This document shows, one piece after another, positions 1 through 64,000 of a DNA stretch of 64,000 nucleotides; position 1 is the first letter of the stretch, and every line of letters starts with the position of its first letter. The stretch is from NCBI GenBank assembly GCA_009602735.1, contig WELA01003054.1:70408-134407 (forward strand), given 5' to 3'. A model generated the notes under the pieces. The model saw only the letters and a program-made list of their open reading frames with translations, was not told where the DNA came from and made no database searches. The position numbers and the translations under genes are program-made. The stretch comes from Mesotaenium endlicherianum. Lineage: Eukaryota.

Positions 1-951
1 CCCCCGCCCCCCGCCCGCAACTTCTCCTCCTGCCTGCTGCCTCCCAGCGGTGATGAGCTCTCTCCAGCAACGCGGGGGGGAAAGGGAGCAATTGGGATTC
101 AAGGTGGGGGTGGCATTTGAGGCACAGCATCTCTCCCGCTGAGGTTTGAATATAGAAGTCCACGCTCTATGATGGGGGAAGGTAACGGATATCTCCGGGG
201 ACCCTTATGATGGTTGCTTTGCTCTGTGTGTGTGTATGTGTGTGTGTGTGTGTGCGTGTGTGTGTGTGCGCGCGCGCGTGTGTGCGTGTGTGTGCTGTCG
301 AGACGCTCTAGAGACAGGGTTCAGAGTGTGGGGTTTGACGGATGGGTATATAGCTATTTTTGTTTTTTTAATTCAGGTGTAGGGTAGGGGTCAGGCATTG
401 CAGCCCATGCTTGTGGGTCCAAGTTTAGAGTTTCGGGTCTGTACTTCCGCGCTGGCGTTGCCCCCACACGCTCAGCCCCGCAATTTTATTTGACTTCCGA
501 AATGCTCCGACCGTCAATTGCCCAGGCACCTGCAGCCGCTCAGCTTGCGCACCGACTGTCTGTGAAGCAACGTCAGGAGGAGGAGGAGGGAGCAGAGTCA
601 TCTCTTCCCCAAACTATGGAACCCTACCCTGCCCTGCCCTGCCCTACGCTGCCCTGCTCAGTCCTGCCCTAGCCTTGAAGCAACCCTAATTCTGCTTCGA
701 AAGCCCTAAGCCTGCCCCAAAACTCTAAGGCTGTCTTAAATTTTACGCCCGTGCCCTTGCCCTTCCTCGAACTCAGGCCGTGATTCCGACGAGATTACTA
801 CCCCTCCCCGCATCCCCCCCCCNCCCCCTCCCCCCCTTCTCCACCTTTGTTGCCCTTGTGGGACTGCAGCAGACGGGATTTTGGGCGCTTCATTTGCTAG
901 AGGCGTATAAAGTGCACGGGCGCAGAGCAGGCGCACGCACGCACGCGCGCA

Positions 952-1049
952 CGCCGCACTCTCTAGCTTGCACATGACAATGCACTGGCGCAGGCACGCG
1001 CGCCGCACTCTCTAGCTTGCACATGACAATGCACTGGCGCAGGCACGCG
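952..1049. repeat. Perfect 49-bp tandem duplication (2 copies)
   Basis: CGCCGCACTCTCTAGCTTGCACATGACAATGCACTGGCGCAGGCACGCG occurs at 952-1000 and 1001-1049. Confidence 0.9.
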
Positions 1050-1107
1050 CGCGCTCTTCCGCACATTATGCGCGGGCGCAGACATCAGGGCACATTCTGA
1101 CGCTTAC

Positions 1108-4011
1108 CTCACGCTCGCTGAACCTCAGTGGCACAGCACGCTTTTGAAGCTGCCAGGTGTCCTTCTGGGGGAGGGGGGGGTGAGGGCGCAGGCTGAACGA
1201 GGAGATGAGGGGCGTTGCTGAGCTGGCCGCCCAGCTGTATGTCCCTCTCTCCCCTTTGCCCTCCCTTTTCCCTTCCCTCCCTCTTCCCCTGGGCTGCCTC
1301 CTGCGCGTCACATCAGTCCGGTCAGTGCTGATGCCAACTCCCAAACGGGAATGTGCTCTGAGAAGGCGCCGTGGTGCGCGAGCCTCCGCACTTTCTTCTT
1401 GGTGGTACATAGTTTTAAGTAAACCACACCACCACTTCGATGCACCTCGAAACCTGTTCCAATCTGCCAGCAAACCCTCGGGCCCCAGAGTGGCTACCTT
1501 GCGCTGCGCCTACAGGCCGAACGCGGGAGAGATATGATCTTACTGTGATATGGGCCTCATCCCGAACATCCACCCCCTCGCTGTAAACCGCGTCACTTCA
1601 CACGTCAGGTTGCTCTCAGGAGGGTGGTGCGCCGCCACACTGAGCGCTGGAAGGCAGAGCCGGCTGCTTTTTGCTGCCTTCTCTGTGCTGTCTGCTGCAC
1701 CTGTTGTTCATCTGCTGCAGCCGCCAGGTGTCTGCTGACAATCGGCTGCTGCCTTCTGTCCTTTCCGTGCTGTTGTCAGCCTCAGCCTCTGCTTTTATTT
1801 CTCTAACCTCTGCAGACCCAAATGCGAAACTTGTCTGGGTTTCCCGCGGTGCTCTCCCCGCTGACCAATGATACGGGGGGCGTGAATGATGGCAGCAGGT
1901 CTTAGAGTGCAGAGCGCAAGCAGCTTACTGCTTGGCTTGCTTCCTTTCGGGTGCATGTCCCCGATCAGTGTCTCCGAGCAGCGGGCAGTGTCCCTGAGCA
2001 GTGTCTTCGAGCAGCAAGCAGTGTGCCTGAGCAGTGCACGTGTGATGTGATGTGTGCGCAGCAAGGCATTGCGGAAGACACTGGCGGACTATGAGGCCCA
2101 AGCAAACCGCTACCTGCCCCGGGGGTAGAGCAGAGCCTCATCTCAAGGAGGCACAAGTGATAAGTATGCACTTCTACGTGTAGGTCTAGGTGTGGGTGTA
2201 AGGTGAAGTGCAGGGTTAGCTTTCAGGGTAGGCTTGAATTAGCTTGAGATTGAGGTCGAGGGGTCGATGCGGATGTAAGTTGACTAAATTCTCACAATAA
2301 GCATGCGGGAATGCCCCGTAGCTTGTGCCGAGCCTTGGACTCAGCTCTGGAGCTCATGGCGTGGCCTCAAGAGGGCCGCAGCACTGACTCTATTTACTGT
2401 GTGCACATTTAATATGTGCAAGGGGGGGACCCAATGGACGCAGAGCATGCTTTGGACGGGGCCCTTGATGCCTGCATGGATAGTTCTTTCCATGCTAGCA
2501 CAGTGCTGGCCAGCAGCGTGCAGAAAATGTCCCAGCATAGTGGCCTAACAACCATGGAGGGTGGTTTCTGAATCTGAATTACATCCATAGTGCAGCATAT
2601 CTACCTGTTAGCGACACTCCTTCATAGTGCACTCTGAGCTTGTACCATTGGGGCTGGATCTAAGGAAGCTTCCCAGATCTAAAAATAGCAAATTTGGTGG
2701 TCGTGCTGTATGTGTAGTCAATTTTGTTGGCTTGTAAAAACTCCTCCCTGGCACAGCAGCACCAGTACAAAAAAATCAGGGCTCTACCCAGCGCCAAAAT
2801 AATGCTTTCCAGCCGCTTCATTCCACCATGCTTCCAAGCTCCCTCTGCTCTTTGCAGATGAACTGGCTGGCATCTGGTTACAGGCTAGTGGCCTTCATTC
2901 CTCTAGCTCCTTTGCTCTCTCGCAGCAACTCCACAACTGCCCCCTACACTAACACGTGAGCTTGTCTGTCATTTTCCGCACCACAACCTTCAACGCGAGT
3001 AACAGATTTGAGCCCTGTTTGTGCAAACTAGTGAAAATATATTTAGTAGGTCCAGCCTTACTACCACCACGAGAGATAGTTCACGTGCCTCGGCACGCAC
3101 TAACCAATCCCGACATTCTCACAGAGAGACATACTGGTAGCGCCCCCATGATACCAGGGAAAATCTCTTTACAGCGCGCAAAAATTTGAAATGGTGCCAC
3201 CAGATGGAGCATCCAAAGAGTCCTATACTTTGATTGCTCCGCAGCCTGCAGGAGGCCCAATCAGCCGGACAGGCAGACAGCCAGACATGCAGACAGGCAG
3301 GCTGACAGGCCCAATCAGCCGGACTGGCAGAGCAAGCAGGCTGAAAGAGGAGCTTACAAGAGTGCGCGCATCCTCTCTGGCTCTGTCGACTCGCACTCGA
3401 TCTCATACTGCACGCCAAACTCGAACTGGCGAGCACGCAGTGACGGGCCAGCCAAGCAACCAGCCCACCCCCAGCGCAGCCAGGGAAAAACAAGAGCACC
3501 GTCTGACTCCACCTTCGGTATGATTGCGTTCACAGGACCAGCGTCAACGCTACCTGCAACTAACAGTTGAGCGAAGATCGATGACGTGTCCCGTCTATGA
3601 TCAGATGCCGTATGAAGACTGCTGGCAGAATATGCTGTGAGCATGAGAAGAGCGCTGGGACGGTCAAAGCTAAGGACCCCCCACCCCCCCCAAGAGCCAC
3701 CTCCCTTTGCCATTCCCGCCCTCCAAGGGGGGGGGGGGGGGAGCCGAGCGAGCCCCGACCTGCATGTCGGTGCCGTCGTAGTCGGAGGAGTCCTGCGAGC
3801 GCTTGACGTACTGCCCCTTGACGAACGTGCGGCGCTCCTCCGCGACCTCAATGTCCGCCTCCAGGCCCGACTTGGGCAGCAGCCCCGGCTCGCGCGTGTA
3901 CGCCGGCGGGCTGCTGCGCTCAAGCAGCCCCTCGTCCTCGCCGAACTCGGGGGCGTCGTAAAACGCCGACGGCATGCGCCCCAGCGCCCGCCGCCCGCCG
4001 CCGCCGCCGCC
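1108..4011 (-). CDS. Fragment of an unidentified spliced gene (candidate exons about 4011-3760, 2678-2646, 1164-1108)
   Basis: A GC3-rich frame (..AFYDAPEFGEDEGLLE..DYDGTDMQ) ends at a CAG|GT donor at 3760. Candidate exons IWEASLDPAPM and KDTWQLQKRAVPLRFSERE are bounded by AG and GT(AAG). The 5' side runs into an N gap. No family recognised. Confidence 0.35.
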
Positions 4012-7000
4012 NNNNNNNNNNNNNNNNNNNNNNNNNNNNNNNNNNNNNNNNNNNNNNNNNNNNNNNNNNNNNNNNNNNNNNNNNNGGGGGGGGGGGGGGA
4101 GGGGGGGAGGCGCAAGCTGGAAGTGTGGGTGCTGACATGAATCAACATAAAGATCAAAGCCTGGGGTGCAGCCACGACAAGGTTGCGTTTGATGTATGTT
4201 GCATTAGCAGGCCAGCATGAAGAATGCCACTTAACACGATAGAATAAGAGCTTTATCATGACGGGCCACTTGAATTGAGGAATGAAGTGTCCTACAAATT
4301 ACGGCCTTCCAACCTGCGCTGAACGCGGGCTTGCCCAGTCAGGGCCCACAAGGGACAGGGCCCACAAGGGACATGCTGGTGGCTGGCCAGCCTGCAGAGG
4401 GCAGCCACAAAGAAAGAGCTGAAAAGTAGCACAAGGATGCGGACGGAGGATGAGACGGAGGAGATGGAGGACTGGGAGGAGGGGGAGGAGGACCTGTGTC
4501 TCGTCAAGCTCCAGTTTATGGCCTTCCCACGCATGCACCATGCGGATGTTGCGGAAACCACCGAGGCAGACAAAATCTTTGCAGCCATACCTCGCCTCCT
4601 GTCATGTGGGTGGGAAACAAGAGGGAGTTGCAAGTTGGCTCTGAATACGGGTCATTGAACAGGCTCAGTACAAAGGACCAGCTTCAGCACCAGTTGAGTA
4701 GAGAGGAGAAAAATGTCGGCAGCATTGATAGGATGCTACCATTTATAGACTGCTCAGCTTGTGTAGATGAGATATGTTGATGAAAAGGCGAGAACGAGCC
4801 ACCCCACCATCCAACCAGCCTCCACTGCGGTCGTGGCCAGCCTCTGCTTTGGTTGTGAACTACAGACTGCAAGCACAATGAGGCCAGACTAAGAGCTAAG
4901 ATGTCTGGCGTAGATCGATCCATTCAGTCCCCCCTCCCCCCAAAACAAGATTGAAGACACGTATAGATAGAGGCCACTGCATGCAGCAGGGGCATTCCCA
5001 CCATCCATTGCCTTGAACCTTTTAGAGTCTCCATTGAGATGCCCCCGTCAATTTTCGACGCAGCTCACGAGGGAGGTCTTCTTTGAATAGTGGCGTACCA
5101 GAGCCAAGGGGAGAGAATGTGGGTTGAGGAGTTTGTATAGTGATATTGGAAATAACTAGTGCCTCTAGTGGCTACAGCCTTGGGGGATAAGACGAAATCA
5201 GCGTTGATGTATGGGAAAATAAAGTAACCCGGGAGAGCCAGAAACTAGGATGAAGCAGAGCAAGGGATGCAAATGAAACACAGAAGGATCGATAGGCAAG
5301 GGAGCTAAGCCTGAGCAGCTGACTTCTGCAGTTGAGATAGAACACAGAGAGAGTACCAGGCTATTGAGCAGGGGGCTGTCAACGGAGGCTAGCTTAGAGG
5401 GGTTCAGAATGCAGGCTCGACCAATTGCAGGATCAATCTCTTCCTCCTCCTGTTTTCACGACAAGTGACACAAGAACATTGTCAAGGTCTGCTCTGAGCC
5501 AGCTTCAGCTTTTATATCCCAGGGAGTGGCACTGTATCACGCCTGCACAGCAAAACTGGTCAGGTCTTGACTAGGGAGTCCAGAGGAGCAAGCCCATGCT
5601 TCAGTTTGACAGCTGAAGCTTATTTCACCGCAAGCACACATGCACCTGAAGCCCTGGTGGCTGTTAAGTCGGGGCAGGTCTGCGAGCTGTCTGTGCGTCT
5701 GATATACAAGTAAAATGCCAGCCAGTTGCAAGAGGTAAGACATGCAGCACCAACTGCCTATCTCAGGACAAAGCTGGTCAGTCTCCAAGAGACGAAGACG
5801 CAAGAACTCCTAGAGGAAGAAATTCCCTGGTCTGCTCTGCTCTGCTTATGAGTCTTGCAGTTTGAGTCTTTGCTGACATGAACAGAATTGTATCAAGTTC
5901 TTAATATATGTTTTTATTGCATGACCCCTTTCTAGTTTGTGGTTAAAGTCCAACATTCAGTTTTCATGTTAATAAATATTATTTATTGGCGACATTAACT
6001 AAACACCCATGCAGATTATGGGAGGACTACTACCTCTGTCGAACGGCCAATTCCGTCCGCCATGACTGATTTTCCCTTGAGTGTCACTACACAGCGAGCA
6101 TCTTCATCATAAAAGCGCAGCCGCAAAACAACCCTTTTGGAGCTTCTGTTGTTGAACACACGAGCGAGAGATAGGACTTAACGTCCATCTTCGGAGAAGA
6201 AGATGTATAGGAGACCAAAAGTTCGGTCACCTAATAAACATGACAACGGCTCCTGTAGGCAGCCACATTGCGCTAGAGCACGCAACTATACGTGCAAGAC
6301 TAGTCGGATTCATTTCAGACCAAGTGTGCTTTATCAGAGTGTGCTCTACAACTATGCTCAATATGTTTACGAAACGGAATGGGCAGCAGGAAACGATGCA
6401 CATGCCTGATACTGTTTCTTTGAAAAGGAATTGGTTTAACAAGATAATCACTCACAATTCTTGTCCTGTTCCATCAAAGAACACATTCTGTTGCATGTAC
6501 GTAGCTTCATGGTGCCCTGTCAACAGTTCAGCTACTCGACCGTGCTGCACAGCATCTGCAAGCTTGAGCTTTACTTCCACCTCCATCTGTACCTGGCAGC
6601 CTGCTAGCTGTGAGCTACAAGTGCTCTATAAATACGAAAGAAAATACAACATGCCATCCTAGCTGAGACAAACTATGCAAGCAGTGTGAAGCAGCAGCAC
6701 AGTTGACTGGAAACGACGTTTCAACGTTTCATTTGAGTCGTCGCGCGCTGTCACCCAATGTGTTCCTTTTTGGCGCCAACATGCGGCAACATTGGTTACC
6801 GGAAGAATTACTGCCTCGCTATGAAGGGTGTGCTGCGACCAGGCTGCGACCTCACCGGATTTGACCAGCGAGCTTTGGTGGGACTGCAGAGCTGGTAGTG
6901 AACATCTTGCGCCTGGCAGCGCCGGGTGTCCATTGTGAGTAAGCTAATGCCGGAACACAGATGATGAATGCAATCATATAGCAGACCTGTTATACTCCTG

Positions 7001-7544
7001 GACGAGTTCTGAAGGGACTGCAGAAATTTGGAGAGGGCTAATATCGCAGCAGAAGATCAGAGGTTCCTTTCTATCTGATCCTTTGCGCTCTCTTCCTCGC
7101 TCTCCGAAGCTGGGGCATTGCTGAGTGATCTATGTTCTTCCGCTCAAGATTATTATCCTTATTCTAGGTAATCCACGTGTATGAAGCCTCAGAGGATCGC
7201 GAAGTGAAGTATATTGTTGCTGAACTGGGATATAGGCCATTCCGATCATGTAATTTCCTTCAAGGATTTGATCACACTGAACTGTTTTAGTCTGTCTCAG
7301 GCAGCTCCGAATATCTGGCACTAAGACGTAGCAGATCTTGCGGACGTTTTTTGTGTGAAAAAGAACGCCCTTTTAAGTACGCCATTTTGGCTGCTGCAAC
7401 ATTTGACACGGAATCTGGTCTTTGTTGCTGCAGAGGTCTCCGATCGTATATTGCCAGCCATGCTTATGTGATTTACTTCTGCACTATGAGATAGCCCAGG
7501 AACGGGAGATAAGTTATTGCAGAAAGTGTCAGAAGCTTCCTGCT

Positions 7545-10500
7545 ATGACTCTTACTTGGCCAAAGCGTGGGTCTGGTTTTATGGGAACGTCCATCCCTGA
7601 AGATGATATTGAAGAATCTGAGAGCCCAAATGTCGCCATAAAAGCGTCCAGGATCCTAGGCCCGGTACAGCTGAATGATGACATGGTGACGAAAGGGAGG
7701 CATGCCAATAATAGCATCAATGGAACAGCATCAAAGCAGGAGCTCCCGAGGCCTTCTCTGGAATCGTTTGCATACAATTCTAAGAAACGAACTGCTCAAG
7801 AGCTGACGAACGCCTCAGATGCCGAACTTACATCGCAGCTGAAGCTGCAGAACCTCAGAGCCGGAACTGAGAGGCCAAGCACTTCTAACAGGCCAATTGA
7901 GTTGGCCGATGACGACGATAGGAGTTTAGAGATTGTTCCCAAAGTGAGTAGTGTAAACAGTAGTGCAGATAACCAGAAACCAAAGCGCAGGCGGCTTGTG
8001 AAGAAGGACCTTCTTGTCCGAGGGGGAGAAGGCGGTGAACTAGACACTGTTATTTCGACCAAAAGGACCCTTGAGGAGGGTGACACAAACGACTATGATG
8101 CAACTTTACTTGGAGAGGGAGGTACCAGCGGTCAAACAAATGGCTCTGACGGGCCGCGCGGCAGGGGCCAGAATGGCCAGTCAGTAGAGGGATATGGCAA
8201 GGGGCATAGAAAAGGGAGAGTCATTGAGCTAGACGATTTCGAGAGCGAGGAGGAGGACGGTGAAGGGACCACCAACGAAGACAACCCTGTTTTCGCGGCA
8301 CTTAAGAGGTGCGAGAAGGTAGCGGCCGCCCTCAAGAAAGAGCTGCATGCTGCTGCAAGCTCAGGCGCCAGGGAAACTTCCTCCTCAGGGAGCCAACTAG
8401 TCGAGGAGACTGACAGCTCCAGGTCTAAGCTGGTGTCTCAGGTAGAGCCCCTCCCCTGTTGGGCTCCTGGGTCGCTCGTGGAACTTTAGGCTCGTGGAAG
8501 TTGGTGGGCTCATTTGAGTAGTGCTCCATACTTGAGCCTCTCAGCATTCTGATCATCGTTCCCAGCCACCAGACCAGCACTGGAGTCACCAGCACTCGGT
8601 TCGCTCATGAGAGTAGGTGGCCTCACGGGAGTCGGTGGGCTCATGGGGGTGGTGCTCCAGAAGCGCAGCCTGTCAGCATTCTCGTCACAAACTCCTGTGC
8701 CCTCCTGTACCCCCAGCACTAGCGTCACCAACGCTTGGTTCGCAGGGTTTGCAATGGGAGGCATGATGTGATTGGTGTCACCCACCTGGAGAGGGATGTG
8801 TGTGCGCATGTGCCTGCAGGATGTCTGCACACGTGGCAGTAAATCAGCACCACTGCTCTTCAGCACTCCTGCTTGTCACCACCAAGTGTGGCTTGGTTGT
8901 GCTATCTTTTCATGTTTGCATGTGGCACGAGCGAGAAAGAAGCAGACGAAGCCAGAATGTTCTCATATCCCTTAGAGAGAGGCGGCCCTGCACTGCTGCA
9001 GATGCTGATGCAGATGCACCTGTGGCTGGGAGATAGCTGACAGCGGCGCGGTGGCTGCGTCCATCTTTCTGCAGGCAGATGTCGCCGAGGCATGCGGAAA
9101 TGGCGACATGATGCTGAAGCCGTACCAGCTTGTTGGTGTGAACTTCCTGCTGCTCCTTCATCGCCGAGGCGTTGGCGGAGGTACGCCCGCCGGCCCTACG
9201 CTGCAGCTTCGGCATGAGCTCTGGGAAGGAGGTCAAACCTCTCAAACAGGTTGCATATAATCGGTGAAGGCGATGAAACCTTTCCAAATTGTATTCCGGA
9301 GGCAGAACCGAAGCAGCACACATCAACGTTGTGAGAAGAGGTGTTGGCGAGGTGTCGGCTGATAGGTGACGCGGGAAGAGAGGGGCAAAGATGATGGGGC
9401 TGGGTTGGTCGCCTGTGTGACGTGAGGGGGCAGACATGGCTCCCTGGGAGACTCGTGGAGGTACTGGCTGTGCCGTGTAGAGCCTGGCTCGCTTGTCAGC
9501 TCTGTGGCAGTTGATCACTTATCGGTATGTAGAGAAATATTACATGTATATGTACCCGTATATATATTATATATAGGTATATATGTATATATGCATATAT
9601 AAATGTTTATATGTGCTCACTGTACGTCTTGTCTATGGTATTTGTGCAGCCATCCTCGCGGACGAGATGGGACTCGGGAAAACAGCGCAGGTGCGGGCTC
9701 TGCAGATGATTCCGTGTCCTCCTTGCCCCACCCCACCCTGCCTCTGCTCTTGTCTGCCAGCCTAAGCGGGATGCGCCACCTAGTGAGGAGAGAAGCAGAA
9801 CACCCTCTTGCAGGTGCTGCTGAGTCAGTCGAGTCAGGTCTGGGGCAGGTTGGTGCAGCCACTTATAAGAAATGAACATGCAGGGGAAAGGATTGGCTCC
9901 TCCTGTGTGAATGAAGAAGCTTCTTCTCAAGGCATCGCGCGCAGCTGGTCTGGCAGGGCCAGCACCTGGTCTCAGCTCAGCCAGCTGGCGCACGAACGTG
10001 GTCTCCGTGTTGGGGAGCACCTGTTGCCCGACCTGTCATGTATGTGGGAATGTGCATCCCCTGCCATGCGGAGGTGTATCACTTGTGATGGGAAACGTAC
10101 TTTCACATGAGCATGCATGGTTGGTGCATGCATGGTTGGTGTGAAAGGTCGAACAGAGGCGGTGTGCCTGCAGGCAGCAGGCAGCCTGGACCGTTCCTCT
10201 TCTTCTCCTCCCTTAGCGCCTCTCCTTGTTCTTGGAGGGCCTCAGCACTCCGACTTCCTCCGCTGCCTTTTTTGTTTACTTCTTCTTTTACTTCCCCCTC
10301 GCCCCCCCGCCCCCCGCNNNNNNNNNNNNNNNNNNNNNNNNNNNNNNNNNNNNNNNNNNNNNNNNNNNNNNNNNNNNNNNNNNNNNNNNNNNNNNNNNNN
10401 NNNNNNNNNNNNNNNNNNNNNNNNNNNNNNNNNNNNNNNNNNNNNNNNNNNNNNNNNNNNNNNNNNNNNNNNNNNNNNNNNNNNNNNNNNNNNNNNNNNN

Positions 10501-13500
10501 NNNNNNNNNNNNNNNNNNNNNNNNNNNNNNNNNNNNNNNNNNNNNNNNNNNNNNNNNNNNNNNNNNNNNNNNNNNNNNNNNNNNNNNNNNNNNNNNNNNN
10601 NNNNNNNNNNNNNNNNNNNNNNNNNNNNNNNNNNNNNNNNNNNNNNNNNNNNNNNNNNNNNNNNNNNNNNNNNNNNNNNNNNNNNNNNNNNNNNNNNNNN
10701 NNNNNNNNNNNNNNNNNNNNNNNNNNNNNNNNNNNNNNNNNNNNNNNNNNNNNNNNNNNNNNNNNNNNNNNNNNNNNNNNNNNNNNNNNNNNNNNNNNNN
10801 NNNNNNNNNNNNNNNNNNNNNNNNNNNNNNNNNNNNNNNNNNNNNNNNNNNNNNNNNNNNNNNNNNNNNNNNNNNNNNNCGCCCCCCCGCCCCCCGCCCC
10901 CCGCCCTCTGCCCCCGGTCCCCGGATTCTAGACCTGGCTTGGGCATGCTGAGGGTTCGGGGCTTTGGGCTTAGCACCAGAGTAAAAGCTGCAGTAGTAGG
11001 ACGTGCCAGATGAGACGCGCGCGGTCGCTCATGAAGGGGTTGCGCATGTCACGCTCTCCACTCACTGGCGCATGCCCTCCGTTCCCTGTTGCCTGCGGCG
11101 CTGATGCTTGGCTCGGCCATCGATCCTTCCATTCAATCCATTCGATCCATCCTTTTAGCCATTCAGGTCGTGCAACTGCCCGTCACCTGGCAGGCGATAG
11201 CCTTCCTGGCGACGCTGGCGCACCTGGACGACAACCAGGGCCCGCACCTGGTGGTGGTCCCCGCCTCGCTGCTCGACAACTGGCGCCGCGAGCTCCAGCT
11301 GTGGTGCCCCGCGTTCGACGTGGTCCTCTACCACGGCAACGAGCGCGCGCAGGTGCGCAAGGGCCTGGAGGACGCCGCCCGGCGCCACCACGGGGCAGCC
11401 CCCTTCAACGTGCTCCTCACCACCTACTCCTTCTTCGAGCGCGACAGGTCAGCCCGCTCGCCTGCCAGCTCTCCCCTCTGCCCCCACTGCGCCTTCCGCC
11501 GCCCCCTCCTCCACTGACCCCCTCCTCCGCTGCCCCACTCCCTCTGCCTTCTCTGCCGCACTGCATTGATTGCATCCGTCCGTCCGTCCATCCGTCCGTC
11601 CGTCCATCGGTCCGTCCATCCATTCGTCCGTCCATCCATTCGTCCGTCCATCCATCCATCCATCCCTCCGTACTTGCATCTAGTGCCTCATGCACCCCTT
11701 TGCTCGTTCGCTGTTTGGCTACACAAGTCACTGAATGGGAAACAGGGCTCCTCGTACGTTTTCCGAGTTCAGCAGCAGCGGAAGGCCGGGGCCGCAATCC
11801 ACTATGACCTGGTCTGGTTTGGAGGGGTCCGAGTACAGCAGGCCGGGCATGGGAGAGTGGGAAGTGCCGGTGGGGGCTGTCAGTCCAGTCTCAACTGGTC
11901 TGCTGGAGGGGCATGGAGTGCGAGTGCAACAGGTGCATTGTGGGGGCTGGGTGGAAGGTGTGACCCCGGGGGNGAGGGTGCGGCGCAGTTTGATCTCATC
12001 TCGCATCTGATCTGGTCTGGCGTGGGGCACGGTGCGGGTGTGGGTGCGGGTGCGGGTGCAAGTGCGAGCGCAGCCTGACGCAGAAGGCGGACCGCGCGTT
12101 CCTCAAGGCGTGGGACTTCTCGTGCGTGCTGATGGACGAGGCGCACCTGCTCAAGGACCGCAACAGCAGCCGCGTGCGCCGCCTGCGCGCCGTGGCCAGC
12201 GGCGCGCGCCACCGCATCATGCTCACCGGCACGCCCCTCCAGAACGACCTCCAGGTGCTGCCGCTGCTGCTGCTGCCCCCACTGCTGCTGTTACTGCTGC
12301 TGTTACTGCTGCTGCTGCTGCTGCCCCTGCCTGATCACCTGCCCGCCTGACCGTCTGCCGGCTCGCCTGCTGGCTTGCCGCCCGCTCCCGTCTGTCGCCT
12401 TGAGCCCCGCTTGCCGTGACGCCCGCCAACTTGCCTGCCCGCTTGCCCGCCTGGCCATCATTGCCACCCGCCTCTGCCTCCGTCCGTTGCGTCGGCACAC
12501 CACAGAGCATGCGACAGCGTTGGGAGGAGAAGAGCAAGGCCGGGGTGGTGTCGGGCTTTAAGGGCTCTGCACTGCAGTGGGCTGCTGCTGCTCTAGCAAT
12601 GAGCGCTCGCGACGTGCTGTCGCAAGGAGCTCTCGTGCCAGAGGCCTGCACATGTGCTTGTGTTTGGTGTACCAGATGGTGTTCACCACACGCAGTGCTA
12701 GGAGTGCACCCGATGGGCTATTTTCTACACAATACCTGTCCGCGCGCGCGTGTGTGTGTGTGTGTGCGTGTGTGTGTGTGTGCGTGTGTGTGTGTGTGCC
12801 TCAGTGTATGCTGCTGTATTGTGTGTTTGAAATAAGAGAAGGAGAACTGGCTTAGTGCTTAGTACTTAGTGTTGGTGTTGGCCCCTTTGCACTGGGTGTG
12901 CTTCTCTAGTGTTGGAGTAATTCAAAGAGAAGTCGGTCGACCAGCTTGCGTCGTCTTCTTGTTCTTCGGCTCCCCCCGCTCACCCTCCTTCTATTCAGGG
13001 GCGCAAATTGCATGCCCACCCCTTCGTGCATTCAGAACAGCAAGCACTGCCGCGCCCCCCCCCGTTTCTCCCTCTCTCCCCTCTCCTCTCTCACGCGCCC
13101 CCCCCTTGTTTCGCCCCACCCCTTTCCCCGTCCCTCCTCTTCCCCCCCTCTCCCTCCTGCCGCCACCCGAGCGCAGGAGCTCTGGTCCCTGCTGGAGTTC
13201 CTGATGCCCGACATCTTCGCGTCCAGCAAGGAGGACGTCGGCAGCTTCCTGCGTGAGGGCATGGCCGCCGGCGCCGGAGCAGCAGGAGGAGGAGAAGGCG
13301 GGGGCGACCTGATCGCCAGGATCAAGGGCATCATGGGCCCCTTTGTGCTGCGGCGCGTGAAGGCCGACGTGATGCAGCAGCTCGTCCCCAAGGCTCAGCG
13401 GGTGGGCCCCCTTCCTCCCAGCACCTTCCCTCCACCCTCCCTCCTCGCCTGGCCTTCCCCCCCGTTCTCTTCTCTCGCCCCCTCTCTTCTCTTGCCCCTT

Positions 13501-14312
13501 CTCCTCTCGCCTCCCTCGCCTTCGCCCCTCTTGTATTACTTGAGTCCATGGGCCCCGGGCTCGTCCACTTGGACGCGCTCTCATTTGAAATGGCATTAAC
13601 GCTTGTTGAGGTGTGTGTGCTTTTGAGTATTTTGTGTCCTCAAGCGTGCTGCTCTCTGTGTCTGCCTACTTTCTGGAAGGAAGAGCCTCTGCAAGTGTAT
13701 GTGTGTTCCTGTATATGCATGGGTGTGTCTGGCTAGGTGTATGTACCGGTATCTGGCCTTTCTCCTCACATGTGTGCTTGCGTGCGCACGCGCGCACACA
13801 CACACACACATGCATTTGACACCCCCCCCCCACCCCCCCCTCCCCCTTCCCAACCCNATGCCCACCTTCCCGCCCCTGGTCATGTACTGACCCCGTCGTG
13901 TCGTTATCCCGAGGAGGCAGGTGCGGCTGCTGGAGATGGAGGGGGACCAGGCGCGCGCGTACAAGGAGGCCGTGGAGAAGTACCGCCGCACGGTGGAGGC
14001 CCGCTCGCAGGCGAAGGCCGACAAGGACGGCGACGCCGCCGGCAGCGGCGCCAACCTCGCGGACCTGCTGCCGCGCCGGCAAGTCGCCAACATCTTTGTG
14101 CACCTGAGAAAGGTGAGGGGAGCTCCGCCGCTGGAGGAGAGCAGCAGGGGAAGAGCCTGGTCTTGCAGCAAGCAGAAGGGCCTCTCCCTCTCTCCCTCTC
14201 CCTCTCTTCCTCTCTGCCGCCTGCTGTACCTGCTGTGCTTGGCTGGCTGGAAAGCGGGCGGTAGCCACTGGCATTGTCGGAGCACCACAGCAGGGGCACG
14301 AAGCTGATAGGC

Positions 14313-14371
<59 letters not shown>

Positions 14372-14503
14372 CGTATGCGAGGAGCCTGCGTGCTTTTTGT
14401 GCCTGGGAGGGGGGAAGGGAGGGAGAGAGGGAGCGCTGATGTTTTTTCTGGCACAATGCAGAACGTTCCTCTTCAATACCACCAACAACACCACCACCGC
14501 CAC

Positions 14504-14538
<35 letters not shown>

Positions 14539-17500
14539 TCAGCAGCATCATTGTCCTGCTTGCCGCTGTTATGGTGGTAGCTGAAATTTGAGAAATTGAC
14601 TAATATGCTTTATCTGCTCTCGCTCTCCCTCTCGTCCCCGTCCTCCCACCCTCTCGAGCCCGCCAGGTGGCGAACCACCCGCTGCTGATCCGGCGGCTGT
14701 ACACGGACGAGGCCGTGAAGGACATGGCGCGCGCGCTCCACCAGCAGGGCGCGTTCGGGCACGAGTGCACACAGGAGAGGGTGCTGGAGGAGATTCGCGA
14801 GTACAATGACTTCTCCCTGCATCAGGTGCAGCCCACCCTGCCGTTCCCTCCTTTCCTCTCCCCTCTTCTTCCCCCTCGTCCCTCTCTTCCCCCCTCTTAC
14901 CCCTCTTTCCCCACTTCTCTATCTTCCTCCTTTTCCCCCTCGTTCCCGTCTGTTCCCCCCTCTTTCACCCCTCCTCGCTCCCGGCCGACTCCCTGCATTA
15001 CAGCCTTTGCATATCCTCATGCTCTTTCTGTTCCTATTCCTGCTTCTCCTGCTTCTGCCTGTGCTCCTGCTCCTGCTCCTGCCCCTGCTCCTGCCTGGTC
15101 TTCAACCTGAGGCTTCCCTCCGTCAATGAAGTTGCATGCTGATGAGTAAGCCTTTGCTTTCCAGCTCATCTTGTACTTGCCACTGAAGTCGCGAGATGTA
15201 GGGAGGGAAAGGGGGGAGGAAGGGGGGAGGAAGGGGGGGGGGAGAGGGGGCTTGCTCGAGCTGTTCTGCAGAGAGAAGCTTGGACGTGTGCGCGCCTGCG
15301 GCGTCACCGGCGGTGCCTATAAGAGAGCCCCCTCCTGCCTGGTTGGCATGCCCGATGTCGAGGAAAGAGTCCCTGGGGAGTTGCGGGCTGTTCTTCTCTG
15401 AGCCCCCACCTCTGAAGCTTACCAGAATCCCGAGGGGGTGCGGGTGGGGAGGCGTGCGCAGCTATGCATGACGTACAGCGGCCCCTCTCTGGAGCCCCGT
15501 CGGCTGACGGACGACCACGTCATGGCCTCTGCCAAGTGCAAGGTAAGGGAGCAAGAGAGAGCAAGAGGGAGAGAGGAAGGGAGGGAGAGAGAGAGGGGGA
15601 GAGAGAGAGAGGGGGAGGGAGAGAGAGAGGGGAGAGGGGGAGGGAGGAAGGAACGGACTAACTCTATAATTTCAGAGGCTAAGTCTGTGGGCACCACTCT
15701 CTAAGGGACTGACTCTTGCTCCTCTGCCTCTGCCTCTCTGTCTCCCCACCTCTCTGTCACTTTGCCCCCTGCTTCCATTCCTCCTCAGCATCGTACCCTC
15801 GGTACTCGTCTCTCTGACGCCCCTTCTTCGGCTGGCCTGCCCTTTTGTGGACCCAGCCCCATGGCGGAGGATAAGAGATGCCCAATATGCATGTCCCGTG
15901 GAGGAAGGGCAGCATCAGCATCAATGTACTGTTAGCACTGGCAATCACTAATCTGCGTCAATCACCACGGCCTCTCACGGCAGCAAGCAGCAGATTTTAC
16001 CGTGTACAAAAACGCCAGTAGCGGACCGCACTGTACACACGTACCGGCTTGTCGCGCATGATGCCCCACGTGGCACTTGGGATGCGCCACGTGGCACACG
16101 CATGCCAGGTGGTGCTCCTGCGTTGTCTGCCCCGCTGCATAGCCGAGAGCTGATGCCCAGCGCCACTGCTGCCGTCGCTCGTGCCCCTTCTCTCGTGCGT
16201 GCGTGTGCACGCGCTCGGCGAGGCAGTGTGCAGTTGCTGGCCGCTGCAGCTGATAGAGCTCTTTCAAGTGTGAGGTGGAGCTGAGCTGTCGTCCTCCGCC
16301 CCTCCTCGTCTCACGCGTAGATCCTGTCCTCGTGCGCGTGCGCGTGCGCGCTCGTGCTCGCGCTTGCGGTGGGGAAGCTGCGGGAGGTCCCGAAAGCCAG
16401 CGGTTGTCCTTCGCCCCTCCCCTCTTCTCACGCGTCGCTTCTCTTCCCGTGTGCGCCCCCGTGTGCGTGCGCGCCCCCGTGTGCGTGCGCGCGCGCTTGC
16501 GGCGGCCGGGGTGGAGGAGCGTGCAGGCGCTGGGCAAGCTGCTGAAGAAGCTGCGCAGGCACGGCCACCGGCCGCTCATCTTCAGCCAGTGGACAGCCAT
16601 GCTGGACATCCTGGGCTGGGCGCTCAAGATTCTGGGCTACAAGTACGTCCGCCTCGACGGCAGGTGGGAACGCGTCCCTCACCCTTAAAGACTTTTCTTC
16701 TCTCCTCTCTCCTCTCTCTCTTCTCCTCTGCCCTCTGTCCTCATGGATGAACCCTCATGGTGGCCCTGCTCTTAGTTCTCTTTACCCCTCTCCCTCTCCC
16801 CTCTCCTCTGTCCTATGTCCTCAGTCCTCCGTCCTTTCTCCTGTCTCCTCCCTCCTCCGTCCTCCGTCCTCAACAATCAGCCTCTGGCATCGCCCGGCAC
16901 TTCATTTTCCTTCAATATTTTCCCCCAAAATTTCACTGGGATCGCAGCTGCGTTGGGAGATCTTGACTTGAAGACCGGAATTTGCTGGGGCTGGGTCGGG
17001 TGTGGGTGTGCGGGGCGGCGCCGGGCACTCAGCACGCAAGTGACGGAGAGGCAGGTGCTGGTTGACGAGTACAACAACAACACTGACGTTTTCGCGTTCC
17101 TCCTCTCCACGCGGGCGGGCGGGCAAGGCCTGAACCTGACGGGCGCCGACACGGTCATCCTGCACGACGTTGACTTCAACCCCCAGGTGGACAGGCAGGC
17201 GGAGGACAGGTGTCACCGTATTGGCCAGGAGAAGCCCGTCACCGTCTACAGGTAGGGGGGAGCCGCGTCACGTCGTCTTGAGCATGTCTTGTACAAGTTG
17301 CATTCTCTCCAATTGTTGAACATGGTGTGTTCACCTCAATGTCGCCTTGCACGCTGCGTCGTTGTGGAACGCTTGAACATGGTGTATTCCCGGACCCGCT
17401 GTACACGAGCACACGCTGGTATCTATCTCCACGCCTCTATGCGCAGGTGCGTGGCTGCCACTGTGCCTGCGTGCGTGTGCGCGTGCGTGTGTGTGTGTCT

Positions 17501-17550
17501 GTGCGTGTGTGCGCGTGTGCGCGCGCGTGTGTGTGTGTGCGCGTGTGCGC

Positions 17551-17599
<49 letters not shown>

Positions 17600-18155
17600 C
17601 GTGTATGTGTGTGGGTGTGTGTGTGTGTGCTCTTGAGTGCGTGTGTAAGTGGGTGTACGGGTGATGGATGCACTTTTGGATACTGAGCAATTTCACAGAA
17701 TAGGTGCAGACAGTGGGCATAGTGACTAGGAGCGTCCTGCATACCTACCTGCCAGCAAGGTTCTTGGGAATCGGACAAAGCTGCTAAGGCCACATTCTTT
17801 TTGTACTGTTTATACAAGGCAAGGCTCCTCGTGCGAGGGCAAGGCCTCTCAGTTCCTGCACCCTCTGCGCAGGCTGTTTAGAAAAGACACCGGCGCACGC
17901 GGGCGTACTTTGTGCCGTGCTGATTGCGTCTGTCGAGTGCCTGATCAAGGGGGGCAAGGCTGCCCTGCATGTGCGTGCAGGCTGGTTGCGAAAGACACGG
18001 TCGACGAGAGCATTCTGAAAATTGCGCAGCGCAAGCTGAGCCTGGATGCTGCGGTGCTCGACTCGTCGGTGGACTGCCGGCCGGCGGCGGACGAGGACGA
18101 AACGCGCACGATGGGCGACATCCTTTCCTCCCTTCTGAACGCGCAAGAGGTGTAG
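7545..18155 (+). CDS. CHR19: SNF2-family chromatin-remodelling ATPase, SMARCAD1/ETL1/Fun30 (plant CHR19-like). Exons about 7545-8441, 9075-9180, 9650-9690, 11194-11447, 12074-12254, 13177-13401, 13921-14112, 14667-14825, 15462-15542, 16527-16663, 17033-17251, 17981-18155
   Basis: The spliced frame gives [23 protein letters not shown] (Walker A), [20 protein letters not shown] (Walker B), [51 protein letters not shown] and [11 protein letters not shown]. All junctions are GT-AG and phase-compatible. The start codon is uncertain and there may be upstream exons. Confidence 0.92.
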
Positions 18156-19743
18156 CTAGCGAGTAGTTAGCCACATTTCTCTATCTGACTTTGATCAAAT
18201 AGATGTGGTCCCATTTTTTTAATTTTTTTTCCGGGGGTTGCAAAATCTGCCGTCAGTGTACGCGGTCCTAACTTGGGCAGTAATGCGTGGCTTACATGCG
18301 TTTGGATATTTTGATAGCGGAACACATCACTTTGACTTGGCAGCTTCATCCATCGATGGGCCAAATATCTTGATGCAGTAGTAACCCATTAAGCAACTGC
18401 TCGTGGGTTGCCAAAAGCAGAGGTCAAGGGTTCAAATACCTTTCCTCTTGACAAAGCGATAGTGTGCATTTTATTAGATCGTTGCACCAAATGAATTGTA
18501 TTGCTACTCATAAAGCTTGGAGATAGACAATTTTGGCCCAAATTGATTGTGGTCCTATCATTGCAGGTTGGCATGCGGACCTTGTTGCTGCTCAGCTCTG
18601 CTCTTTTTGTAGACAAAGACTGAGGATTTGGTCATGTGTAATGCTTTTTGGAGCAATTTTTAGCGCGTTGCCAAATTGAGCCTTGAATAGGGGCCATCTA
18701 CAAATTGGGCAAGTATCAGTTGCAGTTAGTCAGCATGAGCTTTATTGCTTCCTGGCCTTCAGTTTGAGTAAATGTCGATCGACATTGGCATGATGTCTGT
18801 TGAACATCAAGCTTGTTTCCCACGGAAGAGTACTACATGTTCAATATTAAATCCTTGTGCATATACTGAAAGTGGAATTGAATCGCGGGGCCAATAGCTT
18901 GAGATGCTACCTGTACGCAAGTCAAGAAAAGCTAGGATATGAAAAGTACCAAAACGGTGCTCCACCAGTTAAAACATGTCCTTTCCATGCACCCACCATA
19001 TGGCTGCTTTGGAGACATAGAACCCATCCCCTTGCATGCTTTTACCTAGCTCATTGGCTTCTTTTAAGCATCTTTATGAAGACATACTGTCATGTGCACA
19101 TCTCTCCGGGATGAGGCAGATTAGAGGAAGATTGATCGAATGAAGTTTAGATGAATGAAGTTTGAATAAATCTCTCAGCTCTTGTTCCAGTCTCATTACC
19201 AAACTTGGTCACTGCCACACCTACGTGTAAGACGTCAATTGCTGCACCTATACAGAAACACCCGACGCAACATGACCAGGGCATGCTGCATGAACTAAAT
19301 CAAGCTTGTACAAGGCGGGTGGTTTTGATGTAATTCTATGATAAAGTTCTTTGCTCAAACATTTGCGAAGTACAAGTACTAACATTTAAAGTTTGTCAAA
19401 GTGAGACATGAAAATGGGAACTTCAAATTTTCAAAAGGAAAAACCAAGTGATTAAGCCTCGCGTATCTTCTCACCTACTCATGGCGCACAAGACTACATA
19501 AATTTTCTTTGTTTTCTGAAAGTCCATCTCACTTTGTTCCATGCCGAAAAAAAATGAGTCAAAAATGTCTTTCTCTCGTTGTTCTATGTTGACAAAATTT
19601 AAGAGTCAAAATGATATATAATCGTATTAGGCAGTGATATGCAGTGATAGGACCAGATAGGACAGAGACAGGACCAGGCTAGAGGTCGTTGACGCTTTCG
19701 GCGATTTGATAGCAAGGCTGAGTTGAAATCATCGCACGCTTTA

Positions 19744-19782
19744 GCCCCGAGCAGCCCCGAGCAGCCCCGAGTTGCCCCGAGT
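19744..19782. repeat. 10-bp tandem repeat (GCCCCGAGCA/TT) x4 upstream of SPP
   Basis: gccccgagca gccccgagca gccccgagtt gccccgagt, about 400 bp upstream of the SPP ATG. Confidence 0.75.
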
Positions 19783-20185
19783 AACAACATTCAAACTCAT
19801 TTGAGAAATGCCAAAAACTTGATGTCACACAATGTGCCGCATACGGACGTGGCAGGCGTTAGGAGAACTAGCTTCAACGACTGTATGTTTGAGGTAGCCA
19901 ATTGGCATGTTTCTAACGCGACATGTGTGACGCTGACCAATGAGATTCCCTACCATTCTCTCGTTCTCGCTTGTGCCCTCCTGCAATTCTCGAGAATGGT
20001 TGAAGGCCCTTATACCATCTTCTATTCCATTATGGCAGGTCAATCTGTGATCTAGGCAAACCTCTGCTCTCCACATCTCTTTGTAAAATTACACTGTGGT
20101 TGACTGTTGGATTGCAGTACTGGATCATAATTAGCTCACAGTGCTTCTCTCCTTCCAATCTGCTCTAAGTCAGACTTTGGCAACC

Positions 20186-23100
20186 ATGGCTAGCTCTGAG
20201 AGCGTGTCTGAGGCATTTGCTGATACTGAAGCCGTTGTCCTTGGGAAGGCACCTCCCACGCTGCTGCTTGTTTCTGACCTTGACAACACAATGGTACGCA
20301 GTGGCGATAGGCAACCTATATGTAGTAGTAGACTTGTCGGCGTCCACCTCTTTGGTGGCATTCAGTGTTGCATTCAGCATACTTGAAAAGGCATTAGGCG
20401 GAATTTTAGGGTTGTTCTTCACTCTTTAAGCCGCGTGCACGAGTTGTCTATATACCTCCCATTTAGCCATGACTATTGAAAGCTTGCTGGAAATAATTGA
20501 AGTTATAGCGTGAGTTATCACTATAGAAAGGAGCTGACAATAAGCTTCGTGTGCCGCAGGTCGATCATACGGACAAAGCCCATGACTCATTGCTGCGATT
20601 TAACGCTTTGTGGGAAACAGGATATGCCAATGATTCTATCCTGGTATTTTCAACGGGGAGATCTCCAACTTTATACAATGAGCTTAGAGCAGAAGTGCCC
20701 CTCCTTAGTCCAGGTACTCCTTAGTCAGCTCCTTTACCACTGGGTCGTTAGTTGGATGGGGGGCTTGAATATTGCGTCGACTTCTCTGCAAAGCTAAGTG
20801 ATCCGTTAGAGACTGAATCCTTATTTGTGGTGGCCTGTGCAGATATCACAATCATGTCAGTGGGGACGGAAATTGTGTACGGGACCAGTCTCACTCCTGA
20901 TAAGGAGTGGGAGGAGCTCCTTAGTCAGGGTTGGGACCGCAGCATTGTAGTAGAAGAGGCTGAGAAGCTCAACATGAAGCTGCAGGTAAGAGTTATACCT
21001 TGCCGGAGGTAGATTGTTGGTGTCTTGACTGGGACTAGGTCCTTCTATGAACCTCAACTGTACTGACATAAAAATTGGCAGAGCTGAGGCTGAGATGGTC
21101 ATTGCAGTTGACTTGCAGTCATTTATTCTCATTTCGGTGGTCATTCTTGTGCAAGTAAGAGCAGTCTTGACTTGCACATTCAGGTGCACCACATGCTTGC
21201 TGCTGATGTTCAACACCTCACTCACGTAACAAGAAGGATGTCACTTTCTACAAAGGCTGGGCTTCACACAAAAATTAAATTCATATCCAAATTAGATCAC
21301 AGTCTGAACTGATGACATCAGTTGGCCTACCATCTGCGTACCGTGTTCCGTCAATCAGCAAATCAGGGAGGCACAGATGAAGTCACCGTCAAGGGTGTCC
21401 AAGTGCGCGTCTCTTAAGTCAACAATTAATTCAACACATTCAATCTCTACGTGGCTACGTCAACTTGGGATGCTTGTTGCAGGTAGAGTCAGAGCAGCGG
21501 CCACACAAAGTGAGCTTCACGGTGGACAAGGGTGAGGCCAAGGGCATCATGGAGAAGCTCTCTGCTGCTCTCAAGGATCGTGGAGTGAGTGCCTGCCCCT
21601 CTGTTTTCCTGTGCTCCTCCTTCACTCCACCATTCTCCTCACACACTCCACTGTCAGAATGTCCTATAGCTTTAAGGCAGGTTAGGTGGCGTTAGGGGGA
21701 TTGCATCGAGAGGCCTGTGCACCGCCCTGTGGTTTGTATGCCCTTCATTACTGCATAGCTGTGAAGACAAGGACAGTAGCAGCAGCAGGTGCACCCTTAC
21801 CATATGTGAGCTAACAGATTTGTGTAGCTCTGCTTACTCGTACTTGCATGACCCTTTGCTTTTGAGTCACACCTTCTCCCGGCCAAAGTGCAAGATTAGC
21901 AGGGCGTGCATGCAGGACACGTGTCAGAGGTTCTCACCGAGCATCCAGCCCAGATCACAAGGTGGAAGAGTCAGTTTCTCTGTGCGCCTCGGCCGCAGAG
22001 GCTCCTGCGCATGACAGTCTACTCCAATACGTGCAACACTCAATTCGTGTTGCGACACGTACTGTCTGACTGTGCTGCAGCTTTCACTGTCTCAGTCCGT
22101 GTTGCGATACTTCCTGTCTCAATCTGTGTTACACTCCTGAGTCTGAGCTCGTTGAGACTGAATCTTCTGTCTCTGTCTCTCTGCGTCTGCCTCTGCCTCT
22201 ACTCTTGCCTCTGCCTCTGCTCTTGCCTCTGCTCGTGCCTTTGCGCTCCCCTTTCTATGGTGGGCTGCAGCTGAAGGCAAAGGTCATCTACAGCGGGGGT
22301 GCCGATATGGACATCCTTCCCGAGGGGGCCGGGAAGGGGCAGGCCCTGGCCTACCTGCTGAGGAAGTTCCGCGAGAAGAAGTGCGAGCCCCTCTTCACCC
22401 TCGCGTGCGGGGACTCTGGCAACGACATCGAGCTCTTCACTATTGACGGCGCCCACGGTGTCATTGTAAGGGCCACCTCTATCTCTAACTCTGCCCCTGA
22501 CTCTGGCGCTCTCTCTACATCTGCCTCGGCCTCTGCCTCTGTCTCTGATGTTGCTGCTGCTTCTGCCTTCTAGTCCTCTGCCTCTGCCTCTGTCTCTGCC
22601 TCTGCCTCTGCCGCTGCCTCTAGCATTCCACCTTGTTGCCTCCCCCTTGCTCTCCCCTTCGGAGCTCCAGGGGGGTAGGCAGGGGGGTGGGGGCACTTGG
22701 GGTGTCGTGTGGTCAGTTCTAGAATTTAGAGCTGGGCTGAGTCTGGTGCTTGGCCTCTTTGCTGCTGTGTTTTGAGAGACGCTGATCTGCCGGGTCCAAG
22801 TTGGAGCCCGTCTGTGTCGGGGGCCTAGCACAGACTGCTTGGCTGGCTGGCTGGCTGGCTGGCTAACTGGCTGCCCAGCTTGTCAGAGCCCAAGCTTGCC
22901 CAGGGCTTGTGTGCGTGCCTCTCATTGAATAAGTTTCTGCCTGCATCTCGTATGCTTCGATGCTATTTGGGCACACTCCATCTCCCTCCGGTGCTGCCCT
23001 GCACTCTTGACAGGCCCACGCTCTCACACTCCACGTCCGTACCCTCAAGCGTATCCGTCATCCTGCTGCACATGCACGTACAGCAAGCACGTGTGCATGC

Positions 23101-26100
23101 AGGTTGTGGGCCAAGCTGTGTGTGTGTTACGTTCCGCTGCTCCCTGCAAGCTTGCTCTCTTCCCCCCCCCCNNNNNNNNNNNNNNNNNNNNNNNNNNNNN
23201 NNNNNNNNNNNNNNNNNNNNNNNNNNNNNNNNNNNNNNNNNNNNNNNNNNNNNNNNNNNNNNNNNNNNNNNNNNNNNNNNNNNNNNNNNNNNNNNNNNNN
23301 NNNNNNNNNNNNNNNNNNNNNNNNNNNNNNNNNNNNNNNNNNNNNNNNNNNNNNNNNNNNNNNNNNNNNNNNNNNNNNNNNNNNNNNNNNNNNNNNNNNN
23401 NNNNNNNNNNNNNNNNNNNNNNNNNNNNNNNNNNNNNNNNNNNNNNNNNNNNNNNNNNNNNNNNNNNNNNNNNNNNNNNNNNNNNNNNNNNNNNNNNNNN
23501 NNNNNNNNNNNNNNNNNNNNNNNNNNNNNNNNNNNNNNNNNNNNNNNNNNNNNNNNNNNNNNNNNNNNNNNNNNNNNNNNNNNNNNNNNNNNNNNNNNNN
23601 NNNNNNNNNNNNNNNNNNNNNNNNNNNNNNNNNCCCCCCGCGCGTGACCCACCAGCCACTTTCTTGAACACCCTGCCATAGTCTTGACCCTCCTGTCACT
23701 GACTTGACCTTTCTGCCAGTCTTGGCCCACTTCGTTCCTACTCCTCCATCATAACAGCTATTGGGTGCAAGTTTCTCCATAGTTGGAGACCTGGTAGCCA
23801 AAGGCACCCCTCAGTTACTGTCGCGACCCTCCTGTCACTATCTCAACCCCCTGTCCCTTTCTTGACCCTCCTGTCACTGTTCTGACTTCCGTGTCACTAA
23901 CTTGAGCCTCCTGGCAACGCCCTGACCCCCCTGTCACTGTCTTGACCCTCCAGTCTCCATTCTGACTCCTAGACCCTTGTTGCTACCTAGACCCTCTGTT
24001 GATGTCCTTACCCTCCTGCCACCACCTTGCGTGCATGTGCGGCGGTGCCTTTCCCAGGTGGGCAACGCCATGGAGGAGCTGGTGGAGTGGTACGAGGCGC
24101 AGAGTGCGCCGCCGCACATCTTCCGCGCGAGCGAGCGCTGCGCGTCCGGCATCATCGAGGCCATGCACACCTTCAAGATCCAGCCGTCGGTGCCGCCGCG
24201 CGACCAGCCCATCGAGGCGGGCGAGGGCCCCACGGACGTGTCGCAGCCGGGCGCGCTGTCCAACTTCTCGGCGCAGCGCGAGATCGTGGAATTCTTCGTG
24301 TTCCTTGAGGAGTGGCTCGTGGGCGCCATCGAGAAGTCGGACACCACGCTCCTGCGCCTCACCACCGTGCTGGTGGGTGCGCCACAGCTTCGACTCCTCC
24401 TACTGGGGCCTGACGCTGACTCAAAGAGCTCTGGCCCTCGGCCCTGTATCTGGGACACAGCCGGCGTGTGCGTGCGGGCGTGCGGGCGGTTTGCTTGGCA
24501 AACCCCTGGCAACTGGAGGTTTGAAACTCGTCGTGCAGGGGGGGGAAAGGGGGGGGGGGAGGGGAGAAGTTGGCAACTCGGCATCCTCCACCACCCAGAG
24601 GGCAGAGAGTGCGATGCGGAAGTGCTGAAGAGGTTTTGGCTCAGCTGCTCCTGCTGGCTTCTTGCGACTCGGCACAAGACAACTCTTGTGGGGACTATCT
24701 GTGTGTACTTGCGGCGGATGGTGTCGTGTTCTGAGGACTTGTGGAACACTAGGAAGGCACGAGGCTCCCCCGTCAGATGCTTCTCACATCAGTCGGCAGC
24801 CGGCAATCGGCAGTCGGCAGTGGGCAGTCGGCAGTGGGCAGTCGGCACTTGGCAGTGGGCAGTCGGCATTCAAGCTTTTGTCCGGCGATCTGCAGAAAGA
24901 GTACAACAAGGGGCCGTATCTTTGATGCCTAGATTGGCAGACAATTAAAACCTTGCACATGTCGTTTTCCGGTATGTTGCAGCATGCAGCGCTGCTGGTA
25001 TGGTTGAGTAGATGGCGCCATCCGAGGTGGACCCCTCTGGCCTAGCGTTGGAGATGGGAGGGGCAAGCCTGCTTCCATAGGGCACCATTGTGGGTTTGTC
25101 ACGAGCGGAGACAAGGGCACAGAGGAGGGGGGGGGTGGGGGGGGAACCGAGTGAGAATGGAAAAGCGTCACTCACTGATTTTCCTGTGTTGTGAGTGAGC
25201 AAAACAGCAGCCGAGGGCAAGCAGCCCCACTCAATGTCCTTGCCATGAATAGGATTGTAGCGCGGTACAAGACCTGTGGCACCTGACTGCGCCTGCCCTC
25301 TCCCTCTCCCTCCCTCCCTTTCTCCCTCTTCCCCTCCCTCTCTCTCTCCCTCTCTCCCTTTCTCCCACTCTCTCCCGCTCCCTCCCTCCCGTCCTCTCTG
25401 GCCCATCTGCGCTGGAGACGCGGTGCAGGCCACGGAGTACATTCACGTGAAGCCCAACGGGGTGGAGGTGCCGCGGAACCAGTGGATCAAGGAGCTGCGG
25501 GACAAGAATGGCTCCCTCAAGGGCACGGGCACCCGGTGCTGGGTGGACAAGCTGTTTGTCACGGAGCTCGCCACGGGCGTGTGGTTCGCCCGCTACTGCG
25601 TCTGCAAGCTCGCCACAGGTGAGGGGGAGGAAGGCACATGCAACGGGCTTGGAGGGGAGGGTGCATTGCACGCTTGCTTGCTTGCCTGCTGCTGCTGCTG
25701 CGGATACTGCGGATACTGCTGCACATGCCTCTCCTGGGGGCAGGGCCTGCTGTTGTTTGCAAATCACTGAGGAAGTGTCTAGTGGATATAGCATGTCTGA
25801 CCTTTACAGAAAACAAAGAGAATAGGGCTTGTGCTCGTCCTCTCCGTGGTATGCAATCGCTGCCTTGTTGCCCTGCAAGTCTGTTTGCCCTTTCCACTCC
25901 TGCTCTCAATCTAGCTGCCACAGTTCCACGAGGCCATCTGTGTGTGGAGCAGAGCTGTATTCTCAGAGTAGTCTTCTGGCCGTAGTTTTTGCTGCCGGTT
26001 GGGCTTATAAAGCGGCCATGGCTGAACCTCGAGGTTGTACCCGGCGCTCAGCCCATCTTTTTGGCCATTGGGCACCTCGTGAAACTTCTCGCCTGCTGAC

Positions 26101-26575
26101 CTTGCTCTTGATTGTGCTGCTGCTGCGGCTGCTGCGGCGGCTGCAGGGAAGGGGCGCGAGACTCACTACCAAACGACCATCCTCATCGCGAAGGTGCGTG
26201 AGCTCCCCGAGGCCCACGGGCTGGCAGAACTCCCTGCCACCTTCCGCCACTCTTCCTTGTCTGCCTCCTCCCGTCCCGCTCGTGCGGGGCCTTGTCCATG
26301 CAGCGAACGTGGCACGCCGCCCCCCCGTGGCCTGCTCCTCACGATCATCCTCGTGCGAAAGATCAGGGGCCAAGTCCCACATCCTCCTGCGTGTTAGACT
26401 GCTGCCGCCCAGAGCCTGGCTGCCTAGTTGTCTCCTTGGTGCAGATGGGTGGTTGGCATGGTAGTTGTGCACGTCCTCACGCGTCAGGGCGTGTGCTGGC
26501 TAGCTGGCTGTGCAGGAGGGAGTACCCAATGGTCTGGAGTGGCTCCACACGCAGACCACGCTGGTGACGGCTTAG
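20186..26575 (+). CDS. SPP: Sucrose-phosphate phosphatase (HAD S6PP domain plus plant-type S6PP_C domain). Exons 20186-20293, 20560-20713, 20843-20985, 21483-21584, 22271-22465, 24058-24372, 25429-25618, 26147-26193, 26516-26575
   Basis: Motifs VSDLDNTMVDH (HAD motif I), LLRFNALWE, LVFSTGRS, IMSVGTEI, EQRPHKVSF, YSGGADMDILP-GAGKGQAL, ACGDSGND, VGNAMEEL, ERCASGIIEA, and C-terminal REIVEF..WVDK..GLEWLH. Junctions are GT-AG. An N gap lies in intron 5. Confidence 0.93.
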
Positions 26576-27415
26576 GGGGCATGCAGTTTGTCGTCGGAGG
26601 GACTAAGCGGCTCCACAGGCGCGCACGCAGACTACACGCGTGACTGCGTAGAAGACTCATGGGGTCTGTGTTTGAAAATATCACCAGCTTGGGCAGTGTG
26701 TTATTAATACTATTTTCGGCTAAGTAGCATGGGGCTGGCTCTGATCGTGGTTGATTGCCAGTGCAATTTTTGCCCCCCGGTTAGGTGATGTGTGTTTTTC
26801 CTAAGTATCTAGGCTTGTGTCCTGTTCCCCTACTGGTTGGTGGTACCTAAGGTATATGAATTACAGCTAGCTTGGCATATGTGACTCTTTAATTATGCGT
26901 GACAGGCCGTATCGTGACATAGTTGGAGTGACATGCCCTCTTCATTAGGCAAGTTTCACACAAGAATGACTGATACACATCCAAGGTGCCAACTTGACAT
27001 GATTGTTGCCTACACAAGTACAAGCCGCTGGGGTGCAATGCACATAGCGAGGGGCTGATGATAACTGCCAGAAGCTTATAAAAAATGTGCAACACCTGGA
27101 AATAAATATGCATAAGCTATCAAAATGTCTCCTCAATCCTTGATGGCCGATATTAAATTGATATCCTTACTGCAAATGAATGAATGTTATGTCCTATCAG
27201 CCCCAGGGGCCAGAGTACCATTACCAGCAGCTCCCCAAGCCTCTCACGATCTGAAAAACTGTACACGAATTAGCTGGCCACAACAAATTGGTGATATACA
27301 TCTCAGGTCTATGCCAGCGAGCTAATCCGCCTACAGCTGCCTAGCTATAGTAACGTGCACAACAACTCAGTCAGCCATCTCGTAAAATGAGAAGAGCCTT
27401 ATAATATCTACCACC

Positions 27416-30400
27416 TCAGTGATGCCCTCCAACGCCCGGAGGATGATGTCCCTTCACTTTAGGCGGCGGGGGGGAGCGACGAACTGGAGGAGGTGGAGAT
27501 GTTTTTTTCGGAGGATGATGGCCCTTCACTCGCGGTGGAGGAGGGCGGCGCACTGCAGGAGGAGGTAACCCTCTAGCTCTTGGCGGAGGCGGGGGGGGGG
27601 ACTTAGCACGGGGAGGAGGAGGTGGGGGCGCTTCTTTCCTGGGCGGTGGGGGCGAAGGTTGGGCTTTCACAGGTGGCGCAGGTGGGGGTGACTTGCGGGG
27701 GGGCGGAGACGAGGGTGCGCGGGGGGAGAGCGGTCCCGAGCGTCGGATCTGCGGCGGCGCCCGGATCCACGGCCTCCCCTGCACGTTGATCCAGCTTGTG
27801 GAGAGGAACGGCGCGGCCTCGCGCACAGTGAGCGCTCGCGAGAAATTCACGCGCCGCGTAAGGTCTGCGCCGGGCCCGCTGTTGTTGAACTCGGCGAAAA
27901 AGAAGGACTTGACATGCGCACTGTAGTTGCCCACGGCGCCCCACCCCACGGGGTCGACGGCGCCCGGGCCGAGGTACGAATTCGCAATGACAGTGAAAGC
28001 GGCAGGGCCCCAGCCGCGGCCGAGGAAACCGGGGCGAATCTGGCCGCCGCCATACGTGGTGAGGCGGCTGTTGAGGATGACGAAGCCGGAGGTCATGCTC
28101 GTGTCCATGCGCGCGTTGGCTGTGAAGCCGCCGCCGGGCGCCACGAGGCGCACGTTGCACTGGTGGAAGAGCGCCTTGGCCTTGCCAAACGCAAAGTCGA
28201 TGCTCCCGTAGATGTCTGCGCAATTGGAGACGATTTAAGGCAATTTTTGAAGCAATGTTCAGGTAATTAAGGCAATTCAGAGGTAGCCTGAGGCAATCTG
28301 ACGGCCATTGAAACAGTTTTTAGGCAGATCTTTAGGTACTTATATCAATCTACAGTTAAGGCGAGGAGAGCCATGTGTAGGGGGCGCTTATCCACGCGTA
28401 CATATGCACAAGGGTGCAGATGATACGAGAATGCTGACCCCGAGGGAGAGCACGTGACAGGCGGCAAGATGGTGCGGAAACACAAGCACTTCAGATTAGA
28501 AACAACATGCGAGTGCTGGTCACAGAAATGCAGAGTGGCAACGACACGCAGCTGCACTCAGATTTTTAGCAAAAGTACGCAAACGCATGCACGCATGCCC
28601 TCACGGTGGGTGCGCAAATCCACGTGGCACTCGACGATAAGCACCCAGAACCATGACCTCGCAGTGAAAGTGTGCATCCTTACAAGGAGGACACGTGCCA
28701 ACTCCAAAAGGTTGAGCTTGACACTCTTGGCGACAGGCGGAAAGTGCACAAAGAAGCAGAGCCTATCAGATGTGTGCCTCATGAGAAGAGGGCAGTGTTG
28801 CATCCACAGGGGAAGGAGGGGAGTAGGCTTACTGCAATTCTTGTAGTAGTGGATGCCGCCGTGCGCGTACAGGGTGTCCTGCAGCACATGTACACTACAA
28901 ATAATTATATACTCGTGATTCAATACATGTGTGAGTATACATTATCATGTGAATGTGAACAGCTAACTATGACGCACAATTTAGCACGGACCAAACAGTC
29001 ACGAAAAGCAACTGTTGCTACACTGGAAATGCAGCAGCAGAAGAGCTTAAGATGAACCTTCCTTCTCACCAGAAGCATTCGACATGCATGACATCTGCCG
29101 ACAGGAAACTCAACACCAGAGAAGAACACCTATAGTGCACACTATCGGCTCACTCCTCCCTCCTCAAGTCCAGGCAGCTTCGTCTCGCTTGGCCTACCCT
29201 TCTCTATGACACTCCAGTTGGCATGCAGGAGGCAGGAGGCAGCGTGCCAGTACACAGGGAGCCTGCTCCGAGACATATCACAACAAATAGCAGGAGGGAA
29301 ACATTTCAAGCAATTGCAAGCGGTGATGAGAGCACATGAGGTGGGGCCTTCACATCTCTTGCCAAGATGGCCCTGGCCTGGCAACTGGCTCAGGAAAGCT
29401 TCCTGCTAAATCAACCGTTGGGCCGAGAGGGAGTACGGGGGTGAGGGCGAGAGTGGGAGGGCTGGAGAGCGGGGAGAGGTTGCTCCTGCGGCCACGAGAG
29501 GGTGCCGGTCATACCTGGTGGCCGACGATGCTGGAGTCGTAAAAGGCCACCTGGTCGCCAGTAACCTGCAGCGCCACCGCCTGGTCGCCGTCCGGCCTGC
29601 CACCTCAGCAAGGGCACCGCAGCCGCTCGCCAGCTCAGAGCATGCATCACAACATACGGCTCTGCACCAGGTCACGTCCGCCGCTCTGCGTTCCAGAGCT
29701 GCAGGGCGCCTTGCAATATGCCCGAGGCTAGCGTGGGGGAGAGAGGGAGGAGGAGCGGGGAGGAAGGTGTGCAAACGCCTCCATCTACGAGCACGCACAC
29801 AAGTGCAGCTTCGTACGCTCGTGCACAGCAGACATGGCAGGCATGGCAGGCGCCGCAGGCAGAGAGCGTGTGATGAGAGATGATGAGAGAGAAAGAGAGA
29901 GGGAGAGGGGGGGGATCGAGCTCCGGGGGGACTGAGCGTAAGAAGGGAAAAAGGGGGGGGGGGGGGAGGGGCTTGCTGCCGAGGGCTGGCGTTACGCACC
30001 GGTTGCTGCCAGCATGCGAGTTCTCCACAATGAGGCCCGAGCCGATGAAGAAGGGCGCCTTCACCCACATGGTGGAGGAGCTGGCCGTCTTCACCACCTG
30101 GCCGTTGGGCATGCGCATGCCGGAGTGCAGGCTGGCGGTGACGGTGGTGCGGCCCGCGTCGCCGATGATGGCCAGGTACTTGAGCCGCTTTGCCACCTGC
30201 ACGCACGCGCGCGCGCATGCGGGGGGCAGGGGGGCGACGGAGGCACGGCAGGCAGGAGGCAGGAGGCAGGGAGGAAGGAGGCAGAGTCAGCGGCAAGGAG
30301 GTAGAGGCGGTGGCAGAGGCAAGGGAGGCTGCAACAGGGTCAACGGCTGGGACAGAGTGAGTCACAGAGTGAGGGGGGGGGCGAGGCAGAGGCAAAGGGC

Positions 30401-32123
30401 GGATGCAGGGGGCAGGCTCAGCAGAGTCAACAGAAGAAAGACAGAGGCAGAGGCAGGGGCAGAGGCAGAGGCAGAGGCGCAGGCACAGGCAAAAGTGCAG
30501 GCACAGGCAGAGGTGCGGGCAGATGATGACGACGAGGAGGAGGAGCCAGGTGACGGGGGGCGGGGGGGTGGGTGTCAGCCCGGCCAGGTCGGTGCCGCCA
30601 GCAAGGCAGGGAGAGGGTGTCAGCAACGTTCTGCTGTTCTGTCTGTGCGTGCACGCATGCCTGCGTGTGTGCATGCGTGTGCTTGTCTGCCGTTTCTCTG
30701 ATTTTCATGACACAGGTCCTTGACCGAGAAACGGGGAGCAGGTAGCTCTCCTCTGGCCCCGCGGCATCAGGACAAACTCACGGGCAGGTCCATGTGTCGC
30801 ACACACAGCAGCACACGGGCAGCCAAGCTTCCGCGGTGCCGCTCTTTACACTCCTCTGCCGCGCCCTCCGCGTTAGGCTGTCTGGCAAAAGGCGCGCGCT
30901 ATGTGATTCGAACCTCGGTTCTTGGCCGCTTGCCCGCACGGCGAGCTCAGAGTGGAATGCTCTGGTCACTTTCCCCGACACATAAAGTTGAAGAAGTGCC
31001 TCATTTGATCATCACCATGAATTTATATCTTGGGTGGGGCAGATGCAGAGCTTGCAAGCCCATTCCTTCAGTTCCCCTCTATCTTCCCCCCCTGACTGCC
31101 TTGCCCCCCTAGCTTCAGCCAACTTCTCCCTAATGCTCCCTTTAGAGTGTCTCTTTCCGATTCTTGCAAGCTTATTCACGAGAAAGTTGGAGGATGAAGC
31201 CAAGAAAGTGGGGGTAGGAAAACCGAAAAGAAAAGGCAATATGTTTTGAACACGGTGCTTGTTTCACGCACCGTGACGTTGCCTTTGTATGTGCCAGCCT
31301 TGAGGTAGATGACAAAGTACTTGTCCGGACTGCCAGGCTTAGCAGCAGCGAGAGCCTCCTGCAGGTAGGATGGGAGCAAGGGCAAGAAGAGAAAGAGCGA
31401 AAACAGCTGTCAGCCACGGTCCTTTGCCAAGAAGCACCAGATAGGGAGTGTTTTCCGAGAAGGAGAGAGCAATGCAATGCAGTAAGCTGTATAAGAATCG
31501 TCTGAGTCCTCAGCCTCCAACAAAGCAGACGCCCCCAGCTACACCAACTGAAGACGCATGCTTGACGCAGACGCTAGGCATGCAGAGGTGGAGGGGGAAG
31601 AGCGGAGGCACGACTGCTTGAGGAGATTCTTGATGCCAGTCAGCTAGCGACTGGCAACTGGCCATGGCTTGGGCCTCAGCACTCTGGCCCCATGCCTATG
31701 ACGGACGCACTCATTGGATGACCTCGAGGATAACGACACGAAATCAACGTACCAGCTCAGAGGATCAGAACAACTGTCAACTCTTGTTCGTAAAAGCCCA
31801 GGAAGGACAGACAGACTTTCTTTTCAGGTGTGAAGCTATACGGTGATCAACTCCTGCCGCGGAGGCCATAGTAGAAGGAGAGGCGGAGAGGAGAAGGAAG
31901 AGGTGGGGGCGTGTGTGACTCATGGGGGACTTACAATAAGGTTGCGGAAGTGCCCAGTTCCATCTTGGGCCACGACAAGGTCGGGTGTTACGTACGACAG
32001 GCCCTCAACGGTAACGGGTTCCCAGCAGGTGCTCCAGAATAATACCACAGCCATCAGACCAGTATACATGGTTCTTGAAGTCATAGTGCCACGAAGCTGA
32101 GCTTTAATCACCATTGGAGCCAC
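27416..32123 (-). CDS. PME: Pectin methylesterase (CE8) with N-terminal signal/anchor, no PMEI pro-domain, and a C-terminal Ser-Pro(n) extensin-like tail. Exons 32123-31935, 31358-31272, 30196-30000, 29596-29515, 28878-28833, 28215-27416
   Basis: Motifs VVAQDGTGHF, VIYLKAGTYK, QAVAL, GHQDTLY, YGSIDFAFG, FLGRGW, FAEFNNSGPGA and RVNFS, then about 110 aa of SPPP/PPPP/K/R-rich sequence. Splice phases are consistent. Confidence 0.9.
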
Positions 32124-33666
32124 TATGAAGTTAGGACTAGTGCAACAGTTTGCAAGACACCTGCATCACTTGCATGACTCGCTTATGTTTGCAGTGGATG
32201 TTGCTGATCACTATATAGTGCTGTGTAGTGCACACTGCGCAGCTCAGTGCGTGGGTCACGTCTTTAGGTAGTGGAAAGTGGGAAGTAGATCTAGACTTCG
32301 ACATGCAAGCGGTAATTGGTGTAGGCAGGTGCAGGTGAAGGCAATATTTTTCGCTGGCACTGGCTTTTGTCATCACCGACTATTACAAATGAGCAGCTCA
32401 AAATCGGTCATCATATTGCTGAACCCAGCTGAATCTGTGGATCTGTTCTTGACAGGAAATGCGTACGGAACTGACACCCAGAGCAGACTTTGGTGGACCT
32501 TTTGGAAGTGCTCGAGAGACTCGAGAGGCCCAGACTCCAGAGCACTCCAGAGTCGAGCTCGCTCGTGATCGGAAGGTGCTCGCAAGTGCTCGTCAACCGC
32601 AAGCATTCGTGAGTCGTGACGCGTGAGTCAGAAATGCGACTCATTCCTGTGACTATGTGGTAAAGTGAAAACTCTTGGATAGCTTCACCATTTGCCACGA
32701 GACAAAACTGAAAGTACAGATAGTGTGTCATTATCATTCTTCTCACTGATTCTGGTCCGTGTGAGATCTGCTTACATCAGCCAAGTGTTTTCGCTTCTTT
32801 CTCCCCCATTTACTCTCGTCAGCTGTTCGTGCAGGTTCGTGTCATCAAGCCACACATGAGCAGCAGACGAAGCTGCACACGAAATTTGAGCAGTTGTCCA
32901 AGTCGCACCTGGATAACAAAGATAAAATCTTAAACGAAATCATTGGCCCAGAAATAAACAGAAGTCGCAGAAAATCCTCATACAAGCTATAGCTATTGCT
33001 ATGTAACATATAGAAAACTGTGACCTGCCATTATACTGTTCTTTTCACTTTCTGACTCGCGATCGTGCGTTTGTATCACAAAAACTTCGAAGGTAGTATT
33101 CTCGATTATTTTTGACCAACTTGAGCAAGACTAGGCATTGACAATCTCGTGCCGGCGCAACATCGCCTTGTCAAGGTCCAGGTGGGGCCTTTTGATGGCA
33201 CTTGGAAGGCGGGATTTGGGTAGAATTTATTCGACCGTGTCACATCGACAGAATTTGGAAAGTTCGTAAGAGATGGTCGAATACAGGACTCGACCAGCAA
33301 CTTTTGGAGTATGACAGCAACGTGTCAACTTCTCTACCGGGTAATTCTTCAAATATTTGGCGGTTCCTTTTAGTAGCCAGTTTATGGCAGCGAAAAAGCA
33401 GCAGCCGGCGGAATGGGAGGTCAACACCCTACATTTCCGCACAGGTATGTGGACCACTATTCTGCTTCCGCCACCGTCGAAATTCAACGTTTACAACCAA
33501 CCAGCCGCCATATACCGCCCCTCAGCCGTCAGTAGCCGTCGCTGGCAATTCCTAAGCGTCGACAATGTCGCTGCACGATAGTGTCACAGAACACGAACGT
33601 CGAGACCAGACGCGCGGTCCGTGTCCACTGACTCATCATCCACAATTGTGAAATTACTAGCCACAC

Positions 33667-33996
33667 CATGGGACACTAACACTTTTGTCCAGGAGGGCGT
33701 TCTTTGAGAAAAAAAATCAAAGGATTTGCAATTGGATAAAAAATCAATATGTTGTGCATCTTGGTGAATTTAATCAAAATTCACATGTTTTTGCGGCATG
33801 TTTTCAGGTTGCCGTCTTTCCTGCGGCAAATATCAACTGTTTTCTTGCGAAAAAATCAACCGTCCGGAGTTGCCTGCGGCGCATTTTCAACCTTGCGAAA
33901 AAAAATCAATGAGACGAAGAAAGCGGTGGCTTCACTTGCATACTTAGCGATTTTTTTCAATAATTCAGGAATCTTTGCGACAGTTAGCACCCCATG
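33667..33996. mobile_element. 330-bp non-autonomous hAT-type DNA transposon (MITE)
   Basis: 8-bp TSD AGCCACAC at 33659-33666 and 33997-34004. Imperfect 14-bp TIRs CATGGGACACTAAC and GTTAGCACCCCATG (11/14 match). Repeated internal AAAAATCAA motifs. Confidence 0.8.
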
Positions 33997-35102
33997 AGCC
34001 ACACTACCAGCAACCACCACGCAACAGACCAGCACGTTGCCACTACTGGAAACTTAAGCCACTTCAATGAAACAGTCATCTGATGGTCAAAGAACTTGAC
34101 TTGACTTGAAGCATTTACAAAGACTTAACTTTGAAGCATTCACAACCATTACGATCGTGTACGACCTGCTACAACCACTATTGAACATACTTGGTCCTTG
34201 TATATGGTAAGAATTGGTAATTTCTGACCAAAAGAGCAAATGATTTCTAACCTTTCAAACCTCTTCAAACCAATTAACAACAAGAGATAGGAACAACAGG
34301 TTGAACTTCGGCTGACAACCAGCCCACGGCGTATGACTTCCACTGTGCACAGTCGCACTCTCACTAACTGTAGAGAGATTGGAAAAAATGATTCGTGTGA
34401 CGCTGTGTGACGCGGAGTTGGTACCTCATGGAATTATAGTTTGAAGTTTGAATTACTCCATTTCACTCATATAATCATGAAGAGTGATGCAGTTGTGAGT
34501 TAAGAGAGCATATGTACAAGTGCTTCGAGTACGCGCGCGTAGGGACTGACTGGGTAACTTTACTCGATCTCCTACTTCTAGGAGTAATTTTATCCTAATT
34601 TATGCTAATAAAATTGAGTTGTATACTATTTAGAATAAGCTACTTATCAAGTTTTCTATTAATGACTCGTTTTCTAGTGTTTAGAGCACAAGATGTGTAC
34701 TTGTAGTCATGACTCGTGCTATTCATCTTGCTCATTGTTTAAAGGGTGGGTGGGTGGGACCTAGCAGTACTATTGTATTGCACTGCAATGAGTCTAGCAT
34801 GCATTTATGTGAGCTATATAGTGTTGTCATAGCACCTGCTAAATTCTAGAAGTCTACTTCGAGAATGATTGAAATTGGAAATGAATGACTTTTAGGAGCT
34901 TAGGAATTATATATCTTGAAAATTTGAACGAATGTCGTGCCTAACAGCGTCGAACCTCTGGCACGTGCGTGGCTTCTCAGCACGTGTGCCTTCAACCTGG
35001 TCGACGTGTCGGCTGCCCTTCTCGCGTGCGGGGATTCCCTGGTCGTTTGGGCGGTGCGTTGCTGCACGTGGGAAATCGACTGGATTGATCGACCTTTGCA
35101 CG

Positions 35103-35846
35103 TGAAAGGGGCTGAGTGCCCTAGTGGAAGCGTAGTGACTCACGAGGAAAAGAACTAGCTGCAATCATACTAAAGAGTGCAGCGGCATATCACTAAGAAA
35201 GCTTAGGAAAATTACTCAACATTTTGAGTAGCAAGGAACTGCTCACAAATGATGTAGGATGAAAGGCCTTGTCATTACAAACCCGTAGAAATTTACAGAA
35301 GTGAAAACTGATAAGAAACAAAGAAGTTCTGCCTATTTATAATTTTCTGCCTAAGTGCTCCTCCTTAGGAGAAAGCTACGGATTTTCCTAAGTGTTCGTC
35401 AAATCGTCCCTTCCAAAATAATCGTGAGTGAGCCAAATCAGTCTAATCTGACGTGTCGGGCCAAATTGACGTCCACATACATGCATCGACATTACTAATA
35501 TATTCTATCTTAGACGCGCTAGGCTAAACCCAAACTTCTAGGTAAATCGACCTAGTCGGCACTCCGCGTCAACCAAGTTTACGTGAAGGTTCGAGTTCAT
35601 TCTAACGGGCCAGATCGCTCGACACTGTCGGTCAATCCGACGGTCGCGCTCACCGCGAATTAAGCACAGTCGTCAACCGACCTCAAAACTAATTAAACTT
35701 CAGGAATCCGTAACTCTCTCAATACTTGACCAAATTCGATGAACTTTATATCAAAATGACCACAAAAATGCACTCTACACTACTATACAATCAAAACATA
35801 CTTTTATGAAACTCAAAAATGCACTTTATAAACCTATGACCTTACA
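35103..35846 (-). repeat. 3' LTR (744 bp) of chromovirus
   Basis: TG...CA ends. Immediately preceded on the minus strand by the polypurine tract GAGGAGGGGGATGA (35847-35860). Confidence 0.95.
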
Positions 35847-38800
35847 TCATCCCCCTCCTCAAGATGCGACGTTCTCGACGCATTTTGCAGATAACGTCTC
35901 AACTTACTCTTATAATGAGTCAAGTTGGCCTCTGGCTCCCAAGTGTTGTCGTCCGCATGGTAGCCTTTCCACTTGACCAGATACTCTTGGACAAATTGTT
36001 GACCTCGCTTGACTCGTCGATCGCCGACAATCGCCTCCACTTCATACTCCAATACATCATCGATCTCGACCGGTGGTGGCGGTGTAGGTAGTCGTCCTGG
36101 ATGTCCTTCATTCGGGTCAACGTATGGCCGCAAACAACTGACATGGAACACATCATGGATACGCCAGCCTGAAGGAAGTTCCAACTTGTAGGCCACTGAA
36201 TTCACCTGCTTGAGCACTACAAAGGGACCTGTAAACCGTGCCCGTAGTTTCCTCTTGCCTGTGAAAGGTAGGTTCTCTGTGGACAAGAGTACTTTGTCGC
36301 CCACATGGAATGTCACTTCCCTCCTGTGCTTGTTAGCATGCTTGACCTGCTCTTCCTGTGCCTTCCGAATACACGTCTTCGCCATGTGCCAAGTGTTGGC
36401 CATCTGCTCCATAAAAGCTTGTGTAGTAGGAACCTGAGTCTCCTTGGCCTTCTCCAACAAGATGTTCCCTGGATGATATACTTCTCTCCCATAAACCATA
36501 GCGAATGGTGACTGCTTGGTCGATCCCTGCATGCTGTTGTTGTAGGCAAACTCCAATCCTGGCAGCTTCTTGTCCCACTCTGAAGGGTCCTCCATAGTGA
36601 AACTCCTGAGCACCTCTTGCAGAGTTCTGTTGAGCCTCTCACTCTGCCCATCTGTCTGAGGGTGATAGGAAGTGCTCATACTCAGCTTGGTCCCCATCAA
36701 AGTAAACAATGACCGCCAAAAGTTGCTAGTAAACCTTGGATCCCGATCTGAAACAATCACCTTCGGCAACCCATGTAGCCTGAAAATATGATCAAAGAAT
36801 AGCCGTGCCACATCTGCTGCCGTAGAAGTCTCCTTCATGGGAATGAAGTGAGCCATCTTGCTGAGTCTGTCAGACACTACCCATACTGCATCGTGCCCTT
36901 GACCACTGACTGGTAACGATGTGATGAAGTCCATAGCAATCTGCTCCCAAGGATACTCTGGAATAGGCAGGGGCCGCAATGTACCTCCCTTCTTTTGATT
37001 TGGTGTCTTGTTTCTCTGGCACGCATCGCAACTCCTGATCCACTCCTCGATGTCCTTGTCCATATTTCTCCAGTAGTATTCCCGCTTCAGCACGCTTGCC
37101 GTCTTCTCGCTTCCAAAGTGTCCAGCATATAAGCAGTCATGATGCTCCGCAAGTAGTAAGTCTCGTAGCTCCTTGATGTCAGGTACCACCACTCTCTTGG
37201 AATCACCATAATACCATATGCCGTCCTTCTTCTGCATACTCGCGTTGAACTCCGCTGCTCCACCATCAGCAAACTGTGGGTCCTCCTCATAACCTTTTTG
37301 AAGCTTCTCCTTGAAGTCCATATTCTCCTTGATGACTGAGACAGCTGCAAGGTCACACCTCCTGGATAAAGCGTCTGCAGGGTTGATCTTCCCAGGTAAG
37401 TACTCAATCTTGTGGTCGAACTGTTGCAGAAACTCCATCCACCTTGCTTGTCTTGGTGTCAACGTTGGCTGCGTCATAAACTTCTCCAAGCTCTTGTGGT
37501 CGGTCTTGATGAACACCTTCCGACCGTCCACATAACATCGCCAAATCCTCAAAGCCTGGATAATAGCCAACATCTCTCGCTCGTGTGCTGCATAGTTCTG
37601 CTCTGCAGGACTCAACTTCCTGCTCTCATATGCCACAGGCTGCAATCCTTTGCCCTGGTCCTGGAGAAGAATGGCTCCCACTGCAAAGTTTGACGCGTCT
37701 GTGATGATGGTGAAAGGAAGCTCTGGACTGGCAATTGCCAACACAGGTGCCTGTGTTAACAGCTCTTTAATCTTCTCGAAGGCTTGCTGCTCCTTGTCAC
37801 CCCATAGCCACTTCTCCTGCTTCTTCAACATGTCCGTGAGCGGTGCACACACCTTGGCAAATCCTTCAATGAAACGTCGGTAATAATTCGCCATGCCGAG
37901 GAAACTCCTGAGTTGATGAATATCAGCAGGTACCGGCCAATCTCTGACTGCTTGCACCTTCTTCTGCTCCACCTTGACTCCTTCAGCTCCCACTATGTGT
38001 CCAAGAAACTCGACCTCCTTGAGACAGAAGTCGCACTTGCTCATCTTCCCATACAGCTTTTGATCTCTCAAGACCTCCAACACCTTCCTCAGATGCTCCA
38101 CATGCTCTTCCAAGGTCTTCGAATAGATCAGGATGTCGTCCAAAAATACCACCACAAACTGGTCCAAGTAGGGTCTGAAGATACTATTCATGAGTCCCAT
38201 GAATGTAGCAGGTGCATTAGTCAATCCAAAAGGCATGACTGTGAACTCGAACAAACCATAGCGAGTTCTGAAAGCAGTCTTCTGAACGTCTCCTTCCGCA
38301 ATCCGTACCTGGTGATAGCCACTCCTCAAATCGATCTTCGAGAAATACTTCGCCCCGACAAGCCTGTCAATCAACTCGTCCACTCGTGGAAGTGGGTACC
38401 TGTTCTTGATGGTGACCTTGTTGAGTGCCCGGTAGTCGACACACATCCTCATAGTCCCATCCTTCTTCTTCACAAATAAGACTGGCGCTGCAAATGGAGA
38501 CTCGCTGGGTCGGATGAATCCCTTCTCCAATAACTCTGTCAGTTGCTTCTTTAACTCATCCAACTCCGCAAACGATTGTCGATAGGCGGGTCTCACTGGT
38601 GGCTTGCTCCCTGGTTCCAACTCAATCTTGTGCTCCATAGCTCTCTGTGGAGGTAATCCTGCAGGTAGCTCCTCAGGAAATACGCACTTGAACTCCTCCA
38701 ACAGCGCCTTAATTTGGGCAGGCATCTCAGCAGGCTTCTTCTCTTGAGCAGTTGGGCTCTGCTCCTTCTGAGCAAGGGGATCAGACACCACTACTTGCTC

Positions 38801-39517
38801 CTCCGGCGATGTACATTCGCCCAGGCTGTTAGGATTCACGCTTGCTCCATCTGATGACCTGGCCAGGGCCACCGAAACAAGGTACATCTCCTTCACCTAA
38901 TTCGCCCTGCATAGCTTTTTAACTTGCAGGCTCGACAGAAGACAGTTACTTGTGGTCGTATCTACCTCCACCTGTTTCGCTGTCTCCATTCGACCATCAC
39001 GCCCTTGGACTTTCACTTGTCCTGTGCTCCAGTGCACTTGAGGGTTGGCTTTCCTTAGCCATGGTCGGCCCAATATCACCTCATGGTGACCCAACTCTGC
39101 CTGCTCCATAACTTCCTTACTCCGGTGCCCCGCTACTTCCACGTGAATAGCTTCCGTAGGTGCACCACACTTGAGTCTCTGCCCATTTGCCAAAATTGCC
39201 TCCTTAGGCTCATAATGCTTCTGCACAGGGACTCGCCACTCTTTCACCAGCTTCTTGTGCACAAAGTTTGCACTTGCGCCACTGTCGACCATACACTTCG
39301 CATTGTTGCCGTCGACCACTCCTTCCACGATGATAGGCTTGTCAACGTCTCGTCCTTTGCTTCTCGGCAGGCTCCTGGGGATAACCTCCTTGTGAGTTCT
39401 CGTCTTCACGCCAGTAGACACCCCAGAACGACTTACTGGCGTCCTCCTTTTTCCTGCTGTTGAGGTTGCTTCGCCTTCACATGACAGTCTCGAGCCAGAT
39501 GTCCAAGCTTGCCGCAA
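35834..39517 (-). pseudogene. pol: Chromovirus pol (protease-RT-RNase H-integrase-chromodomain) with a single premature TAG at 38897-38899
   Basis: Protease VDSGA. RT motifs [38 protein letters not shown]. RNase [20 protein letters not shown]. Integrase HHCC and MDF..SDRD..ERLN. Chromodomain [22 protein letters not shown]. The paralogous copy has CAG at the TAG position. Confidence 0.93.
39408..39454 (-). promoter_or_regulatory. Putative -1 ribosomal frameshift signal (G GAA AAA plus stem-loop) at the gag/pol overlap
   Basis: pol is in the -1 frame relative to gag. GGAAAAA at 39454-39448 is followed after 5 nt by a perfect 9-bp stem ACGCCAGTA/TACTGGCGT. Both stem arms and the heptamer are conserved in the second copy (about 42555-42601). 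Confidence 0.7.
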
Positions 39518-40464
39518 CTATAGCACGGTCCTCTCGGCTTGAAATTCTGCTGCCTGCGCTGGTACTGCACAAGTCCCAACTCCATGGGTACTGGACCTTG
39601 AACACTCGTGCTTGGCGCTTGAGATCCAAAGTGTCGATATCCTCCAAAGTTGTGGCTGCCCCACTGCCTCTGACTATACTCCACAGCGTCGACCCTTGTT
39701 GCCAATGCCATCATTTCTCCAAGACTGGTAGGGTCCTTGAGCGCCACTTCCTTGGCCACAGTTGGCTTGAGTCCCCTCTTGAACTTGTCCATCATCTCCG
39801 ACTCGTGCATGGATGGACATTGAAGCACCAGCTCGTTGAAGCGCGATACATACTCCTGAACGCTTCCTCGTTGACGAAGGCGCACCAATAGATCTCGAGC
39901 GGTAGCCTCGGGTGCAATAGGTTGAAATTGCCTCTTCAAGCCTTCAAATAGCTGATCAACAGTAGCAGGAACTCCAGACAGCTGCTCTTCTCGTTCATAC
40001 CAAGCTCCAGCACTCTTCTGCAGCAAAGTTATGACAAAGGCGACTTGCCTGTCGGGCGTGAGCGCAGAATACTCCATAAACTTCTTCACTCCAAAAATCC
40101 ATTGATGAACAGGCGGCGATCCACGCTCTCCAGTATAAACTTCAGGCTTAGGTGCACGCACTCCTGATGCGGGTGGAATAACTGGTTGCACCACTTGGTT
40201 AACATGAATCGGTGGCACAACAGGTGCAGGTGCCGAACTCGTCGAAGCGGCGTTCTCCATAACAACTCGCACCATTCTCTCCACCTCCGCGCACATATTT
40301 TGTTGAAACTGGGTGTAGACTTCTCCTCCAATTGCATTTGCCATTTGTCTTAGCATCGCCTGCATCTCTTGTTGCTCTCTGGTCATTGTTGGTGCTGCCT
40401 GCTGCCCCGCGCGCTCAACATGCTCGACATGTTCGCCTCCTCCAGCTGCCGGCTGCGACTCCAT
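39433..40464 (-). CDS. gag: Chromovirus Gag (capsid plus CCHC zinc knuckle)
   Basis: Motifs PKPEVYTG, AGAWY, LRQRGSVQEYVSRF, FKRGLK, GPVPMELG and CYSCGKLGHLARDC. Confidence 0.93.
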   Translation of the reverse strand: MESQPAAGGGEHVEHVERAGQQAAPTMTREQQEMQAMLRQMANAIGGEVYTQFQQNMCAEVERMVRVVMENAASTSSAPAPVVPPIHVNQVVQPVIPPASGVRAPKPEVYTGERGSPPVHQWIFGVKKFMEYSALTPDRQVAFVITLLQKSAGAWYEREEQLSGVPATVDQLFEGLKRQFQPIAPEATARDLLVRLRQRGSVQEYVSRFNELVLQCPSMHESEMMDKFKRGLKPTVAKEVALKDPTSLGEMMALATRVDAVEYSQRQWGSHNFGGYRHFGSQAPSTSVQGPVPMELGLVQYQRRQQNFKPRGPCYSCGKLGHLARDCHVKAKQPQQQEKGGRQ

Positions 40465-40487
40465 AATATAATATGCAAACTAGCCCT

Positions 40488-40499
40488 GCTCCGATACCA
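40488..40499 (-). promoter_or_regulatory. Primer-binding site (initiator tRNA-Met type)
   Basis: TGGTATCGGAGC lies 2 nt after the LTR terminal CA and has one mismatch to the canonical TGGTATCAGAGC. Confidence 0.85.
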
Positions 40500-40501
40500 G
40501 A

Positions 40502-41245
40502 TGAAAGGGGCAAAGTGCCCTAGTGGAAGCGTAGTGACTCACGAGGAAAGGAACTAGTTGCCATCATACTAGAGAGTGCAGCGGCATATCACTAACAAAG
40601 CTTAGGAAAATTACTCAACATTTTGAGTAGCAAGAAACTGCTCACAAATGATGTAGGATGAAAGGCCTTGTCATTACAAACCCGTAGAAATTTACAGAAG
40701 TGAAAACTGATAAGAAACAAAGAAGTTATGCCTATTTATAATTTTCTGCCTAAGTGCTCCTCCCTAGGAGGAAGCTACGGATTTTCCTAAGTGTTCGTCA
40801 AATCGTCCCTTCCAGAATATTCGTGAGTAAGCCAGATCAGTCTAATCTGACGTGTCGGGCCGAATTGACGTCCACATACATGCATCGACATTACTAGAAT
40901 ATTCTATCTTAGACGCGCTAGGCTAAACCGAAACTTCTAGGTAAATCGACCTAGTCGGCACTCCGCGTCAGCCGAACTTACGTGAAGGTTCGAGTTCATT
41001 CTAACGGGCCAGATCGCTCGACGCTGTCGGTCAATCCGACGGTCACGCTCACCGCGAATTAAGCACAGTCGTCAACCGACCTCAAAACTAATTAAACTTC
41101 AGAAATCCGTAACTCTCTCAATACTTGACCAAATTCGATGAACTTTACATCAAAATGACCCCAAAAATGCACTCTACACTACTAAACATCCAAAACATAC
41201 TTTTATGAAACTCAAAAATGCACTTTATAAGCCTATGACCTTACA
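40502..41245 (-). repeat. Internal LTR (744 bp): 5' LTR of the nested chromovirus copy
   Basis: Near-identical to 35103-35846. It directly abuts a broken RT sequence at 41246 with no polypurine tract. Confidence 0.95.
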
Positions 41246-43646
41246 CACATGCTCTTCCAAGGTCTTCGAATAGATCAGGATGTCGTCCAAAAATACCACC
41301 ACAAACTGGTCCAAGTAGGGTCTGAAGATACTATTTATGAGTCCCATAAATGTAGCAGGTGCATTAGTCAATCCAAAAGGCATGACTGTGAACTCGAACA
41401 AACCATAGCGAGTTCTGAAAGCAGTCTTCTGAACGTCTCCTTCCGCAATCCGTACCTGGTGATAGCCACTCCTCAAATTGATCTTCGAGAAGTACTTCGC
41501 ACTGACAAGCCTGTCAATTAACTCGTCCACTCGTGGAAGTGGGTACCTGTTCTTGATGGTGACCTTGTTAAGTGCCCGATAGTCGACACACATCCTCATA
41601 GTCCCTTTTTTTTCTTCTTCACGAATAAAACTGGCGCTGCAAATGGAGACTCGCTTGGTCGGATGAATCCCTTCTCCAATAACTCTGTCAGCTGCTTCTT
41701 CAACTCATTCAACTCCGCAAATGATTGTTGATAGGCGGGTCTCACTGGTGGCTTGCTCCCTGGTTCCAACTCGATCTTGTGCTCCATAGCTCTCTGTGGA
41801 GGTAATCTTGCAAGTAGCTCCTCAAGAAAAACGCACTTGAACTCCTCCAACAACGCCTTAATTTGGGCAGGTATCTCAGCAGACTTCTTTTCTTGAGCAG
41901 TTGGGCTCTGCTCCTTCTGAGCAAGGGGATCAGACACCACTACTTGCTCCTCCGGCAATGTACATTTGCCCAGGCTGTTAGGATTCACGCTTGCTCCATT
42001 TAATGACCTGGCCAGGGCCACCGAAACAAGGTACATCTTCTTCACCTGATTCGCCTTGCATAGCTTCTTGACTTGCAGGCTTGACAAAAGACAGTTACTT
42101 GTGGTTGTATCTACCTCCACCTGTTTCGCTGTCTCCATTCGACCATCACACCCTTGGACCTTCACTTTTCCTGTGCTCCAGTACATTTGAGAATTGGCTT
42201 TTCTTAGCCATGGTCGGCCCAATATCACCTCATGGTGACCCAACTCTGCCTGCTCCATAACTTCCTTACTCCGGTGCCTCGCTACTTCCACGTGAATAGC
42301 GTCCGTAGGTGCACCACACTTGAGTCTCTGCCCATTCGCCAAATTGCCTCCCTAGGCTCATAATGCTTCTGCACAGGGAGTCGCCACTCTTTCACCAGCT
42401 TCTTGTGCATAAATTTGCACTTACGCCACTGTCGACCATAAACCTTGCCTTGTTGCCGTCAACCACTCCTTCCACGATGATAGGCTTGTCAACATCTTGT
42501 CTTTCGCTTCTTGGCAGGCTCCTGGGATTAACCTCCTTCTGAATTCTCGTCTTCACGCCAGTAGACACTCCAGAACGACTTACTGGCGTCCTCCTTTTTC
42601 CTGCTGTTGAGGTTGCTTCGCCTTCACATGACAGTCTCAAGCCAGATGTCCAAGCTTGCCACAATTATAGCAGGGTCCTCTCGGCTTAAAATTCTGCTTC
42701 CTGCGCTGATTCTGAACAAGTCCCAACTCCATAGGTACTGGACCTTGTTCACTCGTGCTTGGCGCTTGAGAACCATAGTGTTGCTGTCCTCCAAAGTTGT
42801 GGTTGCCCCACTGCCTCATACTATACTCCACAGGGTCGACCCTTGTTGCCAATGCCATCATTTCTCCAAGACTGGTAGGGTCCTTGAGCGCCACTTCCTT
42901 GGCCACAGTTGGCTTGAGTCCCCTCTTGAACTTGTCCATCATCTCCGACTCCTGCATGGATGGACATTGAAGCACCAGCTCGTTGAAGCGCGAAACATAC
43001 TCCTGAACGCTTCCTCGTTGACAAAGGGGCACCAATAGATCTCGAGCGGTAGCCTCGGGTGCAATAGGTTGAAATTGCCCCTTCAAGCCTTCAAATAGCT
43101 GATCAACAGTAGCAGGAACTCCAGACAGCTGCTCTTCTCGTTCATACCAAGCTCCAGCACTCTTCTGCAGCAAAGTTATGACAAAGGCGACTTGCCTGTC
43201 GTGCGTGAGCGCAGAATACTCCATAAACTTCTTCACTCCAAAAATCCATTGATGAACAGGTGGCGATCCACGCTCTCCAGTATACACTTCAGGCTTAGGC
43301 GCACGCACTCCCGATGCGGGTGGAATAACTGGTTGCACCACTGGGTTAACATGAATTAGTGGTACAACAGGTGCAGGTGCCGAACTCGTCGAAGCGGCAT
43401 TCCCAACAACAACTCGCACTATCCTCTCCACCTCCGCGCGCATATTTTGTTGAAACTGGGTGTAAACTTCTCCTCCAATTGCATTTGCCATTTGCCTAGC
43501 ATTGCTTGCATCTCTTGTTGCTCTCTCGTCTTGTTGGTGCTGCCTGCTGTCCCGCGCGCTCAACATGCTCGACATGTTCGCCTCCTCCAACTGCCGGCTG
43601 CGACTCCATAATATAATATGCAAACTAGCCCAACTCCGATACCGGA
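41246..43646 (-). pseudogene. Degenerate gag-protease-partial RT of the host chromovirus copy
   Basis: Highly similar to 38099-40501, with frameshifts, a CGA>TGA stop at 42637-42639 and a mutated PBS. RT stops at ..KTLEEHV where the LTR begins. Confidence 0.9.
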
Positions 43647-44167
43647 TGAAAGGGGCTGAGTGCCCTAGTGGAAGCGTAGTGACTCACGAGGAAAAGAACT
43701 AGTTGCAATCATACTAAAGAGTGCAGCGGCATATCACTAAGAAAGCTTAGGAAAAATACTCAACATTTTGAGTAGCAAGGAATTGCTCACAAATGATGTA
43801 GGATGAAAGGCCTTGTCATTACAAACCCGTAGACATTTATAGAAGTGAAAATTCATAAGAAACAAAGAAGTTATGCCTGTTTATAAGTTTCTGCCGAAAT
43901 TACATGAAGATTCGAATTCACTCTAACGGGTCAGATCGCTTGACGCTGTTGGTCAATCCGACGGTCGCGCTCACCGCAAATTAAGGACAGTCGTCAACCA
44001 ACCTCAAAACTAATTAAACTCCGGAAATCCGTAAGTCTCTCAATACTTGACCCAATTCGATGAACTTTATTTCAAAATGACCACAAAATGCACTCCTACA
44101 CTACTATACAATCAAAACATACTTTCATGAAACTCAAAAATGCACTTTATAAACCTATGACCTTACA
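43647..44167 (-). repeat. Outer 5' LTR (521 bp, about 223-bp internal deletion)
   Basis: Same termini as the other LTRs. The deletion junction is near 43895, and the GCACG TSD follows. Confidence 0.92.
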
Positions 44168-44389
44168 GCACGTGTGTCGGTGTCAGACTGGGGGTTGACC
44201 CATTCCTGGTCTTCCTGCACTTGTGTCATGCGGTAGAGTATCCCACACTCAGTGCTTCCCATGCTCAACCGGTTCCTCATTTCACACTACCTACACATTA
44301 TAGAAATTCTCAAAAAAATAACTTGTCCTCAATTTCCCTTACACTCCTCCCTTTTAGCTGAGACGTCCCTGCCTTTCCGCTGAAAGCTT

Positions 44390-44833
44390 CTATCTCCTAG
44401 CTCTGCGGCTGGAAGTTTTAGAAAGGCAGTCAGGACATTCCCACCGTCCTGCCATAGTCTCTTCTTAACCAATGCAGAAGGTGTGCCAATGGGCACTACA
44501 CTTATCGCAAGTTACCATTGCTTCTTAATCATCCAGCACTTTGCAGCTGGCACAAGGCGTGGCTGGCACCAATTCCTCGGGCACAGCCTTAACCATAGGA
44601 TCGATATTGGGCAAATGGCCCAGCGAGCAGTTCTGCACGTGATCTCTCATGGGCTTACTATCAGAATCTTCCAGATCCAACACACCATTGTCAAACGCAT
44701 GTTTCATGCGTAAAATCACTGCACCTGAACTGGTGTCGATGGTGGTCTTGGTCTGGCGCTTGCGGTAGACGAGTCTTCTTCCTGGATCTGCGTCATTTGC
44801 AGGCGGTAGCTCCCATCTCGCGTCCTGGCGCAA
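44390..44833 (-). pseudogene. Integrase C-terminal region with PHD finger (two in-frame TAA stops)
   Basis: Manual translation gives CASCKVLDD*EAMVTCDKCSAHWHTFCIG*EETMAGRWECPDC, a C4-H-C3 pattern with WxCxxC. Confidence 0.8.
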
Positions 44834-45693
44834 CGCTGCGTGTCTCTTTTCTGTGCAATTTTTAGATTGTCCAGGGCAGCAGGCATCATGCGCTCAAATA
44901 ACGCCTTGCGGCGTACCATAACCTTCAGCAGCTCATCAGGGTTGTCCAGGTCTTTCACCAGCTCAATCTTTTGCTTGATGCTGCTGGGCACAACAGGACT
45001 TCTGCCATACAGAATCTGATAAGGCGAGTAATTTGCTAAAGCAGCTTGCTTGCTAAATCTGTAACCCATAACCAGCCATGGCAGGGCCAGATCCCAATCA
45101 CGCTTATCATGCTCAAGGCAAAATTTGCGCAAAGCAGACTTAATGGTTTGCACCATCCGTTCTGCTAGACCATCCGCTTGTGGGTGGTTTCTAGACGTAG
45201 TGCAATGGTCAATGAAGCATCTGTCCAAGAGTTTCTGAAAAAATCCTTGGAACTCAGACCCTTGGTCTGTCAGCACTTCTGCTGGAGCTCCATGACGTAC
45301 AATCACACCGTTGAGGAGCGCTTCCGCGGTCTCCAAGCTCTCCTTAGCAATTAGAGGCACAACCTCTATCCACTTAGAGAAATGCCCAATCATGACCCTA
45401 ATGTACTCGTTACCTCGCTTGGACAGCGGTAGCTCTCCTGCGAGATTGCAGATCCACCGGTAGCCTAGGCCCATGATTGGCAGAGGTTGCAGGTGTGGAT
45501 GTTGCTGTGTAAAACCAGCCTTGACGAGATCACAACTTTGGCAGGCCTTGATCACATCCTCATACTGCTGCTTCATGCCCCTCCACCAGTAAGACAGCTC
45601 CAGAAGACTGTACGTCTTCTTAATATCATAGGGTCCAGTATTCTCGTGCATTTCCTGCACCAGAGTTTGCCTTTTGGTGGGTTCTGGCACCAA
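44716..45693 (-). pseudogene. Gypsy integrase (zinc-binding plus rve core)
   Basis: Motifs YWWRGM..CQSC, HFSKWIEVVPL, VLTDQGSEF, HPQADGLAERMVQTIK and SPYQILYGR. The first catalytic Asp appears as Asn (ICNLAG). Confidence 0.88.
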
Positions 45694-45888
45694 CTTCTCC
45701 TGACCAGTTTCTTCAATCGTAAAGAGGTTATTGCGTTTCCAGCAAAACCTTTTAGCTCAATGGCTTACTTGGTCCTTCTCTTGTACAGATAATCCCTCCA
45801 TGTGGACTCCCGTCTTCAGCCAGTGCATAGTGGCTTGATCTTTCCAGATCTCTGGACTGAACAGCGGTAGAGGCTTAGCTTCACCTGA

Positions 45889-46632
45889 TGAAAAGGGCAA
45901 AGTGCCCTAGTGGAAGCGTAGTAACTCACGAGGAAAGGAACTAGTTGCAATCATACTAGAGTGTGTAGCGGCATATTGCTAAGAAAGCTTAGGAAAATTA
46001 CTTGACATTTTGAGTGGCAAGAAACTCCTCACAAATGTACTTGGATAAAAGGTCTTGTCATTACAAACCCGTAGAAATTTACAGAAGTGAAAACTGATAA
46101 GAAACAAAGAAGTTATGCCTATTTATAATTTTCTGCCTAAGTGCTCCTCCCTAGGAGGAAGCTACCAAATTTCCTTAGTATTTGTCAAATCGTCCCTTCC
46201 AGATTATTCGTGAGTGAGCCAGATCATTCTAATGTGACGTGTCGGGCCGAATTGACGTCCACATACATGCATCGACATTACTAGAATATTCTATCTTAGA
46301 CGCGCTAGGCTAAACCGAAACTTCTAGGTAAATCGACCTAGTCGGCACTCCGCGTCAGCCGAACTTACGTGAAGGTTCGAGTTCATTCTAACGGGCCAGA
46401 TCGCTCGACGCTGTCGGTCAATCCGACGGTCGCGCTCACCGCGAATTAAGGACAGTCGTCAACCGACCTCAAAACTAATTAAACTCTGGAAATCCATAAC
46501 TCTCTCAATACTTGACCAAATTCGATGAACTTAATATCAAAATGATCACCAAAATGCATTCTACACTACTGTACAATCAAAACATACTTTCATGAAACTC
46601 AAAAATGCACTTTATAAACCTATGACCTTACA
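45889..46632 (-). mobile_element. Solo LTR (744 bp) of the chromovirus family, inserted between RNase H and integrase of the DNMT element
   Basis: Homologous to 40502-41245. 5-bp TSD CCTGA at 45884-45888 and 46633-46637. Confidence 0.95.
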
Positions 46633-48066
46633 CCTGACGCTACCATTCTAGCCATTTCGGCCAGACAAGCTGCCACCTCTGCTGGACTGCTCGGATCTTC
46701 GTCTTCTCGAGCTCCTGGTCTGTCGTCTGAGGATGGGTCCGGGTTCCTGCTGAGTCCATCGGCGTCGTTGTTGAGTACACCTGCTCGATGCACCACCGTC
46801 ATCTGGTAGTCCTGGAGCTTGAGAGTCCGACGAGCCAATTTACCAATGAGGTCTCCATTCTTCATCAGCCAGAGTAACGGCGAGTGATCTGTGATGAGCG
46901 TGAAGGGTCTTCCCCATGCATACTCTCTGAAATGTGCGACAGCCCAAACCACTGCCCGTAGCTCTCCTTCGTAGGACAAGTAGTTGCTTTCTGCTCGGTT
47001 GTTAGAGCGCGAGGCATAGGCAATGACGTACTCCTCTCTAGGACTTGCGGCCTGAATGAGTATTGCGCCGATTCCCACACAACTCCATCCAATGTGTAGA
47101 TTGAACAGCTTGGAGTAGTCAGACGTTTGCAAGACTGGGGCCGCTACCAGCCGCTCCTTGAGCTCGTTCATGGCCTTCTCCTGGACTTTTGTCCACACAA
47201 AAGGTACATCTTTTTTCAAGAGTTCTGTCCAGGATTTAGCAATTTTGCTTTAGTCCTTCACAAATTTACGATAGTTTCCTCTTAACCCTAACAGAGCTTT
47301 CAATTTATACACATTCGCAGGTGCAGGTATCCTGTAAATGGCCTAGCCTGAGGGGACATAGCATTGTTCCCAATCTCATGTCCTAAGTAAGGCACATGTG
47401 CCTTCAAAAATTTGCACTTTTTGAGATGCAGCGTCATCTGGAATTTCTCCAGGCGCTGGAACACTTGTTCCAAGTACTCGAGGTGCTCCTCTATGGACTT
47501 GCTAGACACCACTACGTTATCAATGTATAGTTTTGCGAAATCCAGCCCCTCCAGCACTTTATCCATAGTCCTCTGAAAGATGGCTGGGGCATTTTTCAGC
47601 CCAAACGGCATTACCGTCCATTGCCAAAGTTCCCTTTGAGCCCAGAAAGTGGTCTTACCTCGACCTTCTGTTTTCACAGGGATTTGGTTGAAGCCTTGGC
47701 GTAGATCGATGATGCTGAACACCTTCCCGGTGGTGGCAATCGCAAAGATCCGCTCTAGTGTAGGCATCACATAGCTGTCTGCTCCGTGTGGAGATTCAGT
47801 CGCCTGTAGTCTCCACACATACGAGTGGCTGTATAATTGCCAGCCTCGTGCTTCTTGGCAACTACTACTGTGGGAGCTCCATGTACTGAGGTTGATTTCT
47901 CAATCATGCCGAGCTTGTGGAGCTCCTGGCAAGTTTTCTCCACACAGTCCCATTCGGTCTGATTGAGCTTATGCGGCCCAAGTCTGACTAGGTTATCAGT
48001 AGTTAGTGTGATCTCACACACGCTGGCAGTGGTTCTACCAATCTCCTCCTCGGTGAAAGCAAACAC
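46633..48066 (-). pseudogene. Reverse transcriptase and RNase H of the DNMT-bearing gypsy element (frameshifted)
   Basis: RT motifs RMCGDYRRLN, IDLRQGFNQI, MPFGLKNAPAIFQR and LYIDN (YxDD decayed). RNase H motifs IAYASRS, EGELRAVVWAV, ITDHSPL and NDADGLSR. Confidence 0.88.
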
Positions 48067-50339
48067 CTTGTGGTGCTTCTTCAGCAGCCTTTCTACTTGT
48101 GCTCTCTGTTGGGCTCAAACCATTTTTCCAATGATGAAAACCTCAGTTTCTGGCTGCTTTTCCCGAACACAGGCATCCAGTAGTTGCTACTCTTTGGGTT
48201 CAGGTGGGGGCTTTCCGCCCTCATCCTGACCTTCAGGCTTTTTTGCCTGATTGTTAGGCGGTGGAGGGGCAGGCTTCACAGCTTGCTCCTCCGCTGACTT
48301 AGGCTCGGCGGCCTGCTTCTTATGCCTTTTACCTTTTCCGATGGATCGTCGCCTCTCCTGTTGAGTGGAGTATGTCAGACGCCTCCAAATGGGCTGCCTC
48401 AAGAACCTTTCTTCATCTGCTGCAGTCCAGCTGGTCCCCGTTCCTCCCTCTTCACGTGGTGGGGGCAGGGTCGGGAAAGGCCACCCTGCTGGATCTGCTC
48501 TGGGGTCGATTGCCCAACCCCACTCGCGCTCAATGGTAGCAATGCGCACAACGGTTGTGCCAAACTCTTCCCTTGCTGGTGGCGTAACCGTCCATGCTTG
48601 TGTCAAAGTCTGCGGTCTTTAAGCCGCAGCTAGTTGTGCGTATACATCATTCTCCGTTGTCAAGCGGCTTATGGTACTTCTCAGCTCTACCAATTCCCTT
48701 TCAAAACCGCAGGTGTCCTAGGCGCTGAACTATCCTTCTCCCACGTTCCAGTGGATGAGGGGCACGCCATGGGAATGTGAATTCCCAATGCCATGGCTTT
48801 GCAAATCAAGCCATCCTCTCCCTCTCTCTGCAAAATCTCCAGGATAGGTTGCGGAGGAGGAGCCATGGTTCCTTTTGGAACCCCTTCTCTCTGAGCTGCT
48901 CCCTTATACTTGAGATAACGCATCAGCATCCGCCTGAAAGGTGCATTCTCTTCCCTGGCCACCTTTCTTGGTCTGCGTTGCGCGACCGTGAGGATTACCT
49001 TGTGTTGGTTCCACCTTAGCGGTGCAGGCAGCCACTTCCTGCGGCTGTTGTAACTGACGTGGGGTAGCATCTGGTGCTAGAAAACTGGCGGTTGGAGTGC
49101 TGGATGTAGGTGACTTCAGATTGTTGTATAGATCTGCCGGTCTGGGCCCCTCCATTATCAAGTGGTCGGCCACCCAGTCATCCAACCTGAGCTCTTGTAG
49201 CTCCAACAGGTCCAGCTCTAGGGTAGGAAAACGTGAAATTTCTTCCTGAATCTCCTCTTCATTGGTGACTGAAAGCAAGTTGAACTTTGGAAGGTCTGGC
49301 ATCTCTGCCTCATCTTCAACTGACTTCTCCACTCCAGGTGGTGGTAGCTCTCCATCATTATCTGTGTTGAGCTTCGCCAGGTTGACGATGGCAGAGTGCT
49401 TGCCGCCTTAGCCACTTCCTCTTCCTTGTGCCGTTGAGCGTCTGCTTCTAGCAGCTGCTCCATGATCTGCCTTGCAATGAATTGTCTGACAGGCCAAACC
49501 CTGCTGTTGCCCCTTAGCCTGCGGCTCTGGGCTCATCAAAGAAGGTGTTGTGGACAATTGCTTGCCCGACTCCTCCTTGCGTTCTTCGTATATCACTTCG
49601 AGGCATATGGTCTTTGCAGACCCTCCAGAATCTCCTGAATTCTGGCTACTCTTTTCAGCCCATTCACCAATACTGCGTTGGCGTTCTTGCACTGATGCTT
49701 GGTTCAGATAGTATTCAAAGTCTTCAAGCGTTGGCTCAGGGGCCTTCTTCTCAGACTCCTCTGACATGTCTTGTAATGGCGCTTGCTCTGGTGAAGACGA
49801 TAGACACTTTTGGTTAGCCTCCCAGCTACTTGAGCTTTCCTGCCAATAGTCTCCGCACCCAACTGCTCTTGGGCTGAGGTTGGTATCATACTCTGATACG
49901 GCATCTTCTGAAGTCTTCTCACGCCTTGATGTCGCGGCTCCGGAAGGTGATGTCTCAAATATCTGACTGTGAGTGGCGTTTCCCACAGAAGACGTGGTGT
50001 CCTGCGTATCGTCTTCTGCACTTGGCAGCGGCGTTGTGTGCTCAAACATCTGGTCCCCTATGGGTGTATCCTCTTTTTCTAGAGGTGCTTGTAATTCAGC
50101 GATCCGATTATCGATCCGGTCCAACAGATCCTGGCATCTCATCAGTTCAGCTACCCCAACTTTCCTGAATGCTCTGTCTTTGGCAGCTTCCGCTGCGTCT
50201 CTTTGCATACCGTATTCTTCTTGTTGCTATTGTGCCGTCCTGATAGCCCTCTAATTAGATGTTGGCACCACATGGACCCCAATTGTCACTGGTCTTGGCC
50301 TCCGCATAGGCTTGTCGGTAAAGGTCAACTGCTGCCACG

Positions 50340-51305
50340 TCATGATTGTCTCCACCAGCCAAGTCATAGAGTGTTGTTCAATCATGTTGCCAAAAATCTT
50401 CGCAGCTTCATCTGAACCTACAGCATCGACTATCTGCCGAGCTATGGTGTCGAGTATTCCAAGGAAGTTTTCCTTCTCCATCGCAGTAGGCTCTCTCCAA
50501 ACGGCATCTCTTTCATGCATGTCTTTGACTATTCCTGGTCCACCTCCTATGAAGGCTCGGGATCTTGGATACCCTGTGAAGGTAGGCAGTACCACCCTTG
50601 GCTGACCTGGTTCGTTGATGACGCACTGTGGATAGGAATCCCTCTCGATCACTGGCTTGGTACGTACCGCCAGCGCCTCTTCCACTGTCAATGTCGTCGG
50701 TGATCGCCATGTAAGGTCCTCCATCTCTTTCAGGACCTCAATATACATGCCGTTGGTCCAAAATATTCTGGCCCTATGGAATAATCCTCCGTGCTTGGCG
50801 TCGTTGATTAGCACATGATGACCCAAGGTGGAGTCGAAAATCAGCCATGACTCTCCCGGCTTCAACTGCTTGTAATCCATTCCTGGATGCACGTTCTCAA
50901 TCACAAACACTGGTGGGTGATAGTGCTGACGTTCCCGCACCATGTTGATGATTTTCACCATCCATCGCCAGTGTTGTGCTCGTGGATCATTGAATCCCCT
51001 CCTGTTCCCAGCTTGGGAAAACGGTTGAGAAGGGAATCCAGCAAAGATCCAGTCAATCCTGTAGCCATACAGGTCTTCAAGCTTCACATTAATAATTTTG
51101 CCTCCAGCAATGCGCTCAACAGTGGCGTAGGCGGGGGCACCAACCCCTTAAAGTGATGCATTTGCTGCATCTGACTCATGACTTCTCTGAATGCTAGAAA
51201 AGCGTGGTTATCATTGTCCACATACAGGACTTTGGCCACCTGTATCTCTCGCTGGATCAATGCTATGGTCCCAGACCCAAGTCCGGCGAACAATTCCAAC
51301 ACCAT
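50340..51305 (-). pseudogene. DNMT3-like C5 cytosine DNA methyltransferase domain within the retrotransposon pol
   Basis: Motif I VLELFAGLGSG, motif II YVDND, motif III-like GGKIINV, motif IV AGFPSQPFS (PC appears as PS), motif VI FVIENV, motif VIII DAK..HRARIFWTN (compare DNMT3 DAK..HRARYFWGN), motif X IFGN. One frameshift lies near the C-run at about 51133-51137. Confidence 0.85.
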
Positions 51306-53534
51306 TACTCCCTTTCTACAAAAAGAATCTTCCATCCCGACAATGCCTTGCGACAGCGGCTCAACTCCAGGCATCAGGTTTGCAACAGAGGTAACTGGGT
51401 AGGGTATCGGCAGCAGCTCGTGCGGGCCGCGGTCCCTGTTACTCACAGTTTCCAATTGCTCCATAATCCGAGGTGGCCATACCAAGGGTGTTTGCATGTT
51501 GATGCTTGTATAGCTTTCCTCTTTGCGTTTCATGATGTTGTCGTAGGATTTTGGGTACCTGTCGTTAACGCAGCAGTCTAGCAGCCCGTAGTTTGCTTCT
51601 CCTGTGCAAACCATCTTCACAGGAATTTCTCCTGCCGGCTGCTGATCTGTTGATTGGTAAGTCACCCTCCGCTTCCGCAGATCAATGACCATACCCAAGA
51701 GAATCATTGCTTCTGTTCCCAAGAGAACATCATAGTTCTCTGCCTCCGTCACTGTGCACTCCATGAGTAGTGACGCCTCTTCAGGTTTTCCTGAATTTAC
51801 TCTGATTTCCACAAGCTTGCGGGTAATCCCACAAGACTTTGAGATTTGCCCTGAGGCAGTTCTCAACTGGAAAGGATTCTCTTTCAGGTCCTTTGCTTTC
51901 AATCCTAGAGTTTTCACAGCTCGCTTTCCCAGGATGACTGGTTGTGCGCCTGTATCCAACAGAATGTTGGGGGCTACCCAATTGTTGAATATTAGTGCAC
52001 CATCCCTCTTTTGCACTCTCATGGTGCTGAAATTGGTAGGCAATGAGGCGCCGTTCGCACCCTCCTCAGCTATATCCAGTTGATGTCCGGCTTCTACAAC
52101 CGTGAACGGGTAGGTGATATGCAAATCAGCGAGAAAAAGCAAAGGAGCATGCTGGATCCGGTGTTCCACCAGGGCCTTCAGCTTCTCTATCAAAAAACTC
52201 AATGTCTTACGCGTCCCAGGCCTGGCTTGTCGCAGCTGCGAGATCTCATTTTCATCCAGAGTGATCCGAAAAGTCTGAGGAAGCTTCCCAGCATTCCTTG
52301 GCACCAGACGGTCGTAATCTGCTCGCCTGGCAGCCGTTGCACCCACATCCTTTTTAGGCATCAGTTTCTCGCCTTTGCAGACGGTCTTTTCTGCAACATT
52401 TGCATCATAGTAAACATTAGGCGCATTTAGTTTTGCAAATTGAGCTTTCAACTCAGCGATTTCTGCACTCATAATGTCATACTTCTGGTTACCCTTGCGG
52501 TTACCAGAGCCACCTCTTTCTTTCTTTTTCTCCTTGTCTGCCTCTTTCGTGGCAGCATTTGCCCATGGCGGCTTTAGATTTGGATTCTTAGACCAGCACT
52601 GATCTTCTGAGTGTTCCTTCTTGCTGCAATGTGCGCATATCTGCGCCTTGCTAGCAGATAGTTGCTTAGCATCCGGGTACGGACAATCTCTCTTCTAATG
52701 TCCTGATTTCCCGCAATTCCAACAGCCCTCTGCTGTTTCAGCTGTGTTGGCGTGCTTAGCAAACTTATTGAAAGTCCCGCTCTCTTCTTAAATTGAAAAT
52801 TAGAGCTGTTGGCCTTAGGCGGAGAGGATTCTTCCCTCCTCTCAAGAGCCATAAGCGTCCTGAAAGCCTCCTTATACCACACTTTACCTTCTTCGACATT
52901 GCGTGCTATTTCAGCCGCCTCGTCAATGTCCCAGTAAATCCCGTGCTTCGCGGACAGGTGTGGCCTGACTTCACGATATGTTTCCTTGCACAAGCACAAC
53001 AGAAATTTGTCAGCCACTATTCTGGGCTCGTAAATTTTTGCCTTTTTGGCGAGGTCTACCAATCTAGATTTAACCTCAATGATTGTCTCGTTCTTCTGAC
53101 GGACAAAATGCACATAACGGTGCACCTTAGGACTGCGATCCTCTGGGAATCGTGCTTCAAGCAACTTAAAGAAACGACGCAGGCAATGCTCGGAGTCTAG
53201 CTGGTCATGCCCAGCCTCCATATCCTTACGACAGCTAGCTAAGGCTTCCGCCTGGCTTGCCTCTGTCGTGGCGCTATCGCCTTGCTGACCATTAAAAGGT
53301 GCAGCTCTGCGCGTTACTCGTTCCTGAGCATTAGCAATCTTTTCAGACAGTTCTGCACACACCTTTCGCAACTCTGCGACAGAGTCGGCATCATCATTCT
53401 GAGTAGCAGCCCATTGCTGGCCCTCAGTGAGTTGCCTCATGGCCTCTGTAAATTCTTGTGTTAGTGCAGCTAAGTCTATGCCCTCAACAAGTGCAGTTGG
53501 CACTGCTCTTCCTGAAGATAAAGCAGACATTCGG

Positions 53535-54739
53535 TGTAATGAATCAGTTCATTATTTATTTAATTAATTACATATATAAATATAACACTAAATAAGTATT
53601 ATGTGTACATACTCACATGTGCGAGTTCATCTAAATGAATGTATGACAATGTAATGCGAGCTTACTTACTTTGTCAGAATGGTCAGCAGGATGACTTTTA
53701 TATCATAGTGTAGTTTGCTGAGATTTATATATCAGTTATATATAGGATATAATATCAGTAGGTTGACATATAGTAAGCTCGCTTGATATTAGTCAATATA
53801 CTTAGCTTCAGTACGCTGAGGATAGACATATTCATTTAGATTGTTATTTGTAGATTGGCACATGTGACCGAAGTATACTGAAAGTCGGGAGGTCGACCGA
53901 GATTCGGTAAAGCGATGTCCTACCAGTGTGGTTAACTCCTGGGTAGGCGGAGCCGTCGTCAGTCAACTGAACAGTTAGGACTTCAGTCAACCGACCAATT
54001 AATATGGTCGTTATACCTAGATCCGTGGGTCCCAACTTAACGGGTTTCCCACGAAACGGCGCACCTTGCGCCGTGGTCAACCAGGTGGTCACTAGGTACA
54101 TAGCAGGCTGGGATCTTGTGGTCCCTCATTCTGGACAGTAGGCTTTACAGTCGGATTTCTACTTGCAAGTCATGTGTGCACTTTTGGGTTCGTTCTAATG
54201 ACCAGCCTTCACGGAATTGACATGGCTGCTTCGTCTGCGCTCCAAATGGGACAAACTAGGACTTTTCGGAGAGGTCTTGTCAAGATGCATCCGTTGTCGT
54301 TGAGTTTGCTCAATTTGAAGTGGTATTGGCAAAGTTATGCCCTCTGACATTTCGGGGTCACACAGCGGACATATTCCATGGTTTTGCACCTAAGTCAGTG
54401 GGATGTGTTTTAGCTACATTATTGTCATCTGAATGAGAGCGCCTTTGCTATTCAGTCCCCTGATGTTGTGCATGTGCTATACATGCTTGCATGCCTGGTA
54501 GGCAAGAGGCCATGAGTTTCTAAAGGAGAAGCTCAAGTACTCAAGCTCGCCTCTTACTTGTGCCTCGTGTTAGTGTGCAACTATGGCACACTACGGTAAA
54601 TGAGTCAAGGGTGTAGATGAGTAAATGGAATTCATTATAAGGGCGAAGATCGCTCCCCGATTTCACACGCTTCCACCTATCTCTGATCTTATATATTTAA
54701 ATGAAATATATTAATCTTGAATAAGCAAGATTCATTTCA
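53535..54739. mobile_element. 1205-bp TG...CA insertion (probable solo LTR of a third family) interrupting gag
   Basis: TSD TTCGG at 53530-53534 and 54740-54744. Ends TGTAATGAATC and GATTCATTTCA form a 10/11 inverted repeat. Removing it rejoins gag-like coding sequence (..QKEAANAR|MSALSS). Confidence 0.82.
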
Positions 54740-56813
54740 TTCGGGCATTCGCAGCCTCTTTCTGAATTTTCAAATCCCTACCCTTTTTTGCTCTCCAAAT
54801 GCCCATTCCTGGGTGAGATCCTCATCCTTTTGTAATTGGCGATATAGCAACAAGGCATCTTTATCCAAGTACTGGACCAAGCCTATAAATGCGACAAATT
54901 GCGTATAAGAAGAATCCTTCCGAATCTTCTCAAAGAATTTTGCCCAATAGATCTCGTCAAACTCTTCGAAAGTGAGACCGTTTCCACTGGTTTGTCCGCT
55001 AAAACACTTTGCAGACAGCTTGAACTTAGAATTTTCATCCCGATCATCACTAGCCATTTCGAACGGTGACCAGGACTCACTGACTCTACCCCACACGTCT
55101 TGCTCTCTGCCCAAATCAGATGCAAAGGCTCGTGTGTTATCCGAGTTCTTAACGCTTGCGGAGATAGGGCGAGACTTGTCTCTCGACGGTTGCTCACTCC
55201 ACAGGTTGTCAGTATGCTCAGACGTCTCACTTCCTCGTAGACTCTCGCTAGTGTCAGAACCTCTTCCACTCCTCAACCGCATATACAGTTGAATTTCTCC
55301 GGGTCCCCTTCCAGGTTGAACACCGGTAGCCTTCACAGGCCTCAATCCTCAACTGGCTTAGGAATTCTTGTTCACCTGAACCAATCAACCAAGTTCTCAG
55401 AAGTAGGACAGAAGCGTCTTACTTCTACACAGGCTTTTGCCCAAGTTGAGGATTTACAAAATGAACAAGTTTGTAATTTGCAAAAATCGCGTCTAAGCAG
55501 CTCAACAGGCAATGCCAGATTCAGAGAAAATCGCCCTTCAAGGCTTTCGCTTAACTTTCACGAAGTCACAGCTTACAAAATCCTGAAACTGCACATCTAT
55601 GCTGGCCTGGTCTGAGCTCTTCGCTCAACACCGCGCCTTAACAGCTTTTCACTGCTTGGCTGGGCTCACTCAGTTGTTTACTGAGAGCTTTACTTGTTAA
55701 TACTACTCTTGCTATCAGCAATTCGACAATTGAGACTTCTGAGAACTTGGAAACTAACACAGCACTCACCATTTTAAGTGACTTTCGCACGCTTGTGGTG
55801 TTTGTCTCGAATCTGTGTTAATCTCCTAACAAATTCTATTCTGCAGCTCTCTACTTTCTACCAGCGAGATCCCCTCTTGGAAACTCCTGAGGTCTAACCT
55901 TTCTATGGTACACTTGAGAAGAAATCTTCCAGCGCCGGCACAAGCGTGGCGTCTCGGCTCTTCTGTGGCCTTGGGAACTCCTTCTTCTTTGCGCTCCTTC
56001 TTCTCCTTTGACAACGATGCGAGCAAGAATGAGGCAGCTTCAGGCATGACTCGTGCCTTTCGCAGGCACCACACATTATCCTCTCTCGAGAATGCCAGTG
56101 CTTAGTCACAGCGCCTAGCTTACATGCCGTCCTTGCCTAGCAGCCCTCAAACAGCTTTAGAATTTGTCACTCAGCATGCATGCACGCCTTGTGACTGTCG
56201 CGCGTGACTGCTTAGCCTTTCAGCTGGCAATCGCACCTATGTGGCTAGCGGCTGGCAACGTTTGAGATGAACCCTCAAGCCGTGACTAGTCACTCGAGGG
56301 TCTTGGCCGAGGTGGCACACAACGCCTCTGCAACATCCCTGCTGTGCTTGGCTTAGATAGCCATTTGATCAGTACCTTACTTGGCACTTGTTGGGCTGGC
56401 TCATTGCCGGTTCCAGGCCCCTAGCCTTTCGGCTGACTACTCCGTTCAAATCCCCATCCATCCTTGGGTGTGGGCTTTGACGTGTCGTGACCACTTTGAC
56501 AGTGATAACGACTTTGACATAACCGCTGACTGAGATAACTCAACCCTTTGGTCGGTGAGTCAACGCTGACTTTCCGTACCTGGGCGGCCGTGACTTGCGC
56601 TGCGCGTGTGGTATCGTCAAGTGGATAGCAGTCGCGACACTAGTTCAAGTGTGAACTTTAATAATTCTGCACTTCAAATTGAAATTTAATTTATCAATTT
56701 TCATGGTAGAAGACCACATAACCAGGACTGACCAGGACTGACCAGGACAGGCCGACAACGGCTGAGGCCGCAAGAAGTAAAAGGTGAAGAAAAAAGTTGA
56801 GGGTCAAACTAGC

Positions 56814-56886
56814 TGCGCGAGACAGGGGTCGAACCTGCGACCTTTTGCTTAGGAAGCAAACACTCTATCCACTGAGTTACACGCGC
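56814..56886 (-). tRNA. tRNA-Arg(CCT): tRNA-Arg (anticodon CCT)
   Basis: GCGCGTGTAACTCAGTGGATAGAGTGTTTGCTTCCTAAGCAAAAGGTCGCAGGTTCGACCCCTGTCTCGCGCA. It has a D-arm, an anticodon stem TTTGC/GCAAA with loop TTCCTAA, a GTTCGA T-loop, and a downstream T6 Pol III terminator at 56795-56790. Confidence 0.92.
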
Positions 56887-59084
56887 TGCGTGTCATGTGG
56901 GGCACAAAATTATTTTAGTCTTAAAAAGTTGACCGTCCTCAATAGCTTTCTTTGCTCTTGGGTGCGTTCACCTTCACGTCCTTCCCGCGCTAGCCAACGT
57001 CGATCCTAGCACTGTCCCCTATAGTCCACCCCTCGATTCGTGATAAATATGATGTTAGTTGCTTATTTGGTAAAACCCAACTTAGAAAAGATGATTTTGC
57101 GAGCGGGTGTTGGGTGTTCAATATTCCAGGTTTACATTTTCTCTGTAAAAGATGTCATGATAATGTACAAAATAAGATGTCTCGAGTTTTGTGGATGTTC
57201 TCCGAAACCCTGACTGTCGGTCAGAGGATGTTTCCGAAATCCCCGAATTTGGTCAATTTGAGGGGCCTGCTTTATATATTTTAGTCCCCCTAATTCACCC
57301 GCCATCACCAGTAACCAATCCTCCCTGTCGCTCACCGTCCCCCTCACCCTCCCTCACCGTCTTCACCATTACCTACTAGTGTCCCTCATCACCATTGTTT
57401 TCCAGGTTTTCCCCCCCAAATATAGAAATGTCGCTGCTGTAAATCGGTCCCACGTGAAAGTTATGGACGGCAACGACCTCGAATCGCGACAGAAAAAGCC
57501 TGTGGTTTTGAGGATGCAACACCTCGCGATCTACGTTTTTCACCTTAACATCGACGGCTTCTAGCTCCCTCGGAAAGTTCAGTTTCAGTCGAATCCCCTG
57601 GCAGCGCGCTGCAGCGCGCATATATCAGCATATATGGCCTCCTTATCACGAAGCACCTCCAGGCTCCGACCACCTCCGACCACCTCGACGGCAACGCGTA
57701 TACTGGGGCATTGCAAGATGGTGACGTCCTTATCTGCAGAAGCGGAACTTCCGTTCCTCCAAGGCTCGAACAGTTAATCGCAGTTGGTAACCATAGCATA
57801 CCCGAATCCCAACACCGTCTACTACCATCTCAGGGCGCCTGCCCCCGCCTGTCTCTGCACCGCTAAGCCTTCCGTAGTCGTGTGTTAGTAAGAGATTACT
57901 TTAAAACGCTGCTACCTGTGCTTTTGTAGAAGCAGCTGCTTGGTTAGCGGATCACGGGTACGAAAGGGAAAAGGCTCTCTAGAGTGGAGTTTATTGTGGC
58001 CACGAAGAGTGAGGTGCGTTCTCCCCAAGCGCGTGTGCTCTTAGTACTGAAACCGGCCTGGATAGGTGTCATGTGTGAAGCATTGGAGGGGACATTTGCT
58101 TCTTGTGGTGCCATGTTTTATCGAAGTTCTTAGTCCTGCCCGTTTTTAATTGTGCTTGTTCTCGGCGTGCATAGAACCCCAAAAGGTCTCGTTTCACTCA
58201 CTTGAATACGACCTTGTGCTCGTCCTTCATGCTGTTGAAGACTTGAATGATTTTCTGTTTTGAGCAGCCAGTACGGGTTAGCCTTTGTTCAATAGTCACA
58301 GGTTTATGTAAGGGTGGGGAGGTATTTATCCTGTGAGGTTTTGTGGATGCCATTTACTGGCTACAACTTTCTTGGTGCACGCCCTATTTGGAGATTTCCT
58401 GGATGATAGGCTGCCTTGTGTTTCTCCGCTGAAGTATTGTAGTTCTTATACAGGTACCGGTCATGCACATAGAAGTTGGTTATATCTTATAATGTTGCAC
58501 GAAGACTGATGTATACGAAGGAATGGGGAACATGTAGAACCTGCCAAAGAAAACTCGTATTATCATTGAATGTGTTACGCTTTGTTACTTTGAATAACGG
58601 CATGTTACTGTGTTTCTTATCTAGCAATCATTCATTATGCATGGCTGGCCATTCTGGTGCCAGCTATGTTTTAAAGGATTATTTCATGCCATTCCTCCTG
58701 AGGTGCAGCCTCTCTTCGAGGCCACATGGATTGAAACAAACGACGGGGATCTTAGGGCATAGGACAGTATAGAAGGTTGCCTAGAAAATGTTGCCTGAAT
58801 GGCTCGCCGCGGCTATGGCAGTGGCCTATGTCTTGAGTTTGTTAGGGTTCAAAGTGCAAGAGTTCTTGAACCTCCAGAAGATGAGTACTTTTCCTACAAA
58901 GTGGCAGTAGTAGATAAGGATGGGGCATTGACTTATGGAGCCCCGGTCTTACACTTTTTGTGTATGCAGGCAACTCTGGGAGCAGGGGGGAGGGGAATAT
59001 CGACGCCCTACTGGATAGGAGAGGGACCTGGTAGTGTGGCCCATGTTGGCAGTGGACAGGTTGCGCCAGGGAGCTGTACCGATA

Positions 59085-59816
59085 ATGACATCGTTCCGCA
59101 CCTCGTCCTCCTTCACCAAGCCCTCGTTTCGCGCAGCTGACCTGCTGGGCACCTCCTTCACTTCGACATCGACTGACGTTGACAGTGAGTTGGGCGAAGA
59201 GGACATATGGGATGTCGACAGGAGGCGCTCCTCGGAGGAGGCAACAGAGTTGGCCGAGGGCCGGGACAGCGAGGCTTCAGGGAGTAGCGCCAGCCTGTCA
59301 GAGGAGAGGAGCCCGGCATCTGTCATGAGGGTTCCCAACGGCCGTAGATGGGACACATCGCTCCTCACTCCCTTCGATGATGGGAGTAGGATGCAGGGGC
59401 TCTCCTCGGCATTGGCACCCCCCCCGCAGGATGTGCTCGGTCGAAAAACGGGCGTCTATGACATCACCTCCGGGAGGGGGGCTGCGACTCCCTCGCGGAG
59501 GATTCCGCACGCAGGGGGTTTGTCAATGGCGGACTCGGGCGGCTACTTGAGGCGTCAGTCGGCGCCCGTGAATGTGCCGGATTGGAAGAAGGTGGCGGGC
59601 CCCAGTGCTCCAAAGCAGCCTCCTCTGGCGGGCGAGGTTCTCGAGGAGGAGGAGCTTGACGAGGGGATGGTTCCGCCGCATGAGCTGATGGCGCGGGAGT
59701 ACGCTCAGAGCATGACCTTCTCGGTCTACGAGGGAGTGGGCCGTACGCTGAGGGGGCGGGACCTCAACCATGTGCGCACTGCAGTTTTGAGGAAGACGGG
59801 GTTCATAGATTCGTGA
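59085..59816 (+). CDS. Senescence regulator S40 / DUF584 family protein (intronless CDS)
   Basis: Motifs ELGEEDIW, RQSAPVNVPDW, MVPPHE and FSVYEGVGRTLRGRDL..VR.AVL.KTGF.D. First ATG at 59085. Confidence 0.9.
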   Translation: MTSFRTSSSFTKPSFRAADLLGTSFTSTSTDVDSELGEEDIWDVDRRRSSEEATELAEGRDSEASGSSASLSEERSPASVMRVPNGRRWDTSLLTPFDDGSRMQGLSSALAPPPQDVLGRKTGVYDITSGRGAATPSRRIPHAGGLSMADSGGYLRRQSAPVNVPDWKKVAGPSAPKQPPLAGEVLEEEELDEGMVPPHELMAREYAQSMTFSVYEGVGRTLRGRDLNHVRTAVLRKTGFIDS

Positions 59817-60858
59817 CGTTAAACCCATCCACGTTTCTCTGGGCGGTGTCAGCTGGGGGGACTTTGGAATGTTTCGTGTGAGGAGAACCACCTTGGCAGC
59901 TTGTCCAGGGTTGGCACAACCACGTTCATTGCGTGGGCTGCCAGGGGATGTGCTTACATGTCATAATACAGCTCGACACAAGCTCTCCTCCTGAACAGTT
60001 GAAGCTGCAGGCACTGTCTGCAAAAAGTTGCAGAGGCAGCTGACTCGAGTGAATCCTCTAGGTCACCCCTCCGCAGCATTCTGCCACGTTGAAGTCGTGA
60101 AACATTGTACCATATCCGCAATTGTAGTACTTGAGCATTGTGCATTTGACTTGGCATGCAGCAGCTTGTTGCACGGCGATGGATAGGTTGGAGGTATTGG
60201 GTGGTCTAGGCCCAACTGGTATTAGAAGGGGTCTACAGAGAAAGATAACTATTTTTTTGTTATAAAAGTGGCAGACAGAACACTGCGCCCTGGATTTTTT
60301 TTGTTTGCAATAAAGTTTGGTCTTTGTCCTAAAGCAGGTTATGAGTGTTGGTGAATCTTTCATGGTGCGTGTATACATGACTTAAATGTGTCATAGTGTT
60401 TGTTCAGGGTGTGGTCTAGCATTGGTGTTGTATGTTCCTCTGTGCTGGTCCTCTCATATGATAACAAGATACAATACGAGGCTAGAGCTACTACTATAAG
60501 TAAAAGTATATGATGAGACCATCAGTCATGATACTGCAAAACTGTCAGTTTGTATTTGATTTGTTGATTGAAGATCCTTGAGCAGCCTGTGGCAGTCGTA
60601 AAAAAAGCACAAAATAACATTTCCTCAAGGTGACTGCCCACAAAATGAAAATACTGAGGCGCTAATAACAATTGATGCTACAGCATGGATCTAAAAATCT
60701 ACAGCACTCCATATAATCGTAGTAGAGCTTTTCGTTTCGCCAGATTAACGTGGAATTATACCGTTGAACAAGAAGCGTACTCCTCGAGGAATGTCAAACA
60801 CGACTAAACGTGAAGCCCATTCCAGCCTAGGTCTTGATCAGAGACTAGCAAGCAATAC

Positions 60859-63800
60859 TTAAATAATTGTGCCAGACTCGATGCAGGCATCCTTGATGAT
60901 GGTGATGATGCCATTCTTGATGAAGTAGCCAGCGTCTTCCCTGTTTGCTTCATCCACTCCATCCTTGTTGATGATCTGCGGGTCAACTTAAGCAACCCCT
61001 TAGCATCATTTCTGCTGTCTCGCCTACGCTTCACATTCTCGAAACATGGAGAATGCCTCCCTCATCTGCTCTGCCTCCAAAGAAGACAGAAAGTTCCAAC
61101 AGGGCCAAAACTGGTCTTCACAACCACGTGAGGCATAGCTATCTTGCTACAATGATTCACCACGTAACCAAGGGTGCAGCATGACTAAGCCCTTCACATA
61201 CATAATTGGGGCATATCATGATCACAATCAACACGACCCAACCAAGAGACCATTCATAGGCCCAAGCAGCAACGCCACAAAATATCGCTTAGAAATCCTC
61301 ACCATGACTAGCTTGAAGATACTTGGCCCGCGTACCCAGATCCTTGCTAGGAAACAGATGAACCCAGCGACGAGCAGCAGTGACGCTGGTGGGCCAGGAG
61401 GGGCGAAAAATTAACTGCAATGGGGAGACAGCACAATGGAAGTGCTGACCTGAACATTTCTGCCGATGCGCGCATTCTTGTCAACGATGGCTCTCCTGAT
61501 CACACTGTTGGCGCCGATGCCCATCAGAAGCTTGTCCTGGCTCGTTCGCAGCGCCTTCTCTGCCTCAGTCTGCACCACGACCGGGGGCCACATGTCGACA
61601 CGGTCAAAGGCCAAACGAACGTCATAACTTCAAGACCAGCAAGCCTTCTAAGCCTCAATTTCTTGCCTGAGCCTGAGCTCATCCTCTTTCTCCCATGTAT
61701 TTCTACGCAGGCCCAGCAAATCCTGGGGGACTGACGCGGCTCTTTATGCAGCACTTTTGCAGCAGCATAAAGGGACACAAAATGAACATATGTCCCCTAT
61801 GGAAGGCATGAAAGTAGCTGCCTTTGCCAAGAGCCCTACCTCGTAGTAATCGGCTCCCATGAGAAGGGAGTCCTCGATGACCGCACCCTCCTCGACATAG
61901 GACCGCAGGCCCACCACAGAATGATGCACTTTGCACTTCTGCACCACCCCTCATAACAAGTCGCAGGCGTTACAATGCTACTCAGGCAGAACCGCGCCCT
62001 CAAGGGTCCCCCCCCTCCGGCTGTATCCAGCCAGAGCACGGCCACTGCCAGAACAGCATCGAGGAGCCAGCTGGCAGCGCCGTGCTAAGAAAGATATGCG
62101 GCTTTACATGCAATGACATCTTAGAGCTTACACTACACGTGCAACCTATACGACAAGTGCAAATGTAGGAGCAGTTAGACCATGAAGATCCTATCATGAA
62201 GTGCGAGTTGAGGAGCAGCCTGAGACAGCTTGCGTGATAAGAATGAGGTGTACACGCTGTACCTTGAGCACACAGCCTTCACCAATGACGCTCTCGGAAA
62301 TGTCGGCGTCAAGAAGCATGGAGGGGGGCAAGTAGCGCGCCTGGGTGTAGATTGGCGACGACTTATCATAAAAGCTGCGACGCCAACACAACATAGTCAT
62401 TTCTCAAGTCAGTCAGCGAATGATAAACGACCGGGAACCAGAGGCCCGATATTACTACTGGGTACTGCAGCGCTTGTTCGAGCCAGTCCAAAAAGGCTGC
62501 TCTGGACCACGCATACAGACGAACCGGTTGCAGGCTTGTCATGCCCCGTCAGTACAACATTGCAATTTAGATCACATGTCACGCATGCAAGTTCTTGTCG
62601 AGACTGACTTATTTATTACATGCGTAACAGGGAGCCCTAATGTTACAAACCACTCTAGCATGCTAACAGGCAACCTAACCCCCCTCATTGAGAACCATAT
62701 GATGGCTGCAAAGAGAGACCAGCCCAATGACAGAAGAACCTGGGGGGAGCAGTTGCAGCTCTGACGCTGATTTCTAAACATCATCAGTCCCATGTGACTC
62801 TCTTTGCCATGCATAGGCCTTGCAAGTGACTGGACAAACAACATACTCATTCCTCTGCTTCTACCCCTGGTATATATGCCCCATGTGACAATTATGCCTG
62901 CATAGCTCCTCACAGCCAAAGGTAACCTCAAACTAGACTTAAAGGATCACCTGAAAGGAGGGTTCTTCTGGGTGATGCCAAGGTTGGCCTCGTAGAAGGC
63001 CTCAATGGTACCAATGTCCTCCCAGTACCCGTCAAACAAGTAGGCTTGCACCTGCTCAATTAGCAACCCCGACAATTAAGCAAAGGAATTGTTGAACTAC
63101 CCGATACTATTTAGTGCTTAGCGTGATGCATAACCATGTCCTACATAACTCTTGACATGCCTGCCCCGGCATAAGCCCCCAAAGGCACCTTTTAGGAGGA
63201 AGGATGCGGGGTAATGACAACGTACAGTTGCACCCTGCCTTGTTGCTCCTGGGATGACTTCGCTGCCGAAGTCGTTGGCATCTGGGAAGTCACTCCTAAG
63301 GAACTTGACCATAGCCTTCTTGCTGATGACATAAATACCCATGGATGCAATGTATGGCAGCTCCTTAGCTCTCTCAGAGTCTAGTCCAAGTACTGTGGTG
63401 TCCACCTGTTTCTCAATGAGAGACGATAATGTCAGGAAGATTCCAGGGAAGCAATTCGTTGGCACCTAAAGCTAGGCACAGAAAGGACGAACATATTACC
63501 CAACACGTGAAAGCCAAACATGAACGAAAAACAATAGCTCCCAGATTGCATGAGTGCTGAGACTTCGCTTGCATCTGTCCTTGGCTAAATCGACCTGCTT
63601 GCAGCTAAAACTGCCTGTGCCATTTAATATCATATAGAAGAAGAGCAAATTCAGCCGTGGCGCTTATACTAGCTCAACCGTCCCCACCAAAGCAGTGCAT
63701 GCAGCAAGTATTAGGCCTTCTCTGCCCTCCAAAGAAGCAGACAATACAAAAACCAAGCATGCTTCCTCTGTCAGTTTACAATCACATGCATGTACCTGCA

Positions 63801-64000
63801 TCCTTCTCAAAGCATCACCCTTAGGCTTCTCCGAGAACTCAGTGATGCGTCCTTTGTCATCGATCTTCATCAGACCAAATGCTGTGGCTCTCTTTTCGTC
63901 CATGGGAAGGGCAGCTACAGTGATGTCAGCATTGTTCTCCCGGTGACACTTAATAAATTTTTCGTAATCCATGCGATAAAGCTGATCTCCGGCAAGAATA
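60859..64000 (-). CDS. APS1: ADP-glucose pyrophosphorylase, small (catalytic)-subunit type, 3' part. Exons about 64000-63796, 63405-63226, 63051-62951, 62373-62263, 61939-61840, 61572-61450, 60975-60859
   Basis: Motifs [85 protein letters not shown] and [19 protein letters not shown]. The gene continues past the window end. Confidence 0.92.

What the first reader, a model, noticed from the sequence alone, without database searches (positions are those of the whole stretch)
44390..51305. Writer and reader in one element: the DNMT-bearing retroelement also has a PHD finger after integrase
Seen in sequence, but split by stops in the ORF track: after the integrase, CASC-x11-CDKC-x4-H-x2-C-x10-WECPDC is a complete C4HC3 PHD finger, followed by a stop, a PPT and TG. 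It lacks the Trp two residues before the His that forms the H3K4me3 aromatic cage, so it resembles readers of unmethylated H3K4. Established: cellular DNMT3 couples its catalytic domain to a PHD-like ADD domain reading H3K4me0, and PHD-bearing gypsy elements are known in green algae and lycophytes. Inference: this element may rebuild a DNMT3-like read-H3K4me0 / write-5mC system from separate polyprotein modules, targeting integration to silent chromatin and marking it. This is the best candidate for an undescribed system in the window.
Basis: partly seen in the sequence, partly recalled or inferred. Interest (0 to 1): 0.88.

Follow-up and report, generated by a model that had tools for sequence, protein, structure and literature searches.

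The report
Dead Gypsy-DNMT3 retrotransposon with PHD-tipped integrase
A broken jumping gene in a plant-lineage genome carries both a DNA methyltransferase and a PHD finger at the end of its integrase, a pairing found intact in dozens of relatives; the finger likely steers where new copies land, while the enzyme likely works as a separate part rather than as a coupled reader-writer.

Summary
A C4HC3 PHD finger (Pfam 27.9 bits, two stops) ends the integrase of a minus-strand Ty3/gypsy element ordered gag-PR-DNMT-RT-RH-IN-PHD. DNMT and PHD belong to one element: the 48-50 kb spacer stays in the DNMT/RT frame, and intact relatives have the same order in one ORF. The DNMT family is DNMT3-class and groups with a Klebsormidium protein, so this is a member of the published streptophyte Gypsy-DNMT3 kind. 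The pairing is the family norm: 84 of 96 DNMT+IN relatives carry the PHD. The coupled DNMT3/ADD-like mechanism is not supported. The finger is a canonical PHD, not an ADD. RT, RH and IN lie between it and the DNMT. Closterium relatives keep the DNMT without it. The finger lacks the H3K4me3 cage Trp, but mostly also lacks an Asp needed for unmodified-H3 binding in a plant PHD, so its ligand is open. This copy is dead, and its DNMT and PHD are more decayed than its core. New-looking points: the PHD pairing itself, and a chlorophyte clade with the DNMT directly before IN-PHD. Reader plus writer in one retroelement already has a 2026 precedent.

The parts
54770..55348 (-). Probable 5' part of gag, cut off from the rest by a later insertion (inferred from position; no homology found)
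   Evidence: ORF; no Pfam hit; no match to the family gag profile
53535..54739 (.). Later insertion of another family (TG...CA, short terminal inverted repeat, 5-bp TSD), solo-LTR-like
52574..53534 (-). gag
   Evidence: matches a profile built from 13 relatives' gag regions, E 6e-15
51330..52694 (-). End of gag and aspartyl protease (protease about 51968-51708)
   Evidence: PF13975 30 bits
50260..51305 (-). DNMT3-class C5 cytosine methyltransferase domain, frameshifted near 51150; motif IV has Ser at the catalytic Cys position
   Evidence: PF00145 46.7 bits; motif I 51299, IV 51042, ENV 50901, RxR 50778, X 50394; family profile and fold best match DNMT3A
48117..50253 (-). Long low-complexity spacer in the frame of DNMT and the RT N-terminus; no nested-element junction; no homologue found
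   Evidence: 9 stops in 732 codons against 24 and 42 in the other frames and a minimum of 15 in 2000 shuffles; searches found no match
47300..48114 (-). Reverse transcriptase, frameshifted
   Evidence: PF00078 97 bits
46633..47249 (-). RNase H
   Evidence: PF17917 96 bits
45889..46632 (-). Solo LTR of the neighbouring chromovirus, inserted between RH and IN
   Evidence: 92-94% identical to the chromovirus LTRs; 5-bp TSD
44716..45888 (-). Integrase (HHCC zinc domain and core), frameshifted before its C-terminal part
   Evidence: PF17921 47 bits, PF00665 32 bits
44555..44893 (-). Integrase C-terminal region and the conserved linker that precedes the PHD in relatives
   Evidence: aligns without gaps to the closest relatives' linker
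44426..44554 (-). C4HC3 PHD finger with two stop codons
   Evidence: PF00628 27.9 bits
44342..44355 (-). Polypurine tract followed by TG, probable start of the 3' terminal repeat
   Evidence: no partner repeat found upstream
35103..44167 (-). Chromovirus tandem inserted into the element's 3' end; not part of the DNMT element
   Evidence: 5-bp TSD on both sides; pol with chromodomain PF00385 62 bits

Best explanation
This is a dead copy of a streptophyte Gypsy-DNMT3 retrotransposon whose polyprotein carries two chromatin modules that likely act independently: a PHD finger at the integrase C-terminus, which likely tethers the integration complex to nucleosomes lacking H3K4 methylation, and a DNMT3-class domain between protease and RT, which would be released by the protease and likely methylates the element's own cDNA. 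Shown: anatomy, single-element origin, family-wide co-occurrence, DNMT3 class, canonical PHD without the cage Trp, decay of this copy. Inferred: proteolytic separation (general Ty3/gypsy biology, recalled), histone binding, targeting by analogy with chromoviruses, and the cDNA substrate (the hypothesis of de Mendoza 2018 for DIRS-type DNMTs).
For: One element: the spacer is in frame; P0171, P0157, P0333 and P0252 have DNMT-RT-RH-IN-PHD in one ORF; the same relative, P0164, is nearest to the window in both the IN and the DNMT tree among 83 proteins present in both. Family: the window DNMT lies in a 14-row clade (98/90) with K. nitens P0035 and Closterium proteins; the profile hits DNMT3A first, E 1.7e-22; a model of relative P0003 (pLDDT 95) matches DNMT3A/B, E 3e-20. 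Independence: all 11 Closterium-named IN hits lack a Pfam PHD and three of them carry the DNMT; P0268 and P0273 likewise; P0035, P0087 and P0281 end 4-5 residues after the DNMT; several subfamilies have recurrent 1030-1060 aa RT-RH-IN-PHD ORFs with no in-frame DNMT. PHD position equals the chromodomain position of the neighbouring chromovirus. PHD type: Gly at H-2 in 112 of 129 and the ATXR5 H3A1-pocket Pro and Gly in 103 and 93 of 129. A PHD-bearing Chlamydomonas gypsy inserts between genes 2.6 times more often than chance (PMC9940879 section 13).
Against: No binding, cleavage or insertion-site data exist here. The Asp that ATXR5 and PAIPP2 use for H3R2 is present in only 11 of 129 relatives (Asn 44, Gly 39), and the window copy keeps only the Gly of that pocket. 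KnitGypsy DNMT showed no activity in yeast, called inconclusive by the authors (PMC5890265). CpG observed/expected in this element (0.52-0.69) does not differ from the DNMT-free chromovirus coding regions (0.55-0.75). 84 of 96 DNMT+IN relatives keep the PHD, the IN and DNMT trees co-vary (rho 0.56), and both modules decayed together in this copy, which leaves a functional link open.
Confidence: 0.6

Rival explanations
1. PHD and DNMT form a coupled DNMT3/ADD-like unit: the PHD reads H3K4me0 at the target and brings or activates the DNMT, which methylates the insertion site.
For: Conserved co-occurrence; DNMT3-class enzyme; no cage Trp; joint decay in this copy; in a chlorophyte-containing clade the DNMT lies a median 124 residues before the IN match (52 proteins).
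Against: No GATA-like finger and no ADD among the PDB hits. In DNMT3A the ADD is linked directly to the catalytic domain and inserts a loop into it (PMC6316889 section 13); here RT, RH and IN intervene. DNMT occurs without PHD in Closterium and other relatives, and some subfamilies end the ORF right after the DNMT.
Confidence: 0.13
2. The PHD is a real, conserved integrase tail but is not an H3K4me0 sensor: it binds the H3 N-terminus without regard to K4 methylation, or DNA or another protein, and gives no preference for silent chromatin.
For: The ATXR5/PAIPP2 R2-binding Asp is rare (11 of 129); an acidic residue just before the first Cys is present in only 81 of 129; close PDB matches include KMT2C/2D, WSTF and UHRF1 fingers, which are not simple K4me0 readers (recalled).
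Against: The best single-finger match of relative P0169 is ATXR5, E 7.7e-14, described as an unmodified-H3K4 reader (PMC7718874); the A1 pocket is conserved.
Confidence: 0.17
3. In the window's own sub-lineage both accessory modules had already lost function, or the DNMT had become a catalytically dead binder, before the element died.
For: The window keeps 141 of 158 conserved columns in RT, RH and IN but 28 of 41 in the DNMT (p 0.002) and 13 of 20 in PHD plus linker (p 0.008); its DNMT branch is 1.38 against 0.34 for its sister; motif IV lacks the Cys. This rival concerns the sub-lineage and is compatible with the best explanation for the family.
Against: One copy only; the two stops may count among the PHD misses; hidden compensating frameshifts would give the same signal; RT and IN also carry catalytic-site losses.
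Confidence: 0.3
4. DNMT and IN-PHD come from two nested elements.
For: The DNMT-to-RT distance is about 800 codons against 135-353 in 18 relatives; three other nested insertions are present.
Against: The spacer is in frame; TG..CA segments with a 5-bp duplication are no more common there than in two controls (15 against 23 and 35, none with a strong inverted repeat); relatives have the same order in one ORF; trees agree.
Confidence: 0.03

Closest known systems
KnitGypsy-Dnmt3 of Klebsormidium nitens / 'Gypsy-DNMT3' of streptophytes (de Mendoza et al. 2018, PMC5890265: passages, part 4 of 7 of the text, search of 3 supplements; named again in bioRxiv 10.64898/2026.05.21.726589)
   Same: Ty3/gypsy pol with a non-permuted DNMT3-class domain; the window DNMT groups with a K. 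nitens PR-DNMT protein. That this protein (P0035) is a KnitGypsy-Dnmt3 copy is my inference.
   Different: The paper's text and the three readable supplements never mention a PHD; Fig. 4c and the main supplementary PDF could not be seen. The paper reports DIRS-like repeats, not found here. This copy is dead and has a much longer DNMT-RT spacer.
PHD-bearing gypsy elements of Chlamydomonas: Gypsy-7a_cRei (PMC9940879, section 13 read) and REM1 (seen only as a citation in PMC6673714 and PMC9940879)
   Same: PHD finger in a gypsy polyprotein, proposed to limit harmful insertions.
   Different: No DNMT is listed for Gypsy-7a_cRei; its legend does not establish the PHD position.
EpiLTRs (bioRxiv 10.64898/2026.05.21.726589; passages and section 8 read)
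   Same: A histone reader and a cytosine methyltransferase in one LTR retrotransposon.
   Different: Their reader is a chromodomain, their DNMT is sister to DNMT4, and they also carry a DAM adenine methyltransferase.
Chromoviruses (PMC6317226 passages; example at 35834-38896 in this window)
   Same: A chromatin-reader fold at the integrase C-terminus.
   Different: Chromodomain instead of PHD; no DNMT.
Animal DNMT3A/B with ADD domain (PMC6316889, section 13 read)
   Same: Catalytic domain of the same class; a PHD-type zinc finger in the same primary translation product.
   Different: ADD is GATA-like finger + PHD + helix, directly N-terminal to the catalytic domain and autoinhibitory; here a lone canonical PHD lies far C-terminal behind RT, RH and IN.

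Membership tests
Streptophyte Gypsy-DNMT3 (KnitGypsy-Dnmt3 type) | Ty3/gypsy domain order PR-RT-RH-IN | tested here: met
Streptophyte Gypsy-DNMT3 (KnitGypsy-Dnmt3 type) | Non-permuted DNMT3-class methyltransferase | tested here: met
   motif order I-IV-VI-VIII-X; family profile and model best match DNMT3A/B. The decayed window piece alone hits only bacterial enzymes weakly
Streptophyte Gypsy-DNMT3 (KnitGypsy-Dnmt3 type) | DNMT inside the pol reading frame | tested here: met
   same frame as the RT N-terminus, 9 stops in 732 codons
Streptophyte Gypsy-DNMT3 (KnitGypsy-Dnmt3 type) | DNMT groups with the K. nitens retroelement DNMT | tested here: met
   14-row clade, 98/90, with P0035; no cellular DNMT3 was in the tree
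Streptophyte Gypsy-DNMT3 (KnitGypsy-Dnmt3 type) | Conserved catalytic residues | tested here: inconclusive
   Cys absent in this dead copy; present in 156 of 158 motif matches among 209 DNMT-bearing relatives, 51 of which gave no match
Streptophyte Gypsy-DNMT3 (KnitGypsy-Dnmt3 type) | DIRS-like terminal repeat structure | tested here: inconclusive
   no repeat shared by the 5' and 3' flanks was found; both ends are hit by insertions
Streptophyte Gypsy-DNMT3 (KnitGypsy-Dnmt3 type) | Purifying selection on the DNMT across copies | not testable with these tools
   no genome held; no DNA of relatives found
Canonical PHD finger | C4HC3 ligands and Trp before the last Cys pair | tested here: met
H3K4me3-reading PHD (cage rule recalled) | Trp two residues before the zinc His | tested here: not met
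   His in the window; Trp in 1 of 129 relatives
ATXR5/PAIPP2-type unmodified-H3 reader | H3A1 pocket (Pro60, Gly62) and R2-binding Asp44 | tested here: inconclusive
   Pro 103, Gly 93, Asp 11 of 129 relatives; window keeps only Gly
DNMT3 ADD read/write module | GATA-like finger + PHD + helix next to the catalytic domain | tested here: not met
   RT-RH-IN intervene
DNMT3 ADD read/write module | H3-relieved autoinhibition of the methyltransferase | not testable with these tools
   needs biochemistry
Chromovirus | Chromodomain at the integrase C-terminus | tested here: not met
EpiLTR | DAM + DNMT4-related DNMT + chromodomain | tested here: not met
   no DAM or chromodomain hit in the element's ORFs; DNMT3-class

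The most novel reading that the evidence does not exclude
In the chlorophyte-containing clade, where the DNMT has moved to sit just before IN-PHD, a single DNMT-IN-PHD protein reads unmodified H3 tails, integrates the cDNA and methylates it and its flanks in one step: an integrase that writes its own 5mC mark, evolved from the window's type of element.
Probability: 0.13. Interest if true: 0.8.

Novelty: new variant of a known kind. Interest (0 to 1): 0.38.

Why it matters
The window copy is an ordinary fossil. The family is the useful part: DNMT3 plus PHD is the usual state of a large, old green-lineage gypsy clade, wider than the Klebsormidium case in print, with two DNMT positions and natural PHD-less versions. 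That gives ready-made contrasts for an open question: what retrotransposon DNMTs methylate, and whether reader and writer modules in one element cooperate.

Tried and rejected
No genome is held, so sibling copies and dN/dS could not be examined. Word-indexed searches with the DNMT piece and the gag-PR piece found nothing. Scans for DNA of relatives found nothing in metagenome or viral contigs; two alignments were too variable to scan with. The first PHD scan was in the wrong frame. The spacer has no match in Pfam, the Atlas or the fetched proteins. No 5' LTR and no primer-binding motif were found; reverse-complement local scores for three flank pieces were slightly above 15 shuffles (35.5-38.5 against maxima of 33.5-34) and were not pursued. 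A single-sequence fold of the window's PHD region was unusable (pLDDT 40). CpG depletion does not separate this element from the DNMT-free chromovirus. Linkers before IN show no shared cleavage motif by eye in either architecture, so whether the DNMT is released is open. The AU test did not reject one clade for the DNMT-before-RT group (p 0.456), which does not show it. The REM1 paper and the journal version of the chromatin-evolution paper are not held.
Full report
Observation. The minus strand at 44554-44426 encodes a full C4HC3 PHD finger with stops at 44527 and 44467; the frame ends at 44392, and a purine tract (44355-44344) and TG follow. With X at the stops it passes the Pfam PHD cut-off (27.9 against 24 bits) and matches 56 PDB sequences at E<=0.01. 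Upstream lie integrase, RNase H, RT, a C5-methyltransferase and a protease. The order is gag-PR-DNMT-spacer-RT-RH-IN-PHD.

One element or two. The region holds three later insertions, each with a 5-bp target duplication: a chromovirus tandem at 35103-44167, a solo LTR of the same family at 45889-46632 between RH and IN, and a TG...CA insertion at 53535-54739 inside gag. None lies at 48-50 kb. There the DNMT frame runs into the RT N-terminus with 9 stops in 732 codons, against 24 and 42 in the other frames and at least 15 in the best frame of 2000 shuffles. TG..CA segments with duplications are no more frequent than in two controls. The spacer is unusually long (about 800 codons to the RT match against 135-353 in 18 relatives) and has no homologue. 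No 5' terminal repeat was found, so the element's ends stay undefined.

The family. The DNMT piece found 390 representatives at E<=0.001; the best 150 were examined. Of these, 41 hold DNMT, IN and PHD in one protein, and 65 are DNMT-only matches, mostly short fragments. Of the 22 longest, 19 carry a Pfam PHD. An independent search with the integrase listed 120 of 128 hits; 95 carry a precomputed Pfam PHD, and 43 carry both DNMT and PHD by my profile and pattern. Among 96 proteins with DNMT, IN and at least 100 further residues, 84 have the PHD pattern; the 12 misses include pattern failures and true absences, and the set includes some near-copies. Two layouts exist. Type A, as in the window, puts the DNMT before RT; P0171, P0157, P0333 and P0252 show DNMT-RT-RH-IN-PHD in one ORF. 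Named hosts near type A are Closterium, Klebsormidium nitens, Mesostigma, Coleochaete and Calypogeia. Type B puts the DNMT between RH and IN; named hosts include Scenedesmus and Pseudoscourfieldia. In the IN tree 27 of 27 sampled type-B rows fall in one branch (SH-aLRT 97) with four other rows, and the window lies outside it. The window DNMT falls in a 14-row type-A clade (98/90) with K. nitens P0035. P0164 is nearest to the window in both trees, and IN and DNMT distances correlate across 83 proteins (rho 0.56, 0 of 999 permutations as high; relatedness inflates this test).

The writer. A 43-sequence profile hits DNMT3A first (E 1.7e-22), then DNMT3B/C, DRM2 and bacterial enzymes. A model of relative P0003 (pLDDT 95) matches DNMT3A/B structures best. 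The catalytic Cys is present in 156 of 158 motif matches among 209 DNMT-bearing proteins but is Ser in the window, whose DNMT is also frameshifted. RT and IN each have Asn at a catalytic Asp position. The copy is dead. It keeps 141 of 158 conserved columns in RT, RH and IN, but only 28 of 41 in the DNMT and 13 of 20 in PHD plus linker (p 0.002 and 0.008). Both accessory modules may therefore have relaxed before the core died; one copy cannot prove this.

In 129 relatives the residue two before the zinc His is Gly in 112 and Trp in 1, so the family is not of the H3K4me3-cage type (rule recalled). Intact family fingers match KMT2C/2D, PHF21A, DPF, ATXR5, KDM5, BAZ2, CHD4 and UHRF1 fingers; no ADD domain appears in the 56, 60 and 18 listed hits. 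Mapping on ATXR5 (residues from PMC7718874; alignment): the H3A1-pocket Pro and Gly are kept in 103 and 93 of 129, but the R2-binding Asp, whose charge reversal abolished binding in PAIPP2, in only 11. Binding to an unmodified H3 tail is therefore likely but not secure, and the window copy keeps only the Gly.

Mechanism. The PHD occupies the position that the chromodomain holds in the neighbouring chromovirus, which points to integration targeting. A PHD-bearing Chlamydomonas gypsy inserts between genes 2.6 times more often than chance, though the authors allow for selection (PMC9940879). The DNMT lies between PR and RT and would be cut away from IN-PHD when the polyprotein matures (general knowledge, not tested). 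The modules are separable in nature: 11 of 11 Closterium-named IN hits lack a PHD, three of them with a DNMT (some may be truncated gene models); three proteins end 4-5 residues after the DNMT; several subfamilies have RT-RH-IN-PHD ORFs without an in-frame DNMT, where the DNMT may be upstream or absent. DNMT3A coupling depends on an ADD fold linked directly to the catalytic domain (PMC6316889), which is missing here. I put independent action at 0.6 and coupling at 0.13. Coupling is most plausible in type B, where the DNMT ends a median 124 residues before the IN match. CpG content gave no sign of self-methylation.

What is known. KnitGypsy-Dnmt3 was described in 2018, with purifying selection and no activity in yeast (PMC5890265; passages, part 4 of 7, three supplements searched). 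PHD fingers in retrotransposons are called widespread (PMC6673714 passages), and TE fusions with PHD and chromodomains were surveyed in bioRxiv 10.1101/2021.11.30.470311 (passages). A 2026 preprint describes EpiLTRs with chromodomain, DAM and DNMT and names streptophyte Gypsy-DNMT3 as known. Ten searches (two of them on PHD or ADD structure) and the passages read (also PMC12344493, PMC6317226, PMC11982613, PMC8226300) gave no text that places a PHD and a DNMT in one retrotransposon, or that describes type B. This is weak evidence of absence: Fig. 4c and the main supplement of the 2018 paper, the preprints' supplements and the REM1 paper were not seen, and a K. nitens integrase is sister to PHD-bearing proteins. 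Six earlier notes of this scan report the same family in other genomes; they are not independent support.

Verdict. Real feature, one element, dead copy, member of the streptophyte Gypsy-DNMT3 kind. The DNMT3+PHD pairing and the type-B layout are a probable new variant. The coupled DNMT3-like system is possible but unsupported. Interest 0.38.

Noticed in passing
window 35103-44167 (-): Chromovirus tandem with three LTRs and a partial internal duplication (94.5% over 2.66 kb), including an open 1020-codon pol frame ending in a chromodomain. The same family left the solo LTR inside the DNMT element, so it hit this element twice.
   Followed up: partly
window 53535-54739: Solo-LTR-like insertion of a third family inside gag, with a 5-bp TSD.
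   Followed up: partly
window 56814-56886 (-): tRNA-Arg(CCT) gene about 1.5 kb upstream of the probable gag start. One case; no evidence of tRNA-gene targeting.
   Followed up: no
window 48117-50253 (-): The DNMT-to-RT spacer is two to six times longer than in 18 relatives and has no homologue; it may hold an unrecognised domain.
   Followed up: partly
proteins P0036, P0192, P0208, P0211, P0266; P0227, P0245: Some relatives carry a G-patch (between DNMT and IN in P0036); two carry both a chromodomain and a PHD.
   Followed up: no
proteins P0246, P0252: Two DNMT-before-RT proteins nest inside the DNMT-before-IN clade of the IN tree, so the DNMT probably changed position more than once.
   Followed up: partly
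protein P0188: A K. nitens integrase is sister to PHD-bearing P0181 and P0182; its gene model stops before the PHD position, so the Klebsormidium element may have a PHD too.
   Followed up: partly
window 59019-59816 (+): Host gene with a senescence-regulator domain, PF04520 129 bits, in line with a plant-lineage host (distribution recalled).
   Followed up: partly

Follow-up and report, generated by a model that had tools for sequence, protein, structure and literature searches.

Why should a transposon carry the kind of enzyme with which its host silences transposons? The question is raised by a locus in Mesotaenium endlicherianum, which lies in a stretch of 64,000 nucleotides (the window; contig WELA01003054.1 of assembly GCA_009602735.1, positions 70,408 to 134,407). 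The original prediction, made from the sequence alone, described a Ty3/gypsy retrotransposon with a non-permuted, DNMT3-like cytosine methyltransferase (DNMT) between protease and reverse transcriptase (RT), which the protease could release from Gag-Pol to methylate the element's cDNA or integration site. We consider it reasonably likely that the locus is a decayed copy of a high-copy gypsy family with DNMT3 and PHD domains, that intact members methylate their own DNA or insertion site, and that the PHD finger steers integration.

The element runs along the minus strand, and the motifs on which the prediction rested (LLDTGA, FAGLG, IV, ENV, VIII and X) were all recovered where they had been placed. 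A gag-like ORF of 318 amino acids from an ATG at 53530 (52574..53530) has no gag Pfam match and is assigned from its location before the zinc knuckles and protease. Two CCHC zinc knuckles (52572..52745; PF00098, E 2.6e-5; also tblastn to the relatives P0003 and P0110) precede an aspartic protease (51708..51968; PF13975, gag-asp_proteas, E 7.8e-7) with LLDTGA at 51962. The N-terminal part of the DNMT, comprising motifs I and II with ELFAGLG at 51296 (51153..51320; family HMM, E 6e-9), begins in frame with the protease, LLDTGA and ELFAGLG being common to one ORF (51084-52694), and the region from protease through motif II is collinear with Klebsormidium nitens GAQ93235.1 (E 6e-18). The remainder of the domain, with motifs IV, VI and VIII, the target-recognition region and motifs IX and X (50335..51147; family HMM, E 2e-50), gave the anticipated match to PF00145 (E 3.9e-12; 46.7 bits against a cut-off of 22). 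Within the ORF 50251-51147, motif IV lies at 51045, ENV at 50898, DAKHGGLFHRARIFWTN at 50802, motif IX at 50496 and motif X at 50397, which gives the order I to X without permutation, and motifs IV to X are 29% identical to GAQ93235.1 over 257 amino acids (E 2e-24).

The RT start (48153) lies some 2.1 kb beyond the DNMT, behind a low-complexity spacer of about 700 codons with stops (48154..50277, minus strand), which has no notable Pfam match and forms a gap in the tblastn alignment; contigs of other copies cover this spacer, and its counterpart in P0003 is only about 45 amino acids long. There follow the RT (47348..48153; PF00078, RVT_1, E 1.3e-27), RNase H (46641..47342; PF17919, E 2.7e-28; PF17917, RT_RNaseH, E 1.6e-27) and an integrase with H2C2 and DDE core (44773..45852; PF17921, E 2.1e-12; PF00665, E 1.7e-7) that is 50% identical to that of P0001. 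At the integrase C-terminus, alignment and PF00628 (E 5.4e-6; 26.8 bits against a cut-off of 24) identify a C4HC3 PHD finger with two stops (44426..44554); it occupies the place of a chromodomain, which is absent there, and no chromo family appears among the Pfam matches of 25 relatives. The order of protease, RT, RNase H and DDE integrase is that of Ty3/gypsy LTR retrotransposons, as had been predicted, and the identity of the element as a Ty3/gypsy retrotransposon with a DNMT3-like domain is close to certain. A purine tract at 44344-44355, then TG at 44343, marks the start of a possible 3′ terminal repeat (44168..44355), interrupted by a nest of other elements; it stays a candidate because no matching 5′ repeat was found in the window, and no clear primer-binding site was seen either. 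The window has no repeat pair; of six loci of relatives, one has a 169-bp end repeat and two have short internal repeats.

The window copy is dead. It contains at least ten in-frame stops, five frame breaks (including one in gag near 52790, one in the DNMT near 51150 and one inside the RT) and a solo-LTR insertion; the first zinc knuckle is broken by a stop codon and two stops directly follow the DNMT. Motif IV reads FPSQ, with Ser at the Cys position, so that this copy lacks the catalytic Cys, the RT has YIDN instead of YIDD, and the first Asp of both RNase H and integrase is altered. The release by protease and the methylation of cDNA or integration site proposed in the original prediction are thus beyond the window copy itself. 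The Ser, the extent of the stops and breaks, the PHD finger and the solo LTR had all escaped that prediction. The solo LTR (45889..46632), placed by its junctions between RNase H and integrase, measures 744 bp, is flanked by a 5-bp target duplication (CCTGA) and comes from a neighbouring chromovirus-like family, being 92-94% identical to LTRs at 35103 and 40502; contigs from other copies run straight from one of its flanks to the other, omitting 749 bases. The nest at the 3′ end (35103..44167, minus strand) belongs to a chromovirus-like Ty3/gypsy family that is younger and has no DNMT; it entered as a single block (target duplication GCACG). S40 and pectinesterase genes, also present in the stretch, suggest a streptophyte host.

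The element family is high-copy in its host, and other copies differ from this one at the decisive codon. In DNA run X1 the motif IV codon specifies Cys in 27 contigs, which hold 18068 of a total depth of 18141 (about 250:1), the remaining 73 corresponding to about one single-copy contig; a pseudo-enzyme throughout the host family is thereby ruled out. The DNMT frame break is crossed by three of the eight contigs listed (215 pieces in all) with lengths that fit one frame, and a programmed frameshift at 51150 was rejected, since there is no slippery heptamer and contigs crossing the site keep one frame. Summed contig depth in X1 is 8-17 thousand for DNMT and spacer against 23-48 thousand for gag, RT and integrase, a measure that cannot rank the parts. 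A 371-base stretch drew no reads from three RNA runs in which the organism's presence is not established.

Is the methyltransferase a regular part of such elements? Word-based searches with the window DNMT piece returned nothing at near or longer lengths, and integrase-region and full HMMER searches succeeded. A search with the integrase only, in which the DNMT played no part, returned 28 matches, 25 of them close; of these 25, 23 carry a DNMT and 24 a PHD finger. The two without DNMT, P0004 and P0007, have 254 and 19 residues ahead of the RT match, and whatever lies upstream is out of view. The DNMT domain is matched by 390 clusters at 50% identity, and in all 86 matches that have a second domain it lies in Pol beside RT or integrase. 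Its predicted position between protease and RT holds for the intact single-ORF polyproteins P0003, P0005, P0010, P0011 and P0110, in which the anticipated continuous protease-DNMT-RT ORFs are found; it does not hold as a general rule, as most relatives place the DNMT between RNase H and integrase and the position is therefore not fixed. Among named hosts, relatives from the streptophytes Klebsormidium, Closterium and Mesostigma have the DNMT after the protease (type A), and those from the chlorophytes Haematococcus, Scenedesmus and Pseudoscourfieldia have it directly before the integrase, after RNase H where this is present (type B). Type B forms one clade in the RT tree (100/100), and 82 of 84 type B rows group together in a 105-row DNMT tree (SH-aLRT 93) that excludes the short rows P0020, P0124, P0139 and P0189, with P0025 and P0171 outside the group. 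The integrase tree is messier than the RT tree, with P0006 and P0007 falling among type B, which is a single clade in 48% of bootstraps.

The affinity of the domain to DNMT3 becomes visible only with the family profile and the fold. Searched alone against the PDB, the 298-residue window piece matches the bacterial enzymes M.HaeIII and M.HhaI rather than DNMT3, and shorter window pieces give weak or chance matches only. The family profile, by contrast, finds DNMT3A at E 4e-19, ahead of DRM-type enzymes (2e-14), HhaI (1e-10) and DNMT2 (7e-6). A model of the DNMT domain of the relative P0003 (pLDDT 92), chosen in place of the broken window protein, has DNMT3A as its top Foldseek match (E 7e-21; TM 0.72/0.83). 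By profile and fold the family domain is closest to DNMT3A (DNMT3A/B/C), and the DNMT3-like, non-permuted character proposed at the outset stands. The window row itself has a long branch (29-35% identity to relatives) without firm placement in either DNMT tree, and sits at an open fork outside a 17-row type A group (SH-aLRT 89) that contains GAQ93235.1 (P0083).

Conservation of catalytic residues suggests that intact domains are probably active methyltransferases. Across 177 aligned domains, the motif IV Cys is present in all 146 rows with a residue in that column, the motif VI Glu in 161 of 162, and the two motif VIII Arg in 165 of 170 and 166 of 169, in a census biased by the fact that 150 of its 174 input proteins came from a DNMT query. 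In the unbiased integrase set, motif IV has its Cys in 20 of the 23 carriers; P0001 and P0020 are without the region and P0006 has lost it. The residue before the Cys is Glu in 87 and Pro in 44 of 145 rows, most relatives thus having EC in place of the canonical PC. Mean identity is 0.37-0.39 for the DNMT against 0.42 for RT and 0.48 for integrase, and DNMT distances follow those of integrase, RNase H and RT (rho 0.49, 0.37 and 0.50; 0 of 999 permutations as high), a pattern that, at the level of sequence, marks the DNMT as co-inherited with RT and integrase.

The PHD finger offers a second clue. Among the best 60 of 81 matches, its profile is closest to fingers of KMT2C/D, CHD4, KDM5, DPF3, BAZ2, PHF21A and UHRF1 and of plant ATXR5 and ORC1B. 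Most fingers of this set read unmethylated H3K4, and by analogy that of the element would bind H3 tails unmethylated at K4. The family's polyprotein opens with gag and protease, continues with the DNMT3-like domain, RT and RNase H, and closes with integrase and PHD finger; the DNMT would be packaged with Gag-Pol and cleaved out by the protease, and intact members would likely methylate cytosines, in CG if DNMT3A and SymbioDIRS-Dnmt3 are a guide, on their own new DNA or at the insertion site, with the PHD finger likely steering integration. That the main target is the cDNA of the element itself, or the site where it inserts, we regard as somewhat the better bet.

No extra footprint of self-methylation is seen in base composition, the CpG observed/expected ratio of the window element (0.58) being matched by that of the DNMT-free neighbour's pol (0.55). 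Catalytic residues that are conserved, yet accompanied by no greater CpG depletion than in such a neighbour, would also fit an enzyme that works in trans, on the chromatin of the host, on rival elements or on the DNA of invading viruses, and an antiviral role has been speculated upon (PMC6338049). We hold this unlikely, since the invariable position within Pol by RT or integrase would put the DNMT in the particle with the cDNA, and since selection on a selfish element should favour effects in cis. Equally improbable is a non-catalytic module that binds DNA or nucleosomes or serves as a decoy against host DNMTs. The K. nitens domain was inactive in yeast (PMC5890265), most relatives have the unusual EC, and P0006 retains a DNMT-derived domain without catalytic motifs in an intact ORF of 3330 amino acids, a sign that the domain can be retained after catalysis is lost; against this, the Cys, Glu and both Arg are near-invariant across domains that are 38% identical, and the other host copies overwhelmingly keep the Cys. 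Methylation of RNA, whether of the element transcript or a primer tRNA, would suit an enzyme packaged with RNA and has been raised for SymbioLINE-Dnmt (PMC5890265), and motif VI, being ENV, ENT or ENA as in most C5 enzymes, does not discriminate between substrates; sequence and fold are nonetheless far nearer DNMT3 than DNMT2, and we think an RNA target very improbable. The suspicion of a one-off captured host or viral fragment or nested insertion without a role in the element, prompted by the broken window copy and its bacterial top PDB matches, is refuted by the integrase-only search and the survey of DNMT in Pol, the position being equal in intact single-ORF relatives and K. nitens, host copies being many, and viral contigs matching only weakly and mostly in part (E 3e-11 at best, where retroelement loci reach 1e-63), with a viral origin likewise rejected as none of the 80 loci kept is a close viral homologue.

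With methylation of the element's own DNA or insertion site as the preferred reading, a history can be sketched, tentatively and with slightly more doubt than belief: one Ty3/gypsy lineage may have captured a DNMT3 before the chlorophyte/streptophyte split, kept it catalytically intact in hundreds of families, added the integrase PHD finger, and, in the chlorophyte branch, relocated the DNMT once, from its place after the protease to the junction of RNase H and integrase. The element class is already published, and the window element adds one host. The class has been described from streptophytes, whereas most relatives found here have the second architecture, whose three named hosts are all chlorophytes; DNMT3-carrying Gypsy elements would thereby be an old, diverse green-algal lineage with a constant PHD partner. 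Our literature search found no chlorophyte, Closterium, Sphagnum or PHD-linked form, though subscription papers, theses, Repbase or supplements may hold one. Precomputed Pfam annotation flags the DNMT in only six of the 23 carriers, and such misses would account for the lack of reports on the chlorophyte form. Elements of this kind can swell the number of DNMT3 genes counted in an algal genome, and they also provide numerous enzymes that are intact by nature, some of them in algae that can be cultured, with which to approach the puzzle posed above.

The precedent cited in the original prediction for DNMT-carrying retrotransposons is sound (PMC5890265), and the window element belongs with KnitGypsy-Dnmt3 of K. 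nitens, described there as an intronless, non-permuted DNMT3-related domain in the Gypsy Pol of a streptophyte (de Mendoza et al. 2018, PMC5890265). GAQ93235.1, from its species and architecture presumably one of the elements of that paper, aligns collinearly with the window over the stretch that spans protease and DNMT; the window copy, however, is only 25-29% identical, is dead and has a long spacer ahead of its RT. The K. nitens element is reported to have a DIRS-like repeat layout, and the text and supplements searched make no mention of a PHD finger, which a figure may show (PMC5890265). Its domain, the nearest tested relative of the window DNMT, gave no methylation in yeast, a result that the authors call inconclusive because DNMT3B failed too; SymbioDIRS-Dnmt3 domains methylated CG de novo in yeast (PMC5890265). 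SymbioDIRS-Dnmt3 and SymbioLINE-Dnmt of Symbiodinium likewise have the DNMT within a retrotransposon ORF, the former also in two alternative domain orders (PMC5890265), but where DIRS elements have a tyrosine recombinase and LINEs rely on an endonuclease, the window element has a DDE integrase (rve and H2C2) with PHD finger. The EpiLTRs of Cymbomonas and Euglena, one of them a chlorophyte host, are LTR elements in which a chromatin reader again accompanies the DNMT; besides DAM and a chromodomain they have a methyltransferase that is sister to DNMT4, and their authors separate them from Gypsy-DNMT3, which they assign to streptophytes (bioRxiv 10.64898/2026.05.21.726589). Neither the window element nor its relatives have a DAM or chromo match, and their top match is DNMT3 instead. 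Chlamydomonas REM1 and Gypsy-7a_cRei, compared by description, are likewise green-algal Gypsy Gag-Pol elements with a PHD finger, the legend for Gypsy-7a_cRei naming no DNMT (PMC9940879, PMC6673714). Animal DNMT3A/B, finally, are the top match of the family domain in both sequence profile and fold, yet at about 23% identity, and the family domain is without their PWWP and ADD, its reader being the separate PHD finger on the integrase. If the history sketched above is right, the element would unite the two components of the DNMT3 logic known from animals: its PHD finger would read unmethylated H3K4 to choose the site, and its methyltransferase would mark that site de novo.

On the minus strand, a single ORF (51084-52694) carries the retroviral-type protease (LLDTGA; PF13975, E 7.8e-7) and continues into motif I of a DNMT3-like C5 cytosine methyltransferase (DNMT), as the original prediction had it. 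A frame break near 51150 divides it from a second minus-strand ORF (50251-51147; PF00145, E 3.9e-12) containing motifs IV, VI, VIII, IX and X, and the proposal that the motifs would run on in normal, non-permuted order past one frameshift is thereby borne out. Upstream of the protease lie two zinc knuckles and a gag-like ORF starting at 53530 (minus strand), and 3' of the DNMT a spacer of approximately 700 codons is followed by RT, RNase H, integrase and a PHD finger (PF00628, E 5.4e-6), the last a feature that had not been foreseen. The intact relative P0003 gives collinear tblastn matches to the window from the knuckle through the PHD finger.

The window copy is dead, its coding sequence being interrupted by at least 10 in-frame stops and five frame breaks. 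The catalytic Cys of motif IV is replaced by Ser, RT has the motif YIDN, and in RNase H and integrase alike the first acidic residue is altered. A neighbouring chromovirus-like family has left a 744-bp solo LTR, flanked by a 5-bp target duplication, between RNase H and integrase, and a 9-kb nest of the same family interrupts the 3' end. This nest (35103-44167), a Ty3/gypsy tandem without DNMT, entered as a block (target duplication GCACG) and comprises an LTR, internal part, LTR, partial internal part and shortened LTR; its first unit has LTRs 95.7% alike and an open 1020-aa pol with a chromodomain-like tail. A search of the window for the DNMT element's own terminal repeat pair found none. 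Upstream of gag, the summed contig depth over 53650-54700 is about five times that of the element interior; this stretch has no match elsewhere within the window and may be the 5' repeat of the element or another repeat. Further upstream are a truncated 192-codon ORF (54770-55348, minus strand; no Pfam match) resembling the gag start of another retroelement, and a tRNA-Arg(CCT) (56814-56886, minus strand; ARAGORN and Rfam). Host gene stretches lie at 59043-59816 (+), 27416-28234 (-), 63118-63465 (-) and 7407-13599 (+); they include an S40 senescence regulator and a pectinesterase (Pfam), and other pieces, which gave no database match, resemble an ADP-glucose pyrophosphorylase and a SNF2-type remodeller.

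Other copies of the family were surveyed by aligning contigs of public DNA runs to the window element. In one run (X1), 214 contigs match a 371-base DNMT stretch, and the motif IV codon is Cys in 27 contigs, accounting for 18068 of a total depth of 18141. The remaining depth of 73, one single-copy contig's worth, presumably represents the window's own copy. The family is thus abundant and has kept the catalytic residue. The X1 depths at this codon suggest, as a rough figure, some 100-250 related copies, and the assembly may itself derive from X1. Three of the eight listed contigs span the DNMT frame break with lengths compatible with a single frame, and contigs of other copies skip the solo LTR, joining across its insertion site.

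An integrase-only search (proteins of 1178-3751 aa) gave 28 matches, 25 of them close. With a profile derived from the DNMT domains of these proteins, DNMT is detected in 23 of the 25; precomputed Pfam annotation marks it in only six of these relatives. It is missing from all three distant matches. A one-off captured host fragment is therefore not what is seen: six carriers have the DNMT between protease and RT, as in the window (type A), 13 have it between RNase H and integrase (type B), and in four, from sequences without RT, it immediately precedes integrase. Integrase is followed by PHD in 24 of the 25. HMMER with the window DNMT returned 390 clusters at E <= 0.001, the best 150 of which comprise 16 type A, 70 type B and 64 with DNMT alone; many of the last are short pieces, and Pfam scans of 22 of them gave no further family. 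Host names were sought for 29 relatives. Among named hosts, type A is represented by Klebsormidium nitens, three Closterium strains and Mesostigma viride, and type B by Scenedesmus sp. PABB004, Haematococcus lacustris and Pseudoscourfieldia marina (RT and RNase H being absent from the available part of the last sequence). This correspondence of type and lineage is known from few species because most matches are metagenomic proteins; all six full-length metagenomic loci retrieved are type B. Among type B proteins, P0016 and P0018 have a G-patch between DNMT and integrase, and P0022 has a peptidase S26-like piece beyond the PHD.

Over protease, linker and DNMT, the window is collinear with the K. 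nitens protein GAQ93235.1. Against solved structures, the family profile retrieves DNMT3A first (E 4e-19), then DRM-type enzymes, HhaI and DNMT2, and the P0003 domain model (pLDDT 92) matches DNMT3A with TM 0.72/0.83. A 33-row tree of RT and RNase H separates every carrier from its four outgroup sequences (100/100); within it type B, with 16 rows, is a single clade (100/100) arising at a polytomy among the type A rows. A DNMT tree of 22 rows splits A from B at 89/92, and the integrase tree is less clear. DNMT distances are correlated with those of RT, RNase H and integrase. The simplest reading of these trees, which have a small outgroup and contain no host DNMT3, is one DNMT capture and one relocation; horizontal transfer among algae is a conceivable alternative.

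The Cys, Glu and both Arg residues are nearly invariant over DNMT domains that are 38% identical, which argues for selection on catalysis. Domains embedded in Pol are packaged with the RNA and are present at cDNA synthesis and integration. The DNMT belongs to Pol in either position, so it would enter the particle together with the element RNA and be at hand for both steps. Its likely action would be to methylate the cDNA or the site of insertion, probably in a CG context. The PHD is similar to the fingers of KDM5, CHD4, BAZ2, PHF21A, ATXR5 and ORC1B (among the best 60 of 81 matches); since most such fingers read unmethylated H3K4, it would favour non-promoter chromatin. However, several observations count against methylation: the K. 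nitens domain showed no activity in yeast (PMC5890265), CpG depletion is no stronger than in the DNMT-less neighbour (observed/expected 0.58 vs 0.55), and motif IV is EC instead of PC in most relatives. In addition, P0006, an intact 3330-aa polyprotein, retains between protease and RT a DNMT-derived domain (residues 1420-1760) without motifs IV, VI and VIII, likely a pseudo-enzyme.

Among known systems, KnitGypsy-Dnmt3 was described by De Mendoza et al. (2018; PMC5890265), and the available text of Sarre et al. (2025; PMC12344493) and of a 2026 preprint (10.64898/2026.05.21.726589) still assigns DNMT3-carrying Gypsy elements to streptophytes (for related literature, see PMC11982613; 10.1101/2021.11.30.470311). 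Green algae are listed among the hosts of DAM- and DCM-encoding elements, the two kinds not being distinguished in the text available (PMC6338049). Chlamydomonas has PHD-bearing Gypsy elements (PMC9940879; PMC6673714), including the 15.4-kb Gypsy-7a_cRei, which is active in laboratory strains (PMC9940879). The literature searched yielded no description of chlorophyte elements with the order RNase H-DNMT-integrase, nor of DNMT3 paired with a PHD. The window element is a real, decayed new member of the published class, to which the present analysis adds the breadth of the clade, a second architecture in chlorophytes and a constant PHD.
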